Source of the DNA: a virus
IMG/VR virus record: IMGVR_UViG_3300028610_002494
Coordinates: 47,838 to 111,837 of that record
DNA length: 64,000 nucleotides
Strand: one strand, 5' to 3'
In this document: one piece after another, positions 1 through 64,000 of the stretch
Numbering within the stretch: the stretch's first letter is position 1
How the letters are laid out: every line of letters starts with the position of its first letter
The notes under the pieces: generated by a model
What the model saw: the letters and a program-made list of their open reading frames with translations, nothing else
The model's database searches: none
What the model was told of the DNA's origin: nothing
Translations under genes and position numbers: made by a program

Positions 1-7
1 TGAAACA

Positions 8-229
8 ATGCGAAAAAGAATATCTAAAAGAAGTAAAGGAAAAGAACATAGTGAAAAAAGAGAAAGAAATTTAAGATCAAAAGCAAGTTGTTCTGAATCA
101 ACTTATAATAGACTTGAAGAAAATAGTACATTTATTAAAACTAAATTCGATACATCAGATTCTAAGATTTTTGATAATATAGTTATATATATATCTGAAA
201 TTATTGACAAAACACTAAAAAAGGAATAA
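8..229 (+). CDS. Hypothetical protein
   Basis: 73-aa ORF abutting the next gene; no motif recognised. Confidence 0.4.
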   Translation: MRKRISKRSKGKEHSEKRERNLRSKASCSESTYNRLEENSTFIKTKFDTSDSKIFDNIVIYISEIIDKTLKKE

Positions 230-231
230 AT

Positions 232-804
232 ATGGATTTTTTGATAAGAAAAATTAAAAATGAAAATGATAAAACACAAATTAAAATAATTTGTGAAAGT
301 GTGGACAATAAAACAGTGAAATCTTTTCCTAATATTTGGGAAAGATTTAATAACTGGGAAAAGAATCCACCTTATGTTGTTGAAATAGATGGAAAGATAA
401 TTGCTTTTATGGGATTCACGATTAATAGAAATAATTATATTAATTTTTATGATTTTGCAGTTTTACCTGAATACCAAAGAAAAGGTATTGGTTCAGCTTT
501 ATGGGATAAGGTTATTAAAATTGCAACAGAAAATAGTAAAACAAGAATAAAATGTTCTGCTCACATAGATTATGGTGGATATTTCTTTTACACTAAGAAA
601 GTTAATTGGAAACCAATTGCAAGAAAAGGGAAAGAATATAAATTTGATGCTTTAATTGAAGGAATTGATAATATTAATGATTTTACAAAAAGTATAAAGA
701 AACAAACTCCACCAGATAAAAAAGAGATTGAAAGATATCAGAGATTAGATGAGTATTTTTATAACTTAACTAAAAAAATATGGGAGTACTTTAAAAAATG
801 TTAG
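232..804 (+). CDS. GNAT family N-acetyltransferase
   Basis: Acetyl-CoA motif A FAVLPEYQRKGIGSALW; VVEIDGKIIAF strand; C-terminal KKIWEYF. Confidence 0.85.
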   Translation: MDFLIRKIKNENDKTQIKIICESVDNKTVKSFPNIWERFNNWEKNPPYVVEIDGKIIAFMGFTINRNNYINFYDFAVLPEYQRKGIGSALWDKVIKIATENSKTRIKCSAHIDYGGYFFYTKKVNWKPIARKGKEYKFDALIEGIDNINDFTKSIKKQTPPDKKEIERYQRLDEYFYNLTKKIWEYFKKC

Positions 805-1403
805 AAACAATTGATGAAGAAGATAAAATAATTAGGAAATTAACTTTTAAAGAAAAATTAGAAATTGGAAAATGTGGAGAAAAAATTACAGATGAGAGAA
901 TAGTAGATATAATCCATTTCTTTACAGCTTATAATTCACCAAGAAGATGGTATATAGAAAAAAGTGTATATCAAAAACTATCTCCATATGAAAGATATAA
1001 AAAATACCAAGGCAACGGAATTGATGGATTACTTCATTATGATAGCTTATTAGTTCAAGTAAAAACAAGACAACTTGCATATCTCTTAGAAGAAGACATA
1101 TATTTTGAATTAGGAAGAAGTATAAAAGGAATAAATAAATATAGTGGATGGTATTGGAAAAATATTGATTTATTATTATATTATTTTTATAGCTTAACAA
1201 AAAAGAAGATAATGTGTGGATATGTTATACTTCTGGATGAATTTAAGAAAACATATAACACTCCTGTAAAAATTAATAAGAAGTTTGAAATAAAATGTGA
1301 TTGGAACTTTAATCCAACAAAAATATATTTTTGTCCTAAATTTAAAGATTTTCCAAATAATTCATTTTATGATATAACACCAATAGTAAAGGAGCTGGAA
1401 TAA
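798..1403 (+). CDS. PD-(D/E)xK nuclease-like protein
   Basis: GKCGE...GIDGLL...VQVKTR...IYFE...SGW pattern typical of viral restriction-fold proteins. Confidence 0.5.
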   Translation: MLETIDEEDKIIRKLTFKEKLEIGKCGEKITDERIVDIIHFFTAYNSPRRWYIEKSVYQKLSPYERYKKYQGNGIDGLLHYDSLLVQVKTRQLAYLLEEDIYFELGRSIKGINKYSGWYWKNIDLLLYYFYSLTKKKIMCGYVILLDEFKKTYNTPVKINKKFEIKCDWNFNPTKIYFCPKFKDFPNNSFYDITPIVKELE

Positions 1404-1404
1404 A

Positions 1405-1821
1405 ATAAAACTAATTCCTGATGTAACAGATAAAACATTAGAAACAAAGAAATTTAATCCAAAATTAATTTATGAATCTATATTAAGAGAAACTGATATT
1501 TCTGAAGAAGATGCTAAAAGAATTATGGAAGAAGTTGTAAGAAAATTAGTTTTTATGGGTAAAAAAATAAAGTTCCTATCTGCTCGAATGATAAGAGAAA
1601 CGACAAATGCAACATTTCCAGAATATGGATTTGAAGAAGAAAGAAAAAAATATACAGTAATTGGAATTCCATTCTATGATTTAAAAAATTGGGTTGAAGA
1701 TAAAACCTTAATTCAAACAGAAATTGATAAAAAAATAGTAGAACATATTAGAACTGAATATTTAAATGTAGAAAACCTAATAGAAACAATAAGAAATGGA
1801 GAAAATAATGAGAGATTATAA
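1405..1821 (+). CDS. Standalone ATP-cone protein (NrdD N-terminus-like), probable ATA start
   Basis: Frame is open upstream of the annotated Met at 1525. It reads KKFNPKLIYESILRETDISEEDAKRIMEEVVRKL...FLSARMIRE...EYGFEEERKKYTVIGIPFYD, resembling the archaeal NrdD ATP-cone. GGAGCTGG lies 6 nt before ATA 1405. Confidence 0.7.
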   Translation: MKLIPDVTDKTLETKKFNPKLIYESILRETDISEEDAKRIMEEVVRKLVFMGKKIKFLSARMIRETTNATFPEYGFEEERKKYTVIGIPFYDLKNWVEDKTLIQTEIDKKIVEHIRTEYLNVENLIETIRNGENNERL

Positions 1822-2926
1822 TATAACAGACTACAGAACTGAAAGATGGAATGGTTTTAAGGATTATTATATTAAAGAAATGTACTGTGGTGATGATCCA
1901 AATTATCCTGCTTTAAATTATATTTGTGATAAATTAAAACTAACTGAAGAACAGAGATATTGGATTGCATTCTTATATGGAACTAATTATTGTGTTCCAA
2001 CAACATATTACATTTTTAAGGAATTTCCTGATTATGAAAGAATAGATATTGACGAACTACAACATTGGTGGGATAAAAATAAAGAAAAAACACATTTCCA
2101 AACAGACAGAGCAAAAGTAAAGAACTTTAATTATTTTGTAAAATGTGTTGAAAGCTATCAAGATTTAGTAGGAAAAAACCAAGTAGAAACTTTTGATATA
2201 TTTACTGAAATAGATGATAATCAAGAAAAATATAAAATGGTTTATGATTTTACTAATGAAATATTTTATTTTGGAAGATTTAGTTTATTTAATTATCTTG
2301 AAACAATTAATAAACTCACTAATTTAGAAATGGAACCAGATGGTTTAGATCTTAAATATGCAGAGAGTGCACGTAATGGACTATGTTATGCTTGTAATAA
2401 AGAAGAGTTTATCACATTACATCACAAAAAATCAAAAGAAAAGATAAATTATAGGTATTTACAAGAAAAACTCGAAACAATTGTATATGAATTAAAAGAA
2501 GAGAACCCTGAGATTGATGTAAACTACTGGAATGTTGAAACTGTTTTATGTGCATATAAAAAACTATTCTGGAACACAAGATATCTTGGTTATTATATTG
2601 ATAGACAAATGGAAGATATAATTAAATTGCAGAATAATGTAGATATAATAGATTGGAAAATTCTATGGGATTTTAGAGCTGAATTTCATCATCCACAATT
2701 TCTTGGTGAATTTAATGACTGGAATGGGATAAGAGAAGAGAACAAGTATTATGTAACAAAACATGGAATACTTGATATTAAAGAATTTCCTAAATATAAA
2801 ACCTGTTTAAGAAAAGTTGATTTACAATCTACTAAAAAACCAAAATTAATAAACAACTTAGAACATTATAAAAGAAGAATAATAAGCAAAAAACCTAAAC
2901 CAAAAAAAATATGGGAATATTTTTAA
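1796..2926 (+). CDS. Amino acid:DNA transferase-like (aGPT-PPlase2/ADDT) DNA hypermodification enzyme
   Basis: DDPNYPAL..., RYWIAFLYG, FQTDR, FGRFSLFNYLE, SARNGL, NVETVLCAYKK and RYLGYYIDRQ match the motif pattern of the phage thymidine-hypermodification transferase family. True start may be 1808. Confidence 0.75.
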   Translation: MEKIMRDYNITDYRTERWNGFKDYYIKEMYCGDDPNYPALNYICDKLKLTEEQRYWIAFLYGTNYCVPTTYYIFKEFPDYERIDIDELQHWWDKNKEKTHFQTDRAKVKNFNYFVKCVESYQDLVGKNQVETFDIFTEIDDNQEKYKMVYDFTNEIFYFGRFSLFNYLETINKLTNLEMEPDGLDLKYAESARNGLCYACNKEEFITLHHKKSKEKINYRYLQEKLETIVYELKEENPEIDVNYWNVETVLCAYKKLFWNTRYLGYYIDRQMEDIIKLQNNVDIIDWKILWDFRAEFHHPQFLGEFNDWNGIREENKYYVTKHGILDIKEFPKYKTCLRKVDLQSTKKPKLINNLEHYKRRIISKKPKPKKIWEYF

Positions 2927-2942
2927 AAAGAGGTGAAATATT

Positions 2943-3179
2943 ATAACAAATCATAAAGAAATAAGATACAAAATCTGTTTTAATTGTAAGGTGTTTATGC
3001 CAATTTTCACTTGTGATGCCATTAATCTACAAGAACTAACAAATTTCGAAAGAATACATAATGAACATATGGTTCAAACTATAAACTACAACGAAATACC
3101 TACAAATTATATATTTATTAAAGGCAAAAATGCAAGAGAAAGAACTTTAACACAAATTCAAAAAATGTTAGAAGTATGA
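2943..3179 (+). CDS. Small putative Zn-binding protein, probable ATA start
   Basis: Frame is open upstream of GTG 2991, giving ...RYKICFNCKVF...FERIHNEH (CxxC...HxxH). GAGGTGA lies 6 nt before ATA 2943. Confidence 0.55.
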   Translation: MTNHKEIRYKICFNCKVFMPIFTCDAINLQELTNFERIHNEHMVQTINYNEIPTNYIFIKGKNARERTLTQIQKMLEV

Positions 3180-3337
3180 AAAAATGTAAGGGATGTGGAT
3201 ATCCTCAAAATCCACCAAATAGCAATAAAATTTGGTTATCTGAGGATGGTCTATGTTCAATATGTTATTCAAAACAAATAAAACTTAAAAAAAATAATAA
3301 AAAACCTAAAAAAATATGGGAATATTATGATAATTAA
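3176..3337 (+). CDS. 53-aa zinc-finger protein with KKIWEYY tail (absent from ORF track)
   Basis: MKKCKGCGYPQNPPNSNKIWLSEDGLCSICYSKQIKLKKNNKKPKKIWEYYDN; overlaps both neighbouring genes. Confidence 0.65.
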   Translation: MKKCKGCGYPQNPPNSNKIWLSEDGLCSICYSKQIKLKKNNKKPKKIWEYYDN

Positions 3338-3818
3338 AATAAAGAAAATGGGAAGAAATGTAAAATTACCAACAAAACAAAGAGAAGGAGATGCTGGATA
3401 TGATGCTTATATTTATGGTTTCCAGAAATATACTCAAAATAAAATTAATAAAAATAAAAATCCAGTTAATTTGAATAGATCAGAATATATTTTAGAACCA
3501 TTAGAAAGGGTTGATTGTAGATTAGGATTTGCCACAGAAATTCCTGAAGGATATTATGCTCAAATTGTACCAAGAAGTGGTTTAGCAATTTGGAATGGTT
3601 TAACTGTATTAAATACACCTGCTACAATTGATTCTGGTTTCAGAAATGAATGGATGGTGATAATTGTTAATATTTCTGATAAAAAAGTGAAGTTAATAGT
3701 TGGAGACAGAATTTGTCAAATAATCATAAGAAAATTGGTGGAATTTGAATTTAAAGAAGTTAAAAAATTAAATAAATCTGAAAGAAATTTAAATGGATTA
3801 GGGAGCACAGGAAAATGA
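3327..3818 (+). CDS. dut: Trimeric dUTPase
   Basis: Motifs AGYD, PRSGLA, TIDSGFR, GDRICQ, RNLNGLGSTG. Confidence 0.95.
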   Translation: MIIKIKKMGRNVKLPTKQREGDAGYDAYIYGFQKYTQNKINKNKNPVNLNRSEYILEPLERVDCRLGFATEIPEGYYAQIVPRSGLAIWNGLTVLNTPATIDSGFRNEWMVIIVNISDKKVKLIVGDRICQIIIRKLVEFEFKEVKKLNKSERNLNGLGSTGK

Positions 3819-5017
3819 AAATATTAGTAATAGCAGGATATCTTGAAGCAAATATCAAGAATGAAACACACAAAACTCAAAGTATTAAAGGTGGAGCATC
3901 TAAAAGTATTACAAACATAGTTAATAGCTTAAGAGATATAAAAGGTATCCAAATAAAAGTTTTAACACAAAAATTTAGAAACAAACTCTTAAAATCACTT
4001 GATCTTGATGCTTATATATTAATTCCAAGAATAATAAAAAATATTTCGAAATTTAAACCTAACATTATTATAACACAAGACAGAATTGCTTTTCCAACAA
4101 TTCTCATTTCCAAAATAATGAAAATTCCTGTTATTTATATAATCAGATCTCCCACAGAGTTTTGTCCAAAATATGTAGATGTTGTTAACTATGGAAAAGC
4201 ATGTTCAGGAATAAATAACAGGAGACAATGTTTTAAATGTATTAATAAATGGAAAACCTTGCGGATTTTAATTGATAATAGACCAAAAGGTTCAGAATAT
4301 TCCATTAAAGCTTCTTTATTAAATGTTTTTTTTAAAATACGATATTTTATATGTTTATTCAATTTGTATTTAACTAAAAAAGCTAATATGATTCTGGTTG
4401 CTTCTACATTAATGAAAGAATTTTTTTCCAATAAGATAAACCAAGATAAAATTAAAATAATTAATATAACTCCAATCCACAAATATATAAATAATGTAAA
4501 TAGAAAAAAGAAACAATTGATATTTATCAGAACCCATTATAATGCTGCACATAAAGGTTTAAATTTCATTTTAAAATTATCAAAAATTATACCTGAAAAA
4601 TATCGTATTTTAATAGTTGGCAGTTCTGAGGACAAACAACAAGAAAATAATCCAAAAATATTAAATGTTGGATATATTTCTTCTAAAATATTACTTAACA
4701 AAATGTTTGCAGAATCCAAGATCACTTTAGTTCCATCTTTCTTTACTGAAGCTTTTGGAAGGATTATTCCTGAAAGTTTGTCAAATAAAACTCCAGTTAT
4801 CTCTTCTCCACAATGTGGTGCAAACCAATTTTTTAAGGAAAAAGATTTTTTAAGGGTTGTTCCTTTAAAATTAAACTTATGGATAAAAACAATTGAAGAT
4901 ATTATCCAAAATCCTCCAATTATTACTGATAATGATATTTCTCAAATTTATGAGCAATTCTCATTAGAAAAGAGTAAAAAAGATTTAATGAATATAATAA
5001 AAAATATTAAAAGGTGA
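3815..5017 (+). CDS. GT-B glycosyltransferase (GT4-like)
   Basis: MKILVI...GGAS; HKGL; LVPSFFTEAFGRIIPESLSNKTPVISS (EX7E motif). Confidence 0.9.
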   Translation: MKILVIAGYLEANIKNETHKTQSIKGGASKSITNIVNSLRDIKGIQIKVLTQKFRNKLLKSLDLDAYILIPRIIKNISKFKPNIIITQDRIAFPTILISKIMKIPVIYIIRSPTEFCPKYVDVVNYGKACSGINNRRQCFKCINKWKTLRILIDNRPKGSEYSIKASLLNVFFKIRYFICLFNLYLTKKANMILVASTLMKEFFSNKINQDKIKIINITPIHKYINNVNRKKKQLIFIRTHYNAAHKGLNFILKLSKIIPEKYRILIVGSSEDKQQENNPKILNVGYISSKILLNKMFAESKITLVPSFFTEAFGRIIPESLSNKTPVISSPQCGANQFFKEKDFLRVVPLKLNLWIKTIEDIIQNPPIITDNDISQIYEQFSLEKSKKDLMNIIKNIKR

Positions 5018-5364
5018 TTAAAATAAAAGAATGGAAAGAATGGAATTCATTTATACAATGGATATGTATTATTGGTTTTTTTTTAATAATTATAATGGTA
5101 TTTATTGAAGTTTTTTATTTTATTATAAATATTCCAGATGAACTTATTCTTGGGATTCGTGAAAATAGTATAGGGAAACATTATCTCAATAATCCAGAAT
5201 TAGTAGCTGAGATGGAAGCTTTAGCATCATCATCTGAGTTTTTACATTATACAATAGTATTTTTATTATATACATTGATATGTATAGTATTATTTTTTTC
5301 ATATAATGAGGTTAGAGAAAATGAAAAAATATTTAAAAAAAGGAAAAAACATAGAAAAAAATAA
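5014..5364 (+). CDS. Membrane protein (2 TM)
   Basis: Two hydrophobic segments. The annotated GTG lies within an AGGTGA SD, so ATA 5023 may be the true start. Confidence 0.55.
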   Translation: MIKIKEWKEWNSFIQWICIIGFFLIIIMVFIEVFYFIINIPDELILGIRENSIGKHYLNNPELVAEMEALASSSEFLHYTIVFLLYTLICIVLFFSYNEVRENEKIFKKRKKHRKK

Positions 5365-5617
5365 ATTGAAACACATTTTTAAATCTATTTTATTCTATAC
5401 TAAACTTGTGTTTTATGTTTCAATAGGAATTTTAAGTTTAGGAATGATATTTGTATTGTTTATGGGTTCGGATTTAGAAGAAGAAATATTTGAAGATGAA
5501 TATGAATTAATGAGGAGAAGAGAACAATTAGAAGATGATTTAATATCAGAAAAGACAAAAAAATACAATAAATTAACTTTAATAAAAAAAGAGGAAAATA
5601 ATGAAAGAGAAATATAA
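5306..5617 (+). CDS. Membrane protein (1 TM)
   Basis: Hydrophobic segment followed by a charged tail. Confidence 0.5.
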   Translation: MRLEKMKKYLKKGKNIEKNKLKHIFKSILFYTKLVFYVSIGILSLGMIFVLFMGSDLEEEIFEDEYELMRRREQLEDDLISEKTKKYNKLTLIKKEENNEREI

Positions 5618-6344
5618 AGATTGGAAAGAAGCATTTCAAATGAAAAAAAAGTATTCAAAAAACTTTCCATTTTGTTTCTATGATTTAGCTGCAAAATATT
5701 TACCTGAAGATGAGAAAGCTATAGTTATTGATGTTGGTTGTGGAGAATGTAGATTTGAGGATTATCTTGATCTATGGAACAAATATAAAAATTTATTTGT
5801 TTTAGATGGAAATCTTGAAACTGTTGATAAAATAAAAGAAAAAACAAGATTGATACATGAATTTGATTATACAATTGAATATATAGCACCAAATAGAATG
5901 TTATTTGAAAATGAATCAGTGGATTATATATTTTGTGGACACTTAATAGAACATCTTGATTTCAAGGAATTATATAAATTATTTAAAGAATTTGATCGAG
6001 TTTTAAAAAATGATGGAATTCTTGTTGTAAGCACTCCTATGTTATGGAATGGTTTTTATGGGACACTTAGTCATGTAAAACCTTATCATCCAGCACTTTT
6101 CAAGGATTATTTTTATACTGATGATGAAAATATAAACCCATCATATAAACCTATTTCCAGAAAATATAAACTTGAGGAACTTGTTTATAGATACCATACA
6201 TTTGTAGATATACATAATACAATGGGATCATCTATAAAAGCATTTGATTTTCTAATTCAATTCTCGAAGTATGTTTTGAGAGCTTTAGGAATAAAAAAAT
6301 ATACTCAAACTGGATATACAATAATTTTAAGGAAACAAAAATGA
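5601..6344 (+). CDS. Class I SAM-dependent methyltransferase
   Basis: VIDVGCGE; FENESVDYIFCGHLIEHL; RVLKNDGILVVSTP. Confidence 0.9.
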   Translation: MKEKYKDWKEAFQMKKKYSKNFPFCFYDLAAKYLPEDEKAIVIDVGCGECRFEDYLDLWNKYKNLFVLDGNLETVDKIKEKTRLIHEFDYTIEYIAPNRMLFENESVDYIFCGHLIEHLDFKELYKLFKEFDRVLKNDGILVVSTPMLWNGFYGTLSHVKPYHPALFKDYFYTDDENINPSYKPISRKYKLEELVYRYHTFVDIHNTMGSSIKAFDFLIQFSKYVLRALGIKKYTQTGYTIILRKQK

Positions 6345-7021
6345 ATAACATTAAAGATACAAGCTGGATTTCATATAAAACACTTCAATCACATTTTATG
6401 CAAATTTATTTAACAATAAAACTAAAAGCTAAAGATGTTCTTGAGATTGGAGTATTAAGGAAAATTGTCACTTCTATTTTAAATCAATATTGTAATTTAA
6501 CCACTCTTGATTTTAAAGAAGAGTTTAATCCAGACTTGATTATTGATATTACTGATTCTAAACAGCTTGATACCATTAAAAATAATGCTTATGATTTAAT
6601 ATTACTCTGTGAAGTGTTAGAACATATTTCTTATGAAAAAATAGATAAAATACTCAAAATATTAAAAAAGAAAACAAGAAAATACCTAATAATTTCAGTT
6701 CCAAATCAAACTACATATATAAATCTAACTTTCTTTAATCACAGTAATAATAGAATACTTAAAAAAATAAAAGATTATTTTAATTTATTTTTTATTAAAA
6801 TAGGAAACTTAATTTCAAAATTAGACTATAATATAAGGAAAAAACATAGAAAATATAAATCCGAAGGGACTTTCTTTCCTCATTGTTGGGAATTAGGAGT
6901 AGATAAATATAGTATAAACACATTTAAAAAACTATTAGAAAAGTATTTTACAATTATAAAAGAAGAAAGACTTAGAGATCATCCTTTTCACCATTTTTTT
7001 ATATTAAAAAAGAGGTTATAA
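6341..7021 (+). CDS. Class I SAM-dependent methyltransferase
   Basis: VLEIGV; YDLILLCEVLEHI; LIISVPN; HCWELG. Confidence 0.8.
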   Translation: MNNIKDTSWISYKTLQSHFMQIYLTIKLKAKDVLEIGVLRKIVTSILNQYCNLTTLDFKEEFNPDLIIDITDSKQLDTIKNNAYDLILLCEVLEHISYEKIDKILKILKKKTRKYLIISVPNQTTYINLTFFNHSNNRILKKIKDYFNLFFIKIGNLISKLDYNIRKKHRKYKSEGTFFPHCWELGVDKYSINTFKKLLEKYFTIIKEERLRDHPFHHFFILKKRL

Positions 7022-7022
7022 A

Positions 7023-7757
7023 ATGGGATTAACAAATGTTATCATTGATTTTCAAGAAGAAATCATTCAAAAAATAGGTTTTCAATGGCAAAACATAAGA
7101 ATATGTGAACTTGGTGCTATGTATATGAGAACAGTTGATATTCCTGCAAAAGAATATTATATTAAAGAAAAAAAAGTATTAGAACATATATCTATTGATT
7201 GGAATGGTATGTATGATTCACTTCCAATTGATTTATGTTTTCCTGTTCCTGAAGAATTATTAAATAGATTTCATTTAATAACTGATTTTGGAACAATAGA
7301 ACATGTAGATAATCAATATCAAGTTTTTAAAAATACACATGATATATGTACTAAAAATGGAATTATGATCCACATCTTACCAACCTTAAATTATTGGAAA
7401 TTTCATTGTCGTTATTTTTATACAAAAGAATTCTTTTTAAAATTAGCAGAATTATGTAAATATAAAACTCTTGATTTAAAAGAAGGAAATTGTTGTGATC
7501 CACCAATATTTAAGAGAGATTTGATTTATGTAGCATTTTTAAAACTAAATAATAATAAATTTACTTCAGAAAAAGAATTTAATAAGCTTAATATATTTGA
7601 TATAAAAGAACCAGATAATACTAACAAACTTAGAACAGAAAATATTGTTTACATTTTATGGAAATTAACAGAACACCAATTTTTTTTGAAGGGTTTTCGT
7701 AAAATACTTAAAAATATCTATAAGATATATATAAATGTTAAAAAAGGTATAAAATGA
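7023..7757 (+). CDS. SAM-dependent methyltransferase-like
   Basis: ICELGA; ISIDWNG; LITDFGTIEHV; GIMIHILP. Confidence 0.7.
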   Translation: MGLTNVIIDFQEEIIQKIGFQWQNIRICELGAMYMRTVDIPAKEYYIKEKKVLEHISIDWNGMYDSLPIDLCFPVPEELLNRFHLITDFGTIEHVDNQYQVFKNTHDICTKNGIMIHILPTLNYWKFHCRYFYTKEFFLKLAELCKYKTLDLKEGNCCDPPIFKRDLIYVAFLKLNNNKFTSEKEFNKLNIFDIKEPDNTNKLRTENIVYILWKLTEHQFFLKGFRKILKNIYKIYINVKKGIK

Positions 7758-8629
7758 AAACAAGAATATTCATACTCTGTGCAGGGAAAAATGTAAAATA
7801 TTATGGAATTACAAGACAATTATTAAAGATAAATGGAGAAGAAATATTAGGAAGAATGATTAGATTAATAAAAGAAGAATGTAATTATGAGATTTTTATA
7901 ATCACCAATAATGATATTATAGAGAATTATATTAAAAGTATTAGAAATAATAAAATTATACTTTTTCATCCTGCTGCTGAACGATATCATATGGAAAGCT
8001 TATATTCAACTAAAGAAGAATGGGTTGAAAGAAATATATTCTTATTTGGTGATGTAGTGTTCTCTAAACATGCTATAAAAAAAATATTAAATTCTGATAA
8101 TAAATTAAGTTTCTTCTTTAGAATAAAACCACATTTATATTTAAACAAACGTTATCCTGAAGGTTTTGGTATGTTAATTCCATTGAATGAAACTAATAGG
8201 ATGTCAGATATCATTTTAAGATCCTATAAAAGAGCATCTATACATGGTGGAGTATTTATATTTAATAGTATTTGGAAAGAACTTAATTTAAGATTAGGAG
8301 AAGAACATTTAGAATTTGAATCTTATAAAACACGTGATTTAATCAGTAAACTATGCTTAAATGAATTTATAAGAGGTATTTTTTATGGAATAATACGATC
8401 CATTGAAGGAAAAATAATACGATTTATTTTTTATAAAGCTAAAATATCTGATAAATGGAAAAATAAACTTGTTAAATTATTTTTAGGGAAAAAAATTCCA
8501 GATTATAATAAAAACTTATTATCATCTAAATACATTGTAGAAATACATGATATAACTGATGATATAGATCATCCAAGAGAGTATAAAGATTATATTAAAC
8601 TAATAGTGAAAAAAGGTTTATTACAATGA
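7754..8629 (+). CDS. Nucleotidyltransferase (NTP_transferase / LicC-like)
   Basis: IFILCAGK...RQLLKINGEEILGRMIRLI; FLFGDVVFS; TDDIDHPREY. Confidence 0.75.
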   Translation: MKTRIFILCAGKNVKYYGITRQLLKINGEEILGRMIRLIKEECNYEIFIITNNDIIENYIKSIRNNKIILFHPAAERYHMESLYSTKEEWVERNIFLFGDVVFSKHAIKKILNSDNKLSFFFRIKPHLYLNKRYPEGFGMLIPLNETNRMSDIILRSYKRASIHGGVFIFNSIWKELNLRLGEEHLEFESYKTRDLISKLCLNEFIRGIFYGIIRSIEGKIIRFIFYKAKISDKWKNKLVKLFLGKKIPDYNKNLLSSKYIVEIHDITDDIDHPREYKDYIKLIVKKGLLQ

Positions 8630-9540
8630 TGGATGCTACTGATAAATTTACTACAATTGGTTTTGAAATAACGAACCACTGTAATAAAAACTGTAAATTT
8701 TGCACTAAGATGACAGGATATAAATATAAAATCAGATATACAAAATTAGATGATTATGAATATGTTGTGTCTTGTATAAACAAGAAAGACAGAGAAAAAT
8801 TTAGAAAAGTAGTGATCACTGGTGGAGAACCACTTTTACATCCACATTTTATAGAATTAATGAATTTAGTAAGAAAAGATTTTCCGAAAGCTGAGATTAA
8901 AGTACAATCAAATGGAAGATTAATTAAAAGATTGCCACAAAAGAAATTAAGAATTTTACCTAATATAAAAAAAGTAATATTTTCAGTATCCCATTATCCA
9001 AGCTGGAACGATGAAATAAAGAAAATATATGACGGAAATATTAAAACACCGTTAATTTATAGAAGAGTAATCAGAAAACTAACCAAAAATAACAAATTTA
9101 TAAAATTACTCAATTTAGATTATAGAATTCCATTTATAAAAAAAGTAAGACGATTTATTAGCAATCCTTTTAAAAGAGGAAATGTTTACTTTAAGAATTT
9201 CACAGGATTTCGTGATCCTTATGTAGATCCAAATCTAACGAAAGAAAATGCAAAAATAGTTAGAAAAACATGTCATTATTTTATTTGGATAATAGACAGA
9301 AAGCTTTATAGCTGTTGTGTAGATTCTGTTTATGAAAGATATTATAACACCAAATCTGTTGGTATTAAATTTGATAAAAACTGGAAAAAAAATTATTTCA
9401 AATTACCAACATGGAGAGCTTGTGCTCATTGTCCACAAGGATATAATAGGTACATAGTAATTAGTTCAGGATTTGAAAAATATAAATTAATTAGTTTAAG
9501 AAAAAGATTAGAATTTGTGAGGATTAAAACCCATGTTTAA
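8626..9540 (+). CDS. Radical SAM protein
   Basis: CNKNCKFC; ITGGEPLLHP; SNG; C-terminal CC and CAHC. Confidence 0.9.
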   Translation: MMDATDKFTTIGFEITNHCNKNCKFCTKMTGYKYKIRYTKLDDYEYVVSCINKKDREKFRKVVITGGEPLLHPHFIELMNLVRKDFPKAEIKVQSNGRLIKRLPQKKLRILPNIKKVIFSVSHYPSWNDEIKKIYDGNIKTPLIYRRVIRKLTKNNKFIKLLNLDYRIPFIKKVRRFISNPFKRGNVYFKNFTGFRDPYVDPNLTKENAKIVRKTCHYFIWIIDRKLYSCCVDSVYERYYNTKSVGIKFDKNWKKNYFKLPTWRACAHCPQGYNRYIVISSGFEKYKLISLRKRLEFVRIKTHV

Positions 9541-9967
9541 AAAAATAAAATTATCACAATTCATTGGCAGACAATTATCAAGATTAAAAATGGGTCAAGT
9601 ATATTATGTAATGGGAATGTATTCTATAACAGCTGTAGGAATATTAAAAGTAGCATTTCCACAAATAAGTATTTGGACATTTATACTTTTTATTCCATTT
9701 ATGTTTGTTGGAGCTTTTTTAATTGGTTTTATTGCAGATAGAAGTAATGTTACAACGATGGATTATCAGAAGACAATAGAGATGACAAACAGATATTTAA
9801 CCATTTTAGACTTTAAAAATAATGATTTTAGAATACTCCAAATGGAAACTATGTTTGAATGGATAAAATCCTTAAAAGAAAATAAACCTTTAGATAAAAA
9901 TATATTAAATGAGAAATATAAAGAATTTTTAAATAAATGGAGTCCTAAAAAAGAAAATGAAAAATAA
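9533..9967 (+). CDS. Membrane protein (2 TM)
   Basis: Two hydrophobic helices; coupled to neighbouring genes. Confidence 0.55.
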   Translation: MFKKIKLSQFIGRQLSRLKMGQVYYVMGMYSITAVGILKVAFPQISIWTFILFIPFMFVGAFLIGFIADRSNVTTMDYQKTIEMTNRYLTILDFKNNDFRILQMETMFEWIKSLKENKPLDKNILNEKYKEFLNKWSPKKENEK

Positions 9968-10131
9968 AATAATAACACCTAAAAACTTAACAAATCAACA
10001 AAAATGTGATATTGATTGGATTATAAATGTATTAACCAAATCAACAAAAAACTCAATAAGTTCTGTAAATATTTATTTTAATGGGTTTGATATTAAATTT
10101 AATTATAAAATAAAAATTAAGCTGAGGAAAA

Positions 10132-10587
10132 ATGGAAAAAAATAAAGATTTAATTGATACTTTAGATCCACTACATTATTACACTAAAAAGGATTTATGT
10201 GGAAATTGTAAATATATAAAATCATTTTTATGTGATAAGAGATATGCTGAAGGAATTAACATAACCTATTTAGAACAATATCAAATTAAAATATATATAT
10301 ATAAATTTATATCAAATAATTTAAGAAAGATAATTGATTCATTACACGACAAAGAACTATATCATCATAGACAAGGTGGATATTTTGCTTTAAAATCAAC
10401 CAATTTCCATTGTGGTGAATCTTGTGATTGTGATTGTTCTACAGAAAGATGCTGGGAATTTGAAAGAGTACCAAGTAGAAGACAGCCACATTGCATCAAG
10501 TTTTTTGGTTTGGATTTACCTGAAAAATATAAAGAGAACAATATTACATTTATTTTAGGCAATTTAGAGTTTGAGAAAATAATATAA
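10132..10587 (+). CDS. Cys-rich metal-binding protein (possibly DUF2284-like)
   Basis: CGNC...FALKSTNFHCGESCDCDCSTERC...FGLDL. Confidence 0.4.
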   Translation: MEKNKDLIDTLDPLHYYTKKDLCGNCKYIKSFLCDKRYAEGINITYLEQYQIKIYIYKFISNNLRKIIDSLHDKELYHHRQGGYFALKSTNFHCGESCDCDCSTERCWEFERVPSRRQPHCIKFFGLDLPEKYKENNITFILGNLEFEKII

Positions 10588-10614
10588 ACAAGGTTTATAT
10601 AAACAAGGTTTATA
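10583..10614. promoter_or_regulatory. TATAAAC-N3-GTTTATA dyad, tandem pair
   Basis: Two overlapping copies, 15-bp period, spacer AAG. Confidence 0.8.
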
Positions 10615-10678
10615 TAAAATAAAATAAAGTTAAATAGTAAAATAGTCTTTAAATAATTATAGAGGTTAAAAATTAAAT

Positions 10679-11968
10679 ATGAAATATAAAATGAAAGAAT
10701 TAAGTATTGAAATAACATATAAATGTCCAATGAATTGTATTCATTGTAGCAGTAGAGCAGAACTTGAAAATGAGACAATGATACCAACAGAAAAGATTTT
10801 AGAAATGATTGGAAGATGTAAAATATACTGTGGAACTGAATGTGTTTCTCTTTCAGGTGGAGAACCATTTGAACATCCTGATTTCTGGAAAATATTAAAA
10901 CACATTAAAGCTCAAGGTTTAAAAAGTATAGTTTATTCTTGTGGAATTGAGATGTCACCTGATGGATATTATTGGTGTTTTAGTGATGAAAGAATAAAAA
11001 AACTAAAAACCTTATGTGATGTGTTAATAATAAGTTTACATGGAACTGGTGATAAACATAATAAAATATTAAATATTGGAGATACTGCTTTTTGGAATGT
11101 ATTATATACAATAATGAAAGCAGTGCGTGAAAGTATTAAAGTTGAAATTCACTTTGTTCCTATGTCTTTTAACTATAAAGACATTAAAATTATATATGGA
11201 GTCTGTATGGCACTTGGTGTTTCTAAAATGTCAATATTACGATATGTACCACAAGGAAGAGGATTAGAAACAAGTAAAACTGAAGGAGAAATAAACCTAA
11301 ATAAACCACAATTTATCGAACTACAATATGATATGAGATATATAAGAGATTTATCTAAAATCACTGGTATGACTGAATTTAGAATTGGTATTCCAGCAGA
11401 CTTTACATTTTTACTTGATTATCTTGAAGGGAATAATGATGCCAAAAAAACTAAAGCTTGTACAGGTGGAAAAACTAAAATACTTGTAAAAGCTGATGGG
11501 TTTGTTCAAGTATGTCCTGCTTGGAAAGAACTTGATCACCTTTCAGCAGGAAATATTTATAAAGAAGATATTGTAGATATATGGAAAAAAGGAAATACTT
11601 ATTGTAAATTTAGAGAATTTACCTATAAAGATTTAGGAGAACCATGTAAAAATTGTAAACTTGTTGAAAGTTGTTTAGGTGGTTGTGGAGCTCAAAGAAT
11701 TTTGAATTCAACCTTTAAAGAAATAAATGGACTAAAAATTGCTCCTGATCCATTATGTTTTTATGATGAAATAGAACTTACTAAAAAAGGGTTGATTGAA
11801 TTAATAGATATATTAGAACTAAAGAAATGGTTAATCAATAAAAAAGAAGAATATGAAGAAATTGCTGTTAATTCAATGTCAGATTCACGAGCAGTTAATT
11901 ATATGGCAAGAACAACTACTATTAAAGAAATCCTTAAATATATTGAAGAAATAAAAGAGATTAATTAA
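10679..11968 (+). CDS. Radical SAM/SPASM domain protein
   Basis: CPMNCIHC; SGGEPF; SPASM cysteines CTGG...VQVCP...CKNCKLVESCLGGCGAQR...DPLC. Confidence 0.9.
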   Translation: MKYKMKELSIEITYKCPMNCIHCSSRAELENETMIPTEKILEMIGRCKIYCGTECVSLSGGEPFEHPDFWKILKHIKAQGLKSIVYSCGIEMSPDGYYWCFSDERIKKLKTLCDVLIISLHGTGDKHNKILNIGDTAFWNVLYTIMKAVRESIKVEIHFVPMSFNYKDIKIIYGVCMALGVSKMSILRYVPQGRGLETSKTEGEINLNKPQFIELQYDMRYIRDLSKITGMTEFRIGIPADFTFLLDYLEGNNDAKKTKACTGGKTKILVKADGFVQVCPAWKELDHLSAGNIYKEDIVDIWKKGNTYCKFREFTYKDLGEPCKNCKLVESCLGGCGAQRILNSTFKEINGLKIAPDPLCFYDEIELTKKGLIELIDILELKKWLINKKEEYEEIAVNSMSDSRAVNYMARTTTIKEILKYIEEIKEIN

Positions 11969-12186
11969 ATGTATGCAATCCCAAGGAAGAAAAGGAAAAA
12001 TAAATCAATAGAAATCTCTGAGAAATTATTTTCAGAAGCTATACATAATCAAGATTATGAAAAAGCAGCATCGGTTGTTTTTTGGTGTGTTCTTAAAGAA
12101 TTTGCTCAAGAAGGAATTATAAGTGCATTAGAAAATGGAAATTCATTCTATGAAAGAAAAAAATATAGAAATAGAGGTTTATAATA

Positions 12187-14544
12187 TTGAGAAGAAGATT
12201 CACATTTGATATAGAAATTAATTATGATGAAATAGACCCATTTGATTTAGTAATTAAAAAAGGATCAAGTCCTATTCAAATGTTTGGTTGTTATGATTAT
12301 TATAAAAATAAATTTTATTCCTTTTTTTATCATAAAAACGTGAAATTAATACCTGCAGAAGAAATTAAAAATAAAATTGATAAAAAAATATATTTAATGC
12401 TTAAAAAACATTTTGGAAATCAAAAATTTGTTGTTAAAGAAGGATTTTTTAATTCTACTGAAAGTGGAAGAAAATGGAAATGTAGATATCTTTCTTTTAA
12501 TAATGAAAAAATAATGATTAGAGCATTTATGAAATTTGTTAAAGATATCAGTCCAGACATTTGGTCTGGGTTCTTTATTGAAACATTTGATCTTGTTTAT
12601 ATTATGAACAGATGTAAAACACTAAAAGTTAGTTATAAATATTTAAGTCCACTTTATGAAGCTTATATAAGTCATGGAAGAGCTAAAATAAGAGGAAGTA
12701 TAATATATGACACTCCTAAAACTTATGCTAAATATATGGGAACTCATCGTCATGCTAATTCACTGAAAAAAATAGCTGAATCACATCTGAAAAGAGATGA
12801 TGACCACAAAATAACTAAAACATCTGAAAGTATTATAAACGAAGATTGGTATGATAATGATTGGAAAAAATTCATAGAATATTGTTTAGTAGATGTAGAA
12901 TTATGTGTTTTATTAGAAGAAGAACTTGAACTAATAAGCATGGCAGAAGGATTTGAAAAATTTACTGGAACCAACCCTGAATTTGTATTTTTTCCTTCTC
13001 ATCTAATTGAAAGTACATTTAATTTCATTAAACCTATTTATGAAGAACAAGTATTAAAAAATGAATATAAAATTGCATTTAACACTAAAAAGAGAAGAAA
13101 ATTTGAGAAAGCAGCAGGTGCAAAAGTATTAGAAAGTAAAAAAGGATTTTATCGAAAAGGATTAATGATAATCCTTGATCTTGCAAAAGAATATCCAAAA
13201 ATAATAGAAAGTATAAATATATCACCTGAAACTTTAGTTAAAATAATAGATCAAAATGAGAAAGACAAATACAATTATTGTAAAGAAAATGATGTATATT
13301 ATGTTAAAGAACCAATAGGATTTGTTCCTTTTGCTTTTAAATTTCTTTATTTAATAAGAGATCGTATAGAAAAAGAAAGAGATAAATTTGAATTTGGTTC
13401 TGATAAATTTAATGATATGAACAAAAAAAGACAAACAGTAAAAGATTTGATAAATGCTGTCACAGGTCAAGCTGATTATGCAGACTCAATTATTCTTAGT
13501 CCAATATGTGCTAATTCATGTAGATTAACTGGACAAAAAGAAATAGTAATATCTGTTAATTACACAAAAAAATTTGGTATTGAATTAAAATTAAAACTTA
13601 AGGTTATTTATGGTGATACTGATTCTATTTTTGTTTGGTTAGAAAATGTACAAGATGTTGAGATTGCAAAGAAAATAGCTAAAGAAATATGTAAATGGAT
13701 ACAAGTTGGGTTTGATAAATATGCAAAAGAACTAAATTTAAAATCTCACCAATTTGAAATAGGTTTAGAAAAAATATTAGATATTTTTGTTAGTATAGGC
13801 AAAAAGAAAAAGTATTTTGGGCATATTTTATGGGCAGATGGTAATTATGTAAAAGAAGAAAGCAGTTTACTTGTAAAAGGATTTGAGACAAGAAGATCAG
13901 ACAGTAGTGATTTTACAGATAAAATACAAAAAGAAATATTTGGATTAATAAACAAAACAAGAATATTAGGATGGCATAAAGTAAGAAAAAAAATACTACA
14001 TAAAATAAAAGTGGAATATCCAGATGGGTTTTCAGAAGATAATTTACTTACAATTGGAATACCTAAAAAAATAAATAAACGATTTAAAGATTACAAAGTG
14101 ACAAATGCTCATCTAAGAGGATGTGAATATGCTAATAAATATGTTAATGCTAATTTTCATGCTGGTTCTAAACCTAAATTGATTTATATTAAAGAGGTTA
14201 AACAAAAAGGTGATATAACTTTTCCAAAAAAATATCCACCAACAGATGTATTATGTGTGCAAGAAGGTATGAAAATTCCAGAAGGAGTTTTTATTATTGA
14301 CAAAAAAACAATGCTGGAAAAAACAGTTTATAAAAAATTAAGACAAACACTTGATGTTGTAGGAATACCAATATCACAAATACAAAGTGGATTGAAACAA
14401 ACTAATATAAAAGATTATTTTAATAAATTTAGTAATGACAAAAAAATAACGAAAAAACATATTTTAACTATAAATAAAGAAAAGTTAGGTAAAATATTAA
14501 TTAACTCTAAAAATATTCTTAAAACTATGAAAAAAGAGGTTTAA
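12187..14544 (+). CDS. polB: Family B DNA polymerase with 3'-5' exonuclease
   Basis: ExoI FDIE; ExoII FDLVYI; ExoIII YCLVD; motif A DLAKEYP; motif B KDLINAVTG; motif C YGDTDS; KKKY; KGFETRRSD; PIP box QTNIKDYF. Confidence 0.95.
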   Translation: MRRRFTFDIEINYDEIDPFDLVIKKGSSPIQMFGCYDYYKNKFYSFFYHKNVKLIPAEEIKNKIDKKIYLMLKKHFGNQKFVVKEGFFNSTESGRKWKCRYLSFNNEKIMIRAFMKFVKDISPDIWSGFFIETFDLVYIMNRCKTLKVSYKYLSPLYEAYISHGRAKIRGSIIYDTPKTYAKYMGTHRHANSLKKIAESHLKRDDDHKITKTSESIINEDWYDNDWKKFIEYCLVDVELCVLLEEELELISMAEGFEKFTGTNPEFVFFPSHLIESTFNFIKPIYEEQVLKNEYKIAFNTKKRRKFEKAAGAKVLESKKGFYRKGLMIILDLAKEYPKIIESINISPETLVKIIDQNEKDKYNYCKENDVYYVKEPIGFVPFAFKFLYLIRDRIEKERDKFEFGSDKFNDMNKKRQTVKDLINAVTGQADYADSIILSPICANSCRLTGQKEIVISVNYTKKFGIELKLKLKVIYGDTDSIFVWLENVQDVEIAKKIAKEICKWIQVGFDKYAKELNLKSHQFEIGLEKILDIFVSIGKKKKYFGHILWADGNYVKEESSLLVKGFETRRSDSSDFTDKIQKEIFGLINKTRILGWHKVRKKILHKIKVEYPDGFSEDNLLTIGIPKKINKRFKDYKVTNAHLRGCEYANKYVNANFHAGSKPKLIYIKEVKQKGDITFPKKYPPTDVLCVQEGMKIPEGVFIIDKKTMLEKTVYKKLRQTLDVVGIPISQIQSGLKQTNIKDYFNKFSNDKKITKKHILTINKEKLGKILINSKNILKTMKKEV

Positions 14545-14546
14545 AT

Positions 14547-15338
14547 ATGAAAAAAACAAAAATTAGCAGTAGTAAAATTGATGGATATGATTGGTGTAAT
14601 AGAAAATATAGAATTAGAGAAATAGAAAAAATTCCATCTGGAGTTCCACCACATCCTTCATTAATACTTGGAAAAGTAAGTCATAAAGAAATACATAATT
14701 TTTGGGAAAGATATAACCTTGATCTGGATAATTATGTTTTTCATATACAAAATTACTATACTAAAACCATTAAAAGAATTAGAGGATTAAGTGAAGAAAA
14801 TTATATAAAATTCCAGTTGTATTTCTCAAATTTTATTAGTTTCCAGAAAAGAAGAATTGATACTTACATAAAAAAATATGATGATGAATATTATATTATT
14901 GATAAGCTGTTTTTTCCCATAATCTCCGAAAAATATGGAAAAGTAAATATAACAAGTGATATTACTTTTGGATTCATTATAGATTCTTTATTTTGGAATC
15001 CTACTGGCAATATCCTAATAGACTGGAAAACAGATAAGGATTGTACTGAGGAAAAATTCAAGAGTCATATACCTCAACTTAATAGATATTCAGAATGTTT
15101 ACCACATATTAACCATAGTTGTAAAAAAATAGGGATATACTTCCTAAAAGACTCATTATTTTTTAACAGGTTAAACACAATAGGATATTCACTTGAAAAA
15201 GAAGTATTGACTTTTATAAGAAAAATACAGATCTCTAAATTTCCAAAGGTGTCAAAAAGAGATAAATGGAAATGTCATAATGCAGATCTCAGTTATACTT
15301 GTGAATATTATCCAGAAATATGTACAGGAGTTGAATAA
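14547..15338 (+). CDS. Cas4/RecB-like PD-(D/E)xK exonuclease
   Basis: ISSSKI...WCNRKY; G..SH; IID...LIDWKT...QLNRY; C-terminal C...CEY...C (Fe-S staple). Confidence 0.8.
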   Translation: MKKTKISSSKIDGYDWCNRKYRIREIEKIPSGVPPHPSLILGKVSHKEIHNFWERYNLDLDNYVFHIQNYYTKTIKRIRGLSEENYIKFQLYFSNFISFQKRRIDTYIKKYDDEYYIIDKLFFPIISEKYGKVNITSDITFGFIIDSLFWNPTGNILIDWKTDKDCTEEKFKSHIPQLNRYSECLPHINHSCKKIGIYFLKDSLFFNRLNTIGYSLEKEVLTFIRKIQISKFPKVSKRDKWKCHNADLSYTCEYYPEICTGVE

Positions 15339-15693
15339 AACGGTTTATAAAATAATTTGTTCTAAATGTAGTAAATATACAAATATTTATTATACAAAAA
15401 TTAAAAATCATTATATACGATGTCCAAAATGTGGTGCTTCTACATTTAAAATAGAAATCATAAAAGGATCTCATCAAGAAAATACAATTTATAAAATAAA
15501 CTGTGTTCGATGTAATGAGTATTTTACACTTAATTATTCGAAAGTCAAAGAATTATCTTTCCCATTTATACAATGTCCTATATGTAAACAATTTATATTT
15601 AAAATAGAAATTATGAAAGGAAATAGAATTGAGATATTAAAATTAAATAGAAGAACAAAAGACATTTACGAGAAATATGATACTTCAACTTAA
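15331..15693 (+). CDS. Tandem zinc-ribbon protein (two repeats)
   Basis: YKIICSKC...IRCPKC..FKIEIIKG repeated as YKINCVRC...IQCPIC..FKIEIMKG. Start uncertain (TTG 15331 or ACG 15340). Confidence 0.65.
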   Translation: MNKTVYKIICSKCSKYTNIYYTKIKNHYIRCPKCGASTFKIEIIKGSHQENTIYKINCVRCNEYFTLNYSKVKELSFPFIQCPICKQFIFKIEIMKGNRIEILKLNRRTKDIYEKYDTST

Positions 15694-15733
15694 AGTAGTA
15701 ATAAGAAAAATATTATAAAGAAGATAAATGTAA

Positions 15734-16492
15734 ATGAGAATATTTAAGAACAAAATTATCTTAGGAAATTGTTTAGATATCTTAAAATTTATAGATGATC
15801 AAGTAGATTTAGTTTTAACTGATCCACCACAATATAGATTAATTAATGATGATATTAAACTAAATAATAGAAAAGATTTTGTAAGAAAAGCCAATTTTGA
15901 TTTATTTAATTCATATAAAGATTTCCTTATTTTCACTGAAAAATGGATTAAATTAACATCAGAACTGATGACTAATAACTCAACAATATATATTTCATAT
16001 GCTGAACAATTCTCAAATGACCTAATTAATATTTGTAAAAACTATGATTTATCATATTTTGATACATTTTATTGGCATAAAACCAACCCAATGCTACAGA
16101 TCAGAAAAAGAAACTTTAGATCATCAGTAGAGACAACCCTAATATTTACAAGAGGAAAATACACATTTAATTTCTTAGAACAGAGTAAAATGCATGATTT
16201 TATGGAATTGCCAATATGTTTAGGAAAAGTAAGACTAAAGAATAAAAAAGGTGGAACATTACATCCAACACAAAAACCATTAAAACTAATCAAGCATTTT
16301 GTTAGAATCTCATCTAACATTGGAGATAAAGTATTGGATCCATTCTCTGGCACTGGAACAACAAATGTTGCCTGTAAAATGTTAAATAGAAAATGTTTAG
16401 GTATAGAAATTAATGAGGAATATTATTTAGCAAGTATTAAAAGATTAAATAAAATAAATACCACAAAATCAGGTGTATTAGGTTGGTTATAA
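15734..16492 (+). CDS. DNA N6-adenine/N4-cytosine methyltransferase (beta class)
   Basis: LTDPPQY (variant of DPPY); HPTQKP; VLDPFSGTGTT; LGIEIN. Confidence 0.85.
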   Translation: MRIFKNKIILGNCLDILKFIDDQVDLVLTDPPQYRLINDDIKLNNRKDFVRKANFDLFNSYKDFLIFTEKWIKLTSELMTNNSTIYISYAEQFSNDLINICKNYDLSYFDTFYWHKTNPMLQIRKRNFRSSVETTLIFTRGKYTFNFLEQSKMHDFMELPICLGKVRLKNKKGGTLHPTQKPLKLIKHFVRISSNIGDKVLDPFSGTGTTNVACKMLNRKCLGIEINEEYYLASIKRLNKINTTKSGVLGWL

Positions 16493-17609
16493 AAGTATTT
16501 GGTCTTTATGAACAATTTCCAAGAAGATATGGAAAATCTAATAAAGTAATATATTCCAAAAAAGAATTTCTAAGACTTATTAATAGAGATAATGGATATA
16601 ATGATGTTTTTGTAAGTGTTTTTAGTTATGCTTATTTAAAGGAAGGAACAAATGGAACATATAAAATAGATTCTGAATCTGCTATTATTGATAAAACATA
16701 TATTGATATGGACACTAAAGATTTTGTAGATTATTATGATTTTTATGCAAATAATCCTGATTTTGAAAAAATAAAAGAAAAGACAAAATTCTAAGAATTT
16801 ATGTTTATAGTGGTGGTGGATTTCATCTATATAGTTATATTGGGAATAGACCAGAAAACAAAAAATACTTTTGCAGGAATGCTATTGATTATATAAATAA
16901 ACTGGTATGTAAAGATGAAGAAAAATATACAGATATAAATGGAAAAGAAAGAATAAGAAAAATATGGGATCCGCATAGTCCTCTTAAGCTCTCTCAAATG
17001 GCACGTGTAATTGGAACATATAATCCTAAAAGAAAACTATTTTGTACATCTTTAGATGAACATGATTTAGATATGGGAATAAAATGGATAAAAATAAAAG
17101 CAAAAGAACAACATGATAAAATCCATTACTTAGGAAATAAATTAATGTATTTTGACAGTTCTTTTGACCAATCTAATATCTTAGAAAAATGTTCTGAAGT
17201 TTTAGAATTAAATTTAGAAGATTACTCTTCAGACATTAAAGAACTCCTCGAATCATTAGGTATTTTATGGAAAGAAATATCGTTATGTATGAAATATTTT
17301 CTAAAAGAAAAACAAAAGCTAAACTATAATGAAAGATACCTAATAATAACCTTTCTATATAGATGTGGACTCAGCAAAAAAGAAATAATAGAAGTATTAA
17401 AATTAATATTAACTCCAGATAAATTATACCACTGTTGTGGTGTAATCACAAATAATTATAGATCAACATCACGACAAAAAAGTAGAATAGAATATCAACC
17501 AGATGATATAATAGAAAATGATTATTATATCTCATGTTCTCAGATTAAAAATTATGGAATGTGTAATGTTTTATGTAAAATAAAGGATGTATTATATTAT
17601 TTTTCTTAA
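16483..17609 (+). CDS. Archaeo-eukaryotic primase, PriS-PriL-like fusion, split by a -1 frameshift at ~16766-16791
   Basis: First frame has IIDKTYIDMD (motif I). The -1 frame is open from 16767 and has YSGGGFHLY (motif II), ARVIGTYN (motif III) and a PriL-CTD-like region (SLC...LNYNER...YISCSQIKNYGMCNVLC). Confidence 0.8.
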
Positions 17610-17706
17610 GTAAAAGAAATGGATAAACAAAAAAAGAAATAATTTTAAATAGTTAAATAGTCTTTAAATAATTAAGAAATAGAAAAAATTAATATATATT
17701 ATTATA

Positions 17707-18054
17707 TATGGAGTTGTAGTGTTGGAAGTTGATAACTCAGATGAATCCAAAAATAAAAAAACTCTGTGTGCTGTTAAGAACCCATCAATAAGATCCAATC
17801 AGAGTTGGTTCTATAACATATTTTTAGGGAATATATCAAAAAATAAACCAGATCACTCACACATAAAAGTAAATTGGATTATGCAACTTAATGAAAATGA
17901 AATTAATCTATTAAAAGAAAAAAGTTGTAAAGTAATAGAAATAGAAACTAAAATAAAAAAATCAATTAAAACAGGTGTGGAGATAAATGAACTCTAAATT
18001 AAACCAACTCCATAATTTATTTCTTGTCTCCACATCTGACCTAATTAAGAGTTG
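17707..18054 (+). ncRNA. Candidate structured RNA / structured leader overlapping ORF 17719-17997
   Basis: 15-bp helix 17972-17986/18024-18038 (2 G-U pairs); perfect 10-bp 17707-17716/18005-18014 pairing; follows the conserved promoter at 17644-17666. Confidence 0.35.
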
Positions 18055-18064
18055 AATTAAAAAA

Positions 18065-18382
18065 ATGGAAAAAGTAGTAAACTTGCATATGGTTAATGGA
18101 ATAAGACCATATTATGATATTTATATTGGTCGTAGATTAAATTATCCTAAAGCAACATTTCCACTAAGTAAATGGCATAACCCATTTATTATAAAATTTA
18201 TGAAATATAGTATTGAAGAAAATTTAGAACTTTATGAAAAACACATTAGAAATACTCCTAAATTATGGAAAGATTTGGATGAACTGGAAGGAAAGATTTT
18301 GGGATGTTGGTGTAAACCTGATCCATGCCATGGAGATATACTTATAAAATTATTAAAAGAAAAACGAAGACGGACAAGATAA
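18065..18382 (+). CDS. DUF4326 family protein
   Basis: YDIYIGR...SKWHNPF...LEGKILGCWCKPDPCHGDIL. Confidence 0.9.
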   Translation: MEKVVNLHMVNGIRPYYDIYIGRRLNYPKATFPLSKWHNPFIIKFMKYSIEENLELYEKHIRNTPKLWKDLDELEGKILGCWCKPDPCHGDILIKLLKEKRRRTR

Positions 18383-18385
18383 AAA

Positions 18386-19576
18386 ATGCAGGCTAAATTA
18401 AAAAGAATGGAATCTTTAATTTCACCATTACAATATGAAATACTGGAATGTTTATCTACTGGATCTAAAATAAGAGAAGATCTGGTAAAAGAACTAAATA
18501 CATCAAGAACTACTGTGTATGATAATCTTGAAAAACTTGAAAATAAAGGTATTATATTTAAAAGTTCTATATCAAATGGTTGTTGTGGAAGACCGCCAGT
18601 TCATTGGCAAATCAAACAAGCTCATGATTTGGTATTATTTAATGTTATAACTAAAAAAATTGGTGTTATAGGTTCAGGAGAATATAAAAAGAAAAAAATT
18701 GTTATTAGAAAACTTGAACAACTAATAGATAAACAAAGAGATATAATTGTTTCAGGACATAGTCCAAGAAATCCAATCTTTAAAGATGGTATATTAATAC
18801 GTTATAATAACGCTGATATATGGTCAGAAGATTGGGCATATGTATGGTGTCAAAATCCACCAATCATTCATCCAACTAAAGAATTTACAAGGGATGGATT
18901 TTTTGCAAGAAATAAATTAATTGCATTAGATTCAGAAGAATTAATTGTATTTATAAATAAACACCAATATCAATCTGGAGCTTGGAACACTGTAAAATAC
19001 TTTTTAGAAAAACCAGATTTTGACTATAATAACTTAACTATTTATGATGAATTTGGTAAAGAATTTGGAATACATGATTTACCAGAATGGTGCCAAAATA
19101 AAATAAAAATACCTGAACAAGAAACTCAATTATATAAATATTTATCTCAAATACGTTATTTAAAATCATTAGAAAAAGAAAAGAAAAAACAGAAAAAATC
19201 TTTAAATCCACAAAAAAAAGAAAAAGACTTAAAATCAACAAAATCTCTTAATAAAATAAATTCTTATATTTTAAATAATAGAAATTCAAAAATAACTAAA
19301 TTTGCTTTAGAAGAAATAGATAAATATACTTATTTTAGAACAACAACAATAAGTAAAATTTATATTAAGAAAATCTTGAAAATCAATAATATAAATGGAA
19401 CACTTAAGAGAAGTGTATCTAATAAAATTGGTCAAATTGTTGGAGAACTTAGAAAATTAGGAATTATTATAATGCATTCAAAAAGTACATGGAAAAATCT
19501 ACATAAAGATCAATTACATGTTGTTCTTAGTGAAAAAATGAAGAAAAATTATAATAAAACAATTAAAAAAGGCTAA
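18386..19576 (+). CDS. wHTH + SLOG (YspA/DprA-like) fusion protein
   Basis: N-terminal ELNTSRTTVYDNLEKLENKG...GRPPVHW; SLOG IGVIGS...IVSGH...ARNKLIA...SGAWNTV. Confidence 0.7.
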   Translation: MQAKLKRMESLISPLQYEILECLSTGSKIREDLVKELNTSRTTVYDNLEKLENKGIIFKSSISNGCCGRPPVHWQIKQAHDLVLFNVITKKIGVIGSGEYKKKKIVIRKLEQLIDKQRDIIVSGHSPRNPIFKDGILIRYNNADIWSEDWAYVWCQNPPIIHPTKEFTRDGFFARNKLIALDSEELIVFINKHQYQSGAWNTVKYFLEKPDFDYNNLTIYDEFGKEFGIHDLPEWCQNKIKIPEQETQLYKYLSQIRYLKSLEKEKKKQKKSLNPQKKEKDLKSTKSLNKINSYILNNRNSKITKFALEEIDKYTYFRTTTISKIYIKKILKINNINGTLKRSVSNKIGQIVGELRKLGIIIMHSKSTWKNLHKDQLHVVLSEKMKKNYNKTIKKG

Positions 19577-19579
19577 TTA

Positions 19580-20233
19580 ATGTCTAAAAAGAAAAAAGTA
19601 AGAGTTAGAAAAGAAAAAATTGCACTTACAGAAGAACAAGTTAAAGATTATCTTAAAACTATAAAAGAAGAAGATAAAAAACATAGTCATAGGAATTATT
19701 TGATGGCATTAACTTGGTTCAGCACAGGATTAAGAGTTGGAGAAATGTGTAATTTTATAGTTGGTTGGATTGAAAAAAGTAATGATAATTATATACACGT
19801 GAAACAAAATGAAGCACCATTTGTATTCGCACCAAAATATGGATCTACAAGAAGAATAGCTGTCCAAAAGGATTTAATTAAAGAACTGAGAAAATATTTA
19901 GCTGGAAGAACTAAAGGATATGTATTTAAACCACAATCTAACAATCAAACAAATCCTTATGCTAAATTTCATGACAAATCTCCAAATCCAATATTTAATA
20001 AATATTTCAGAGAAACAAAATCAATTGGAAGAAACCTTGGCACACATACATTTAGAAGAACTTTTGCTACTCAATTAGCATATAGTAAACCACCAGTTCC
20101 ATTGCCTAAAATTAGTTATTATCTTGGTCATAGAGACATACAAACAACATTAAATTATCTAAAGCAGATCACGAACGATGACCATACTGAACTCTTGAAT
20201 GTAGATTATATTAAAGATATATATAAATATTGA
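19580..20233 (+). CDS. Tyrosine recombinase/integrase (catalytic domain only)
   Basis: TGLRVGE; PKYG; HTFRRTFAT; LGHRDIQTTLNY. Confidence 0.92.
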   Translation: MSKKKKVRVRKEKIALTEEQVKDYLKTIKEEDKKHSHRNYLMALTWFSTGLRVGEMCNFIVGWIEKSNDNYIHVKQNEAPFVFAPKYGSTRRIAVQKDLIKELRKYLAGRTKGYVFKPQSNNQTNPYAKFHDKSPNPIFNKYFRETKSIGRNLGTHTFRRTFATQLAYSKPPVPLPKISYYLGHRDIQTTLNYLKQITNDDHTELLNVDYIKDIYKY

Positions 20234-20234
20234 G

Positions 20235-20780
20235 ATGATTAAAAAAATGGCAAAAACAGATTTTGATGAATTAGCTGTTGAAAGTTATAATGGAAAACAT
20301 TATGATCGATCTAAATCAAATAAATACAAGAAAAATATTCCAGAGACGAATAGTATATATACTAAAGAATGTATTAAATGTAAAAAAGTTTTACCTGCTA
20401 CAGCAGATAATTTTTATAGAGATCGTTATAGATATGATGGATTTATGCCTAAATGTAAAGAATGTAAAAAAAGAGAATATCACGAAAAAAAAGCTAAACA
20501 AAAAAGTAAAATTATTTCATTTCGAGTACAAAAAGATGTCTATAATAACAATAAAAAAGAAATTAGAAAGAAGATTAATGAACTTCTTAAATCAGAATTC
20601 GAAAATAATGTTGACGAAAAAATAGTTGAATTAGAAAAGGAATTAAACAAACTCAAATCAGATAATTTAGATAATGAAGATGGTATTTATGAATGGGTTA
20701 AAACACTTACAAAAGATAAGAGAAATTTATTAGACCAAACAAAAATTAGTGAGAAAATTAAAGAAGAATTATTTAAATAA
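20235..20780 (+). CDS. Zn-finger DNA-binding protein
   Basis: KECIKCKKVLP...FYRD...DGFMPKCKEC, then an IISFRV strand (RHH-like) and a coiled coil. Confidence 0.6.
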   Translation: MIKKMAKTDFDELAVESYNGKHYDRSKSNKYKKNIPETNSIYTKECIKCKKVLPATADNFYRDRYRYDGFMPKCKECKKREYHEKKAKQKSKIISFRVQKDVYNNNKKEIRKKINELLKSEFENNVDEKIVELEKELNKLKSDNLDNEDGIYEWVKTLTKDKRNLLDQTKISEKIKEELFK

Positions 20781-20801
20781 AATAAATGAGTTGATTAAAA
20801 G

Positions 20802-21371
20802 TTGACTAAAATACTTAAAATTAATACAAAAGAGATACATATTTTTGATATTGATGGTTGTATATTTCCTGCTAAAAATAATAATGGAAAACAAATCATA
20901 CCAAATGAATATGGATTTAAAGAGATCCCAGCTGAAATAATACTTGATAACATGAAATCCATAAAATTATTTCCAAAATTTGTTGATTTTTATAAACTAA
21001 TTACTAAAAGTAAACCTATTGAAATTTATTTTATAACAGGAAGAAAGAAAAAAGATTATCTGAATATAACATTAAAACAATTATCTATTCTGAAAATAAA
21101 AAAGAACAAGGATTCTTTAATATTTTTTCCTGATGAAAAAATTCTAACAAGAAGATCTTATTATGAATTTAAACTTTATAATACTTTAAAAATAATTATT
21201 AAAGATAATTCATCTTCTAAAATAAACATTTATGATGATAAATACTCATACTTCTCTGTCTTAAAAAATAGGTTAAATGATATAGAAATTAATAGTATAA
21301 ATTATAATAAAATAAACCAACCTGAGTATTTTTGGAACTTGAAATATAATGAATACAAGAACTTTAGTTAA
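20802..21371 (+). CDS. HAD-superfamily phosphatase
   Basis: IFDIDGCI; FITGR; K; IYDD. Confidence 0.75.
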   Translation: MTKILKINTKEIHIFDIDGCIFPAKNNNGKQIIPNEYGFKEIPAEIILDNMKSIKLFPKFVDFYKLITKSKPIEIYFITGRKKKDYLNITLKQLSILKIKKNKDSLIFFPDEKILTRRSYYEFKLYNTLKIIIKDNSSSKINIYDDKYSYFSVLKNRLNDIEINSINYNKINQPEYFWNLKYNEYKNFS

Positions 21372-21407
21372 TATATATAATAATAACAACAAAAAGAGGA
21401 ATTAAAA

Positions 21408-22169
21408 ATGGTTAGTAAAAAAGAATTAAAGAAAATGAAAAAAACTAAGATGGTATGGCAAGATTTGGATGAATTGGCTATTAAATTCTTAAAAACAACA
21501 AATCTAAAAGACACTGATAAATTAAAAATGATATTTATTAAATTTCCGAGACCAATTATGATATCTAACATCTTTATTAGTGATAATTATTATAAGAGAA
21601 TCCAAATTAAAGAAGCAACACTATTCTCTGATGAAAAAGCACCACCAAATTGTTTTACTATGCCAAAAATCTTTAATACACATATTTTAAAATATTTTCC
21701 TAATAAAAATCAAGCAATAATAATTGTAAAAAGAAGGAAAACAACAAAAATATCATCAACAAATATAAAATTTAAGATAAGTTTGGTATCGTTTGAGAAC
21801 TTGAATTTTATAAGATATCAATTTATTCTAAAACCAAGTTATCCTTTTGATTATCTCTTAAGATTTATTGGTTATAACATAGAAAGTCCAAGTGAAGGAA
21901 TATTCAGATTTAAGTTTCTTTTAGAAATGGAAAATATTGGAAAGTTAAATTTTATTGGTGCTTGTAATGTTTTATCAGATAACCAAAAAGAAATAGAAAT
22001 TTTATTGGAAAATAAAACCAAGAAATTAGAAGACAGATTTTTTGAAAAGATAATATTTAGATCTTTTCTCAAGTGTAAAGAATTTTTACAGGTTGAAGGA
22101 TTACCATTTCCAGATCCTGAACTATTAATGAAACAAATGAAAGTTAAATATCAACAAGGGATTGATTAA
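21408..22169 (+). CDS. Hypothetical protein
   Basis: 253-aa ORF with GAGG SD. Confidence 0.6.
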   Translation: MVSKKELKKMKKTKMVWQDLDELAIKFLKTTNLKDTDKLKMIFIKFPRPIMISNIFISDNYYKRIQIKEATLFSDEKAPPNCFTMPKIFNTHILKYFPNKNQAIIIVKRRKTTKISSTNIKFKISLVSFENLNFIRYQFILKPSYPFDYLLRFIGYNIESPSEGIFRFKFLLEMENIGKLNFIGACNVLSDNQKEIEILLENKTKKLEDRFFEKIIFRSFLKCKEFLQVEGLPFPDPELLMKQMKVKYQQGID

Positions 22170-22372
22170 AAATGAGTAAAAAAAGAATAGGAATAAGGAT
22201 ATTTAGTGAAGGTGTAGAACTAAATTTAACTCCTGAAGAAAAAACAAATTCAGAAAAAGATATGTGGAATCAATACACCAAATGTCCTTTTTGTAAAAAA
22301 GAAATGAGAATAATAAAATGGATTGAAGAATTAAGTATGATTAAATTTTAAAATATAAACAAGGTTTATAAT

Positions 22373-22891
22373 ATGCCAACTATTGGACACTTAATAATAG
22401 GAATAATAATACCTATTTTAATATATTTTGCTTTAAATAAGAAATATTCAGTTGAAGTTGGTTTGTACTTTTTAGCTGGAAGTATTTTACCAGATATTTA
22501 CACAATCATCAAAATGTTTATTTTTACAGACATTAGAAAATATGTGTCTTGGAACATAACACATGGAATTGTGGCTTGGATCGTATGGGGATTTATATTC
22601 ACCATTATCATTTTTATCTCATTTAGAAAAATTTCCAAATTGAAATTTACTCAAATATATATCATATTATTATTAGCTGGATGGTTGCATCTAACTATTG
22701 ATATGATGACACAACCTGTTAGAATAATAGGAAATGTTCATTTATCATTTTCAGATTTTTTTACAACAGAAACAATATTATGTGAACAGGATTTTATAAT
22801 AGTTTTTTATATTATTTTAATAATCCCAATAATATTATTAACAAGATACATAAAAGAAATAAAAAAAGGTGAAATAAAAACATGGGATTAA
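22373..22891 (+). CDS. Membrane metal-dependent hydrolase (YdjM-like)
   Basis: GHL...GSILPDI...ITHG...LHLTID with several TM segments. Confidence 0.7.
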   Translation: MPTIGHLIIGIIIPILIYFALNKKYSVEVGLYFLAGSILPDIYTIIKMFIFTDIRKYVSWNITHGIVAWIVWGFIFTIIIFISFRKISKLKFTQIYIILLLAGWLHLTIDMMTQPVRIIGNVHLSFSDFFTTETILCEQDFIIVFYIILIIPIILLTRYIKEIKKGEIKTWD

Positions 22892-24287
22892 AAAATTGGT
22901 TAAAAAATAATAAAAAATGGATACTTCTCGTAATATACATCATAATAATAACATATATTGCATTATTTGTTGATTTTGTTATTTTTGTTATTATTGCTGG
23001 TATTGTAATAACATGTAGTATAATTGTTTATATAAGATTTGAATATCAAACAAGAAAAAAAGAAAAAGATCTTGAAGATTTTTTAAATAAGGTTTATAAA
23101 AATGAGTGATAAAAGAAAAAGAATGGAAACAAAGTATTGTGTAGAACATACACAACATTACTCTATTGAATTTCCATGTGTTCTTTGTAAAATTAAAAAA
23201 TTAGAAGAACAAAACTCAAAAATTATACAAACATTTAAGAAAATCATTGGTTTTCATATTGGTATAAATGCACCACTTGGAATGAAACAATTGATTATTT
23301 TTCTAAAAGAAATACTAAATGAATTACAGGAATTAGAATAAAATTATAAAAAAGAGATGAAATAAAAAATGTTAGAAAAGGTTATATTTGATTTAAAAAC
23401 TGAAAAACTAAAAGATAAATATAAAGATCATAACTCAATGATGTATGATCTTAATTTTGGAGAAATAGAAAAAATAAAGGAAAAAGCAAATTGTATTACA
23501 TCTGTTGGTATTTATTCCGCAGCTATTTTTTTTACAATATTCACTTCTAATTTAGGATTTTTAATAACCATACCAACAATTATTCTTGTATCACTTTTCT
23601 TTTTGTTATATAAAGCTATAATAGATGATATCATTGTTCAAGATAAACTTAAAGAAATTTATAGAACTGGTGTTTATATTTATGGACACATTGAACATTC
23701 ATCATCCTTAAATGAAATTATCGAAGATGTTATTTTTGAACCTGAATCCATTGATTCTTATGTAAAAGAAAAATTAGAAGAATTTAAACAATTAACAGAA
23801 AAAGAAAAACAAATAAAAAGGGATTTTGCTGCATCAATTAGGAACAATATAGTTTTAGAGAAACAAAAATGTTTTAAATGCCAAACAGAAATATATTATA
23901 CTGAGTTTTATAGTAATAATATTTCCAAGATACCAATACAACAATTGGAAAAAATATGGAATTCTCCTTATATTCGGCTATATTGTTGTAGATGTTTTAA
24001 TAAAAAACAATTAGGTTATTATTTAAAAAAATTAAAAATTTAAAAAAATTAAAGAGGTGATAATAATTGGAATCATTAGAAAGAATGATACATAAACAAA
24101 ATATGGAAGATAAATATAGTGAATATTTATTAGAATTAGATACTTATGTTAGAGGAATTTGCAGATTAGAAGAAAACACAGAATATTTAGAAAAACTAAT
24201 TAATAAATGCAGAAAGAAACGTAAGAAATTAAAATACAAAATAATTAAAAAAATAAGTAAAAAAATTATATAAACAAGGTTTATAAA

Positions 24288-24701
24288 ATGAAAGAACAAT
24301 TAGATGGATTGACTGTATATAAAAACGCAGGTAATGGATATGATTATATAAAAATTAGTGAAGGATATCATATTCCTCTACATGATTATATAATACAGAA
24401 AAAAATTGGTAGAGAACTAAAACAAACAGAAGTTGTTCATCATATTGATCGTAATACCAAAAACAATAATTTAGATAATTTATTTTTATGTGATACTCGA
24501 ACAAAACACTCAAAAATACACACCAGCTTAAGGAGATTGTTTCTAAATAAAATATTTAAAGTATTATTTGATAATAATATACTTTATTTTGATTGTAAAC
24601 ACGGAAAATACAAAATAAATGATATAAAATTACTTGAATTAAAAAATATATTAGATAAAAATGAAGAATTAAAAAATATTACCTTTATTCATGAAAGGTA
24701 A
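24288..24701 (+). CDS. HNH endonuclease
   Basis: LHDYII...EVVHHIDRNTKNNNLDNLFLC...HSKIH. Confidence 0.85.
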   Translation: MKEQLDGLTVYKNAGNGYDYIKISEGYHIPLHDYIIQKKIGRELKQTEVVHHIDRNTKNNNLDNLFLCDTRTKHSKIHTSLRRLFLNKIFKVLFDNNILYFDCKHGKYKINDIKLLELKNILDKNEELKNITFIHER

Positions 24702-25594
24702 TATTATTTAAAATTAAAAAGAGGTAAAATATATTAGAATAAGGATTGGAGTTGTTTTAAAAATTATAAATCGTAATATTTTATTTAAAAAATAAAAAAT
24801 AAAAAATAGAGATTAAAAATGGGATTAATAATTGAGATAATTGATGTTATTCTTACTTTATTAGCAGTAATAAGTCCTTATATAATAATGTATATAATTA
24901 AACGCAGAAAGAAGTGTTATAACTGTGGAAGTAATTTATTTACGTGGAGTAAATATGAGTATATTGAGTATGATGATTTTAATTTATATAATAAATGGAA
25001 ATGTATTAGGGTTGGTTGTAATCAATCTATTATTACTATGGAAATTAAGAAATATATCCTTATTTCTGAGCAGATTCCATCAAAACGTTATAACCTTAAA
25101 CAACGTATAAAAATACGGATTAGAGTATGGTATATTAGAAAGAAAGGAAAATCTCATAAGATATACTCGTTTGAACCGCAAATATAATAGAAAAAGAAAA
25201 AGTGAAAAAGATGATAAATAAATAAATGACAAGTTTTTTAAGTTATATTATAAAACCAATTCCTAAAGAAGCTAAAACTTTTTGCGATTATCCAAAATGT
25301 AAAAATAGAGGTTGGTGGAACATTCAAAATGGTAATGCAATTTACTGTGATAAACATTTATGTAAATGGATAAAAGATAATGAAGGAAATTATTTAATCG
25401 TAAATAGATCGTTAAAAACATTATTAAAGGAGATAAAAAAATGAGTTGGGAAATAAAAATAGATTGGGATGAATGCCCATATCTTAGATGTTATCCAGAT
25501 GATTTATTTGTATGTACACATTTAGAAAAACAAAAACGTCATCGTTTATGTGAAGAGAAAAATTGTCCAATAAAAATTAAAAAAGGTTAAAATT

Positions 25595-25768
25595 ATGACC
25601 AAAAATAAAAAAGTAATTATCTGGTGTGGTGGTGAATATACCTTAAAAGAAGGAGAAACTATTGACAGTGTTATGAAGGATTACAATGAAGAAGTTTTTG
25701 ATTTAGAACTTGATTACACAAAAATTACTGATTTGGAAGGAAATACCCTAAAAGAAGAAAAAATATAA
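25595..25768 (+). CDS. 57-aa protein paralogous to 39906-40082 (absent from ORF track)
   Basis: KVIIWCGGEYTLKEGETIDSV...KITDLEGNTLKE vs EVIIWEGFKWTMEEGETVDDV...KITDLNGIVLKE. Confidence 0.7.
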   Translation: MTKNKKVIIWCGGEYTLKEGETIDSVMKDYNEEVFDLELDYTKITDLEGNTLKEEKI

Positions 25769-25975
25769 ACAAAGTTTATAAAAATTAAAATTAAAGAGGT
25801 GAAAAAATGGAGAATGGAGATTTGAAGATACAATATAAAGTAGAACAGAGTATAGATTCTGTATTAGATAAAAAAATAGAAATTTTATTAAGATCTCTTG
25901 GATATAAATGGACAGGCAGTGGTATTTCTGTTCATGAAAACATAAGAGATATACAATTCATTAAAGAAAATTAAA

Positions 25976-26016
25976 TTTTTTTGTAAGTGTGCCAGACTTC
26001 CTGAGCACCAAAAAAA
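25976..26016 (+). repeat. Bulged-hairpin intergenic element, copy 1
   Basis: TTTTTTTG-TAAGT-GTGC-CAG-ACTTC-CTG-A-GCAC-CAAAAAAA. Confidence 0.9.
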
Positions 26017-26269
26017 TAAAACTAAAAGAGGTTAAAAAGATGAACTTAAAAAGAGAAATAATCTGTGAATATCTTATAATGTTTGGATGTATTATTATAA
26101 TCGGACTATATATAGGTGGACTCATAACAACAGCTGATTTCTATGTTTCAAATTTCTTAGATTCAACAATAATTATGATTCTTACAATTATAATTTTTAT
26201 GTTGGTATTTGAAAGACATTCACATAGTCTTAAATTATTAGCAGAAAAAGAAATAAAATAATAATTATT

Positions 26270-26310
26270 TTTTTTTGTAAGTGTGCTGGATTTCCCAAGC
26301 ACCAAAAAAA
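26270..26310 (+). repeat. Bulged-hairpin element, copy 2
   Basis: TTTTTTTG-TAAGT-GTGC-TGG-ATTTC-CCA-A-GCAC-CAAAAAAA. Confidence 0.9.
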
Positions 26311-26640
26311 TTAAATTAAAAGAGGTTTAAAATGACTGAATGTGAAAAAAGACTTGAAATCGTGAAAAAATGTTTTACTTATATTATATTACTTGTTTGT
26401 AGTGCTTTCCTTCTAACAGGAACTATATTATTTATCATACAATGGTATTACTATATTCCAAGTGATGCTATAACAGATATAATGATTATGATAGTTATTA
26501 CATGTGTTATTTATACAATGATTCCAACCATATGTTGGGTGATTTGGTATGTAAATGTATATTCCAAAATGTATATTCCTGTTAAAAAAAGCAAATATAC
26601 AGAAATGAAAAAGAAAATAAAAGAAATTGAAAAATAATAT

Positions 26641-26686
26641 ATTTTTTTTGTAAGTGTGTTTAGGTTTCCTGAGCACCAATAAAAAT
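26641..26686 (+). repeat. Bulged-hairpin element, copy 3
   Basis: TTTTTTTTG-TAAGT-GTGT-TTAG-GTTTC-CTGA-GCAC-CAATAAAAAT. Confidence 0.9.
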
Positions 26687-27321
26687 AAAGAAAAGAGTTG
26701 ATAATAAAATATGGGAAAATTACTGGAAAGATTTATTGATTTCTTTCATTATACACCAATTAAAGACGGTATTAGACAATCCTCTAAAAATATAGAAAGG
26801 AATGAATTAAATATAGAATACACAAATAAAGAAATAAAATCAACTGAACGACAATTATTTTACTTAAACAGTCTGAAAAACCACTTACTGGCAGAAATTG
26901 ATAAACTAAATGAGTGGAAAAAAGTTCTTAGTGATAAATTAGAAGACGAAAATAAAGAAAGAATAGTAGAAAAAAGTTTATTGTAAAAAAATTATATCCT
27001 GAATACAAAAAATATAAACAAGGTTTATAAAAATGAGTAAAAAAGAAAATAGATTTATAAAAATGAGTAAAAAAGAAAATAAAAAAGAAAAAAAAGAAAG
27101 ATTTTTTTTTAATTTAGAAAATTTAGAAATAGGAGATAATATATCAATGGAACCACTTAAAGTTGGAAGAATTTCTATTCCTATTCCAGAAGAAAATTTA
27201 GAACCACATTTTACTGAATTCGATAAAATTAAGGATGATTTTATTGATGATTTTTTATGGAAAAATTTAACAAATTCAAATAATAAAAAGGAAAAATAAA
27301 TATAAACAAGGTTTATAAAAA

Positions 27322-27636
27322 ATGATATTTTTAGGGTTTATTTTAATGATACTTCAAATTTTGGATATTATTACAACAAATATAGGACTAAAAAATGGAT
27401 GTAGAGAAAGAAATCCACTTATGAGAAAAATATATAAAACAAAAGTTCCACTTGGGATGATAATAATATTACAATTAAGTATGAGTATTTTACTTATTTG
27501 GGTTTTATCACTTAATTTTATAATAATAGCTTGGATTGTTTTTGGTCTTAATATTTTTCTGGTTGTTATAGTATCGTTAAATTTAATAAGTATTTATATT
27601 CAAAAAAAATATAATAAAAATGAGTGGTTGAAATGA
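27322..27636 (+). CDS. DUF5658-like membrane protein
   Basis: LDIITTNIGLKNGCRERNPLM plus TM segments. Confidence 0.65.
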   Translation: MIFLGFILMILQILDIITTNIGLKNGCRERNPLMRKIYKTKVPLGMIIILQLSMSILLIWVLSLNFIIIAWIVFGLNIFLVVIVSLNLISIYIQKKYNKNEWLK

Positions 27637-30368
27637 GTTGGCAGGAATTTAATGATATATTATTTGAGAAATTAAAAATCGAGAATCTTAAACCTGAATG
27701 GGTTGAGAATGGTTGTATAAAAATAAAAGACAAATATATATCTGTGATTATTAGAGTGTTAGAAGGTTATTTTGACAAGAAAGTAAATGGATTAATGATT
27801 GTTTGGGGATATGATAAAACATATAGGGAAATTGAACTTATAAATTTTACAATAGATGAATTAATAGAAAAAATAAAATTAATGATATTATGGTGAATGA
27901 TTATAAAAATGGATGGAAATTAAAAATGAATGATTTGATTTTTGTTGGATTAGTATTTGGTCTTGTTGGTTGGTTATTACATTTTATATTTATTATGACA
28001 GCTATGTTTAGCAAGATAAAATGGTTTATTTGGGTTGATTATAATAAATATCATGAAGGATACTTGGAAGTCATTTTAATCTCAATGGTTATAGGACTTT
28101 ATATAATAATTATAATTTTAGAATTTTAAGAGGATAATAATGAAATTAAACAAAACAGATTTTAACACATTGGATAAACTACTGAACAAAATAGGATTTG
28201 GTTCTTATTATGATCTGATTCAAATGCTAAAAGATACAGCATATAATATTCAACCAAAACTACAAGATAAATTAGAAAAAGAAACAGATTTATTAAAAAT
28301 AGTTAATTTGATTAGTAGATTATCACGTATTCTAAATAAAGAAAATAAAAAAAGTTATTTAACATGTTGTTGTGGTGGAATAGATTTTAAATTATTGAGA
28401 GAAATGTTAGTTTTAGATGACATAACTTCAGTGTGGAAATGCTTAAAATGTGGAAAAATAATAGAGGTTTAAAATGTTGGAAGAATTGCTTAAACGTATA
28501 AATAAATTACGTACTGAGTTATTTTTAGATGTTGACTTAAAAAGATATGAATATTCGAACGATGAACAAAGAGCAGAATTAAGAGAAAAATATAGATTAT
28601 TAAAGGACACAAATTGTTCACGTTGTGGTAAGAATTCAAGATTATTGAAAGTATTCTATGAACATTATAAAAAATACAAATTATTTATGTTTATTTATTA
28701 TAATATACCAAGAGAAATTGATATAAATCGTCTTAGATTATTGAGAGAATGTTAAAATGAGTAAAAAAGAAAATAAAAAGAAAGAACTAAAAAAATATTT
28801 TGATAAATGGAAAAATGAAGTAATAAATAATCCAAATTATGATGAACCAACCAAAAAATTTCTGCTCAGTTGTAAAAAAGATCTATATAGTTTGAATAAA
28901 AAAGCACTTAAAAATGGAATAACAATAGAAGAAATTGAAAAAATTGAAAGATATGCAAGTTATTTTTATTCTAAAACTTATGACAATTATCTTATAAGAG
29001 AATATAATGGTTTTGTTGCAGCAGGTATTTTTAAAATTCCTGCAGATCATAAAACTAAAGAAGTTAATCCAATTTTTATTTATGCTTGTGGTCATAATAA
29101 AGAATGGGATGATATTGAAGAACAAATTAATGTAGAACTAACTTTAGGAGAAGCAGAAGATTTAGTTAAATGTATTAATATATGTATAAAAATATTTAAA
29201 GAAAAAGAAAAAAATAAAAATGAGTAAAAAAGAACAACATATAGGAATTACTGAAGAAGATATAGAATTCTACAAGAAGTATCATCAATCTCGTATTGAT
29301 TCTGAAAAAAATGAAGAAAATATAATAGATGGAGAAGAATGTCCATATTGTAATGAACCAATAGATCCAATAGATATTATGGGAGACTCAGATTGGGATG
29401 ACCAACAATATAATTGGTATGAAGCTGAATGTGGTAAATGTGGCAAACAATACAAGATTAGACAATATGATGTAGAAACAATAAGAAGTTTTGAAACTAA
29501 AAAAGATGATTAAAAATGATTCATAAACCACAATCAATCAAAGAAATATTAGGAAGAATAGAAGTCATGGCTAAATTATATGAAGCTTGGAATGTTCTAA
29601 CTCTATTATATATTAAAACATTAAAAATTGGTAAAGATGATTGGGGAATGGACAGAAATAGAGAAATGTTAATATTTAGAGCTAAAGAATTCATACCAAA
29701 AATAAGAAATTTAATAGAACAAGTCATAGAATTATTTAAAAAAGATATAAAAGAAATGGTATAAAAATGAGAAAACTAAAAACAATACAAGAACCTGAAA
29801 AGAAATGTTATTATTGTTATTTCTTTCCATTTGATCAAGAATTTTCAACTGAAATGATTAAACGATGTGCAGAAAATTGGCTAAAAGCTGAAGACTGTCC
29901 TAATTGGAAACCATATAATGTATATTCATATATGAAAAACCGAAGGAAATTCAAAAAAGTTAAAATGATAAAAGGTTGAAAATATGATTGAAATTATAGA
30001 TAAAATTAATTATACCTGTAAAACAGTTGAAGATGATATTGATATGGTTATACATCCATTAAATAAAGAAACCACCTTTCTAAAAGATGTTGAATTAGAA
30101 GGACACCAAATTATAGGTGTAATATTTAAATAAAAATAAAAAAAGAGGTTAAAAAATATGAACCTAAAAAATTGGTTGAAGAAACACTACAAATCCTTAA
30201 TATGTTTGATAATTAATAGTGTTATACTATTAATTACTATAATATTAGCAAATCTTGTTTTTGCATATATTGTATTTGGAATATTTCTAATTATTACTAT
30301 ATATTTTTTGATTAGTGTTATAATCCTTGAATACCAAATAAAAAAATCAAATAAGGAAATTGTTGAAA

Positions 30369-30620
30369 ATGAGTAAAAAAGAAACAATTAACCATCCAAA
30401 ACATTATAACATAGGAATATTTGAAGTTATAGATATTATTGAAGACTGGGATCTTGGATTCCACCTTGGAAATGCTGTAAAATACATTGCCAGAGCTAAA
30501 CATAAAGATAATGAAGAAGAAGATATAAAGAAAGCTATATGGTATTTGAAAAGATACTTAAAAAGAGAAAAATATAAAAAAATAAGAAAACTAATTAAAG
30601 AGGATTTAGATAATGTCTAA
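30369..30620 (+). CDS. DUF3310 family protein (T7 gp1.7 nucleotide kinase-related)
   Basis: INHPKHYN...EVIDII...GFHLGNAVKYIARAKHK...EDIKKAIWYL. Confidence 0.85.
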   Translation: MSKKETINHPKHYNIGIFEVIDIIEDWDLGFHLGNAVKYIARAKHKDNEEEDIKKAIWYLKRYLKREKYKKIRKLIKEDLDNV

Positions 30621-30805
30621 AAAAGAAATACAAAATTTATCAAATCAAATTGACAAGCTTTCACCAATGGAATTTTCTAAGTTATGCCTAAAGGTTATTA
30701 AAAAAATAATGAGAAGGCAAAATAGTGAAACAATTGAAAATTCAACTGAAAAAAATGATAAAAGGGTTTTAATTGACCTAATGATTAAAAATGATATAAA
30801 AATAG

Positions 30806-31543
30806 ATGAAAAAGAGGAAAAAATTGATTCTTAAATTGTCAAAACAGTTTATTGAGGAAATTACTCCATTTGAAACAATTTATTGTCAACAATCAGGTGG
30901 AATTCATTCTTCTGCTATTGCATATTTATTAAAAGATTATGGTTTTAAAAATGTTTCACTCATTCATAACTTAACATATTTAGAATATCCAGAATGTTTG
31001 AATCTAATTCAAAGAATTATTTATGATACAGATTATTCTTATAATTTGATATATCCTAATCTTAAAGGAAAGAGAATGTCTGAAATTATGAAAGAATCAT
31101 TTTTAGCAATACCAAAAATAAAAAAAGGACTAAAAGATGGAACAATTAAATCAGGAAACGTCCGAGACCATATAACTTGTTGTAAATTCCTTAAAAAGAC
31201 TTCAAGTAGAATATGGTACACTAAAAACATTAATAAAGAGACCAGTGTTGTTATTATGGCAATAACACCATATGAAAGTAAGAATAGAAAGAGACATCTT
31301 ACTGAATTAAGAAGAAAAAGGACTTATCTTAGACTACACAAAAAACACGGAAATGTATGGCATGCATATCCATTTAGAGATATTTATAGTGGATATCATT
31401 TTTATAAATATTTAATGAGTAAAAATGTAGTTCCAATACATAGTAGTTGTCAAATCTGTCCTATGAGAATAATTTTTAATATGACTTATCCAGATGATAA
31501 GACACTTTTGTATTACAGAAAACTAAAATCAGCTGGAGATTGA
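30806..31543 (+). CDS. PAPS reductase-like / PP-loop protein
   Basis: SGGIHSS; TYLEYPE; CCKFLKK; SSCQICP. Confidence 0.7.
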   Translation: MKKRKKLILKLSKQFIEEITPFETIYCQQSGGIHSSAIAYLLKDYGFKNVSLIHNLTYLEYPECLNLIQRIIYDTDYSYNLIYPNLKGKRMSEIMKESFLAIPKIKKGLKDGTIKSGNVRDHITCCKFLKKTSSRIWYTKNINKETSVVIMAITPYESKNRKRHLTELRRKRTYLRLHKKHGNVWHAYPFRDIYSGYHFYKYLMSKNVVPIHSSCQICPMRIIFNMTYPDDKTLLYYRKLKSAGD

Positions 31544-31759
31544 AATTAAATCAAAAAACTTACCTGAAGAATGAAAAAATGTGAAAAATAATGGAAGGCA
31601 TAAGAAAACCAAGAATAAATAATAAATTAAGGGATGTAATGATAACACTTAATAAACTTAATAAAGAAGGAACAATTAATAGTTTAAGTGTAATTCCAAG
31701 TGGTATAAATGCTTGTGCTAATTATGATTATATTTCGTTTAAAATACCAAAAAATAATA

Positions 31760-31850
31760 TATAAACCTTGTTTATATAAACCTTGTTTATACAATCCTAT
31801 TATAATAAAAATATTTATATTTAAAAGTAGTTATTAAATAATTAAGGAAA
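31760..31850 (+). promoter_or_regulatory. Tandem dyad plus promoter module, duplicated at 52217-52307
   Basis: Two dyads (spacer CTT). 31775-31850 is nearly identical to 52232-52307, including the TATA box and AAGTAGTTATTA. Confidence 0.8.
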
Positions 31851-32185
31851 AATAGTTAAATTAAAATATAAATAGAGTTGAAAAAATGTTTGCAATAGAA
31901 CATGAAACAGATTGGATAGAAGGAGAATGTATTTCTATAAGTTTAAAAGAAGAAGAAACATTTCTTGGTAATCATAATGAAGATTTTAAATGGATCGCAG
32001 AAAAAACACTTCATTATGGTGGTGATACTATTGATAAAACATATTATAGAATCACAAAGAATGGAATATATATTAAGTTCTTCAGAAAAGAAGATGAAGG
32101 AATATATGGTATCCATTTTGTTCCACACGATAATATAATATTATTTGAAGTATATGAAAAAAAGAATAACTAAAAAAATGATAAA

Positions 32186-33082
32186 ATGTCAAAAAACACA
32201 TTTAAAAACACATTTAAAAATAGGAAAAAGATAAGAAATCTTCAACAAAATAAAAGAAAACCTAAGAAATTAGTTTTTAATCCTAAAAAATATAAATTCA
32301 AGTGTTTACAATGTGGAAATTGTTGTAGTACACTTTTAGATAATGCAATGATTAGTCCTATTCCATCTTTCAATCATAAAGGAATTTTTGTAAAAAAACC
32401 AAAAAATGGAGTTATTATATTTCAGTTTGAGATTGATAAAATAAAACGAAATCTTACTCAAGAACAATTATCAAAAATTAATTATGGAACTACTATTTTT
32501 TTGAAAGATTATCCTGTTGGGTTTGTTGCTACATATCAAATAGAATACAACAAATATGGTCATTGTAGTTTTTTTGATTTCAGGACAAAAAAATGTAATA
32601 TCTACAATTTTCGACCTTTTTCATGCAGACTACATCCTCTTTTTTATTCAGGTAATTTTACGTTTACTATGGGTGGTGGCGACTTAAGTAGATGCAAATC
32701 AATTCAATCAGAAATTGCACACCAAAATTCTATAAATATTGAAAATATAGATATAACCCATTTTGAGTTTTCAGATAATGAATTAATACATTCCTTTCCT
32801 TCTTTTACACAAGAAAAATTAAAGATAGTACAAATAGACTTAGTTGGACATATATTTTTAGATTATTTTTTTGATATTATTATATTAGATCCAATCCAAT
32901 TAACTCCAAATAGAATAGAAATATATAAACTTTTAGATTTTAAAAATTTTACAAAATGGTTTAAAATTAATATAAAAAATAAAAAATTATTAGAAAGATT
33001 AAATAAATACCAAGAAGAATTAAATGATTTCAACCAAACAGGAGATATATTTAATAAAAAATATTTAAAAATAATTAAATAA
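32186..33082 (+). CDS. YkgJ/UPF0153 cysteine-cluster protein
   Basis: FKCLQCGNCC...CSFFD...CNIYNFRPFSCRLHP. Confidence 0.85.
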   Translation: MSKNTFKNTFKNRKKIRNLQQNKRKPKKLVFNPKKYKFKCLQCGNCCSTLLDNAMISPIPSFNHKGIFVKKPKNGVIIFQFEIDKIKRNLTQEQLSKINYGTTIFLKDYPVGFVATYQIEYNKYGHCSFFDFRTKKCNIYNFRPFSCRLHPLFYSGNFTFTMGGGDLSRCKSIQSEIAHQNSINIENIDITHFEFSDNELIHSFPSFTQEKLKIVQIDLVGHIFLDYFFDIIILDPIQLTPNRIEIYKLLDFKNFTKWFKINIKNKKLLERLNKYQEELNDFNQTGDIFNKKYLKIIK

Positions 33083-33093
33083 AAGGTATAAAA

Positions 33094-34887
33094 ATGAGTA
33101 AAAGATTAAGAAAATATATAATAACATCTAAAGAAGAAGAAAAATTAATAAAAAGGGCACTGAAAAAAAGAGAAGAAAAAATAATTGATTATTATTCACA
33201 ACAAAAAGAAAATGAAGATTTAAACGAAATAGAAGATGATATTTTAGCTTATTTTGATGTTGATGATGAATGGTATCATTGTAAAGGATATAATTATTAT
33301 GGTGAAACAGAAGGATTATTCTTGAATTCTTGGAAATTATTAGTTGATAGTTATTTAAAATCTGATTTAATAGAAGATTTTCTTTATATCCTTGAAGATC
33401 TTTCAGTTGGTATAATTTGTGGATGGACTAAAGAAACAAAAAAATTTGATGAAATAATAAAAAAAATAAACAAGTATTCTATAGAAGTTCATAATATTGA
33501 TATTAATGAATGTTTAGAAGAAATTGGTAAAACAAAAAGAAAACAATATAAAATAGATAAAAAGAACTATGATGAAAGAAAAGAAGAACAAAGAAAACAT
33601 GAAGAAAAAATACTAAAAGAATCAGAAATTGATTTTAGTAAGTTTGATAAAAAAGACTTTGAATTGTGGAACAAAATAAAAAAAAGATTACATCCTTCTA
33701 ATTATTTAAGACTAAATGAAGAAGTTTATAGAAAAAAAACCAATAAAGAAATACAGGAAATATTTAACATAATCAAAGAAAATGAATTAAAAAATGACAA
33801 TAAATCAAAAGAACAAGTTTTAAAAGAAAAAAATTATTGGAAATTAGATGTATATGATTTAGAAAGATATAATGGGATTTCTTTACAACAATTAACTAAA
33901 ATTGAGATTAGTTTTTTAACATTTAATGGAATTATATTATGGAAAGATGTATTATTATTCTTAAAAGATGAAATTGATGCATCGGATGGATTTCTTGACG
34001 ATGAATTTCATACAGGTGGTTATTCTTATTCTCATGTTGGTCAAGAAGGTAATGAATTACAAGAATTAACATCAATTGGTGTAATTAAACCAAGTCTTGA
34101 TTATGATTGTAATTTAGGAAATAAACACTATACACATGGATGCAAACATATGTATTATTTTCATTTAACAATAGAAGGAAAAAGATTTATTGATTTTATG
34201 AATTGGCATAATGAACACTATACTTCAGAAGAAATAAATATCATAAAAAATGAATCATTAAATTATTTTTATTATGATCCTGAATTTAAAGAGATATATC
34301 AAGAATATCTACAATTAAGAAAAAAAGAAGAATATAAAATTGAAGAAAATGAAGAAATATTACAAATAAGTAAAATAAAAAAATTAGGTTATTCTAAAAG
34401 TTATCCTAAAGAAAAAATCTATAAATCTGATAACTGGAAAATAAGATCAGAAGAAATTAGAAAAAGAGATTCACAAATAGACTTATTAAGGTTATTTGAT
34501 GATGGTATTATAACAAAAAGTGAACCTATTCACCATATATTTCCTATAAAGTTTTTTCCTGAAATAGCTTTAGAACCATATAATTTAATAGCATTAGATA
34601 TATCTCATCATAAAAGTATTTATAAGGATTACAGAAATCCTTTAGATTTATTTAAAAGAATGATTGAAATACATAAAATTTGGAGAAATCATAAGAAAAA
34701 ATATGGGGAAAAAATATTAATGAAAATAATTTCTATTATTTCAAGACAGTATGAAATAACAACCAACCTTGAAAAAATAAAAACTAAAAAGAAAAATTAT
34801 ACAAAAGAATTAGGAACACTAACAAAAAAGATTGATGTTCTTGAAAAAAAAACAATAAATAATATTAAGAAAATCTTACCTATATAA
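33094..34887 (+). CDS. Large protein with C-terminal HNH endonuclease domain
   Basis: YKSDNWKIRSEEIRKRD...IHHIFP...NLIALDISHH. Confidence 0.6.
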   Translation: MSKRLRKYIITSKEEEKLIKRALKKREEKIIDYYSQQKENEDLNEIEDDILAYFDVDDEWYHCKGYNYYGETEGLFLNSWKLLVDSYLKSDLIEDFLYILEDLSVGIICGWTKETKKFDEIIKKINKYSIEVHNIDINECLEEIGKTKRKQYKIDKKNYDERKEEQRKHEEKILKESEIDFSKFDKKDFELWNKIKKRLHPSNYLRLNEEVYRKKTNKEIQEIFNIIKENELKNDNKSKEQVLKEKNYWKLDVYDLERYNGISLQQLTKIEISFLTFNGIILWKDVLLFLKDEIDASDGFLDDEFHTGGYSYSHVGQEGNELQELTSIGVIKPSLDYDCNLGNKHYTHGCKHMYYFHLTIEGKRFIDFMNWHNEHYTSEEINIIKNESLNYFYYDPEFKEIYQEYLQLRKKEEYKIEENEEILQISKIKKLGYSKSYPKEKIYKSDNWKIRSEEIRKRDSQIDLLRLFDDGIITKSEPIHHIFPIKFFPEIALEPYNLIALDISHHKSIYKDYRNPLDLFKRMIEIHKIWRNHKKKYGEKILMKIISIISRQYEITTNLEKIKTKKKNYTKELGTLTKKIDVLEKKTINNIKKILPI

Positions 34888-34914
34888 ACCTTGTTTATAT
34901 AAACTCTGTTTATA
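34883..34914. promoter_or_regulatory. Tandem dyad upstream of helicase
   Basis: Spacers CTT and TCT. Confidence 0.8.
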
Positions 34915-34953
34915 ATTATCCTTTTAAACCCATAAGATAATATATATTTATCT

Positions 34954-37032
34954 ATGTCTATTTTTAGTCAACTTAAAAAAATTAATCCACTTAAATTGGA
35001 TGAATATTTAGAAGACTCTTGGTTGTTGAGTTATGAAGAAGGAATTAATTTAACTCATTATTATGTCAAAAAACTCATTAAAAACATCCATGTTGATTCC
35101 CATTTAAAATTAAGATGGTTGATACTTAACGATAAATATAAAAAAGCTTTTTTTAGTTCTACAAGAATCCATTTATTCCGAACCCATACAGGTTCAGGGA
35201 AAACTGTCACAAGTGTGATGTGGGTTAAATTTTTGACACAATTAAGTTCCAAAATTGAAGGATTTGTGGTGCTTTCTGCTGAATATGATCATGGCACTAC
35301 TGAGATAGAAAAAATTATAATAAAACACGGAAATCAGGTTGATTATATTAGGTTTGAAGGAAAAAATAGGTTATGTACTCAACGACATATCAAAATAAAC
35401 AAAAAAGGAACAACAATTGAGACTTTAATGAAAAATGGAATCTCAATCAAGAGATATTGTGAAAATGATTGTCCAGAATTAAAAACCTGTATATATAAAT
35501 GTAATTGTGCTCAAGTTATAGCACCAATAGAAAAAGGTGGTATTAAGAATTGGATTGGAGTCCAACACCAAATTGGTCATTTCTTACCAATTTTTATGTA
35601 TCATGTTGGAAATATTTTCCTTGTTATAGACGAGAATTTTTCAGACGCAATTAAGGAACACCACAAATATGGAGTACCAATACTAAAAGAAAATATTAAG
35701 TTTTTAAATATGATATTAAAAAATATAAATCCAATAGTTGAAGAGAATTATTGGTATTTTGTGAATGAATTTAAAAAGCTTTTAACTAATTTTAAACAAT
35801 ATTTATTTAAACACTTAACAGAACTTGATTATGAATTAATTGGAGATATTTTAGACAATATAGACGATTCTAAAGGAATAGATAATCTTTATACTGATAA
35901 ACTAAATGAACAAGCATTTGATTATGTAAAAAATGGTAAAATTAAACCATTTAAATTCATTTTTGGAGAAATCTGTAATTTCATAGATAACTATGAGGAA
36001 TTATTAAACTCTAATTATGATGATATTAATAACTGGATGAGAGCGAGTTTCTATAAAAAACAAGATAAGTATGAGATAACATTTTTGTACTATGATAAAT
36101 ATAAACTGGATGCTTTGTTTAACAGAGATAATTTAACCAAATTGATAATTAATGATGCCACTGCTAATAAGATTGAATTAAGCTATTTAATTGGTGATAA
36201 AGAACCAGTAATTGAACACAATGAAAATTGGATGTATGAGAATTGTGAGTTTCATCAACTTAATAAAAGAGTTAATGTACAAAAAATTAATGCCAAAAAT
36301 AATAGAGAATATAAGAAATTTGCTCATTACCCTAAAACATCATTTATGTTTGAAAAGACTTTTTTTTATTTGATTGGAGATCTAAAAGTAATCTTAGAGC
36401 GACACAAGGATGAACCTGTGCTTGTTGTGGCAAGAGAAATAGAAGGAAAAGATCTCAAATTCAATGGTGGAATAAAACTTTCTGATTATATTCAAACTTT
36501 AGGATATAATAATGTTATTTTTGAGGATTATCCACTCAAAGCAACTAATGAATATTCTGATATTAATGTAGTGGTATTATTAGGTAAACCAGAATTGCCA
36601 ACAGCAGTAATTAAAAGACAATCCACTTTAATAGGTATGGAACATAATGAATATAGAGAAATGTACTCTAAGACTAATATGGTTCAAGCAATAGGACGTA
36701 TTATGCGTGGAAATGAACTAAAATATGTTTATATTCTTACTGGGTTTGATTTGAAGTTGAATAGACCAGTAAAAAGCTATAAAAGTCATACAGATTTGAG
36801 AAATAGTCTTTTGGCTGAGATTAAAGCTATTAAAATAAAAAAAATTGAGATCTTTAGATATAATATAATATCAACCTATATAAAAAAACACAAATATATC
36901 ACAATAAAAAAATGTGAAGAACTGTTTAAGATATCAAACTATAAAGCAAGTATAATCCTTAAAAATTTTGAAAAGCAAGGAAAACTTAAATCCAAGAAAA
37001 TTGAGAGAGGAAGGTTTGTTTTCACATTTTAG
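34954..37032 (+). CDS. SF2 (DinG/XPD-like) Fe-S helicase with C-terminal wHTH, putative replication/origin-binding protein
   Basis: Walker A TGSGKT; GKNRLC...YCENDC....C.Y; LVIDE; DAT; QAIGRIMR; C-terminal HTH-like tail. Confidence 0.75.
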   Translation: MSIFSQLKKINPLKLDEYLEDSWLLSYEEGINLTHYYVKKLIKNIHVDSHLKLRWLILNDKYKKAFFSSTRIHLFRTHTGSGKTVTSVMWVKFLTQLSSKIEGFVVLSAEYDHGTTEIEKIIIKHGNQVDYIRFEGKNRLCTQRHIKINKKGTTIETLMKNGISIKRYCENDCPELKTCIYKCNCAQVIAPIEKGGIKNWIGVQHQIGHFLPIFMYHVGNIFLVIDENFSDAIKEHHKYGVPILKENIKFLNMILKNINPIVEENYWYFVNEFKKLLTNFKQYLFKHLTELDYELIGDILDNIDDSKGIDNLYTDKLNEQAFDYVKNGKIKPFKFIFGEICNFIDNYEELLNSNYDDINNWMRASFYKKQDKYEITFLYYDKYKLDALFNRDNLTKLIINDATANKIELSYLIGDKEPVIEHNENWMYENCEFHQLNKRVNVQKINAKNNREYKKFAHYPKTSFMFEKTFFYLIGDLKVILERHKDEPVLVVAREIEGKDLKFNGGIKLSDYIQTLGYNNVIFEDYPLKATNEYSDINVVVLLGKPELPTAVIKRQSTLIGMEHNEYREMYSKTNMVQAIGRIMRGNELKYVYILTGFDLKLNRPVKSYKSHTDLRNSLLAEIKAIKIKKIEIFRYNIISTYIKKHKYITIKKCEELFKISNYKASIILKNFEKQGKLKSKKIERGRFVFTF

Positions 37033-37065
37033 AAAAAATTAAATTATATTTTAATACTTCCAACC

Positions 37066-37171
37066 TCTAAAACCCAGTTTTAAATTTTTTCTCCTCTCTA
37101 TAAAATTATTATATTCTTTTCTCTTTACTATTTTGTAGAGAGAACAACTTCTTTTAAAACTGGGTTTTAGA
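37066..37171. repeat. Nested inverted repeat (candidate replication origin)
   Basis: Perfect 19-bp IR TCTAAAACCCAGTTTTAAA / TTTAAAACTGGGTTTTAGA enclosing a 13-bp IR (37094-37106/37130-37142, 1 mismatch), in the longest non-coding gap. Confidence 0.75.
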
Positions 37172-37550
37172 AACTTCTATTCATATCAAGTGATACCCAA
37201 AAAATCAAAAAAATTATTTTTTCCATTATCTGGTGTACATTTAGTATTTTATTTATATTGTTCTGGTATCTTGTTTCATAATTTAAGTGTTCTAATTGTG
37301 TAAACAAAACTAAACAAGGTTTAATTTTTTTAAAAAAAATAATTATTTTTTATGATTATTTTTTGATAGAAAACCATAGTAGAAGATTTAAGTACATAAT
37401 AGAACATATAAACATTGCAGACACAATAATTTTTCAAAAGTTGGTGTAAAGCTTGTAAAAAAAAATGTATGTAAAAAATTAAGAAAAACGACATTTTAAA
37501 CGATTTTTTATTTTTTTTAGAATATTTATATTTTTAAAGAAATGCATTTC

Positions 37551-37591
37551 ACAAAAGTATATATGTATAAATAGTCTTTATAGAATTAAGG
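37551..37591 (+). promoter_or_regulatory. Conserved archaeal promoter (BRE-TATA-AAATAGTCTTTA); TATA boxes also at 10629, 17644, 40910 and 46048
   Basis: In five intergenic sites a TATA-like octamer begins exactly 11 nt before an identical AAATAGTCTTTA 12-mer. Confidence 0.75.
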
Positions 37592-37637
37592 AAAAAAAAT
37601 TTAAAAAATAACCTAAAAAACTAAGGAGTTGGTTTAA

Positions 37638-39194
37638 ATGGGAGAAAGAACAGATTTTGTAATGGCACAGGAACTTTTAAAGAGTGTTATTTTTGATCAA
37701 GCAGGCAGTGTTATTAAAGCTATTGAAGAACTATTCCAAAATAGTATTGATGCTGGTGCTACTAAAATAGAAATTATAATAAATAAGGAAGGAATGATAT
37801 TTTCAGATAATGGAAAAGGAATGAACAAAAAAGAAATTAATACTTATTTTAGACAATTTGGAAATTCAGCAAAAGCAGGAGACTCAACCAAAATAGGTAA
37901 ATATGGAATTGGAAGAGGTCAAGTATTTGCTCAAGGATGGAATAGGTGGAGAACTCAAACTTTTATGATGAGAACAAATTGTAAACAGAGTTTATCATAC
38001 AGACTAAAAGAAAGATTAATACATTTAAATGGAATGAGTGTTTATGTCATGTTCTATGAAAAAATGGATAATTGGACATATGACAGAACTGTTTCATTAA
38101 TTAAGGAATATGTTATTCCTAAAAGAATTGAAATAACTATAAATGGATCAAAATTCACTGAGGAAGATGCTGGAATAACAAGAATTGATGATTATAGTAA
38201 TGAGTCTTTTGAAGTATTTGAAAGTTGTTTGTATGAAAGACGAATTTTTGCCCAAGCATTATTTGTAAAGAAGTTTAATACTACAACTAAATACAATATT
38301 AATTGTAAAGGAAAAATGAAGTTAAATACCGCAAGAAATGATTTACACGAAGACAGGAAATCAACTAAAGAACTTTATGATTTAATTGCAAGAATTGAAA
38401 GAGAAGAACTTTTGAAAGCTAAACGATTTGATGCAACAACAGGAAAACAAATTCTTAAATACATAAGGAATGGAAAGCTAAACATAATTGATTTTATGGA
38501 TAAAAAAATAATTGAATTAGCTGATGGAGAATTGGTTTCGATAAAAGATATTAATGGTAAAAAAGTGATGTTTGGTGAAAAGAATGATACTTCTGATCGA
38601 GCAATTCAAGCAGGATATATAGTAGTTAATAACAATTTTAAATGGGTTCTAACTGAATTAAGTAAACAGAAAAAAGTTGGATATACAAGAGATTATAGAA
38701 GTCCTGCTGAAGTAGTTCCAAAAGGTTATCGTAAACAAATAGAAGAAGCAAGACTTTTTAAAACTCACGGTAAAAAAGCTTTATTACATTGGTATTTAGC
38801 AAAAGAAATGAACAAAAGAATATTTGGAGATGAAAGAGAACTTTCAATTGGTTCTTCTGATATTGCAGAAGCTTGGACTGATGGACATTATAATATAACA
38901 CTAAATGCAAGTATGTTTAAGAAAAGAGACAAACGAGGAGTGGTTGTTATGAATGTTTTTCATGTTCTTTGTCATGAGTATGCTCACGAGAATGATGATA
39001 CAAATGAAACAAGTCATGATGGAAACTTTTACAAACGATACTATGAATTGGTTGAACAAAAGAAGAGAAGAATTGGTGATTTTGTTGTTTTTGTTGGTCT
39101 TAGAGAAATTGAGAGAAATTATAAACAAGATATTGAAGATGATATCTTTAGTGCAAAATTATTAAAAACTAATAGAAAAAAAAGAAGTGGTTAA
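37638..39194 (+). CDS. GHKL (Hsp90/MORC-like) ATPase with C-terminal HExxH metallopeptidase-like motif
   Basis: EELFQNSIDAGA; DNGKGM; GKYGIG; HVLCHEYAH...SHDGNFY. Confidence 0.8.
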   Translation: MGERTDFVMAQELLKSVIFDQAGSVIKAIEELFQNSIDAGATKIEIIINKEGMIFSDNGKGMNKKEINTYFRQFGNSAKAGDSTKIGKYGIGRGQVFAQGWNRWRTQTFMMRTNCKQSLSYRLKERLIHLNGMSVYVMFYEKMDNWTYDRTVSLIKEYVIPKRIEITINGSKFTEEDAGITRIDDYSNESFEVFESCLYERRIFAQALFVKKFNTTTKYNINCKGKMKLNTARNDLHEDRKSTKELYDLIARIEREELLKAKRFDATTGKQILKYIRNGKLNIIDFMDKKIIELADGELVSIKDINGKKVMFGEKNDTSDRAIQAGYIVVNNNFKWVLTELSKQKKVGYTRDYRSPAEVVPKGYRKQIEEARLFKTHGKKALLHWYLAKEMNKRIFGDERELSIGSSDIAEAWTDGHYNITLNASMFKKRDKRGVVVMNVFHVLCHEYAHENDDTNETSHDGNFYKRYYELVEQKKRRIGDFVVFVGLREIERNYKQDIEDDIFSAKLLKTNRKKRSG

Positions 39195-39427
39195 AAAATG
39201 TTATACAAATTATTTATTGATGATATGAGAAATGCTATTTCTCATGCTTATTTAACTCGAAGTGTTCAAGAGAATATTAAAATAAAGATTAGAGCTATTG
39301 AATCTTGTTTTAATACTTGGGTTAATCGATTAAATAAATCTGAGAAAAGAGTATATAAGGAAGACATAAATTCTTTCAGAGAGGATTTAAAAGCAATACT
39401 AAAAGAAATTTATAAAAACTAATTGAT

Positions 39428-39474
39428 TTATTTTTTTGTAAGTGTGTTTAGGTTTCCTTAACACCAATAAAAAT
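39428..39474 (+). repeat. Bulged-hairpin element, copy 4
   Basis: TTTTTTTG-TAAGT-GTGT-TTAG-GTTTC-CTTA-ACAC-CAATAAAAAT. Confidence 0.9.
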
Positions 39475-40085
39475 AAAATTACAAAAAGAAGGTAAATAAA
39501 AATGAATTTAACAGAAAAAGGAAAAGAACAAACAAAATTAATCTCGAAAATGTTAGCTGATATTAGAACCGAATTTATGAAAGCTTTTCTTAATTTTGAA
39601 GAAAAGGATATTATCCTAATTCTTGATATAAAATATATGAAACAGAGTTTTATGAGATGGGTAAATAAAAAATAAGAGGTTAAAAGAGAATGGAAAATAT
39701 TAGACCAAGAAATGAAATAAGAGCTTTATGTCCACGGTGTGGAGGATCATATAGTGGATACCCTGCTTTAAGTCGTCGTGATAACAAAAGTAAGATATGT
39801 TCTGATTGTGGAAACGAAGAAGCGATATTTGATCTTAAGATGCATCTATGGGATGATGAAAAAGAAAAGAAAGAATTAATAATAAAAGAAAAGAAGTGGT
39901 TAGAAATGTCTAAAAAAAGTGAAGTAATTATATGGGAAGGATTTAAGTGGACAATGGAAGAAGGAGAAACTGTGGATGATGTTATAGATAAACTTAATGA
40001 TGGTGCAATAACTTCCTATGCAAACCATTTCATAAAAATTACTGATTTAAATGGAATTGTACTTAAAGAAATAAATATTTAATTT

Positions 40086-40128
40086 TTTTTATTGTTAGTG
40101 TGCCAGATTTCCTGAGCACCAATAAAAA
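40086..40128 (+). repeat. Bulged-hairpin element, copy 5
   Basis: TTTTTATTG-TTAGT-GTGC-CAG-ATTTC-CTG-A-GCAC-CAATAAAAA. Confidence 0.9.
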
Positions 40129-40401
40129 TAAAGAAAAGAGTTGATTAAAAATGGTTAAAAAAGAGACTATGGAAAATTATAAAAAAGAACTTTTTGATTT
40201 AGCATTACATCTTGAAAATTGGTTAAATGGAATTGTTATTGAATCTTGGGATGCAGAAAATTTAAGAAATAGAGTAGTTAGTAAGATTCGTCTTTTTAAA
40301 CAAGATGGACATACTGATGTATTTCATCCTGATATTGATCGTGGACAAGTAGTAGAAAGAATGAAGGAACAGAATGTTAAATCATAAATATAAAAATAAA
40401 T

Positions 40402-40445
40402 TTTTTATTGTAAGTGTGTTTAGGTTTCCTGAGCACCAATAAAAA
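40402..40445 (+). repeat. Bulged-hairpin element, copy 6
   Basis: TTTTTATTG-TAAGT-GTGT-TTAG-GTTTC-CTGA-GCAC-CAATAAAAA. Confidence 0.9.
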
Positions 40446-41113
40446 TAAAAAACTCAAAAGAGGTGTAAATTATGGTTGAAGAAGTTAAAGCTTATAAAAC
40501 AACAGATAACGTTATATTTGAAAATGAAAAAAATGCTAAAAAACATCAAATAGAAATAGATTTTGATGATGGATTAAAAAAGTTAGTAGAAAAACACATA
40601 TCATATTATGATAATGAAGTTATGGTATTTGATTTCATTAAAGAACATAAAATAGAAATATTTAATTTATTATTATTAAAAAACATTTAAAAGAGAATAA
40701 AAAATGCCAGAATGTATGGAATGTGGAAAGGATATTGAATTAACCCAATGGAACATTTGGAATATATTTCATATTTGTTATGAATGTGAAGAACATTTGA
40801 ACGAAAAAGCAAGGTGTCCATATTGTAATGGATATTTTCCATGTCTTAGAGCATCAAAATTTAAGGAACATATTGAAAATTGCAGAAAAAATAAAAAAAT
40901 TCACAAAAATTTAAATGTATAAATAGTCTTTACAGATTATAGAGAGAACGTCAGTAGTAAAAAAATTTTGAGTTTATATAAATAACCTATGAATAGAGAC
41001 GAAATTATAAAACATGAGAAAAAAGCCTGTACTATGCGAAACATTTATATACTTTATTTCTACAGAGGGATAATTTAAGTAAATTGAAAAATAAAATTAA
41101 AAGAGATAAAAAA

Positions 41114-43084
41114 ATGAAAAATATTGTAATAATTGCAGAAAAACCAAGTCAAGGAATCAATATAGCTGAAGCATTTAATCTTACTGAAGTAATAGATGGA
41201 GCAAAGATTAAGGATGAAATATTTAATGTAAAGATTCATTGTGGTGAATTTCAAAATGATAATTTAATTTTAATTTCAGCAAAAGGACATATAATGGAAT
41301 TACGAGGTCGAAGTCCTAATATTATATATTTTGGTTTTGAATGGAAAGAACCAACAATAAGAGATAAGGACAAACGTGCCAGATTTTTGTTATTAAAGAA
41401 ATATATAAAAATAGCTGATGAAATTATAATTGCAACTGATGCAGATGATGAAGGAGAATTGATTGGATATAATTTGGTGAAATATTTTGGTAAGTTAGGT
41501 ATTACTACAAGAATGTTATTTATGTCTTTAACAGAACGAGAAGTTATAAGATCTTTTAATAATAGAGCTGGATTAAGGATTAATATTGCTTTAGCTGCAG
41601 AATTAAGATCATGGGCAGATAAGGTTTTTGGATATATTTTTAGTAAGTTTTTGACAAAATCATATATGAGTGTTGTTGTTAATTCAGGTTATATTAAACT
41701 TCCTGTTGGAAGAGTAATGACTCCTATTTTAAGTTTAGTTGTTGACAGAATTAACTCAATAGAAAAAATAAAAAGTGAACTTAAAGATAAGAAACCAGTG
41801 ATTAAGATTGATTTTGATATCATTCCAAAAATGCCTTCTATTTCTATGTTTGATGAGAAATTTGATTTAGATGAGGATCAATATGATATTTCAATGGAAG
41901 ATGCATTAAAACTAAAAGAATTCTATGGTGTAATAGAAGGAAAAATTATTAAGGTATATAAAGAAGAACAAGAAAAAGAACCAAAAGAGTCTGGTTTAAC
42001 AATAGATGATATAAGAGAGTGGTGTTACAAAAAAGGAATAGATTATCATGAGACAGACCAAGTACTGCAAATGCTTTATAATAACAAGTTAATTACTTAT
42101 CCAAGGAGTGAATCTACTATTTTACCTAATCCTGATGATAAAGATATAGGAACACAATATTACAGAGAAATAATTGATAATTGTTTGGAACAATTAGGAT
42201 TATTTGATTATAAAAATGATCTTATAGAGACCTATGTGCCAAGAATGGGAACTGAATCCGATGGTGCTCATTATGCAATACATCCAACTAATATAAAATT
42301 AGAAACTGAACTTCCTCATATCCATAAATTTATTTATGAGTTTATTATGAGGAAATTTATTAAAGGTTTTGGTTTTCCAAAAATGTGGACTAACTATGTG
42401 TGTGAGGCACAATTTGAAAATGAAAATATTATATTATCAAAAACTATGAAATCTATTTTTTGGCAAGAAATAGATGATTTTGGTTATAAATGTGTAGATA
42501 ATCCTTCTAAGCTTAATTATGAGAGCTTAGAAGAAGATGAGATACCTATGATTGAAGTTGGAGATAATGTACCATGTTTAACAAAAATAGAAGAAAGGGT
42601 TGCAGTTGTTGTTCCTCCTGAACGATTTTCTAAAGAAGAATTATATGCTTTTTTAAAAGATAATCATTTAGGAACTGATGCAACACGTTCAATTATATTA
42701 CAGAAATTGTGGAATGGAAATTTATTAAAAGGGAATCCACCTTTTCCTACTGTACTTGGTAAAAGAATAATTGAAGCAATTAAATTAATAAATATTAAAT
42801 TAACTAAAACTCAATTAACAAGAGAATTTGAAGTGAATATGAAAAAGGTTAAAGATGGATCACATGAAGTTAATGATATTAAAAAAGATTTAAGAATTGA
42901 AATAATTAACATTGTAAATGCCAAAATTGGTATTATGGAAACAATTGGGAATAATATTGCTTTTTTTGGTAAATGTCAAAGATGTGAAGGAAGGATGAAA
43001 CTCATTTCTTATGTTAAACAAGGTCAAACAGGGTTCTTTTTAGCCTGTGAAAAAGAAAATTGTAATTATACAATGCCAATATAA
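41114..43084 (+). CDS. topA: Type IA DNA topoisomerase
   Basis: IAEKPS; GHI; ATDADDEGE; GRVMTP; ITYPRS (catalytic Tyr); AHYAIHPT; LGTDATR; C-terminal Zn ribbon. Confidence 0.92.
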   Translation: MKNIVIIAEKPSQGINIAEAFNLTEVIDGAKIKDEIFNVKIHCGEFQNDNLILISAKGHIMELRGRSPNIIYFGFEWKEPTIRDKDKRARFLLLKKYIKIADEIIIATDADDEGELIGYNLVKYFGKLGITTRMLFMSLTEREVIRSFNNRAGLRINIALAAELRSWADKVFGYIFSKFLTKSYMSVVVNSGYIKLPVGRVMTPILSLVVDRINSIEKIKSELKDKKPVIKIDFDIIPKMPSISMFDEKFDLDEDQYDISMEDALKLKEFYGVIEGKIIKVYKEEQEKEPKESGLTIDDIREWCYKKGIDYHETDQVLQMLYNNKLITYPRSESTILPNPDDKDIGTQYYREIIDNCLEQLGLFDYKNDLIETYVPRMGTESDGAHYAIHPTNIKLETELPHIHKFIYEFIMRKFIKGFGFPKMWTNYVCEAQFENENIILSKTMKSIFWQEIDDFGYKCVDNPSKLNYESLEEDEIPMIEVGDNVPCLTKIEERVAVVVPPERFSKEELYAFLKDNHLGTDATRSIILQKLWNGNLLKGNPPFPTVLGKRIIEAIKLINIKLTKTQLTREFEVNMKKVKDGSHEVNDIKKDLRIEIINIVNAKIGIMETIGNNIAFFGKCQRCEGRMKLISYVKQGQTGFFLACEKENCNYTMPI

Positions 43085-43096
43085 GAGGAAATAAAA

Positions 43097-43975
43097 ATGA
43101 ATAGAAATATAACTGAAATATTAACACGTGTTTTATTTGTTGTTTTATATGTTTGTGTTGTTATGTTATTATTTATATCAAACCTTATTTTTACTTATAT
43201 TATAGCTGGTTGTATTATAATATGTTTTATCTTATTTTTTATCTTATTTGTAATAATAAATTATGCAAAAATAAAGGATTATATACGTGGTTTTAATATA
43301 AGACGTTTAATAAAATGTCTTTCACAAGATATTCTAAAAAAAAGAAAACCTGAAAAAATATTTAAAATAAATGATATTGTTGAGTTGAAATTAATACAAG
43401 GTAAAACACATATTTATATTAAAGGTAAGGAGTTTATACAATGTATGTATCTTTTATTAAACATTCCTGTTGAAGAGATTGAAGATTATGATGAATATGA
43501 AAGTATTGATGATATTGCTGAAAGATTGGATCATTCTTTAGAAGGTAATAGAGGTGATATTGTTATTAGAGATGATGTTTCTAATCTTAATGGAGTTGAA
43601 TTTAGAGGTATTGAACTTAATATTGAACTTAATATTAATAGTAGAATAATTGATCCAGAAACTGAATTTATTGGACATTGTTCTAATTTACAGGTCTTTT
43701 TTGAAAATGGATTAGATACTAATATTTTACATTCAAATATTGCATTTCCATTATTAAAAAAGCTTTCAGAAGTAAAATATGAACCTGCTTTTCTTAGGTT
43801 TAGAGAAGAAATTGTAAAGAGGTTTAATGCTGGGAATGATAATGTAAGAGAGTTTCTTCATATTGAGGGATATCTTAATTATCTTAATGAAGAAGAGTTA
43901 AAATGTTTGGATGTTGATAAATATAACGAAAGTGTAAGAAGTTTAGAAAATATTGAAGTTTGGAGGTTTGTATAA
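43097..43975 (+). CDS. Membrane-anchored protein with Lokiarchaeia-type domain (usually N-terminal to LRRs)
   Basis: FKINDIVELKL..GKTHIYIKG..FIQCMYLLLNIP...SIDDIAERLD...EFIGHCSNLQ...LHSNIAFPLLKKL...EEIVKRF; family recognised from memory. Confidence 0.7.
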   Translation: MNRNITEILTRVLFVVLYVCVVMLLFISNLIFTYIIAGCIIICFILFFILFVIINYAKIKDYIRGFNIRRLIKCLSQDILKKRKPEKIFKINDIVELKLIQGKTHIYIKGKEFIQCMYLLLNIPVEEIEDYDEYESIDDIAERLDHSLEGNRGDIVIRDDVSNLNGVEFRGIELNIELNINSRIIDPETEFIGHCSNLQVFFENGLDTNILHSNIAFPLLKKLSEVKYEPAFLRFREEIVKRFNAGNDNVREFLHIEGYLNYLNEEELKCLDVDKYNESVRSLENIEVWRFV

Positions 43976-45572
43976 GATGTCAAAAAAAGAAGTAGAAAAA
44001 TATTTGTATGAAATAAAACAAAAAAAGATAACAACACAATTATTTTACAGTCTATTAATAAGTTCAATAGAAAAGAATATGGATAAACTAATACAATTTA
44101 ACGATCAACAACTTGATGAAATAATGGGTAATTTAAAAAGTAATATCCATACCAATGTTAATAGAATGTTAAAAATTACTATGAGAACCAAGTATGGATC
44201 AAGTAGTGCAAAACAAGCTATAATAAAAGGTTATTATACTTAAAAAATAAAAAGAGATGAAATAAAAAATGGAAATGAAATTAATAAAAATATTATTAAA
44301 GAATCTAAATAATGATTCTCATACAGTAGAATTGATTTTTAAAGATAATACTATTATAAGACTTTATTTTTGTTGCAATATATTAATGGGTATAAAAGGA
44401 ATAGATAACGTTTATTATATAAGTGAAAATATTAAATCAAATTCTATTATAGACGATTATATTAATACTATTAATATAAATAAAGACGTTCGTTTAAAAC
44501 GTGAAATTTTTATAAAAATAGCTAATAAAATAATTAAAAAATATTTTTCAAATCATAAAATGTTTGAAATTAAATAAGAAAAAAGAGTGATAAGAAATGT
44601 CAGAAACAAAATTAAGCTGGGAAGAAGTTTTTCAAATAAGAAGTAAGTTATACGATAAATTAATAGAAAAATACGGTAAATTACCTTCCAAGAAACAATA
44701 CATTTTAGATGTAATTGAAGATCGAGGTGGATCAGTTTCTCTACAACTTCTAAGTAAAATAATGCATTATAGAATAGATCTACTTGAGAATTGGGTATTA
44801 AAATTAAATGCTGAACATAAAATTAGTGTAAAAGGATTATATCCAGATTGGATATTAGTAAAATATAAAGGAAGTGATAAAAAATGAGTAAAAAACATAA
44901 ACTGTCTGAATTATTTTCAAGAAACTTTTTACTAAATAACCTAAAAGAAAAAAATATTGATGGTGAAACACATAGAATATTTAAATTTATTATACATAAA
45001 GATAAAATAAAAGAATTTATAGAACAGGTGAAATAAAATGGATAAAAAATATAAATTAATTGCTGAAGATTTAGAAGAATTTGAAGATGGAAGTATATTA
45101 CATTCTCGATTATGTTGTAGACCATTAACATCGACAGAATTAGAAGAGAGAAGAACAGAAGAAGGTGAAAGACAACAAAGAATTGAAATTTATAAATTAA
45201 GATGTGAACAAATAAGAGACAAAATACCTAAAACTAAAAAAGCAAAATTAGAATTCTTAAGAAAAAAAAGTTCTGAGTATAATCATGAATATCCATCATT
45301 AAATCCAGATTTTCAGAGTGCTTGTAAAAATTGTTATTATTATAGAATCTATTATAATTTTGGTTATATAGATTTTGGTAAAAGTCAATATTCAGATGAA
45401 ATTGATTTTGAAGGAGAAATAAGTATAGTTGGGAGTATAAAGCATATATGTAATTTCAATGGTTCTACAGAAATATGGATTAAATCCAAAAAATGTAAAT
45501 ATCATATACTTCGAAAACTTGAAGAGTTCAGAAGATTTCTTATGTTTAATATTTTGGATTGGAGTGGATATT

Positions 45573-46019
45573 ATGAAAATTAAAAACTTAAAAAGGATTC
45601 CTGTGATTATACTTACCATTGTTATATTTGTTTTATCTTCATTAAAACAAAAAATTCCACCTATTGGAGCATATAAAATTGATTATCTTTTTATAGTTCT
45701 TCATATAGGTGAATTTGGATTATTTAGTATGCTTTTAATGTTAGGGTTTTATCCACAATTTAAATCATATTATTTAGTGATGGGTTGTATATTATATGGG
45801 ATATTGGATGAGATACATCAATATTTTGTTCCTACAAGATTTTTTGATGTTTTAGATATATTATGTAATATTGTAGGAGCAATATTAGGTGTGCTTATTT
45901 ATTTTTTGTTATTATATATAATAATAAAAATTAGGACTCCAAAATGGGCAATAAATATAATGTCAAATGAAGTAAATACTATTGAACAATTTATAAAAAT
46001 ATTAGAAAAAGAGGATTAA
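45573..46019 (+). CDS. VanZ-like membrane protein
   Basis: HIGEFG...YGILDEIHQYFVPTRFFDVLDILCNIVG. Confidence 0.85.
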   Translation: MKIKNLKRIPVIILTIVIFVLSSLKQKIPPIGAYKIDYLFIVLHIGEFGLFSMLLMLGFYPQFKSYYLVMGCILYGILDEIHQYFVPTRFFDVLDILCNIVGAILGVLIYFLLLYIIIKIRTPKWAINIMSNEVNTIEQFIKILEKED

Positions 46020-46087
46020 TTTTAGTTAAAAATCCATTTTACAAAAATTTATATGTATAAATAGTCTTTATAAAATTAAGAATAAAA

Positions 46088-46321
46088 ATGATTGAAACAA
46101 TTAATATTGATGATTTGTATATAGGAGTTCCAGAACATATTTATAATAAGGAAGAAATTGAAAATGATTCTTATTTAATAAAAATGAAAGAAAATGTAGA
46201 AAATCTTCCTCCAATAGAAGTGATTGATTTAGGCAATGAATATTCACTTTCTAATGGTTATCATCGTGTTTCAATCTATAAATATTTAGGTATAAAAAAA
46301 ATTAAAGCAGAAGTTTATTAA
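46088..46321 (+). CDS. Minimal ParB/Srx N-terminal domain protein
   Basis: LPPIEV...YSLSNGYHRV...LG. Confidence 0.7.
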   Translation: MIETINIDDLYIGVPEHIYNKEEIENDSYLIKMKENVENLPPIEVIDLGNEYSLSNGYHRVSIYKYLGIKKIKAEVY

Positions 46322-46352
46322 AAATAAAAAAACTAAGGAGTTGGTTTAAAGA

Positions 46353-47453
46353 ATGGCAGAATTAAAAAAATTCAATACTAAACATGAAATCCATATAAAA
46401 CTATGTCTAACATTAGCAAAACATGGTTTTAAGTTTTTAGGAACATGGGATCTTGGTGAGGTGTCTGGTTTTTGTCAGGAGTGCGGACATCTTATTAGGT
46501 ATGAACAAAATTTTATAGATGTTCAAACTAAGGATGAATATACAATAGGATCAGATTGTATGTTTAAAATTTATATCTTAAGTCATTGGAGGACTCAAAT
46601 TAAAGAAAAAGATTTAGAGAATAAAGATCTTCAAAGAGCTGGTAAGTGGCTCTGGATAATTCATAGAGATGGTTATTTAAATAAGATGGATGAGATGCTT
46701 CCACAACCTAAAGATTATGATGGTGATTTCAAGAAATTAGCTGATGATTTGAAGGTTCTTGTATTGAAGATCAGAATTAATATCAAGAAAGAAATGGAAG
46801 AAAAAAAAAGAAGAAAAGAATATGAACTAAAACAAAAAATATTAGAAGAACAAAAGAAAGTACAAGAAGTATATTTTCAAGGTTGGATCATATCTCAAGA
46901 AATTAACATAAATAATTGTAATGACTGGGAAAAAAATTTCTTGGAAACAATGTATAAAGCTGAGATCAAGGATTGGGTATTATCTGATAAGCAAAAAAGC
47001 ATATTTAATAGAATTAAAGATGAGAAAAATATTCAGCAGGTTGTTGAGAACAATCAAAATCTTGGTTCTGTTGCAATAGTTAATGAAGTCTCAAAAAAGG
47101 TTGATTATTCTGAGCTAAATGATTGGGAAAAAGAATTTATGGAATCCATAGGTCAACAGGTTGATGCAGGAAGTGTTTTATCTCAAAAACAAATAGAAGT
47201 TTTAGATAAAATTGATGAGAAATTTACAAATGGTAAAGAAACTGAAGATTTTAGTGATTATATCGGAAAGAGAGTTCAATCTTGGTTAATTAGTGATTTA
47301 TCAGGAATTTATACAACAGGAATTGTAAAGGTTGTTAAGAAAGAAACTAATATGGCAATACTATGTAATGTATTAGTTGAAGATGATTCAGAAACGATTC
47401 TTAATGAAGTTTGGATACCTAAATCTCAACTTATAATTGATATAACACTTTAA
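46353..47453 (+). CDS. Hypothetical multi-domain protein
   Basis: CQECGHLIRY...IGSDC Zn site; two NDWEKxF...LSxKQ repeats; C-terminal KETNMAIL...WIPKSQ. Confidence 0.6.
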   Translation: MAELKKFNTKHEIHIKLCLTLAKHGFKFLGTWDLGEVSGFCQECGHLIRYEQNFIDVQTKDEYTIGSDCMFKIYILSHWRTQIKEKDLENKDLQRAGKWLWIIHRDGYLNKMDEMLPQPKDYDGDFKKLADDLKVLVLKIRINIKKEMEEKKRRKEYELKQKILEEQKKVQEVYFQGWIISQEININNCNDWEKNFLETMYKAEIKDWVLSDKQKSIFNRIKDEKNIQQVVENNQNLGSVAIVNEVSKKVDYSELNDWEKEFMESIGQQVDAGSVLSQKQIEVLDKIDEKFTNGKETEDFSDYIGKRVQSWLISDLSGIYTTGIVKVVKKETNMAILCNVLVEDDSETILNEVWIPKSQLIIDITL

Positions 47454-47500
47454 TTTTTTTATTTTATTTTTTCTAATTTTTTATTAATTTTAACTATTTT
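47452..47500 (+). terminator. Oligo-T archaeal terminator region
   Basis: Multiple T-tracts directly after the stop; a similar region lies at 51941-51963. Confidence 0.5.
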
Positions 47501-47660
47501 ACCTTATAAATTTCTTTATTATTTTAAACTTTAATAGTAAAAGGTTGATTTTATTGATTATATTTATAAACAAATGATTTAAATAATAGATAAATATATT
47601 TAACTTATATAAATTTAAATATAAATAAAATCAATAAAATTAAAAAAAGAGATAATAAAT

Positions 47661-48734
47661 ATGGATTTTAAACAAAAAAAACGTGCTAAATACTATGTAG
47701 CAGGTGGAATCTTAGCTCTTTGTTTAGTTATCGGTCTTGTAGTTGCTTTTTCTACAATGTCACCTTGGTATATGTGGTGGGATGATGATGATGTCGCACC
47801 AACTCCTTTAGCTTATTCTACTTTTGTATTGACTTCAGCTGTTGACGGTGAAGATGTATCAAGTTGGGCAACAATGGATATTTGGGTTCCAAAATCTGAT
47901 GCTGATTTTGATGAAGGTTATGAAGACATTACAGCTTTAACTCAAAACTTTGAAAGAGAGGAAACAGGGAAAGATGCTGATGATATTTCTTTAGATTTAA
48001 GCATTTATCCTTATGTGTGGGCTGAAATTGTCGGAAATGCACCTTGGCAAAATCATTTTGAGTTAATCATTACTGGTGGAGTAAATAGGGTACATAGATA
48101 CAATGTTCATGATGCAAGTGAAGCTGCTCCTTTTAATATCTTAGTAAGAAATACTGGAGCAAACCTGACAACTTGGACTGAAACTAATGGTGGAGGAATT
48201 GATTCAAATTATACTGGTGTTGTGGATGTTCCTTTAAGTTATTTAGCTGCAGCCAAATGTCATTATGGTGATAATTGGAATATTGATGCAACTGAATTTG
48301 GTGAGTTAACTGCTACCCAGCAAGAGTTCTATTGGAATCAAAGAAATTGGGCAGATCAATTTCCTACTTATGATCCAACTGTAGATACTAATAATGAATT
48401 TGAACGAGAGTTTGAAGTGTTGACCAATGTTTTCTGTGTGTATATACAGATGAATGATACAATTAGTGTAGTTGATGGTGCTGTTACACAACTAAATGTT
48501 ACACTTGGAAGAGGTCAACCTATTGAAACTGTTATTGCTGGAGCTAATTTATATTTCTTGTGGTATGAGGGATTCAATTTTCTTGATGGTGTAATGTCAT
48601 GGGATTTTGAAATGTCATTCGGAGATAATCTTACTGTCGCAACAGCATACTCAGGAAGAATAGATGTTCCTGCTGGAGCATCATCCATAACTGGTTTTAT
48701 AGCATATAATGAAATTGGTTTAGTTGCTGCATAG
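47661..48734 (+). CDS. N-terminally anchored acidic surface/structural protein
   Basis: Basic N-terminus plus TM, then an acidic beta-rich ectodomain with NxS/T sequons. Confidence 0.65.
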   Translation: MDFKQKKRAKYYVAGGILALCLVIGLVVAFSTMSPWYMWWDDDDVAPTPLAYSTFVLTSAVDGEDVSSWATMDIWVPKSDADFDEGYEDITALTQNFEREETGKDADDISLDLSIYPYVWAEIVGNAPWQNHFELIITGGVNRVHRYNVHDASEAAPFNILVRNTGANLTTWTETNGGGIDSNYTGVVDVPLSYLAAAKCHYGDNWNIDATEFGELTATQQEFYWNQRNWADQFPTYDPTVDTNNEFEREFEVLTNVFCVYIQMNDTISVVDGAVTQLNVTLGRGQPIETVIAGANLYFLWYEGFNFLDGVMSWDFEMSFGDNLTVATAYSGRIDVPAGASSITGFIAYNEIGLVAA

Positions 48735-48751
48735 TTTAAAGGTGAAAACTA

Positions 48752-50139
48752 ATGAAAACAAACAAAAGAAAGTCTAAAATTTTTTTTTTCTAATTTTTTT
48801 TTCTTATTTTATTTTAGTTGGTTTAACTAATCCTGTTAAAGCAAGTGTAAATTATACACCGACTATTGAAGCAGATTGGTTATATGTTGAAACAGGAAAT
48901 TTTGTTGATACTTCTCCTAATTCTTGGGAAACTGATATTAATATAGCAAGTGGTGGGATTGATTTATGGGATTTTGAAAATCTTGGAATTCTTTCTTATA
49001 CTAATGATGAAGTAATCTTTAAATCAAAAACTACATTTGGATTTGAAATCACGATGCATACTGATGTAGATTTTAGAGCTGTTTATCCTAATATAAATCT
49101 TGATAACCAACATAGTGAACAATTTTTCAGGATACAATATATGAATATTGATGGTGCTGAATCTGTATATTATTATGTAACATGGAATTCAATGGAGCTT
49201 GGTACTATGAGACAACATAATTATGACGGAACTATACCTATAACAGTAGGAATTAGGGATATATTAGGAAATAGTGGAACTATAACTATAAATGGTCAAA
49301 CATTTGATACACCAACATATGTTGCTGATGTGGTTAGAACAAGAATTACTGATGTTAATGATGGTGTAGTAGGTGCATATGATGATATATTTACTAATAT
49401 TGATGATGTAGATTCAGGAAGTGTTAGTTTTCAGGAACTTGAAGATGATTTTAGTGCTTCACAATCAAGAATAATTGCTTATGTTGATTCATCAAATCTT
49501 GGTTGGTCTGGTGGAAGTATTGAAGAAGGTCAAACATTACAACAATCAATGGTTGGTGGTTCTCAAAAAGGAGTGGAGTTTCATAATCCTACTATTTCTG
49601 ATTCTTATAGGTTTGATTTGAGTGCTCGAATCCAACCAGAAGTATCTAAATATTCCCAATATAATGATATTCGTGCTGCTGAAGTAAAATATTGGACTTG
49701 GGGATTATGGGCAGGAGATATGGATATATTAGTATCACCACATACCTATACAGCACCTGAAAGAATAGTAGCAATTCATACAGAAAATCAGTTTATTCAT
49801 TGGAATTTTGAAATAGATGTAGAATTTGTTGCAACAGTAGAATCAACAGCTGAATTAACACAAGCTATTTTAGATGATCCTTTTCTTAGAGCAGGAGATA
49901 TGATATGGGATGTAGGGTTTACTGGTGATTATGAGGTTGATATAGCATTACAGAAACGAGATCCTTTAGATATTTTTGAAGATATATTTGGGGATATTTT
50001 TGATTTTTTATTTGGGGATATTTTCAGTATTTTAATAGTTATTATAGTAGTTGGTGTAGGAATATATATATTTATTAAAGTAATTCCAACAATACAGAAA
50101 AGAAAATTAAGAAACAATCCAAAAAGAAATGGTTATTAA
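48752..50139 (+). CDS. Secreted, C-terminally anchored protein; signal peptide joined by a -1 shift at a T10 tract
   Basis: AGGTGA SD, then ATG 48752 gives MKTNKRKSKIFFF*. The -1 frame is open from 48778 (FFFLIFFSYFILVGLTNPVKA...) into ORF 49054-50139, which ends in a TM and basic tail. Confidence 0.7.
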
Positions 50140-51940
50140 GATGGACAAAAGAAAATTGAAAAAAAATGCTAAAATAATAGCAAAAAGAGGCACAGAAGCA
50201 GGAAAAACATATGTGAGAAGGAGAATTATAATAGTTGCTATAATCTTATTTATTATAACATTAGGAGTAGTTGTTGCAGTACAGTTTATTCCATTTATGA
50301 TAAATTTGTATGATGATGGTGGTAGTGGTGATGGTTATGTATCTTATGAATCTCTTCCATCCAGACCAGTATTAAATGATATCCAACCTGATCCAAATAT
50401 CGATGGTTCAATTAGTTTAGTATGGAGTGCTTCTGAACGCATTTGGTTTTATAATGTCTATAGAAAAAAATCAGGTTATACTGAAGAAAAAATAAAATAT
50501 GCTACAACCAGTACTTCATTTATTGATGCAGCTGCAAAAACAAATGGGCTTTATTATTATAGAATTGAAGCAGTGAATAATATTGGAGATATTTATTCAA
50601 GTTCACAATCAGTAAGAATTGAAATTGCTGCACTTCCAACAACTTCACGAGAAGCAGATTTATATTCGGTTGTTGTGGCTGCTGATGGAAGTACTGTATT
50701 AAGATGGACAATAGAATCTACAACGAGTCATACTGATAAAATTGAAAGAAAGATTGATGGTGGTACATGGTCAGAAGTTGGTATGCTAACAACAAGTGGC
50801 GGAGGAACATGGACTGATACATTAATTAATTATGGCTCATATGGATATAGAATAAAGTCTATGTATAATATGGTTATTCGATGGGATACTTACTATTCAA
50901 AAGAAGTGTGGGTTTTATTTGCTGGAATAGTACCAGATGCAACAACAGTTAGTACAATAACTCCAAATCCTGATACTGATGGTTCTGTGATAATATCATG
51001 GGCAAGTGTTCCAAATGTACCTAATTATGAATTACATAAAAGCATTGATAATGTTGTATTTACAAAATTGACAACTGTTAGTTCAACATCGTTTACTGAT
51101 TCTGGATTATCTGATGGAACTTATTATTACAAGGTAAAATGCATAGGAGTAGATTATGATTCAGGTTTTTCTAATGTAGAATCAGTTAGAGTACAACAAG
51201 ATATATATGTACCAATAATTCCAGTTGCGACAATAGTTCATACAATAAGTCCAGATCCTGATGATGATGGTGAAGTACAAATAAGTTGGGATACTATTTC
51301 AGATGCTGATGAATATGAATTACATAGGAGTATAGACAGTGTTAGATATACAATACTAACAACCATTACTTCAACAGTATTTACTGATTATGGATTATCT
51401 GATGGTTTAACTTATTATTATAAGGTGAAGTGTATAGGACTTGATGGTGATTCTGGGTTTTCAAATGTTAAATCTGTTGTAATAACATTTCCAGTATTGG
51501 TTCCTCCAACAAATCCTTCAATACTAATAAATAATGGTGAGTCAACAACTAATTCTTTGGATATTACAGTTAAAATCAGTTGTACCGATGCAACAACGAT
51601 GAGATTTAAGTTATCATCGGATACAAGTTGGACTTCTTGGGAAAGATATGGTACATCAAGATCATTTACATTACCTGAAGTATCACTTGATAATCCAAAT
51701 TTTAATGTTGCTGTTCAATTTCAGAATGCTGATGGTGAAACAGGTGAAACTGATGCTGTAGATGGAATTACATATGTTGAGTTGGAAGAGGAAGAAGAGG
51801 AAGAAGAAGAGACAACAACAGAACCATTATTAACAACTGAACAAATAGTTATTTTAGTGGTTATACTTTCACTTGCAGTTTCTGGTGTAATAATAATTCA
51901 AGTAATAAATAAGAGAAGAAAACTAAAACCTAAAATCTAA
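50129..51940 (+). CDS. Fibronectin type III repeat surface protein (N- and C-terminal TM)
   Basis: About four FN3-like units (I.P.PD.DG.V.ISW...YELH.S.D...FTD.GLSDG.YYYKV), poly-Glu linker, C-terminal TM. Confidence 0.85.
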   Translation: MVIKMDKRKLKKNAKIIAKRGTEAGKTYVRRRIIIVAIILFIITLGVVVAVQFIPFMINLYDDGGSGDGYVSYESLPSRPVLNDIQPDPNIDGSISLVWSASERIWFYNVYRKKSGYTEEKIKYATTSTSFIDAAAKTNGLYYYRIEAVNNIGDIYSSSQSVRIEIAALPTTSREADLYSVVVAADGSTVLRWTIESTTSHTDKIERKIDGGTWSEVGMLTTSGGGTWTDTLINYGSYGYRIKSMYNMVIRWDTYYSKEVWVLFAGIVPDATTVSTITPNPDTDGSVIISWASVPNVPNYELHKSIDNVVFTKLTTVSSTSFTDSGLSDGTYYYKVKCIGVDYDSGFSNVESVRVQQDIYVPIIPVATIVHTISPDPDDDGEVQISWDTISDADEYELHRSIDSVRYTILTTITSTVFTDYGLSDGLTYYYKVKCIGLDGDSGFSNVKSVVITFPVLVPPTNPSILINNGESTTNSLDITVKISCTDATTMRFKLSSDTSWTSWERYGTSRSFTLPEVSLDNPNFNVAVQFQNADGETGETDAVDGITYVELEEEEEEEEETTTEPLLTTEQIVILVVILSLAVSGVIIIQVINKRRKLKPKI

Positions 51941-52049
51941 TTTTATTTTTATTTTTATTTTTTAAGTATTATTGATTTAAAAGTTTAGAAAATAAGTATT
52001 AATTAAAATAAGTTTAAAATAAAAAATATAAAAGAGATGATAAAATAAA

Positions 52050-52214
52050 ATGGGAAAGAAAACAAGTTTACCAAAAAAAGCTAAGGTTGGAACTAAGGTT
52101 TCAAGAACAATAACAATAAATGGAAAGAAAAGAAAGCTTACTTGGAAAAGAACAAGACCACGTGGTAAAAATAAGAATCTAACATGGAAAATAGTTTCTA
52201 ATAAAAAAGCATAA
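52050..52214 (+). CDS. 54-aa highly basic protein (absent from ORF track)
   Basis: MGKKTSLPKKAKVGTKVSRTITINGKKRKLTWKRTRPRGKNKNLTWKIVSNKKA; no D/E residues; GAGATGA SD. Confidence 0.7.
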   Translation: MGKKTSLPKKAKVGTKVSRTITINGKKRKLTWKRTRPRGKNKNLTWKIVSNKKA

Positions 52215-52216
52215 AC

Positions 52217-52307
52217 TATAAACGTGGTTTATATAAACCTTGTTTATACAATTCGATTATAATAAAAATACTTATATTTAAAAGTAGTTATTAAATAATT
52301 AAGGAAA
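52217..52307 (+). promoter_or_regulatory. Tandem dyad plus promoter module
   Basis: Spacers GTG and CTT; near-copy of 31760-31850. Confidence 0.8.
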
Positions 52308-52922
52308 AGTATTTTATTAAATATATCGTGAAAATAATGGTTGATGAAAAAGAAATTATAGAAGTTATTGATAAACTTTTAGGTATAATAAGATATCATA
52401 AGATTGATAATGCAATAGAATTAAAGAAATACATTTATACCCATAATTTTTCAGAAAAGAATATGAAACAAATGAAAAAAATCTTTAATGAATTTGGTGA
52501 AATTAATGTGTTTAATTGTATTTTATCATATTATGATATTAAAATGCAAAATACCAAAAAAAATTTAATTAAAAGGATTAAAGGGTTTAAAATTTAATGC
52601 AAACAGTAAGAGAATCATTTTTTGATTTAGCAGTATCAGTTTATAATAAAAAGGAAAAAGAAAAGAAATTTTTTGATATAGTTAAAGAAGGTTTAACTAA
52701 GTGTGATGAAGTAAAACTTCCTATGCAACTTTTTGAGTCAATATTTGAGTTTGATTTTCATAGAGGAGTAAAACATCCAATTTCATCTAATATAGTAAAA
52801 AAATTTAAGGATCAAGGATTAAAGATATCAAAAGTTCGTAATTATTATCTTGTAAGAATTAAAAAAAGAAGTTAGTAATATATATTAAATTAAAAATAAA
52901 GATGTGATAAATCATTAAAAAA

Positions 52923-55025
52923 TTGAAAAAAACAACATTATTATCAGGTTTACTATTAATTTTTTTAGTATTTGGTACCAGTTTTGTTTTATTTAATAGT
53001 AATTCTATAAATTGTGACTTAATGAAGGAAGAAGATAATTTAAATTTAAAAAGTTCTGATTTACAATCTATTACGTTTAATTTATTTGCTGAGAATGGAG
53101 TTTCATTTGATACGTCTGATCTTCGGTTATGTTGGGGATCGATAGGAAATGGGCTTAAATTTGGAGAATTAGTATATGTTGATATATCCGATGATGAACT
53201 TTGGATTTTTGATATGATTCTTTGGACATATATTTATTATGAAGATAATGTATATTTGTCTGGATTAACTGAATATAATATTACTTGTGAAGTTGGAAAG
53301 CTTACAATTAATTTAAATGCTCATGAAATTGGGCATTTTACATTAGACAAATTATCCGATGCTCAAACTCCTATATATTTTGATATGCAACCAAATACAT
53401 CAAAAGAATTTATATTGGAATATGGTTGGTATAATGCTACGTGGTTGAATACAGAAGATGATTCAACAACTTTATATAATTTTAATATGGATTCAAATAA
53501 TAAGGAAATAACATTAAATTCTATTTTTTGTAGTATAAATTTTATTTTATTTGCGGAAGGTGATAATAGATTAAATGAGTCCAATTTTTCTTTATATATT
53601 GATGGTATTAAAGAAGATTTTGGAGTATTGAAACTCATACCAGATTTTATTGAAATTACTGTATATGAAAATATTTTTAATGTAGTTGTTTTTAATCAAA
53701 CTGAATATCTTTCTGGTGATATGGAGTATAATATTATTTCTAATGTTAGAAAATTAACAATTAACCTGAATACTCGTGAAATTGGATATTTTACATTGAC
53801 AGAACAATCTACTCTTAATTCTATAAATTTTATGATGAATCCATATACATCGAGAGAATTTATATTGGGACAATCAGATTATAATGTTATGTGGTTAAAT
53901 ACCGAAGATAATTCGACGATTTTATATGATTTTAATATGAGTTCAAATAGAGAAATAACATTAAATACTGTTTTTTATAATGTAAATTTTACATTATCAG
54001 ATCAATTTTTAAATGAATTAGATGTATTTGATTATTCATTATATATTAATAATGTAGAAGAAGATTTTGGTATAATAGAATTGAATAAAGAAAATGTTTT
54101 AATTACTGTATATGATAGGTTTGGTATTGCTGGTTTTAATCAAACTATATTACTTTCGGGATTATCTGAATATAATATAATTGTTCCAATTTATAAACTT
54201 AAAATTGAAAATTTAGCATGTAAAATAGGGAATTTTACATTAAAAGAAAAGATAACACAACAGACATATAATTTTTCTTTAGATCCAGGTTTAAGTAGGA
54301 TATTTAAATTGAGAAGTGCTAATTATATGGTTATTTGGCTGAATGGTGAAAATTTACAGATTTATGAATATAATATAACCTTAACTTCAGATTTTGAATT
54401 AGTATTAAATTCAATTTATTATAAGGTATATTTTAGTATTTTTAATTTTGATGGGTTAGGACTTGATGATAATCTTGTTAGATTTTATATTAATGGAATA
54501 CGTTCTAACTTTGGAAATATTGAGTTAAATTCAATAAATAATGATTTATTAATTTTGGATTTTTTTAATAATACAATTTATAATGAAACAGTTGATTTAT
54601 CTGATAAAACAGAGTGGAATATTTATGTAGAAATGTATAATATTGAAATAAAAAATGCCTATAATTATGCAATAGATTTAATGTTTGAAAGAAATGGTTT
54701 TACTGTAAATATTACAGTTCCTGCTCAATTTTCACTTAAATATAGATTTGTTTTAGGTGTAGTTTATAATATTACTTGGTATAGAAGTTCTGATGGTTCT
54801 TATATAGGAGATACTGAAATTGAATTTACTAAAGAAAATTTAATTGTATCTTTTGGTGTTGTTGCAAATGTGAGTTCTAATATATTAAAAACAGATAATA
54901 TATTGAGTTGGATAATTTTTATTACAATTGCTACTATAATATCTACTTTAGGGATATTATTTAAATATAGAAAACGGTTATTATTATATTTTAATAAAAA
55001 ATTCAGGAGATTAGATAATGACTAA
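52923..55025 (+). CDS. Surface glycoprotein with four ~150-aa repeats and C-terminal TM
   Basis: Signal peptide; repeats ...F.L...LYING...DFG...ITV.D...LSG..EYNI...L.I...YNV.WLN.E; many NxS/T sequons. Confidence 0.8.
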   Translation: MKKTTLLSGLLLIFLVFGTSFVLFNSNSINCDLMKEEDNLNLKSSDLQSITFNLFAENGVSFDTSDLRLCWGSIGNGLKFGELVYVDISDDELWIFDMILWTYIYYEDNVYLSGLTEYNITCEVGKLTINLNAHEIGHFTLDKLSDAQTPIYFDMQPNTSKEFILEYGWYNATWLNTEDDSTTLYNFNMDSNNKEITLNSIFCSINFILFAEGDNRLNESNFSLYIDGIKEDFGVLKLIPDFIEITVYENIFNVVVFNQTEYLSGDMEYNIISNVRKLTINLNTREIGYFTLTEQSTLNSINFMMNPYTSREFILGQSDYNVMWLNTEDNSTILYDFNMSSNREITLNTVFYNVNFTLSDQFLNELDVFDYSLYINNVEEDFGIIELNKENVLITVYDRFGIAGFNQTILLSGLSEYNIIVPIYKLKIENLACKIGNFTLKEKITQQTYNFSLDPGLSRIFKLRSANYMVIWLNGENLQIYEYNITLTSDFELVLNSIYYKVYFSIFNFDGLGLDDNLVRFYINGIRSNFGNIELNSINNDLLILDFFNNTIYNETVDLSDKTEWNIYVEMYNIEIKNAYNYAIDLMFERNGFTVNITVPAQFSLKYRFVLGVVYNITWYRSSDGSYIGDTEIEFTKENLIVSFGVVANVSSNILKTDNILSWIIFITIATIISTLGILFKYRKRLLLYFNKKFRRLDND

Positions 55026-58000
55026 TCTAAAAAAAACTAAAAAATTTATAATATTATTTATTCTTTTATTTATTTTTCTTTCACCTATTATATTTACTCA
55101 TATTGATATTCCTGGTAATTTTGTTAATCCTATTATATCAGACTGGGAACGTGGAGATGGAGAATTATCCCAATATAATGAAACAATTTCAGAAGGAGAT
55201 AATTTACAGGAAGATATATATTATAATTTCACTTCAGATTTAATTGATCTATTTAACTGTTCTGCTGTATATGGTGCAGGGTATTTAGAAGTTGAGTTTA
55301 AGGATGGTACGTGGCATACTTCTGATTATTATAACATTACGGTTCAAGATTTAATTAATTATAATGATTACATTGCTGGATTTGAAGATTTCTATGATCT
55401 TGTTGGGAATTTATCAGGTTGGGTTGATTTATCGTTAGGAGAAGCTAATGATGCATTATTCAGTATTTTTTACTCCACTGAGGTGTATGATTATCCAGCA
55501 ACGTTTAGTTTTGAGAATGATACTGTTGGTGGAGATCCTGCTAATTTTACAGTTTATGAAAGTGGTGGAACTGTTAATGTTAGTGAGTCTATTGGAAAAC
55601 ATAGACAAGTGGTGGAATTATTTGATGATCAGGCTGGTTTTGATACCGAACTTGTTCAATTATCTTTAGAAAATCGAACTAATGGGGTTATCGAGTTCTG
55701 GATGAAAACAGACGATGCTTCAAATGATTGTCTTTTTAGTTTATGGGATTCGGGAACTGAAGTTTTGAAGTTTGCTATTAGAGATGATGATTTTGATTAT
55801 TATGATGGTACTTGGCATGAAGTATTATCTCCTGCTGATGATGATACATGGTATCATATTAAAGTCATATTCGATGCTTCTGCTTATGGTTTAGAAGGTT
55901 TGGAGCAATATGATTGGAGATTATTTATTAATCAGGTTGAGTATGGAGATTATAATTTTATTAATGACCAAACACATGTTGACTGGGCTAATTGGAGTAC
56001 ATCAATTCTTGATGCCACTTATTATTATTATGTTGATGCGATTGGATATAGTTGGGAGAGCAATGGACTTTACAATGCGACCTATAGTTTTACGGATGAA
56101 ATTGATGGTACGAGTGGGATAAATATTGATTTTATAGACCAAGTTCCTTCTGGTTCCTCCGTTGAGGTTATTGCATCATTAGGTGGACATAGAAAACTGA
56201 TAGAATATACGGCAACTTTGGATTATCCATATAATAGACATAGTTTTTTATCTCCACAAGCTAATGGAACTATTGAGTTTTGGGCATATGTAGAACAAAC
56301 AAATCTTAGGTGTATGTTATATGTCTATGATGAGACTGTAAATGATATATTAATGGTTGCATTTCATGAGGGAGGAAATATACAATATTACGGTGGAGGA
56401 GGATTTATAGATACTGGTTTTACTTATGCAGCAGATATATGGTATCACATTAAAATTGAGTTTGATTGTATAGATAATTGGCATTTATGGATTGACGGTG
56501 TATCAATAGATGGAGGTGGTGGATATGTATTTCAAAACAATCCCACTGCAATGGATGGAATATATATGAGAATTAAAACAGGAGCTGTTATATATATTGA
56601 TGCTTGGGGAGAATCGTGGGATCCATTTTATACTATAGGAGACAACTTAGAACCCACTGAACGATATTATTTTATTGGAGATAACTATAACTGGAATTAT
56701 TATCCTGCTACTCATGATTTAGAGAATTATGATGATACATTAAGTGGGAATTATTATGGATCGGAGAGTTTTGATTATGGTACTGAACCTGAAGTGTATT
56801 ATGGAACGTATGATTTCAGAGTCTATGCAAATGGAGTAGAACCAAATGGATGGACTTCTACTAATGATGGAGGATGTACAACTACAATTATAGCCTCTTT
56901 AGATGGTCATAAAAAGGTATTGGAAATAGATGATCAAAACGGAGTAGGTTTAGCCAAGATATCAAATTCATTTAATGTTCAAACTGATGGAACGGTAGAA
57001 TTTTGGGTGCAAGGAAATAATATTGCAGTTGGAAATTTACAAATTAATCTTTATGAAGGTGCTATTTGGTGCATAAGAATTCGTATATCTGGAGGTAATA
57101 AAATAGAACAATATAATGGTACTGCGTGGAATACTATGGTTGTATTTGTTGAAGATATTTGGTATCATATTAAACTTATCTTTGATGATACGGCAGATAC
57201 ATTTGAATTTTTTGTTGATGGTGTTAGCAAAGGAGATTTTGGATATCAAATAAATAGTGTTGTTGGATTAGATGAATTACGATTTAATACTATTGATGGT
57301 CATAATGGTTTTCAATATTACATTGATGCAGTTGGCTATTCATGGGACACCACTTCTCATGGTGGTTATGGTTATACAGTTGGATGGAATATAAATCCTT
57401 ATGATTTAGTGCCATTATTTGATGCAGGTTTTATGGCACCAACAGAACCAGATTTACGATATAGTAATTATATAAGAGTTTTGAATTATCTTGATGGACA
57501 TAACAATGTTTTAGAGATGAATCATGGAACAGTAGCTAATATATTGGAATGGTATTATAATGTTTGGAATGCTGAATCTGGAACACACGAATTCTGGTGG
57601 AGATCTACTGATAATACAAAAGATTCTTATATTAAAGCTTATAATAATGATTGGAGTTCAGCTTTTGCTATAGTTTTTGCAAATGGTGGTAATATAGTAA
57701 TTGGAGGAGAAAACATTATTTCCATTAATTCAAATCAATGGTATCATATACGTATTGATTTTGAATGTGGAACTGGAAGATATCAGGGATTAATGCCAGA
57801 TACTTTTTATATGTATGTTGACGGAATTCGATATGGAATATTTAATTTTGTTACAACAGGTTTATATTTATATTATACTAAGTGGTATTCAGATGCTGAT
57901 GTTTCTCATTCTCATTATTTAGATGCTCTTGGATTTTCTTGGGATCCTGATTATTGTCAAAATGAAACAACGTGGAATTATGAAAACGATTATAAAAGTT

Positions 58001-61000
58001 GGAATAAAAACCCTTATGATATTACAAATTTATTCCCAGACAATTGGGATTACTATGGAGTATTAAATGGAACGTATTCTATAGATGGAGAGTTTGGAAT
58101 ACATAAAAAATACTTGGAATTGTATGATGATTCGGATACTAATTATTATAGAGGAACTGACAGTTTTGATTATGGAACTGCTGCTGAATGGTATTATGGG
58201 ACGCATGATTTTGTGGATGAAGATATAGGAGATACTAATGATGATATAACATTTATTGATGGAGGGTATAGTGGTACTGACTCTACATATTCTGCAACAG
58301 TTATTGCAGGAGAGGATAATCATAAAAAAGTAATACAATTTGATGCTGCGGGAGATAATGGTGTATATGCTCAATGGGATCACTCGCTTGGTACCATCAT
58401 TGATGGTATTATAGATTTCTGGGTTAAATATATTGATAATGGTGTAGGAACTCATATTATTTTTTTAAATGATGAAGGAGGAGCTTCTTGCATATATGTT
58501 TATTTTAATTCGATAGATAATAAACTTTATGTGAGATACGGTGATGGATTAGGAGGAACTACTACGGACAGTTATGATGCGGCAGCAGATACATGGCACC
58601 ATCTTAGATTCCTTATTGATTGTGCTACAGATAAACAATCTATTTGGTTAAATGGTATTCTATTAGTAGATAATGAAAACTTCTATGACGATGAAACCGC
58701 AATAACAATGAATGAATTTCGATTACGTATAAATAATGGTGCTGGAGCTAATGCACTTCAATGTTATTTAGATGCTTATGGAGAATCTTGGGATACTACT
58801 TCTCATGATGGTTTAGGGTATGAACTTGGATATAATATTAATCCTTATTATCTTGAATCATTATTGGAACATGGGTATGAATTTAATATAGATTTTAGTA
58901 CTTCAGTTAATGTTCAAGGTATTTTAGGTGGTCATAATAAAATTTTAAGATTATATGATAATACAGGAGGAGGTTATGTATCTGTTAAAAATTATTTTGA
59001 TCTATCTTCTCCTACAATAGGAACAATAGAATTTTGGGTTAGAGGTGATGATCCAACTGATCCACTACTTATATATGCATATGATAGTTTTGATTTAACC
59101 GTTTTTTATTTAAAAATAGAAGATGATAAAATGCAATATTATACTGATGCTTGGCATGATGTAACTGATGGTGCTATTGCGGTTAATACTTGGTATCATT
59201 TTAGAATGGTATTTGATTGTGATACGGATACATATGATATAGCGATTAATGGGGTTACTAAAGATGTTGGTGTGATATTTAGGGATGGTGCTGATGTTGA
59301 TGAGATAGCTAAAGTACATTTTACTACGACAACTGCTGATTCTAATTATAATTATTATATTGATGCATTTTCATACTCTTGGGATCTAAATTACATTGTC
59401 AATGATAATTATAATGATATTGGTTTACAAATCTGGAATACCTTTTCATCAAATCAAACTGATGATTATCTTTCATTTTGGATAAATGGAGATTTTGATG
59501 ATTATTATGAATATATTAGAATTTATCTTATGCAAGATAATGATTTTATTACGTCAATTATGATTAACAGTTCATTTTTATATTATCTAAATGGAACTTC
59601 TTGGGTTAAGGATGCAGCTGTTACAAATGCGTGGCATTATATTAGGATTTATTTTGATACCACAGCAGATACCTATGATTTATGGTTTGATAACACCAAT
59701 TATACATCATATTGTGACCATGGAATAACTTTTAATTTAACATTAATTGATTCGGATATTCCATTCCAGCAAACAACTACTGGAATAGACAGAATAATGT
59801 TCGAAACTATATGTGGATTAGATACTCCGACATATAAAATTGATGCATTATCATATTCGTGGGAGAACTCCTCTCTTAAATTAAATTTAATTCCTGATGA
59901 GTATGCTGAATTTGATGTTAAGATTGTTATCGATACTGAAGAGTATTATTATATTTGTAGTGATTTATATTGGGCGTTTTTAACCGAATCGGATGAATAT
60001 GTTAATTTTACTTGGTATAATTTTGATACAGATACATGGGATGTTATAAATCGTACTTATTTTGAAGATTCAGATGGAACACCTGGTCCTTGGACTGAAT
60101 ATGATATTAGTGGTGGTTGTTGGAATGCTACTTTTTTTAATTCTTATATTAATAGTTCAGGTCATATGTTATTCAGATTTAAGATTCTGGATTTTAATGA
60201 TGAATTTGAAATTTATTTTGACGAGTTGCGATTATCTATGATTGGTTATGTTCATCCTACTATTGAAAAAGATTTTGATTGGCGTGGAATTTGGCGATAT
60301 AGATGGTTTTTACAGAATGCCTCAGCAACTTGGATATGGACTGATTGGACGTATTATGAGGTAATTCCATATCATGAAGGTGCTAATTTTGAAGGAGTTT
60401 CCGAAAGTCCATATAGTACATATTGGAAATTAATGGGAAGTGGTACAGGTGTGGTGGAAAGATATTCTGATGATTTTGATGCTGGAACTTGGTATTTAGA
60501 TGGTATTGGTGAAAGAACATTTATAAAACCCTATGGAGAAGGTTTAGATTATTTATTATATAATTATACAAATATGGGTATTGTTTATACTGGTGTACAT
60601 TGGGATACATATGCACATGGTGAAAATCCCTACGGTGTTGCATCGGATGGAACTTATATTTATATCTTAGATGTAGGTGATGATGAAGTTTATAAATATC
60701 TCCCTGATGGTACATATATAAGTTCTTGGGATACAGGTGTACAAACCGATGTTCCTATGGGTCTTACATGGGATGGAACTTATTTTTGGATCGTTGATAG
60801 GGATGCTGAAGAAGTTTATCAATATCTCCCCGATGGTACATATATAGATTCTTGGGATACATCTGTACAAACCAATGTTCCTATGGGTATTGCATGGGAT
60901 GGAACTCACTTTTGGATATCAGATAAGAATGATGCAGAAGTTTATCAATATCTCCCCGATGGTACATATATAGATTCTTGGGATACATCTGTACAAGTTG

Positions 61001-64000
61001 CTGCTCCATGGGATATTGCATGGGATGGAACTTATTTTAATGTCTTAGATCCAGGTAGTGATGATGTTCATAGATATCTCCCTGATGGTACATATATAAG
61101 TATGTGGGATGTATCTGGAATTGTCAATGTTCCAAGTGCTATTACATGGGATGGAACTTATTATTGGATAACAGATATAGATAATCCAGAAATTTATAAA
61201 TTTTCATATAATTATGATATTTCAAAAAAATATCATGGAGGTGGTCTGGTTTATATGCAAACTAATACAACCGAAACACTTAATCTTAGAAATATTGCTG
61301 GAGCTGATGTATATGTAGTTGAAGGTGAATATATGTATATTAATATTAATTCTACTACAGAAAATGTTAAATTAAAATTTTATCTTGATGGAGTTGAACA
61401 GGTTGAATATACCTTATTGGAGAATAATGTAAATCCAAATAAACAAACAATACTAATTAATATTGAAGCTGATTTCACGTTTGATTCGATAGAATTTATA
61501 GGAGAAGATATGAGTGATACTGAATATTTTGTTTGTTATGGATATGAAGTATATGGATATACATCTTCAGAGAGAGTATATGATATGTATGTTGATCCTG
61601 ATGGTAAAGATACTTTAATGTGTCAATTTGGGGATTATGAATTGGAAATTTATGAAAGGGATGGTGGTTCTTTTAGTTTACAAGAAGAAATGAATATTAC
61701 ATTAACTGAAGAATTATTAACTGTAATTTATGTTCCAGCACGAGTATGGTATTTCAAAATTTATCATTATGCTCATGAAATATCTGATATAGTAATTACT
61801 GGTTCTGAAAATAGAACACTTACAGCAGGAAGAGATGAGATTCTTGATTTGTTATTACAAGAGGGTGATTATATAGTTAATTGGACTAATGGAGAAAATG
61901 GAATATCTACAATTTATAATATTGCATTGTATTCTGGTCAGAGTTTAGTTCTTCCATCAACATATTATACGGTTTATTTCAGTTTATTTGATCAATATAG
62001 TAGAAGGGTAGATGATACTTTATTTACATTTTACCTAAATAACTCCAGAAAGGATTTTGGATCAGTTGAACTACTTTCAGCAGATTATAATATTACAGTA
62101 TTTGATTATTTAAATGTATCAGTATTTGACCAAACTGTAACATTGGAAACATTTACAGAATATAATATAATTATTACGGTATTTGAACTCCAAATTAGAC
62201 ATCTTGGGGAAGAGATTAGTAATATAACATTATTCGAAACTACAACCCATAATCATATAAATTTTTCGATGGCTCCTGATTCAATACGATTTTTTGTTTT
62301 GGCAAATTCAATCTATAATATTACATGGGTAAATGGAGAGAATATGTTTTCAACAACATATAATATAACCTTAGATGAAAACTATATTTTAACTTTAGAT
62401 ACTTCATATCATACAATATATTTTGGATTATTTACATATGATGGGCTTGGTTTAAATAGAGATTGGGTTAGATTTTATATAAATAATGAAAGAAGGGATT
62501 TTGGTCGAAATGTAATTCAATCTGAGTCAGCAAATTTATTAGTATTGGATTATTTCAATAATACATTAGCAAATGAGACAATTGATGTTTCTGTTTATTC
62601 TGAATATAATGTTTATGTTGAAGTTTATTCTTTATATCTTTTAAATCAATTTACTTATTATGATTTAATGATGAATATAACTCAAGTAGGTTCTGGATAT
62701 AATATGACACAATTAGTTCCTGCTTCCTCTGCTTTACTCTATAGATTTATTCCAAATGTTAATTATACTATTAATGCCTCTTATATTAACGGAACTGTAT
62801 ATAATATACGAACAATTAATTTAACTGAAAATAGTCAAATAGAGAGTTTTGGTGTTGCAAGTGTACCTGAAGAATATCCGAAAGATGTATATTTTGGCAT
62901 TTATACAACTACAGGTTTAGGAGTTAAACATGATTTGCTTAGATTTTATATAGATGGAAATAGAGCTGATTTTGGATTTAATTTAATCACAGATATGATT
63001 ATTAATATTACAGTCATGGATTTCTTTAATACTACATTGTTTACTAATCCAACTTTTAATACTTCTGGAATTTATGAGTATAATATTTTGATAACTTTAT
63101 ATTCCTTAAAAGTTAAAAATGAGGCAAGAGTATCAACAAATTATACATTAAAACATGGAGGGTTAGAAACAACTGGATATATACTTCCAGAGGAAATTAT
63201 AGAGTATCAGTTGGCTTCTGATAATTATGTATTTGACTATACCAATAATGAGGATGGATCTTCGGATACAATTAATATTAATTTAAATCAGGATAGGGTT
63301 TATATTCTAAATTCCACATATTACACTACTTATTTCAGTTTATATGACCAAAATGGTGTGCGATTGGATGATTCATTATTCTCATTATATTTAAATGGAA
63401 CCAGAAAAGATTTTGGATTTGTTGAATTAGAATCTCTTGATGTTCTTATTTTAGTACATGATTACTTAAATTTTACAGCTTTTAATAGTATTATTACTCT
63501 TAGTGGTTCTACAGAATATAATATAATAATTACTGTATATGAATTACAAATTAGACATTTAGCAAGAGTAAGTAGTAATATTTCTATATCAGAAACTACA
63601 ACACATAATCATATTAATTTTTCGATGTCTCCAATTTCTTTAAATAAATATATATTATCTGATTCAACTTATAATGTCACTTGGACAAACAGTGAGAATG
63701 GAATATCTATAATTTATGATATAACTTTAAATACAAATTATATTTTAACCTTAAATACTACTTATTATGACATTTTCTTCAGTCTATTTGATGTAAATTT
63801 ACATATAATAGATCCTTATCAATATGAATTTAGATTGAATGGTACAATTCATGATTTTGGGTTTGTAATAGATTTACAAACTGATAATTATACTATTACT
63901 GTTGCAGATAGATTCGGAACAAATCTATTCAATAATATTGTTAATCTAAGAGGTTTAAATGAATATAGAATTGATATCACACTATATGAACTTCAAATTA
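55018..64000 (+). CDS. Giant adhesin-like surface glycoprotein (>2990 aa, runs off window): ~7 LamG/ConA-like domains, beta-propeller, stalk repeats
   Basis: ATG 55018 with a signal peptide. I found no in-frame stop, and the track reports no closed ORF in this frame. Repeated GHKKVLE..D...GTIEFW...WYHI.I.F...YIDA.GYSWD units. Confidence 0.85.
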   Translation, partial: MTNLKKTKKFIILFILLFIFLSPIIFTHIDIPGNFVNPIISDWERGDGELSQYNETISEGDNLQEDIYYNFTSDLIDLFNCSAVYGAGYLEVEFKDGTWHTSDYYNITVQDLINYNDYIAGFEDFYDLVGNLSGWVDLSLGEANDALFSIFYSTEVYDYPATFSFENDTVGGDPANFTVYESGGTVNVSESIGKHRQVVELFDDQAGFDTELVQLSLENRTNGVIEFWMKTDDASNDCLFSLWDSGTEVLKFAIRDDDFDYYDGTWHEVLSPADDDTWYHIKVIFDASAYGLEGLEQYDWRLFINQVEYGDYNFINDQTHVDWANWSTSILDATYYYYVDAIGYSWESNGLYNATYSFTDEIDGTSGINIDFIDQVPSGSSVEVIASLGGHRKLIEYTATLDYPYNRHSFLSPQANGTIEFWAYVEQTNLRCMLYVYDETVNDILMVAFHEGGNIQYYGGGGFIDTGFTYAADIWYHIKIEFDCIDNWHLWIDGVSIDGGGGYVFQNNPTAMDGIYMRIKTGAVIYIDAWGESWDPFYTIGDNLEPTERYYFIGDNYNWNYYPATHDLENYDDTLSGNYYGSESFDYGTEPEVYYGTYDFRVYANGVEPNGWTSTNDGGCTTTIIASLDGHKKVLEIDDQNGVGLAKISNSFNVQTDGTVEFWVQGNNIAVGNLQINLYEGAIWCIRIRISGGNKIEQYNGTAWNTMVVFVEDIWYHIKLIFDDTADTFEFFVDGVSKGDFGYQINSVVGLDELRFNTIDGHNGFQYYIDAVGYSWDTTSHGGYGYTVGWNINPYDLVPLFDAGFMAPTEPDLRYSNYIRVLNYLDGHNNVLEMNHGTVANILEWYYNVWNAESGTHEFWWRSTDNTKDSYIKAYNNDWSSAFAIVFANGGNIVIGGENIISINSNQWYHIRIDFECGTGRYQGLMPDTFYMYVDGIRYGIFNFVTTGLYLYYTKWYSDADVSHSHYLDALGFSWDPDYCQNETTWNYENDYKSWNKNPYDITNLFPDNWDYYGVLNGTYSIDGEFGIHKKYLELYDDSDTNYYRGTDSFDYGTAAEWYYGTHDFVDEDIGDTNDDITFIDGGYSGTDSTYSATVIAGEDNHKKVIQFDAAGDNGVYAQWDHSLGTIIDGIIDFWVKYIDNGVGTHIIFLNDEGGASCIYVYFNSIDNKLYVRYGDGLGGTTTDSYDAAADTWHHLRFLIDCATDKQSIWLNGILLVDNENFYDDETAITMNEFRLRINNGAGANALQCYLDAYGESWDTTSHDGLGYELGYNINPYYLESLLEHGYEFNIDFSTSVNVQGILGGHNKILRLYDNTGGGYVSVKNYFDLSSPTIGTIEFWVRGDDPTDPLLIYAYDSFDLTVFYLKIEDDKMQYYTDAWHDVTDGAIAVNTWYHFRMVFDCDTDTYDIAINGVTKDVGVIFRDGADVDEIAKVHFTTTTADSNYNYYIDAFSYSWDLNYIVNDNYNDIGLQIWNTFSSNQTDDYLSFWINGDFDDYYEYIRIYLMQDNDFITSIMINSSFLYYLNGTSWVKDAAVTNAWHYIRIYFDTTADTYDLWFDNTNYTSYCDHGITFNLTLIDSDIPFQQTTTGIDRIMFETICGLDTPTYKIDALSYSWENSSLKLNLIPDEYAEFDVKIVIDTEEYYYICSDLYWAFLTESDEYVNFTWYNFDTDTWDVINRTYFEDSDGTPGPWTEYDISGGCWNATFFNSYINSSGHMLFRFKILDFNDEFEIYFDELRLSMIGYVHPTIEKDFDWRGIWRYRWFLQNASATWIWTDWTYYEVIPYHEGANFEGVSESPYSTYWKLMGSGTGVVERYSDDFDAGTWYLDGIGERTFIKPYGEGLDYLLYNYTNMGIVYTGVHWDTYAHGENPYGVASDGTYIYILDVGDDEVYKYLPDGTYISSWDTGVQTDVPMGLTWDGTYFWIVDRDAEEVYQYLPDGTYIDSWDTSVQTNVPMGIAWDGTHFWISDKNDAEVYQYLPDGTYIDSWDTSVQVAAPWDIAWDGTYFNVLDPGSDDVHRYLPDGTYISMWDVSGIVNVPSAITWDGTYYWITDIDNPEIYKFSYNYDISKKYHGGGLVYMQTNTTETLNLRNIAGADVYVVEGEYMYININSTTENVKLKFYLDGVEQVEYTLLENNVNPNKQTILINIEADFTFDSIEFIGEDMSDTEYFVCYGYEVYGYTSSERVYDMYVDPDGKDTLMCQFGDYELEIYERDGGSFSLQEEMNITLTEELLTVIYVPARVWYFKIYHYAHEISDIVITGSENRTLTAGRDEILDLLLQEGDYIVNWTNGENGISTIYNIALYSGQSLVLPSTYYTVYFSLFDQYSRRVDDTLFTFYLNNSRKDFGSVELLSADYNITVFDYLNVSVFDQTVTLETFTEYNIIITVFELQIRHLGEEISNITLFETTTHNHINFSMAPDSIRFFVLANSIYNITWVNGENMFSTTYNITLDENYILTLDTSYHTIYFGLFTYDGLGLNRDWVRFYINNERRDFGRNVIQSESANLLVLDYFNNTLANETIDVSVYSEYNVYVEVYSLYLLNQFTYYDLMMNITQVGSGYNMTQLVPASSALLYRFIPNVNYTINASYINGTVYNIRTINLTENSQIESFGVASVPEEYPKDVYFGIYTTTGLGVKHDLLRFYIDGNRADFGFNLITDMIINITVMDFFNTTLFTNPTFNTSGIYEYNILITLYSLKVKNEARVSTNYTLKHGGLETTGYILPEEIIEYQLASDNYVFDYTNNEDGSSDTININLNQDRVYILNSTYYTTYFSLYDQNGVRLDDSLFSLYLNGTRKDFGFVELESLDVLILVHDYLNFTAFNSIITLSGSTEYNIIITVYELQIRHLARVSSNISISETTTHNHINFSMSPISLNKYILSDSTYNVTWTNSENGISIIYDITLNTNYILTLNTTYYDIFFSLFDVNLHIIDPYQYEFRLNGTIHDFGFVIDLQTDNYTITVADRFGTNLFNNIVNLRGLNEYRIDITLYELQI
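60586..61209 (+). repeat. Five 126-bp (42-aa) coding tandem repeats, beta-propeller blades
   Basis: YLPDGTYIDSWDTSVQT.VPMGIAWDGT.FWI.D....EVYQ units; central copies near-identical in DNA. Confidence 0.85.

Follow-up and report, generated by a model that had tools for sequence, protein, structure and literature searches.

Do the genes at positions 232–3818 of this DNA form a thymidine hypermodification module of the kind known from bacteriophages, and is it carried by an element of archaea? The stretch analysed (64,000 nucleotides, positions 47,838 to 111,837 of IMG/VR record IMGVR_UViG_3300028610_002494; hereafter the window) belongs to a virus-like element with a closed genome of 112 kb. Among the ORFs scanned, none was recognisable as a capsid or terminase gene, and "virus" is here a database classification. 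An initial annotation placed a GNAT acetyltransferase, an ATP-cone protein, an amino acid:DNA transferase (AADT) and a dUTPase within 232–3818; all four genes are present there, tightly packed with overlaps or gaps of 1–3 nt. We put at roughly 55% the probability that this closed element, with a probable Asgard host, carries a phage-type thymidine hypermodification module. Judged from sequence, the enzyme set should put an acetylated amino acid on thymine of the element's DNA. The module extends in operon-like fashion from genome position 46363 to about window position 3337 and includes window positions 10132–11968. All features given below by window coordinates lie on the plus strand. Phage hypermodification systems of this type are already known, and the one proposed here would be a variant in an Asgard-linked element; no description of a thymine hypermodification module in archaeal viruses was found in the literature searched.

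The gene at 1796–2926 is a true member of the AADT family (AADT/ADDT, formerly aGPT-Pplase clade 2), as first annotated, with agreement between Pfam, catalytic motif and fold; its transfer substrate may be predicted from its relatives. The protein scores 72.2 bits against PF18724 (ADDT; cut-off 26.2), a six-frame search of the genome gives 73.4 bits with the same profile, and there is also a weak Pfam match to aGPT-Pplase3. Identity is about 30% to homologs of ViI-like phages (E 1e-17 to 1e-20) and 18–19% to the glycine type. The catalytic Glu-Thr-x-x-Cys is retained as VETVLC (residues 247–252), which aligns with VETVLC of M6 and VETILC of PaMx11; E248, T249 and C252 align with E243, T244 and C247 of PUGT and are invariant across 30 AADT homologs. 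The active-site Cys and neighbouring Glu are essential; their mutation abolishes activity in M6 gp51 and ViI gp247 (PMC8989533, PMC11472151). An AF2 model (pLDDT 90) has the two-helical-bundle fold of PUGT (8Z2M), unlike HhH glycosylases, and matches PaMx11 gp46 (PUGT, 8z2m) with Z 18.1 over 255 residues (rmsd 3.4). The initial annotation had named a best structural match to a glycosylase or an unrelated fold as damaging to its case; the best match is gp46. The next is an AGOG glycosylase at Z 8.6, so that the model fits gp46, a 5-PmdU glycinyltransferase, much better than an ordinary glycosylase.

A kinase was expected upstream, and a 5-HMUDK-like P-loop kinase does lie immediately before the GNAT gene, although below threshold in Pfam. 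The C-terminal 75 codons of this candidate 5-hmdU DNA kinase occupy window positions 1–229; the whole gene (204 aa; genome 47452–48066, locus L004:11452–12066) ends at position 229, four genes upstream of the AADT. Pfam gives weak AAA_17/AAA_18 matches, 14 bits (E 0.035; cut-off 27) against HMUDK_HMUD1 (PF18748), of which this is the sole match in the genome, and no match to HMUD2 (PF18747) or HMUDK_hel (PF18723). The cut-off is a weak test here because the experimentally validated PaMx11 gp49 also falls below it, at 18 bits. Columns GxxxxGK, GxY, MDxI, EG and R...K are common to the kinase, M6 gp54, PaMx11 gp49 and a ViI-type kinase. In hhalign the kinase family matched known and AADT-adjacent kinases with a probability of 97.6% (E 4e-12) and a second P-loop family with 48%. 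Kinase homologs occur on contigs size-matched to those of AADT–GNAT fusions, and the kinase gene of one ViI-type phage (PF18747, 477 bits) directly precedes the AADT. The kinase here would act on the hydroxymethyl group of hmdU in DNA. P-loop kinases are generally alike, which counts against the assignment.

The GNAT N-acetyltransferase (232–804; PF00583, E 5e-15) had been read as a tailoring enzyme coupled to the AADT. Natural AADT–GNAT fusion proteins in relatives (P0003 and P0005) tie the acetyltransferase to the AADT pathway and bear out the coupling; the chemistry is a prediction. The GNAT of the window is 62% identical to residues 359–532 of P0005 (550 aa), and AADT loci with a neighbouring GNAT gene number 31 of 80 from viruses and 19 of 60 from metagenomes. 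Orthology with the PaMx11 acetyltransferase gp48 was not detectable, which counts against the module, as does the lack of orthology between its radical SAM enzyme and M6 gp53.

Between GNAT and AADT lie two further genes. The first (798–1403) encodes a 201-aa protein with a possible PD-(D/E)XK-like motif (GID...VQVKTR) seen in one alignment; it has no Pfam or PHROG match and only two representative homologs among 1.8 billion proteins, and is syntenic in L088. The second (1405–1821) encodes a stand-alone ATP-cone-fold protein of 138 aa, directly upstream of the AADT also in L088 and L089. It extends beyond the ATG ORF at 1525–1821, and conservation with L088, L089 and L097 continues 5' of ATG 1525; translation probably starts at ATA 1405, which is preceded by GGAG at 1391. 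Against PF03477 the 98-aa ORF, without the 40 conserved residues of the N-terminus, gave nothing at E<0.1; the full-length L089 homolog reached E 0.053 (14.5 bits, cut-off 25.8), and a sequence-profile search of the PDB gave no match. The AF2 model (pLDDT 72–90 over residues 10–90) is nevertheless predicted to have the beta-hairpin plus four-helix ATP-cone fold. Its top Foldseek matches are all ATP-cones (NrdB 5olk, NrdR 9fxk and class III RNR 9d3x), and matches to NrdB, NrdR and class I and III RNRs have a probability of 1.00 and E down to 5.6e-4, so that the predicted fold upholds the initial identification where the Pfam profile stays under threshold. Downstream of the AADT, two small ORFs of 62 and 53 aa (2991–3337) are both kept beside the AADT in L089, and the 53-aa ORF starts with CxxC.

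The dUTPase (3327–3818; PF00692, E 1e-21; phrog_135, E 4e-42) was correctly recognised, but is not a conserved module member: it is the first gene of a separate host-derived block, and the whole block (3327–9967) is absent from the close relative L089. At the DNA level the gene is 68–75% identical to well over 100 Asgard-phylum genomes. The rest of the block (3815–9967) resembles, by domain matches, an accessory glycan or nucleotide-sugar locus, with a GT4 glycosyltransferase, two SAM methyltransferases, a sugar-1-phosphate nucleotidylyltransferase-like protein and a radical SAM enzyme; its other ORFs are two small ones (5014–5617), orf244 and orf144. About 3.4–8.1 kb of the block is 65–79% identical in DNA to Asgard genomes (64–78% for GT4, MT1, orf244 and the nucleotidyltransferase), which supports an Asgard host. 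The Asgard call made at the outset is thus backed by neighbouring genes that resemble, at the nucleotide level, many genomes of the Asgard phylum, and by an element protein 48–50% identical to genes of two Promethearchaeota MAGs. The element also encodes archaeal replication genes, which we counted toward this host, and sequence similarity as a whole indicates that the host is probably an Asgard archaeon.

Beyond the block the cluster resumes with a Cys-rich 151-aa protein (10132–10587), identified by alignment as the C-terminal half of the DUF2284 proteins of relatives; DUF2284 scores 66 bits. Its N-terminal counterpart is encoded separately, immediately 5' of the kinase gene (genome 46363–47022); the protein is split here, compared with a fused 390-aa form in L093–96 and L142, and the Cys-rich gene is kept beside a radical SAM gene in L089. 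A radical SAM/SPASM enzyme follows (10679–11968; PF04055 plus SPASM), without a specific NCBIfam equivalog or similarity to the radical SAM enzyme gp53 of M6. In L089, L093–96 and L102 its gene is an immediate or close neighbour of the AADT, and by this sequence context it is a probable tailoring enzyme of the pathway. An archaeal-type family B DNA polymerase (PolB, 12187–14544; PF00136, PF03104) closes the cluster; it is 54–81% identical to uncultured sediment contigs (LCGC14 tags), the next matches being archaeal PolB at 25–31%, and neighbours the AADT in nine metagenome loci. The radical SAM/SPASM enzyme, DUF2284, kinase and PolB surround the AADT across L088, L089, L093–96, L102 and L142, and gene order is kept in relatives at 61–81% identity.

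Several of these proteins share terminal peptides. A C-terminal peptide is common to the GNAT (...KKIWEYFKKC), the AADT (...KKIWEYF) and the 53-aa orf53 (KKIWEYYDN), and an N-terminal one to the kinase (MSLEKFIG), DUF2284 (SLMDFIG) and orf144 (...LSQFIG). Among 196 ORFs, each motif is confined to the termini of its three proteins, and the peptides are kept in the AADT, kinase and DUF2284 of relatives. Speculatively, all these enzymes could dock through them on a single shared partner, possibly the sliding clamp, in which case newly made DNA would be modified.

The known pathways of Lee et al. (2018, 2021) have a tailoring enzyme genetically coupled to the AADT, which is found here through the fusions and the AADT-adjacent radical SAM/SPASM genes of relatives, and an encoded source of 5-hmdU, which was not found. 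A hydroxymethylase or TET/JBP dioxygenase was sought by five kinds of search. Pfam searches for ThyA and TET_JBP in six frames of the closed genome gave nothing, as did HMMs built from the relatives' own TET/JBP and thymidylate-synthase-like genes, and hhalign of every ORF of at least 110 aa gave at most 7% probability. None of the known 5-hmdU-forming enzymes was thus detected in the closed genome. The initial annotation had placed a thymidylate-synthase-like hydroxymethylase upstream and had made its absence one arm of the test of its own reading; that element of it, like the dUTPase as a module part, is without support, while the AADT, the kinase, the GNAT coupling and the Asgard link are supported. 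Among relatives that have the whole pathway, a thymidylate-synthase-like gene lies beside the AADT in L093–96, and HMUDK_hel (170 bits) in L102.

The missing step could be filled within a working module if the radical SAM/SPASM enzyme oxidised thymine in DNA without O2, with the DUF2284 metalloprotein as redox partner; the pair would then do anaerobically what O2-dependent TET/JBP dioxygenases do in most viral contigs with this AADT subfamily. AADT is paired with TET/JBP in 63 of 80 related viral loci, usually together with ParB and GATase (PMC13229309), but the pairing is absent from all 61 loci of the closer subclade, where the radical SAM/SPASM enzyme and DUF2284 are conserved extra partners. 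The source sample bears the label "subsurface metagenome", marine-sediment tags are attached to close relatives (an anoxic habitat is assumed), and DUF2284 has the same N-terminal peptide as the kinase. We consider such an oxidation unlikely: the same two genes occur alongside a thymidylate-synthase-like gene in L093–96 and L142, which fits a tailoring role better (compare the radical SAM isomerase of M6), the enzyme matched no specific subfamily, and we have no known precedent to cite.

It is likewise improbable that the AADT, kinase and GNAT make no thymine adduct here, either as an inactive remnant or because their target is a different one, such as host DNA or some other activated base. 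The fusions and common docking peptides speak for a pathway kept working by selection, the AADT catalytic residues are intact and invariant, and the genes are tightly packed in an order that relatives retain. Set against this is the substrate-forming step itself, missing from a closed genome. By Pfam, ThyA, TET/JBP and ThyX are also lacking from three further viral records with an AADT, of which two are estimated to be complete, so that the family may reach beyond the known scheme.

The genome's sole pyrimidine C5 one-carbon transferase is an ordinary-looking ThyX homolog (genome 32142–32789), which in a working module might make 5-hmdUMP instead of dTMP and so take the part of the phages' ThyA-like hydroxymethylase. 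Water would have to add to the exocyclic methylene through which the flavin-dependent ThyX reaction passes (PMC8989533). Among 18 AADT-bearing viral records, TET/JBP occurs in 13, none of which has ThyX, and two of the five without TET/JBP have it (Fisher p = 0.065; 0.02 with this genome counted); in L012, ThyX is 3 kb upstream of the AADT. Such a role is nonetheless quite improbable, given that the element's ThyX keeps every canonical motif, is 54–55% identical to ThyX of two Asgard-class genomes and 28% to that of the AADT virus L011, with no specialised viral clade, and lies 17 kb from the cluster, that viral ThyX often serves simply for dTMP synthesis, and that no ThyX-type hydroxymethylase was found in the literature searched.

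If, as we prefer, the genes form a working hypermodification module, element DNA would contain 5-hydroxymethyluracil, for which no known maker enzyme was found, and the P-loop kinase would phosphorylate the hydroxymethyl group. Cys252 of the AADT would then attack C6 with Glu248 as acid, expelling the phosphate to leave an exocyclic methylene, to which a free amino acid would be added. Family, motif and fold carry this step, and the substrate is a prediction. The GNAT would N-acetylate a free amine of the appended residue. Since the AADT resembles the serine-transferring ViI enzymes more closely than those that transfer glycine, the product may reasonably be guessed to be an N-acetyl-O-seryl-type adduct. 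From their conserved neighbourhood, the radical SAM/SPASM enzyme and the split Cys-rich DUF2284 protein may be further tailoring or redox partners.

Four known systems invite comparison. The 5-AcNmdU pathway of PaMx11 comprises gp49 (5-HMUDK), gp46 (glycine:DNA transferase), gp47 (FAD lyase) and gp48 (acetyltransferase) (PMC8989533, PMC11472151). The element shares its three enzyme classes (P-loop kinase, AADT and GNAT), the AADT fold and Glu-Thr-x-x-Cys active site (Z 18.1), and an expected acetylated end product. However, the AADTs are only 18% identical, the GNATs are without detectable orthology, and the element lacks an FAD oxidoreductase and a ThyA-like hydroxymethylase (gp51 in PaMx11), adds radical SAM/SPASM, DUF2284 and ATP-cone partners, and probably has an archaeal host. 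The ViI-type (Ackermannviridae) 5-NeOmdU pathway (gp243/gp67 kinases, gp247 serine:DNA transferase and a PLP decarboxylase) has the closest characterised AADTs, at about 30% identity, and a kinase upstream of the AADT as here, directly so in the phage examined; its kinase is an HMUD2 member (477 bits), a family unmatched by that of the window, its PLP decarboxylase was not seen in the element, and ViI replaces T via a ThyA-like hydroxymethylase.

ParB-dependent T-dioxygenase modules of metagenomic phages (TET/JBP, ParB, GATase, P-loop kinase and AADT; PMC13229309; NAR 2021 Figure 2 contigs) have AADTs of the subfamily that, among viral contigs, comes closest to the window protein (38–48% identity), with a P-loop kinase in 52 and a GNAT in 31 of the 80 loci. 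Instead of TET/JBP, ParB and GATase, the element has the radical SAM/SPASM enzyme, DUF2284, and the ATP-cone and PD-(D/E)XK-like proteins. The M6 5-NedU pathway (gp54 kinase, gp51 AADT, gp53 radical SAM isomerase and gp52 PLP decarboxylase) differs in having a PLP enzyme, which the element lacks, and a photolyase-like rather than SPASM-type radical SAM enzyme, the two being unrelated beyond the superfamily. As in the element, kinase, AADT and radical SAM enzyme occur together in M6, and the window kinase aligns best with the gp54 type.

An Asgard-linked element carries a phage-type amino acid:DNA transferase (AADT) module that includes a probable DNA-base kinase and an acetyltransferase coupled genetically to the AADT, and the main interpretation in the initial annotation is largely right. 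Amino-acid-derived thymine hypermodification has, to our knowledge, been worked out in bacteriophages only, and no paper in the literature searched combines AADT-module enzymes with archaeal viruses. All four genes originally named are real: the GNAT acetyltransferase, the AADT and the dUTPase are recognised by Pfam, and the ATP-cone protein by conservation and an AlphaFold fold match. The record is 111,837 bp long (the window being its bases 47838-111837) and is classed by IMG/VR as a virus with direct terminal repeats. It is a closed genome, circularly permuted or terminally redundant, because the 144-bp terminal repeat is exact and an ORF of 3,579 codons (window 55018-64000) continues in frame across the repeat to genome positions 1-1901; the CheckV completeness estimate of 35% was therefore set aside. 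GC content is ~24% and the plus strand carries nearly all genes. No tRNA genes were found in the genome, and Pfam recognised no capsid or terminase gene in the ORFs scanned.

The AADT (window 1796-2926) matches Pfam family ADDT (PF18724) with 72 bits. It is ~30% identical to homologs from ViI-like Ackermannviridae and 18-19% identical to M6 gp51 and PaMx11 gp46. Its residues 247-252 (VETVLC) align with the essential Glu and Cys of M6 gp51 and ViI gp247 (PMC8989533), and E248, T249 and C252 are invariant across 30 homologs; the corresponding residues in the gp46 crystal structure are Glu243, Thr244 and Cys247 (PMC11472151). Searches of the PDB by single sequence and by profile gave no match, and gp46 was found by fold search only: the AADT model has a pLDDT of 90, its top PDB match in Foldseek is gp46/PUGT (probability 1.0), and VIA-align superposes the two with Z 18.1 over 255 residues. 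The best glycosylase reaches Z 8.6, so an ordinary glycosylase is not the best match and the annotated identity stands. A single-protein pattern scan of viral contigs yielded no close relative.

Acetyltransferase function is tied to the transferase by gene fusion. Two relatives encode natural AADT-then-GNAT single proteins (P0003, 540 aa; P0005, 550 aa), residues 359-532 of P0005 are 62% identical to the window GNAT (window 232-804), and the AADT and GNAT genes overlap in loci L091 and L092. These arrangements argue strongly, on genetic grounds, for a role of the GNAT in the AADT pathway, as initially proposed, and orthology to PaMx11 gp48 is not detectable. The ATP-cone protein gave no Pfam match as an ATG-started window ORF, and a homolog reaches E 0.05 only. 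Relatives conserve the sequence ahead of ATG 1525, such that the ATG-based call cuts off 40 conserved residues, and a GGAG at window 1391 precedes an ATA at 1405, which is most likely the start of the gene. Its AlphaFold model matches only the ATP-cones of NrdB, NrdR and class I/III ribonucleotide reductases.

A DNA kinase had been expected upstream, and a gene for a 204-aa P-loop protein (genome 47452-48066) does end at window 229, directly before the GNAT. Pfam gives weak AAA_17/18 matches and 14 bits to HMUDK_HMUD1, a model with which the validated PaMx11 kinase gp49 scores just 18 bits; this 5-hmdU DNA kinase model touches no other site in the genome. Alignment columns beyond Walker A are common to the protein, M6 gp54, PaMx11 gp49 and a ViI-type kinase. 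In hhalign its small family matches validated and AADT-adjacent kinases with 97.6% probability (E 4e-12), against 48% for a second P-loop family and 0.1% for an unrelated control. Two homologs of the kinase, P0249 and P0250, come from contigs 17,412 and 58,538 bp long, the sizes recorded for the AADT-GNAT fusion proteins, and tblastn of the kinase found no match in phage genomes. With moderate confidence, the protein is taken to be the DNA-base kinase of the pathway.

An Asgard archaeal host is well supported by several kinds of evidence, and among the matches listed in the DNA search of Asgard genomes none was short and perfect, as a CRISPR spacer match would be. Across much of window 3327-8100, the matches listed to Asgard-phylum genomes have 64-79% DNA identity; they cover genes for dUTPase, GT4, a methyltransferase, orf244 and a sugar-nucleotidyltransferase-like protein. 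Two Promethearchaeota MAGs have genes with 48-50% identity to the C-terminal domain of the protein at window 43097-43975; in Atlas this domain resembles Asgard-specific proteins and is structurally similar to proteins that in Promethearchaeota are joined to LRR or Ras/Roc modules. The element has archaeal-type replication genes (RFC, PolB, PriL, FEN1 and ERCC4), the source run is a subsurface metagenome, and LCGC14 marine-sediment tags are found on close relatives of its PolB and kinase.

The same DNA identity separates the dUTPase from the module. The gene is present at window 3327-3818, and the clustering described initially holds to that extent; its membership of the module does not. Well over 100 Asgard-phylum genomes match it in DNA among the matches listed, matches of this kind are essentially missing from the AADT-kinase-GNAT stretch, a search of 400 Asgard-phylum genomes did not find PF18724, and window 3327-9967 is missing from the relative L089. 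Together these observations mark the dUTPase block as a recent insertion of host origin that lies outside the core of the module; the dUTPase is incidental to the module. Virion glycans, the host surface and the modified base are all candidates for the target of the block.

Gene neighbourhoods of relatives place the module in its family. Among 80 IMG/VR loci with AADTs 38-48% identical to that of the window, GATase occurs in 73, TET/JBP in 63, ParB_N in 62, a P-loop kinase in 52 and GNAT in 31. TET/JBP, ParB, GATase, AADT and the P-loop kinase, sometimes with GNAT, form a conserved module, the ParB-dependent T-dioxygenase system (PMC13229309), and the window genome differs in that none of the first three was found in it. 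TET/JBP is likewise absent from all 61 loci of the closer AADT subclade, where the neighbours are the kinase (36), GNAT (19), ParB-like proteins (15), GATase (10), PolB (9), a radical SAM (rSAM)/SPASM protein (7), a thymidylate-synthase (TS)-like protein (7) and DUF2284 (6). The two nearest relatives are low in GC like the window genome: L088, on a LAZR01 contig, is 81% identical and syntenic from DUF2284 to AADT, and L089 (61% identical) has the order ATP-cone, AADT, small ORFs, orf151, rSAM/SPASM and PolB. Because HMUDK_hel (170 bits) adjoins the AADT in L102 and a mini TS-like gene adjoins it in L093-96, the predicted family context is clearly thymidine hypermodification. In L093-96 a protein with a C-terminal low-molecular-weight phosphatase/arsenate-reductase domain (458 aa; L093:3830-5206) lies between the kinase and rSAM/SPASM.

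DUF2284, a single 390-aa protein in L093-96 and L142, is divided between two genes in the window genome, one at genome 46363-47022 just before the kinase and the other, orf151, at window 10132-10587 just before rSAM/SPASM. Both halves are Cys-rich, and they bracket the modification cluster at a distance of 11 kb. Short terminal peptides also link the proteins of the cluster. A C-terminal KKIWEY(F/Y) is common to the GNAT, the AADT and orf53 (the second of two small ORFs after the AADT), and an N-terminal (S)L-x-x-FIG to DUF2284, the kinase and orf144; both are kept in relatives, and neither occurs at a terminus of any other ORF among 196. A canonical PIP box (QINLAKFL) forms the C-terminus of the FEN1 homolog; the shared peptides reproduce its hydrophobic spacing, but without the Gln. 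Clamp binding by the shared peptides is a possibility, and Pfam found no PCNA match in the genome.

A closed genome with a kinase, an AADT and tailoring enzymes should encode a source of 5-hmdU. A thymidylate-synthase-like hydroxymethylase had been predicted outside the window, probably upstream, and five approaches found neither a ThyA-like enzyme nor TET/JBP anywhere in the closed genome. Six-frame searches for PF00303, PF12851 and PF18723 were negative, HMMs built from AADT-adjacent proteins of relatives (73 TET/JBP, 9 TS-like) had no match, and hhalign of all ORFs >=110 aa against TET/JBP, mini-TS and PaMx11 gp51 was negative. This leaves either a new route to an activated base or a module without a substrate. 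If the subsurface and sediment habitats are anoxic, rSAM/SPASM and DUF2284 could in principle replace the O2-dependent dioxygenase; however, they co-occur with the TS-like gene in L093-96, and for this reason a tailoring role is favoured for them. ThyX (genome 32142-32789, 143 bits) is the one related enzyme in the genome, and as a converted hydroxymethylase it would supply an activated 5-substituted uracil. Among 18 AADT-bearing viral records, ThyX occurs in none of the 13 with TET/JBP and in two of the five that lack it (Fisher p = 0.065), and ThyA in none of the 18, a distribution in line with such a role. However, the ThyX of the window genome keeps all canonical motifs and shares 54-55% identity with its counterparts in two Asgard-class genomes and just 28% with that of the AADT virus L011; it has the appearance of an ordinary thymidylate synthase of host origin. 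A weak JmjC_2 match (genome 13738-14559) was rejected as a dioxygenase since its Atlas model resembles winged-helix regulators, and orf201 (window 798-1403) as a hidden TS-like enzyme since nothing in it resembles the mini-TS of L093 (201 aa) and the motif conserved in it is apparently of the PD-(D/E)XK kind.

By Pfam, ThyA, TET/JBP and ThyX are all missing from three further viral records with an AADT, of which two are estimated to be complete, so that 5-hmU sources that escape detection may be more widespread. Just downstream of the AADT, L008, L011, L012, L019, L023, L065 and 23 metagenome loci encode a protein of about 414-540 aa. No TET/JBP was detected in these loci, ParB-like genes are common in that subclade, and the protein, which lacks both a homolog in the window genome and a sequence match in the PDB, is possibly a further missing enzyme of the pathway.

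The most far-reaching interpretation is that an Asgard archaeal virus of assumed anoxic subsurface or sediment hypermodifies its thymines without a ThyA-type hydroxymethylase or O2-dependent TET/JBP. Its activated 5-substituted uracil would be made in DNA by the rSAM/SPASM-DUF2284 pair or supplied by a ThyX converted to a hydroxymethylase, and shared PIP-like terminal peptides would join the kinase, transferase, acetyltransferase and metalloprotein at the replication fork. We give this combination roughly one chance in four. An active module would mean that a virus linked to Asgard archaea protects its DNA by phage-type chemistry, and this would bear on restriction-like defences of Asgard archaea, the nearest archaeal relatives of eukaryotes. 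That no 5-hmdU source was found in a closed genome raises the question of oxygen-independent or flavin-dependent activation of the thymine methyl group. AADT-GNAT fusions and shared putative docking peptides offer direct handles for biochemistry, and new DNA-modifying transferases are also tools to label 5-hmU.

The element also encodes a tyrosine integrase (window 19580-20233) and a type IA topoisomerase (window 41084-43084). Given two N6/N4 DNA methyltransferases, one at genome 35263-36696 fused to an Mrr-like nuclease domain and one at window 15734-16492, it may carry further DNA modifications beyond those of the AADT module.

Follow-up and report, generated by a model that had tools for sequence, protein, structure and literature searches.

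The window analysed here is a stretch of 64,000 nt from the IMG/VR record IMGVR_UViG_3300028610_002494 of an uncultured virus, whose whole genome spans 111,837 bp and has a GC content of 25% and an AT-rich proteome. Three unrelated proteins of a base-modification gene cluster, namely a GNAT acetyltransferase, an amino-acid:DNA transferase (ADDT) and a 53-aa zinc-ribbon protein, carry the common C-terminal peptide KKIWEY[F/Y]. The genes and their motifs are as follows (terminal peptides are written up to the last residue before the stop codon):

232..804, plus strand: GNAT acetyltransferase, 190 aa (Pfam PF00583), with the tail TKKIWEYFKKC
772..792, plus strand: KKIWEYF motif of the GNAT, with the codons GAG and TAC
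1796..2926, plus strand: open reading frame of ADDT/AADT (Pfam PF18724), probable start ATG at 1808 after the Shine–Dalgarno sequence GGAG
2903..2923, plus strand: KKIWEYF motif of ADDT, with the stop codon immediately after it
3176..3337, plus strand: 53-aa zinc-ribbon protein (CxxC...CxxC) made up of ribbon, helix, basic linker and tail, recognized from its orthologues and fold
3308..3328, plus strand: KKIWEYY motif of the zinc-ribbon protein

Both enzymes score well above the cut-offs of their families (GNAT, 56.3 bits against PF00583 with a cut-off of 20.7; ADDT, 72.2 bits against PF18724 with a cut-off of 26.2, covering profile positions 21–228 of 232). All three reading frames end as an earlier note on this DNA had read them, in TKKIWEYFKKC (GNAT), KPKKIWEYF (ADDT) and KPKKIWEYYDN (zinc-ribbon protein). 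The scan of the full genome that the same note had called for revealed three terminal copies and none elsewhere: across six frames of the 111,837-bp sequence, [ILMV]W[ED][FYW][FYW] occurs at these three sites only, each 0–3 residues from the stop. When internal 12-mers were drawn at random, a complex 5-mer common to at least three proteins appeared in 2 of 1,000 draws. The tails are flanked by basic residues (KKPKPKK, KKNNKKPKK and TKK...FKKC); KKPKPKKIWEYF is one example of the tail peptide. ADDT consists of a globular helical domain, a disordered linker of ~40 aa and the tail, and its AlphaFold2 model (mean pLDDT, 80.7) falls below 50 for residues 331–369 and forms a helical turn at 368–371, on IWEY.

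At the DNA level the copies read AAAAAAATATGGGA[G/A]TA[C/T], at 772, 2903 and 3308, and both of the synonymous differences reported between them (GAG/GAA and TAC/TAT) are present. The three copies are nevertheless identical at 16 of 18 bases, and at 25% GC codon bias blurs the distinction between peptide-level and DNA-level identity within one genome. The repeat might thus be a DNA feature that is translated incidentally, such as a TGGGAR element resembling a Shine–Dalgarno sequence, a regulatory site or a recombination scar; GGGAG in the GNAT copy does lie 11 nt upstream of the next ATG, and GGGAA in the zinc-ribbon copy 4 nt upstream of the ATG at 3327. However, a distinct and strong Shine–Dalgarno sequence, GAGGTGA (2930–2936), stands downstream of the ADDT copy, and in L084, which together with L085 provided the only close genomic context, no gene lies close behind the ADDT copy. 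The DNA motif is never out of frame or intergenic in this genome or in related loci, the 19 hits of the KKIWEY[FY] DNA pattern in IMG/VR are all internal or unrelated, and orthologues keep the peptide pattern by means of other codons or residues (IWDYV, RIWEYID, LSNWL and LAMWM). Because the tail's placement relative to the next start codon varies, the suggestion that the motif might be conserved as DNA independently of reading frame did not refute a peptide-level origin. We therefore reject the Shine–Dalgarno or regulatory DNA reading, which is largely refuted by the comparative evidence and which we regard as extremely improbable. The tail peptide is kept in orthologues of all three genes, bearing out the proposed selection at the peptide level, and judged by these comparisons the tail is selected as peptide, not as DNA.

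The canonical PCNA-interacting (PIP) box, Q-x-x-[ILM]-x-x-[FY]-[FY], agrees with the tails ([TP]-K-K-I-W-E-Y-[FY]) at positions 4, 7 and 8; since position 1 is T or P and not Q, they belong only to a broadened, Q-less class of PIP-like motifs. PCNA-binding motifs are varied and occur mainly in disordered regions, and positive flanks strengthen binding by as much as four orders of magnitude (PMC6881253). The viral tails match this description, being terminal (0–3 aa from the C-terminus), positively flanked and, as modelled for ADDT, in a disordered region. The archaeal PIP consensus is QxxhxxAA, with the Archaeoglobus fulgidus consensus peptide KTTQSTLDSFFK in PDB 1RXM, and the archaeal clients NucS and NreA carry C-terminal PIP motifs (PMC4929162). 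Two other clamp-binding motifs do not describe the tails: the APIM pattern [KR]-[FYW]-[LIVA]-[LIVA]-[KR] is absent from all three, and by inspection none fits the bacterial beta-clamp motif Q-L-x-L-[FL] (QL[SD]LF type).

Like the PIP motifs of archaeal PCNA clients (FEN1, PolB, RFC-L, NucS/EndoMS and NreA), the viral tails sit at the extreme C-terminus with an unstructured linker and basic flanks, and have a hydrophobic residue at position 4, an acidic one at position 6 and aromatic ones at positions 7 and 8; unlike them, they have T or P at position 1 and tryptophan at position 5. Archaeal clients are replication and repair factors, whereas the viral tails, known from sequence, are found on thymidine-hypermodification enzymes and a zinc-ribbon protein. 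Q-less PIP motifs also occur in the eukaryotic translesion polymerases Pol iota (KGLIDYYL) and Pol kappa (KHTLDIFF), and the viral tails resemble these in the missing glutamine, the retained h-x-x-a-a core and the dependence on positive flanks. The affinities of the eukaryotic motifs have been measured, whereas the viral tails are described from sequence and comparison.

Conservation as a peptide island, together with exchange for canonical PIP boxes among orthologues, was found for ADDT, the GNAT and the zinc-ribbon family. In ADDT orthologues (61–81% identity), the tail is kept while the 25–35-aa linker varies: KKIWEYF itself recurs in P0002 (81% identity) and P0006 (61%), the P0004/L085 orthologue has the tail SIWDYV, and further homologues have KTGLGRWI or QGGIRKFL. 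Overall, we identified 496 ADDT homologues at E ≤ 0.001, and PIP-like tails were present on 7 of the 9 closest versus 2 of the remaining 111 compared (Fisher p = 2e-8); both of the latter tails, QGGIRKFL and TGIRDFLCMK, have a canonical or near-canonical form. Orthologues of the GNAT exist only as ADDT–GNAT fusions (P0003, P0005 and P0124), which carry a single tail each, at the end of the fusion (NLSNWLNKK, NVLYWLNKK and KTGLAMWM). These fusion tails (LSNWL, VLYWL, LAMWM) differ in sequence from KKIWEYF and keep the h-x-x-aromatic-hydrophobic form. A non-orthologous GNAT occupies the equivalent position in L084 and ends in KDIKYWMK.

The 53-aa zinc finger, first noticed as an unannotated reading frame, proved to be a real conserved gene, with orthologues at L085:2159-2320 (supported by synteny) and in P0122 that retain [KR]IWEY[YI]. 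A profile search added 12 more small zinc-ribbon relatives; the family was recruited by the ribbon alone (query positions 1 to about 40), with the tail not used, and in 11 of its 15 members the pattern h-x-x-aromatic-hydrophobic lies no more than 4 aa from the C-terminus (for example, KKLDKWL, KLERWL, KKLEDFI, KKIDKFI and NLEEWI). Distant relatives mostly have tails of the KKLDKWL type. Scanning IMG/VR for the family revealed no confirmed locus; close relatives of ADDT (best, 54% identity) and of PolB were likewise absent from IMG/VR, and among GenBank phages no tblastn match to PolB exceeded 26% identity.

PIP-like tails are also present in related low-GC contigs, on Amidoligase_2, an LMWPc–TAGT fusion, a HAD–GNAT fusion, N6/N4 methyltransferases and P-loop kinase3 (5-hmdU-kinase-like), the last with QSGVLKFMREN and KTGVLKFI, of which QSGVLKFM is canonical. 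These genes bear no such tails in the homologous loci of high-GC phage-like contigs, where the ADDT-pathway homologues stop at the domain boundary (IGDVYE type), and matches in the species-genome collection were to phage-like contigs of bacterial MAGs only, also without tails. In the modification island of the virus itself, several other enzymes have none: the upstream kinase-like gene, the radical SAM enzymes, the class-I methyltransferases and the glycosyltransferase.

We favor the reading, with a probability of roughly 0.55, that KKIWEY[F/Y] is a Q-less PIP-type docking motif that enters the pocket of the host PCNA and would tether the modification enzymes to new viral DNA. The tail, of h-x-acid-aromatic-aromatic form, stands at the extreme C-terminus behind a lysine-rich disordered linker and most likely inserts into the hydrophobic pocket beneath the interdomain connecting loop of a PCNA clamp, presumably that of the host; ADDT, the GNAT and the zinc-ribbon protein would then be held on clamps remaining on newly replicated viral DNA. 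ADDT, kinase and acetyltransferase act on DNA post-replicatively (PMC8989533). Thymidine hypermodification would proceed at the fork or just behind it, with the GNAT presumably acetylating the appended amine, and new viral DNA would be chemically disguised during copying. PCNA binding, the identity of the host and the coupling to replication are what we infer here.

Archaeal-type replication genes (FEN1/XPG, PriL-like and Hel308-like) are present in the virus. Its FEN1 is of archaeal type (best PDB matches, A. fulgidus and Pyrococcus FEN1, E = 1e-68; human, 1e-43) and ends in a canonical PIP box, QINLAKFLK, which implies that a PCNA-type clamp, presumably that of the host, is used. The polymerase contains a further box:

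12280..14544, plus strand: catalytic part of PolB (Pfam PF00136), with the internal PIP box QTNIKDYF (14398–14421)

This PolB motif, cited earlier as a canonical example, is confirmed, at a distance of 40 residues from the stop; its core, IKDYF, resembles IWEYF, and the PolB orthologue of L085 has ETTMFDFI at the equivalent place, having lost the glutamine. At position 8 of the motifs, L085 has aliphatic I or V where this virus has an aromatic residue. PCNA_N and PCNA_C from Pfam found no match at E ≤ 10 in all six frames of the virus, and no clamp was recognized by Pfam or PHROGs among most viral ORFs of 200–300 aa. Two acidic ORFs were considered as clamp candidates and rejected, being not PCNA-like in the ESM Atlas. 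The Q-less docking tag postulated in the earlier note thus stands as far as peptide conservation, replacement by PIP boxes and the disordered basic linker are concerned, but the element-encoded PCNA sought along with it was not found. The hub must be a host protein or an undetected divergent viral clamp, and because no viral PCNA is detectable, the host clamp is the likely one. The virus is probably archaeal, with Asgard archaea (Promethearchaeota) as a candidate host lineage. No tRNA genes were found in the virus.

Somewhat unlikely, in our estimation, is that the tail docks on a hub other than PCNA, either a viral scaffold or replisome protein (PolB, a helicase or a divergent clamp) or, through mutual assembly, the three proteins themselves. 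Such a hub would fit the near-identity of the three tails to one another and their dissimilarity to those of FEN1 (QINLAKFL) and the methyltransferase (SGVLGWL), as well as the lack of a detectable PCNA among the viral genes and the many viral ORFs without a known family. GNAT and ADDT are, moreover, fused in relatives and therefore work in physical proximity. Yet the fusions retain the tail although their two enzymes are already joined, so that it is not merely a GNAT–ADDT joiner, and orthologues exchange it for PIP peptides of canonical or archaeal type (QGGIRKFL, KTGLGRWI and KTGLAMWM), which points to a general PIP pocket and not to a private partner. The IKDYF core of PolB is also of the same type as the tails.

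A motif that is terminal, conserved, disordered and common to functionally linked proteins could also serve as a signal for timing or sorting, that is, as a C-terminal degron or a virion-packaging signal, instead of a DNA tether. Eukaryotic PIP degrons, through which such tails can act in degradation, offer a precedent. We nonetheless judge this improbable: nothing points to a protease or a packaging partner, a basic flank ahead of h-x-x-a-a corresponds to the PIP format, and tails of the same type are found on FEN1, DNA methylases and kinase-like enzymes, which have their action on DNA in common.

Thymidine hypermodification in bacterial phages likewise involves ADDT (PF18724), GNAT, kinase-like and radical SAM enzymes and takes place post-replicatively on polymeric DNA, the phage enzymes being a 5-hmdU DNA kinase, AADT/aGPT-Pplase, an acetyltransferase and radical SAM proteins (PMC8989533), but no clamp tether has been described for them. 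A clamp-bound DNA-modifying enzyme has a single precedent among phages, and its fate counts against the docking reading: in T4, an interaction between alpha-glucosyltransferase and the gp45 clamp was proposed in 2004 and not reproduced in a 2025 preprint (bioRxiv 10.64898/2025.12.06.692756). That proposal shares the idea of a viral DNA-hypermodifying enzyme riding a sliding clamp; it concerns a bacterial phage and gp45, has no defined motif and is disputed, whereas here a defined, conserved terminal motif is found on many enzyme families. In eukaryotes, DNMT1 carries a PIP motif in its N-terminal region that couples maintenance methylation to the fork via PCNA, in the service of epigenetic inheritance. 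Recruitment of a DNA-modifying enzyme to nascent DNA by a PIP motif is proposed here too, for viral hypermodification enzymes that presumably counter host restriction.

Should the tails bind PCNA, replication in this virus lineage would be physically tied to thymidine hypermodification, and this would explain how the virus shields its nascent DNA against host nucleases with no vulnerable interval. ADDT, GNAT, amidoligase, 5-hmdU DNA kinase, TAGT glycosyltransferase and viral methylases would become new classes of PCNA client, and the debated clamp-riding of viral DNA-modifying enzymes, for which the T4 claim was not upheld, would gain a clean, motif-defined case. The small zinc-ribbon proteins, which bear one or two PIP-like motifs, would offer a new handle on how viruses manipulate archaeal clamps. 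More speculatively, and in our view unlikely, one trimeric host PCNA might act as a hypermodification 'tool-belt', alongside an unrecognized family of small viral PCNA-binding zinc-ribbon proteins. The near-identical tails would place ADDT, the acetyltransferase and a dedicated zinc-ribbon adaptor in one PIP pocket apiece, making the successive steps of 5-hmdU chemistry processive right behind the fork, and zinc-ribbon-plus-PIP proteins could also push host clients off the clamp.

Finally, PIP-like C-termini occur elsewhere in this genome:

15734..16492, plus strand: N6/N4 DNA methyltransferase (Pfam PF01555, 139 bits) with the PIP-like tail KSGVLGWL (16469–16489)
16998..17609, plus strand: primase-large-subunit-like protein (Pfam PF04104, 22.6 bits; cut-off, 22.4) ending in KDVLYYFS
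43977..44243, plus strand: 88-aa protein of no Pfam family with the canonical-format PIP box QAIIKGYYT (44214–44237)

Genome-wide, the loose h-x-x-a-a pattern is only modestly enriched at C-termini: the loosest form was observed 14 times versus 9.7 expected, and the form with a preceding basic residue or Q 10 times versus 4.2. The loose pattern is frequent in an AT-rich proteome, so the weaker look-alikes could be due to chance, and we give them no weight as evidence. Both look-alike tails to which attention had been drawn, on the primase and the methyltransferase, do exist. That of the primase (DVLYYFS) is identical in L085 and, because it comes directly after the Fe-S cysteines, may be a structural end rather than a docking motif. 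The methyltransferase ends in SGVLGWL and its L085 orthologue in SGVLKWLE, and a second methyltransferase of L085 has the tail GDVSFWLK.

The earlier note proposed that a GNAT, an amino-acid:DNA transferase (ADDT) and a 53-aa zinc protein end in a common peptide, KKIWEY[F/Y], acting as a glutamine-less docking tag that resembles the PCNA-interacting PIP box. All three ORFs and tails were verified (tails are written to their last residue):

232-804: GNAT (PF00583), tail TKKIWEYFKKC
1796-2926, probable start 1808: ADDT (PF18724), tail KPKKIWEYF
3176-3337: zinc ribbon, 53-aa CxxC...CxxC ORF, tail KPKKIWEYYDN

The DNA copies of the motif differ solely at GAG/GAA and TAC/TAT, the synonymous changes that had been described. 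Beyond these three tails, [ILMV]W[ED][FYW][FYW] occurs in no frame of the genome, and a complex 5-mer common to at least three proteins arose in 2/1000 draws of random internal 12-mers.

Orthologues point to selection on the peptide, as originally suggested, and do not support conservation as DNA irrespective of frame. ADDT ends in KKIWEYF in P0002 (from the related contig L084, 81% identity) and P0006 (61%), and in KSIWDYV in P0004 (from the related contig L085), while the 25-35 residues linking the conserved domain end (RKVxFxSIGDxY) to the tail are unalignable. The zinc-ribbon orthologue of L085 occupies the same place behind ADDT and ends in KRNKRIWEYID, and another (P0122) ends in SKKIWEYYKN; the 53-aa ORF is a genuine gene. 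Spacing from the motif to the next start codon varies, and the gene 3' of ADDT has a Shine-Dalgarno of its own (GAGGTGA). No out-of-frame or intergenic instance was found in the genome or related loci, and searching IMG/VR for the same DNA pattern returned internal and unrelated matches only. The varying codons, residues and spacing, together with the lack of out-of-frame copies, argue strongly against the DNA explanation.

Orthologues of the GNAT (about 53% identity) exist only as C-terminal halves of fusions with an N-terminal ADDT (P0003, P0005 and P0124). That relatives make both enzymes as a single chain is Rosetta-stone evidence that ADDT and GNAT function jointly. The fusions have lost the internal ADDT tail and carry one terminal tail (GNLSNWLNKK, GNVLYWLNKK or KTGLAMWM), which differs from KKIWEYF in sequence but keeps the same hydrophobic-x-x-aromatic-hydrophobic pattern. 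At the equivalent position L084 has a non-orthologous GNAT, ending in KDIKYWMK.

A disordered docking motif is well supported. The AlphaFold2 model of ADDT (mean pLDDT 80.7) forms a helical globule to about residue 320; residues 331-369 fall below pLDDT 50, and the sole structured element of that stretch is one helical turn formed by IWEY (368-371). In the zinc-ribbon model, residues 1-42 form a ribbon and helix predicted with confidence, and the tail has low confidence. Strongly basic sequence flanks the tails. Among PCNA motifs, which are known for their diversity, positively charged flanks strengthen binding to the clamp by orders of magnitude (PMC6881253).

A zinc-ribbon profile search recovered 12 more small proteins, most of which matched only through the ribbon (query positions 1 to about 40). 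Tails were present in 11/15 family members (for example, KKLDKWL, KLERWL, KKLEDFI, KKIDKFI, NLEEWI and SLNKWLGNTR). Longer members (87-113 aa; among P0129-P0137) have two PIP-like peptides each, one directly behind the ribbon (GMDKFV, GIDTFL or KPIFAF) and one of KKLDKWL type at the extreme C-terminus, and thus look like tiny proteins with tandem clamp-docking motifs. The post-ribbon peptide (GMDKFV, GIDTFL) aligns with KKIWEYY of the window.

Among ADDT homologues (n = 120), a PIP-like tail lying no more than 4 residues from the C-terminus was found in 7/9 of the closest versus 2/111 others (QGGIRKFL, which is canonical, and KTGIRDFLCMK; Fisher p = 2e-8). Other enzyme families on related low-GC contigs also carry tails:

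Amidoligase_2: KKGITKWI, KGIKSWI
P-loop kinase3-type (5-hmdU-kinase-like): QSGVLKFMREN (canonical), KTGVLKFI
LMWPc-TAGT glycosyltransferase fusion: RNIRSWL
HAD-GNAT fusion: KKTLKEYLK
N6/N4 methylases: SGVLKWLE, GDVSFWLK

The window MTase (15734..16492) ends in SGVLGWL. Homologous genes of high-GC phage-like loci had no such tails, and several modification-island enzymes lack them. Past the dUTPase (3815-11968), the island encodes a GT1 glycosyltransferase, 2-3 proteins resembling class-I methyltransferases, one resembling an NTP-transferase and two radical SAM enzymes, of which one has a SPASM domain; all of these lack a PIP-like tail.

The genome encodes a replication and repair set of archaeal or eukaryotic type:

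12280..14544: PolB
Primase-large-subunit-like protein
Hel308-like helicase and ERCC4-like nuclease
Topoisomerase IA
Genome 30218-31174 (L002:10218-11174, outside the window): archaeal-type FEN1 (XPG_N + XPG_I), C-terminus QINLAKFLK

FEN1 is a classical PCNA client, and the viral enzyme has a canonical C-terminal PIP box, QINLAKFLK; an 88-aa protein ends in QAIIKGYYT. The internal PolB motif QTNIKDYF, confirmed in the sequence, has a core (I-K-D-Y-F) of the same type as I-W-E-Y-F. The L085 PolB reads ETTMFDFI, so even a polymerase can do without the glutamine. The last motif residue is aliphatic in L085 (PolB I, ADDT V, zinc ribbon I) and aromatic in the window virus (PolB, ADDT and GNAT F, zinc ribbon Y), which hints, from two genomes only, at co-adaptation. 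The tagged enzymes all work on polymeric DNA post-replication (PMC8989533), and C-terminal PIP motifs behind unstructured linkers are typical of archaeal PCNA clients (PMC4929162). An element-encoded PCNA, raised in the earlier note, was sought and none was found in the virus, from which we infer that the hub is the clamp of the host; alternatively, the tails may dock on a divergent clamp of viral origin or on some other hub. We put the probability that PCNA is the hub bound by the tails slightly above even, at roughly 0.55. Weak look-alikes, including a primase tail directly behind Fe-S cysteines, should not be counted, because the loose pattern is frequent in this AT-rich proteome (10 observed versus 4.2 expected). 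The T4 alpha-GT/gp45 precedent was not reproduced (bioRxiv 10.64898/2025.12.06.692756).

PIP-mediated recruitment is an established mechanism, as are Q-less PIP variants. What appears new is a client set of thymidine-hypermodification enzymes from several unrelated families, a dedicated family of zinc-ribbon proteins that carry one or two PIP-like peptides and, by implication, replication-coupled hypermodification in an archaeal-type virus; our literature search found no description of any of these.

The record, whose right-hand 64 kb of 111,837 bp form the window, ends in direct terminal repeats (DTR), has 25% GC and holds nearly all genes on the + strand. The closest solved structures to FEN1 are archaeal (A. 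fulgidus 1RXV, E = 8e-68; human only about 1e-43), and PolB shares at most 26% identity with GenBank phages. PolB lacks its N-terminal domain and is 64% identical to its L085 orthologue (L085 4773-7103 versus window 12280-14544). Contig L084 (LAZR01005401), which we take from its accession prefix to be from a marine-sediment metagenome, carries a related region. For an acidic 292-aa ORF (43097-43975), the nearest ESM Atlas clusters are Promethearchaeota (Asgard) hypothetical, LRR and Roc-type proteins (feature score 0.81, TM 0.55-0.58). Both are pointers to the host lineage, short of proof. The virus also encodes an N6/N4 DNA methylase-Mrr_cat restriction-endonuclease fusion (genome 35263-36696; L002:15263-16696) and a tyrosine integrase (window 19580-20233); the integrase and DTR ends hint at a temperate or integrating lifestyle.

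Finally, a conserved 79-aa CxxC protein (2930-3179) has an orthologue with an ATG start (L085:1954-2175). The conserved N-terminus in the window contains no ATG, GTG or TTG, and a strong Shine-Dalgarno (GAGGTGA, 2930-2936) is followed by in-frame ATT (2940) and ATA (2943), which makes a non-canonical start codon likely.

Follow-up and report, generated by a model that had tools for sequence, protein, structure and literature searches.

A repeated, covarying hairpin bounds small-gene cassettes in an Asgard-archaea-linked virus

A bulged hairpin of about 45-50 nt recurs between small genes of an Asgard-archaea-linked virus with a 112-kb genome and, judged from alignments of its copies, is a genuine covarying structure at whose sites relatives gain or lose genes. 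We tentatively favor the reading that it is an RNA processing or stabilizing hairpin on the sense strand of long operons, and that its repeated copies also serve as homology patches for cassette exchange, as do the promoter-early stem-loop (PeSL) cassettes of T4-type phages. An initial annotation of this DNA had proposed an undescribed system, which is an overstatement, because analogous repeated hairpin or regulatory cassettes have been published for T4-type phages (the PeSLs) and for haloarchaeal viruses. The stretch analyzed here (the window) is the final 64 kb of a 111,837-nt contig, which has a 144-nt terminal overlap and so represents a closed genome of 111.7 kb; the virus sequence is present in one DNA run only.

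Copies, fold and position of the hairpin

All six elements that the initial annotation had placed at gene junctions were found there (Table 1). The core pattern AGTGTG-N6/7-TTCC-NN-ARCACCAA has six matches in the window, on the + strand only, where 100 shuffles give an expected number of 0.00. The total for the whole genome, however, is exactly eight rather than six, all on the gene strand according to two covariance models, and the two further copies, at genome positions 26068 and 44511, are both solitary. The copies are about 85% identical to one another, and arrays consist of 2-3 copies spaced 265-790 nt apart.

Table 1. Hairpin copies, cassette genes and related features of the window.
Feature	Position	Strand	Basis or content
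XerA-like tyrosine recombinase, catalytic domain only, 217 aa	19580..20233	+	Pfam PF00589 (Phage_integrase), E = 3e-17
Hairpin copy 1	25970..26025 (stems 25976-26016)	+	CM R1 71.7 bits
Cassette gene, copies 1-2	26040..26261	+	73-aa membrane protein, ORFan; ORF list, hydrophobic segment
Hairpin copy 2	26264..26319 (stems 26270-26310)	+	CM R1 74.7 bits, alignment A1, fold
Cassette gene, copies 2-3	26332..26637	+	101-aa membrane protein, ORFan; ORF list, Pfam search, hydrophobic segment
Hairpin copy 3	26637..26693 (stems 26643-26684)	+	CM R1 79.4 bits, alignment, fold
Promoter-like module (AAATAGTCTTTA... motif)	37569..37588	+	Motif positions; upstream of operon with copies 4-6; context only
Hairpin copy 4	39425..39481 (stems 39431-39472)	+	CM R1 77.4 bits
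Two-gene cassette, copies 4-5	39502..40082	+	57 aa and 130 aa
Hairpin copy 5	40081..40136 (stems 40087-40127)	+	CM R1 74.3 bits, sequence
Cassette gene, copies 5-6	40151..40387	+	78 aa, ORFan
Hairpin copy 6	40397..40453 (stems 40403-40444)	+	CM R1 79.3 bits

The anatomy first described, with an outer T/A stem, a TAAGT-type bulge, a GTGY/RCAC stem, a variable inner stem and a loop, holds. In the lower stem (8-13 bp) the U-run pairs with the A-run; a nearly invariant 5-nt bulge, N-W-A-G-U, follows on the 5' side (TAAGT, TTAGT or CAAGT in the local copies), and the upper stem (7-9 bp) consists of GTG(Y)/(R)CAC and then the variable inner stem (CAG/CTG, TGG/CCA, or TTAGG/CCTGA with G·U), its distal pairs covarying freely, below a loop of 3-5 nt with a conserved UUCC. 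MFE RNA folds of -12 to -17 kcal/mol match this anatomy in six of the eight copies (copies 4 and 5 deviate) and leave the downstream ribosome site (Shine-Dalgarno, SD) unpaired. Copy 1 folds at -13.1 kcal/mol into outer stem, 5-nt bulge and inner stem; the TGG/CCA inner stem of copy 2 is a double compensatory change relative to it; copy 3 has a 9-bp inner stem with two G·U pairs and an outer stem with one T-T mismatch; and copies 5 and 6 fold at -15.3 (z = -4.0) and -17.0 kcal/mol.

Further copies were sought by pattern scan and covariance model, and 69 additional ones were found on marine-sediment metagenome contigs and on contigs of five Promethearchaeota (Asgard) MAGs. The covariation claimed initially is modest in the six or eight local copies alone and becomes strong, in both stems, among 71 distinct sequences, which bears out the claim in the larger alignment proposed as its check: seven pairs changed on both sides give 66 double-compensatory cells, the score was unmatched in shuffles (0/500), and 90% of the cells are paired versus 43-51% when partners are slid. 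One upper-stem pair, for example, is AU in 34, UA in 25 and GC in 10 copies, and one lower-stem pair is AU in 53, UA in 8 and GC in 1. With two alignment artefacts removed, G·U combinations exceed A·C by about 3:1 (49 vs ~16), which argues that the folding strand is the gene-sense strand, and a given hairpin locus gets 65-79 bits from the covariance models on the + strand vs 21-30 bits on the - strand. Folded single-stranded DNA also tolerates G·T wobbles, so this strand bias is no strict proof of RNA. Conservation of the bulge and its neighboring pairs extends to sequence, beyond structure, which implies a specific protein partner.

All 76 non-duplicate copies lie in sense orientation, the same as the flanking ORFs; at one MAG locus (L207) three minus-strand copies go with minus-strand genes surrounded by plus-strand genes. 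Median distances are 8 nt (range 0-25) from stop codon to stem and 26 nt from the stem's end to the following start codon (spacing to ATG 9 to 36 nt), and the hairpin occupies 65-85-nt spacers after some small accessory genes in long same-strand operons. At copy 1, for instance, the stop of gene 25807-25974 lies directly 5' and the next ATG is at 26040.

Cassette genes and exchange among relatives

The proposal that the hairpins delimit single-gene units is supported by relatives, which gain or lose whole genes at these sites, and gene order between hairpins, chosen beforehand as a test, varies. Relative L159 has the order A-hairpin-D-hairpin-E vs A-c4-B,C-c5-C'-c6-D-E in this genome (c4 to c6 being copies 4 to 6): the homologue of gene 40472 comes straight after its equivalent of copy 4, and neither the two-gene cassette nor the 40151..40387 gene has a counterpart in L159. 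In L164 the homologue of the 26040..26261 gene, whose protein has sub-threshold Pfam matches only, far under the gathering cut-offs, is followed by an extra promoter-like module and gene before the next hairpin, that is, between copies 1 and 2; the L164 homologue of the 26332..26637 protein is 49% identical. The order of small genes is reshuffled in L162, and the hairpin itself is either present or absent at homologous junctions. The small gene family reported near both clusters was recovered as well, genes 25595 and 39906 sharing 43% identity (E = 6e-13), and the C-terminal half of the 130-aa protein of the two-gene cassette belongs to this family.

The two halves of the hairpin follow their own neighbors, the left half going with the gene upstream and the right half with the gene downstream, and the inner-left arm is replaced patch-wise in flanks that are otherwise 94-97% identical. 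Homology breakpoints vary, falling at the 5' edge, the center or the 3' edge of the hairpin and even 21 nt upstream, and in some pairs the identical stretch spans the 5' UTR as far as the start codon. Copy 5 had been read as a mosaic with the left arm of copy 1 and the right flank of copy 3; the right flank does match copy 3, over 35 identical nt that reach the ribosome site, but only the inner-left arm is common with copy 1, the outer-left arm being of the TTATTG type. Since they are about 85% identical, the copies act as portable homology patches, and comparison of the relatives shows that single-gene cassettes were deleted, inserted and swapped there, with mutual conversion.

Alternative explanations

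A serious rival, which we nevertheless think unlikely, is a composite DNA regulatory cassette: the T-run would be the terminator of the upstream gene, the A/T-rich arms would hold a weak TATA/BRE for the downstream gene, and the inverted repeat would modulate the latter. Such a cassette would be the direct equivalent in archaea of PeSLs, HF2 intergenic repeats, the HGTV-1 motif or the early-gene motifs that precede anti-defence genes in archaeal viruses. T-runs are archaeal terminators. A T7-9 run stands directly after each stop and before the hairpin, and archaeal RNA polymerase should stop there. Many transcripts may therefore not reach the hairpin, which weighs against an RNA element, and each downstream gene would then need its own promoter, inside the hairpin element. 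The enrichment of intergenic T-runs (~3-fold), the seven T-run/A-run junctions vs none in reverse order, the conservation that reaches ~9 nt past the outer stem (ATAAAWWWA), the identity that extends to the start codon in some pairs and the promoters carried by published analogues (PMC8707807, PMC3950731, PMC11065993, PMC2839356) all speak for such a cassette. Against it, the hairpin has no canonical TTTATATA box, yet this genome carries such boxes in further intergenic modules, including TATAAAC-N3-GTTTATA dyads, and a TTTATACA box stands at a host tRNA gene. The SD lies 10-15 nt after the A-run, and if the A-run held a TATA box, transcription would start at the SD or beyond it; the spacing to the ATG is variable; and a duplex operator needs no covarying distal stem and leaves the one-sided bulge and the G·U excess unexplained. 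The AAATAGTCTTTA... module, with eight copies in the genome, is probably a promoter, because it is TATA-like in content and precedes gene blocks, and the hairpins sit within blocks delimited by these modules.

It is improbable that the hairpin is a selfish REP- or MITE-like palindrome, spreading among related mobile elements and merely tolerated in spacers. REP/BIME elements of enterobacteria stabilize upstream mRNA and are recombination hot spots, and they too are imperfect, sequence-conserved palindromes (35-45 nt) transcribed after stop codons within operons. The highly conserved hairpin occurs in varied gene contexts and on otherwise unrelated contigs of Promethearchaeota MAGs, shows gene conversion and presence or absence at homologous junctions, and looks as if inserted at the joint of a T-run and an A-run, two runs that are also found joined without it. 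However, REP copies number in the hundreds, with a GTAG head and a RAYT transposase link, and REP/BIME and MITE copies lie in both orientations, whereas the hairpin is always sense and fixed between stop codon and SD, with just 1-3 copies per 3.5-5 Mb MAG; of 151 genomes sampled from the phylum, only 2 have it, and a Y1 (RAYT/IS200-type) transposase is absent from the virus and four of the five MAGs.

We consider quite improbable the initial suggestion of a folded single-stranded DNA recombination site for a tyrosine recombinase, which would give this Asgard virus a cassette system like that of integrons. As in integrons, where attC sites are imperfect hairpins with extrahelical bases, single-gene units lie in one orientation, here in arrays of 2-3; cassettes are present or absent between relatives, hairpin halves segregate with their flanks, and a tyrosine recombinase lies 2-6 kb upstream here and in the syntenic relatives L131 and L162. 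That recombinase is real by its Pfam match and, as the sole such gene in the genome, was considered as a candidate hairpin partner, but it scores 66 bits against an NCBIfam XerA cut-off of 220 and 29.8 bits against an integron-integrase cut-off of 265. It is 5.7 kb from the nearest copy and does not adjoin the arrays, two copies being solitary elsewhere; none was recognized beside the L207 array in the part of that locus scanned, and no small circular contigs were seen. The inner stem ends read TTG...CAA on both strands, not AAC...GTT as in the attC R-box (alignments A1/A3), and R'/R'' boxes, an IntI-type integrase and an attI/Pc platform are missing; hairpin copies are alike in sequence, attC sites in structure only. 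Breakpoints have no single fixed point, and plain homologous exchange suffices between copies of such identity.

A solitary CRISPR-repeat mimic (an RNA anti-CRISPR) soaking up host Cas6 or effector proteins, likewise suggested initially, is hardly credible: the size and layout (5' tail, hairpin, ~8-nt A-rich 3' tail) recall structured CRISPR repeats and the neighbors are small ORFan genes, possibly anti-defence, but no contig of 185,579 species genomes carries array-like multiple matches to the core pattern, the sole host-type repeat recovered (37 nt, next to cas1 in the hairpin-carrying MAG G004, its reverse strand ending ATTGAAAC) is unlike the hairpin, and a mimic does not need U-run/A-run arms that covary within the structure.

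Known systems and a possible role in the transcript

PeSLs (Arbiol et al. 2010, PMC2839356; Comeau et al. 2014, PMC4122927) are likewise short conserved non-coding stem-loop modules, with copies between the small ORFan genes of hyperplastic regions, and there too indels and swaps between close relatives end at the module, copies being recombination linkers. The host domain differs, and a PeSL has a sigma-70 early promoter and a bacterial-type terminator as its stem-loop, whereas the hairpin has no recognizable promoter, is preceded by the T-run, pairs its flanking runs together and has a conserved one-sided bulge. PeSL mini-circles have been shown (PMC2839356, PMC4122927). Among archaeal viruses, the class I/II intergenic repeats of the tailed virus HF2 (PMC8707807), the TATA-plus-inverted-repeat motif of HGTV-1 (as cited in PMC3950731) and the early-gene regulatory motifs of crenarchaeal viruses (PMC11065993) are conserved modules of 30-100 nt that precede many small, variable, possibly anti-defence genes, some with inverted repeats. 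What defines these modules is a BRE/TATA core, and promoter activity has been measured for the HF2 repeats (PMC8707807); the hairpin, in contrast, is without a canonical TATA, sits in operons bounded by other promoter-like modules and is under a one-strand base-pairing constraint.

An RNA processing or stabilizing hairpin, also among the initial options, is the best fit to the uniform sense orientation, the G·U excess, the in-operon position and the RNase III genes of the hosts. Proteins of ~245-250 aa with an RNase III domain occur in four of the five hairpin-carrying MAGs (the candidate hosts); genes for RNase III and Cas6 are both absent from the virus. The RNase III sites of phage T7 early and late mRNA (R0.3, R1.1 and others; Dunn and Studier 1983, as cited in PMC1540722) also lie between cistrons of a virus polycistron and have upper and lower helices split by unpaired bases; according to PMC1540722, such bulges or internal loops limit RNase III to one cut, on one strand, and the product retains a protective 3' hairpin. 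The helix here (16-18 bp plus bulge) is shorter, about as small as known RNase III substrates get, and its bulge lies purely on the 5' side instead of forming an internal loop; cleavage is putative, the candidate enzyme being archaeal host RNase III.

The cis-acting hairpin would form on the gene-sense strand, most probably in polycistronic RNA, and may punctuate the transcript, but with copies at merely 8 of ~165 gene junctions it is no general punctuation system. A double-strand-specific endonuclease might cut it once, as at the T7 sites, the bulge confining cleavage to one strand so that a protective 3' hairpin would stay on the upstream message; alternatively, the hairpin could be a barrier to exonucleases. 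By either route, adjacent small genes would be given separate message stabilities.

Virus genome, hairpin copies and their distribution

IMG/VR lists the 111,837-nt contig, of which the window is the final 64 kb, as viral with direct terminal repeats, and the 144-nt overlap between its ends indicates a closed circle of 111,693 nt. Its G+C content is 25%, the + strand holds essentially all genes, and the encoded proteins include a family B DNA polymerase, helicases, a DNA methyltransferase, a type IA topoisomerase and one tyrosine recombinase; Y1 transposase (PF01797), RNase III and Cas6 were not found in it. An ORF of 3,579 aa that runs across the contig ends encodes a surface protein with a sialidase-like domain for carbohydrate binding and, at the C-terminus, a membrane anchor and then a basic tail. 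The two 597-aa proteins are not paralogues.

The six bulged hairpins reported in the initial annotation sit at the positions it gave, in two clusters of three (copies 1-3 and copies 4-6), and a search with the core pattern returned six matches in the window against zero expected from shuffles. Two further copies lie outside the window. Covariance models built from 8 copies (R1) and from 77 (R2) both recovered exactly the same 8 copies in the genome. The + strand of these loci scored 65-79 bits, their reverse strand no more than 21-30. No Rfam family matched the 64-kb window at gathering scores, and around cluster 1 Rfam gave only noise (E ~1), none of it on the hairpins. The genes on either side of the 8 copies are ORFans of 55-130 aa, and arrays also occur in relatives; in Pfam, ten cassette and flanking proteins had sub-threshold matches only, none at the gathering cut-off.

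Relatives were not found in IMG/VR, where a loose pattern scan gave at least 119 single chance matches, a strict scan gave two chance matches in GC-rich DNA, and a protein-based search with the topoisomerase likewise yielded none; a near-identity search of GenBank phages with 15.5 kb had no match. Among sequencing runs, the sequence was recorded in one DNA run, probably its source, and in no RNA run. One strict-pattern scan of metagenome contigs identified 42 contigs from AT-rich marine and subsurface sediment assemblies, including a LAZR01 marine-sediment contig. In the genome collection, true matches were confined to contigs of five metagenome-assembled genomes (MAGs) of Promethearchaeota, a phylum within the Asgard kingdom, and the other 22 pattern matches failed the covariance model. 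Each of these MAGs carries only 1-3 copies, in ORFan-rich contexts that share few small genes with the virus, and the element is present in 2 of 151 sampled genomes of the phylum. By this distribution the element belongs to a set of mobile elements linked to Promethearchaeota and not to the host chromosome at large. On one MAG contig (G005:C23) a tRNA-Leu(CAG) gene lies ~5 kb from two hairpin copies and is a possible integration site of an element-bearing island.

The element has a fixed place between stop codon and ribosome site, inside apparent operons. Its orientation is that of the flanking ORFs in each of the 76 non-duplicate contexts; in one MAG locus (L207), a three-copy array on the minus strand accompanies minus-strand genes amid plus-strand neighbours. 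The lower stem begins 0-25 nt after the preceding ORF (median 8; 46 scorable cases, ORFs of at least 35 codons), and the next ORF, in most instances with a Shine-Dalgarno sequence, begins at a median distance of 26 nt from the stem end (74 cases). From one copy to the next it is mostly 265-790 nt, the length of one or two small genes. Roughly one downstream protein in three has a membrane or signal segment. A recurrent, diverse family of ~127-aa secreted proteins, starting with MKNKK and a signal segment, was seen at five loci (L129, L139, L128, L138 and L131), its genes repeatedly lying behind the hairpin and a 5' leader that is nearly identical. One MAG copy is followed immediately by a 53-aa ORF that resembles the C-terminal RuvC-III piece of TnpB/IS605 OrfB (...NADVNGAYNI...) and is probably an IS remnant.

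Locations of features in the virus genome and in related loci
Feature	Location	Context
Hairpin copies outside the window	genome 26068, 44511
Promoter-like motif AAATAGTCTTTAAATAATTA and variants	window 10583-10678, 17640-17718, 31760-31885, 37566-37637, 46056-46080, 52217-52300; genome 26726	intergenic
Lone dyads TATAAAC-AAG/CTT-GTTTATA	window 22354, 24269, 25764, 27013, 27301, 34883, 34898, others
T-run joined to A-run (T6+A5+)	genome 18882, 20317, 22232, 24771 (L001/L002); window 37325	gene junctions
Winged-helix protein and recombinase	window 18386-20233	one frame
3,579-aa ORF	window 55018-63999, on to genome 1901	across contig ends
Hairpin with core GGTTTAATCTCTGAYCGATTCGATTAGGGAGA	L157:1512-1550; L162 minus ~2990-3030	between short T/A arms
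53-aa ORF	L207 ~8650-8810 (minus)	downstream of MAG hairpin copy
Winged-helix gene fragment	L207 10542-10745	adjoins hairpin array
tRNA-Leu(CAG) gene	L209:16981-17075	MAG contig G005:C23
CRISPR array, 37-nt repeat GTTTCAATCTTCTTTTTGAAGCTATTTATTCTGTGAC	L221:1-196 (G004:C68)	beside cas1; spacing 74

A sense-strand fold under selection

RNA folding recovered the proposed shape, a lower stem of T-run and A-run, a 5-nt bulge, an upper stem and a small loop, for six of the eight copies (the exceptions being copies 4 and 5) and left the ribosome binding site open. The two helices, of 8-13 bp and 7-9 bp with the bulge between them, are placed between cistrons. The covariation proposed in the initial annotation proved strong in a model-based alignment of the 77 copies, which reduce to 71 distinct sequences: 90% of cells were paired, against 43-51% when the partners were slid, two-sided changes occurred at seven pairs (66 cells), and none of 500 shuffles equalled the observed score. 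One upper-stem pair is AU in 34 sequences, UA in 25 and GC in 10, and its neighbours vary as CG 44, UA 12, UG 11 and as GC 63, CG 3, AU 2. A lower-stem pair varies as AU 53, UA 8, GC 1, GU 2, with six T-T mismatches, and the lower stem is therefore a real helix, not a mere terminator beside an A-rich leader.

With two columns set aside that the aligner had mispaired in a shorter variant, the alignment holds 49 G·U pairs versus ~16 A·C mismatches, and this excess identifies the folding strand as the sense strand. The fold of the sense strand is under selection. Mean column identity is 86% among the 8 genome copies, and many positions are invariant across the 71 sequences. Near-invariance of the bulge (A-G-U invariant; head NWAGT), of three pairs on each side of it and of the loop TCC suggests that a particular protein recognises the strand in its folded form.

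Several known structures were considered and set aside. A bacterial-type intrinsic terminator is out because the T-run precedes the hairpin and none follows it on either strand, and a duplex operator for a dimeric protein because distal pairs covary within one genome and the one-sided 5-nt bulge breaks the repeat. Judged by eye, the element lacks the G·A pairs, the 3-4-3 geometry and the free CCA end required of a K-turn or box C/D motif, a bulge-helix-bulge and a tRNA-like minihelix.

Gene flux at the hairpin copies

Gene content between hairpins was compared with relatives, as the initial annotation had proposed; gene order is not fixed and whole genes differ. At one locus (L159) the order is A-hairpin-D-hairpin-E, and in this genome it is A-copy 4-(B,C)-copy 5-C'-copy 6-D-E, with a tight D-E junction. 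A second locus (L164) is collinear with cluster 1 but has one promoter-like module and one gene more ahead of the second hairpin, and in a third (L162, 70-90% identity) the small genes of 25.4-30.6 kb are reordered. In L157 and L209 the hairpin precedes the homologue of gene 25807, the ORF just before copy 1, and in this genome it follows the gene. In L157 and L162 this homologue is followed, at the place of copy 1 here, by a different hairpin with the core GGTTTAATCTCTGAYCGATTCGATTAGGGAGA, which is not repeated elsewhere among the loci examined.

Across all pairs of copies, likeness of the left half rises with homologous upstream genes and that of the right half with homologous downstream genes. 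In pairs with 93-97% identical flanks, breaks fall at the 5' edge, the centre, the 3' edge, after the start codon and 21 nt upstream of the element, and in three pairs replacement is limited to the inner-left arm or the hairpin core, with pairing preserved. Such a pattern is expected of recombination and gene conversion between ~85%-identical repeats; a fixed crossover point is not needed to explain it, though the pattern is compatible with one. Judged from these sequence comparisons, cassettes have been gained, lost and converted at the copies. Of 36 whole contigs, 13 have an end no more than 130 nt from a copy (~7 expected); the element breaks metagenome assemblies, a practical point for assembling such viruses.

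Possible modes of action

We tentatively favour the reading of the element as RNA punctuation, a processing or stabilising hairpin that would act in RNA on the sense strand. The closest worked example is provided by the RNase III sites between cistrons of phage T7, in which unpaired bases confine the cut to a single strand and a protective 3' hairpin remains (PMC1540722). Sites of this type comprise about two helix turns broken by unpaired bases, between cistrons, and the element, with a size at the lower limit, fits this description. Proteins of the usual size with an RNase III domain (PF14622, above cut-off) are encoded by four of the five element-bearing MAGs, so that a candidate enzyme is available, which bears on feasibility only and is not evidence of cleavage.

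The main difficulty for the RNA reading is the run of T7-9 that precedes the hairpin. In archaea, T-runs should stop many polymerases. If this run terminates transcription, the downstream genes would need a promoter within the element, and a composite cassette of promoter and terminator, like the promoter-early stem-loop (PeSL) cassettes of T4-type phages or the intergenic repeats of the haloarchaeal virus HF2, would be the better model. As with PeSLs, a conserved module is repeated between small non-essential genes of a hyperplastic region (here in 8 copies), and the module marks the ends of indels and replacements that distinguish relatives (L159, L164 and L162). PeSLs have a functional early promoter and a terminator stem-loop; here the T-run comes before the hairpin, and no canonical TATA/BRE is recognisable in the arms, although they are A/T-rich.

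Promoter-like modules are present elsewhere in the genome. The AAATAGTCTTTAAATAATTA module occurs in 8 copies ahead of gene blocks, often after one or two TATAAAC-N3-GTTTATA dyads, and is probably the virus's main promoter/operator set; perfect dyads carry the canonical archaeal TTTATATA, and a host tRNA gene has TTTATACA where it would be expected. The blocks that these modules delimit enclose the hairpins (copies 4-6 between motifs at 37569 and 46059), and this makes it unlikely, if still conceivable, that the hairpins serve mainly as promoters. We regard the composite cassette as a serious rival, less likely than the RNA reading. Lone dyads occupy small-gene junctions around hairpin cluster 1 and seem to take the hairpin's place there as junction module. 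Seven T-run/A-run junctions without a hairpin, six of them intergenic, look like the element minus its core; the reverse order was found 0 times.

That the element is a selfish repeat is improbable. REP/BIME sequences of the RAYT-linked kind have an associated Y1 (HUH) transposase, a GTAG head and many chromosomal copies in both orientations; the element has the head NWAGT and 1-3 copies per MAG, all in sense orientation, and PF01797 had no match in the virus or in four of the five MAGs.

The initial annotation had also offered an integron-like option, which fared poorly. Integron attC sites have R''/R' boxes (RYYYAAC ... GTTRRRY) at the hairpin base, where all 71 sequences read TTG ... CAA on either strand; attC sites keep structure and not sequence, whereas the element is conserved in both; and the IntI-type integrase with its extra domain, which in integrons lies beside attI and the array, is absent here. 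The sole recombinase is a XerA-like catalytic domain of 217 aa, 5.7 kb from copy 1, that falls far below every curated cut-off (29.8 bits against integrase_gron, cut-off 265). It shares a frame with a 396-aa winged-helix protein, from which one TAA stop and one codon separate it, and a fragment of the winged-helix gene adjoins the hairpin array of L207. The hairpins might still be folded single-strand recombination sites, unlike attC, of a cassette-capture system in Asgard-associated viruses that would do the work of an integron with this minimal recombinase. On that reading, the bias towards the sense strand would show which strand of the DNA folds, and crossover at the hairpin centre would make the element halves segregate with their flanks; the breakpoints, however, vary along and outside the element, and we consider such a system improbable. 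PeSL mini-circles arise by recombination between neighbouring copies; no small circular contig with a cassette occurs among the 42 loci, which is weak evidence on mini-circles.

The earlier suggestion of a CRISPR-repeat mimic or RNA anti-CRISPR has hardly any likelihood, given no array-like matches in the genome collection and no likeness to the element in the one host array compared, that of G004. The 37-nt repeat of this array is GTTTCAATCTTCTTTTTGAAGCTATTTATTCTGTGAC, and the same MAG also carries the hairpin.

Publications on T4-type phages describe repeated hairpin or regulatory modules that flank ORFans and serve as exchange points, and such modules have been suggested for haloarchaeal viruses. 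What is new here is the architecture, in which the U/A arms pair and a one-sided bulge is invariant, along with how strongly the element covaries, its link to Asgard-associated elements and the lack of a recognisable promoter. The 77 copies and the models R1 and R2 define a covariation-supported cis-element family, absent from Rfam and specific to mobile elements linked to Promethearchaeota. To our knowledge, gene expression and virus biology of Asgard archaea are almost unexplored experimentally. If the element is an RNA processing or stability signal, it would offer a concrete handle on Asgard mRNA maturation, for example on the role of RNase III. The flanked genes, many of them encoding small membrane, secreted or ORFan proteins, are natural candidates for host-interaction or anti-defence functions, and the "linker" mechanism by which T4-type phages shuffle accessory genes would, if our reading is true, also be at work in this archaeal virus lineage.
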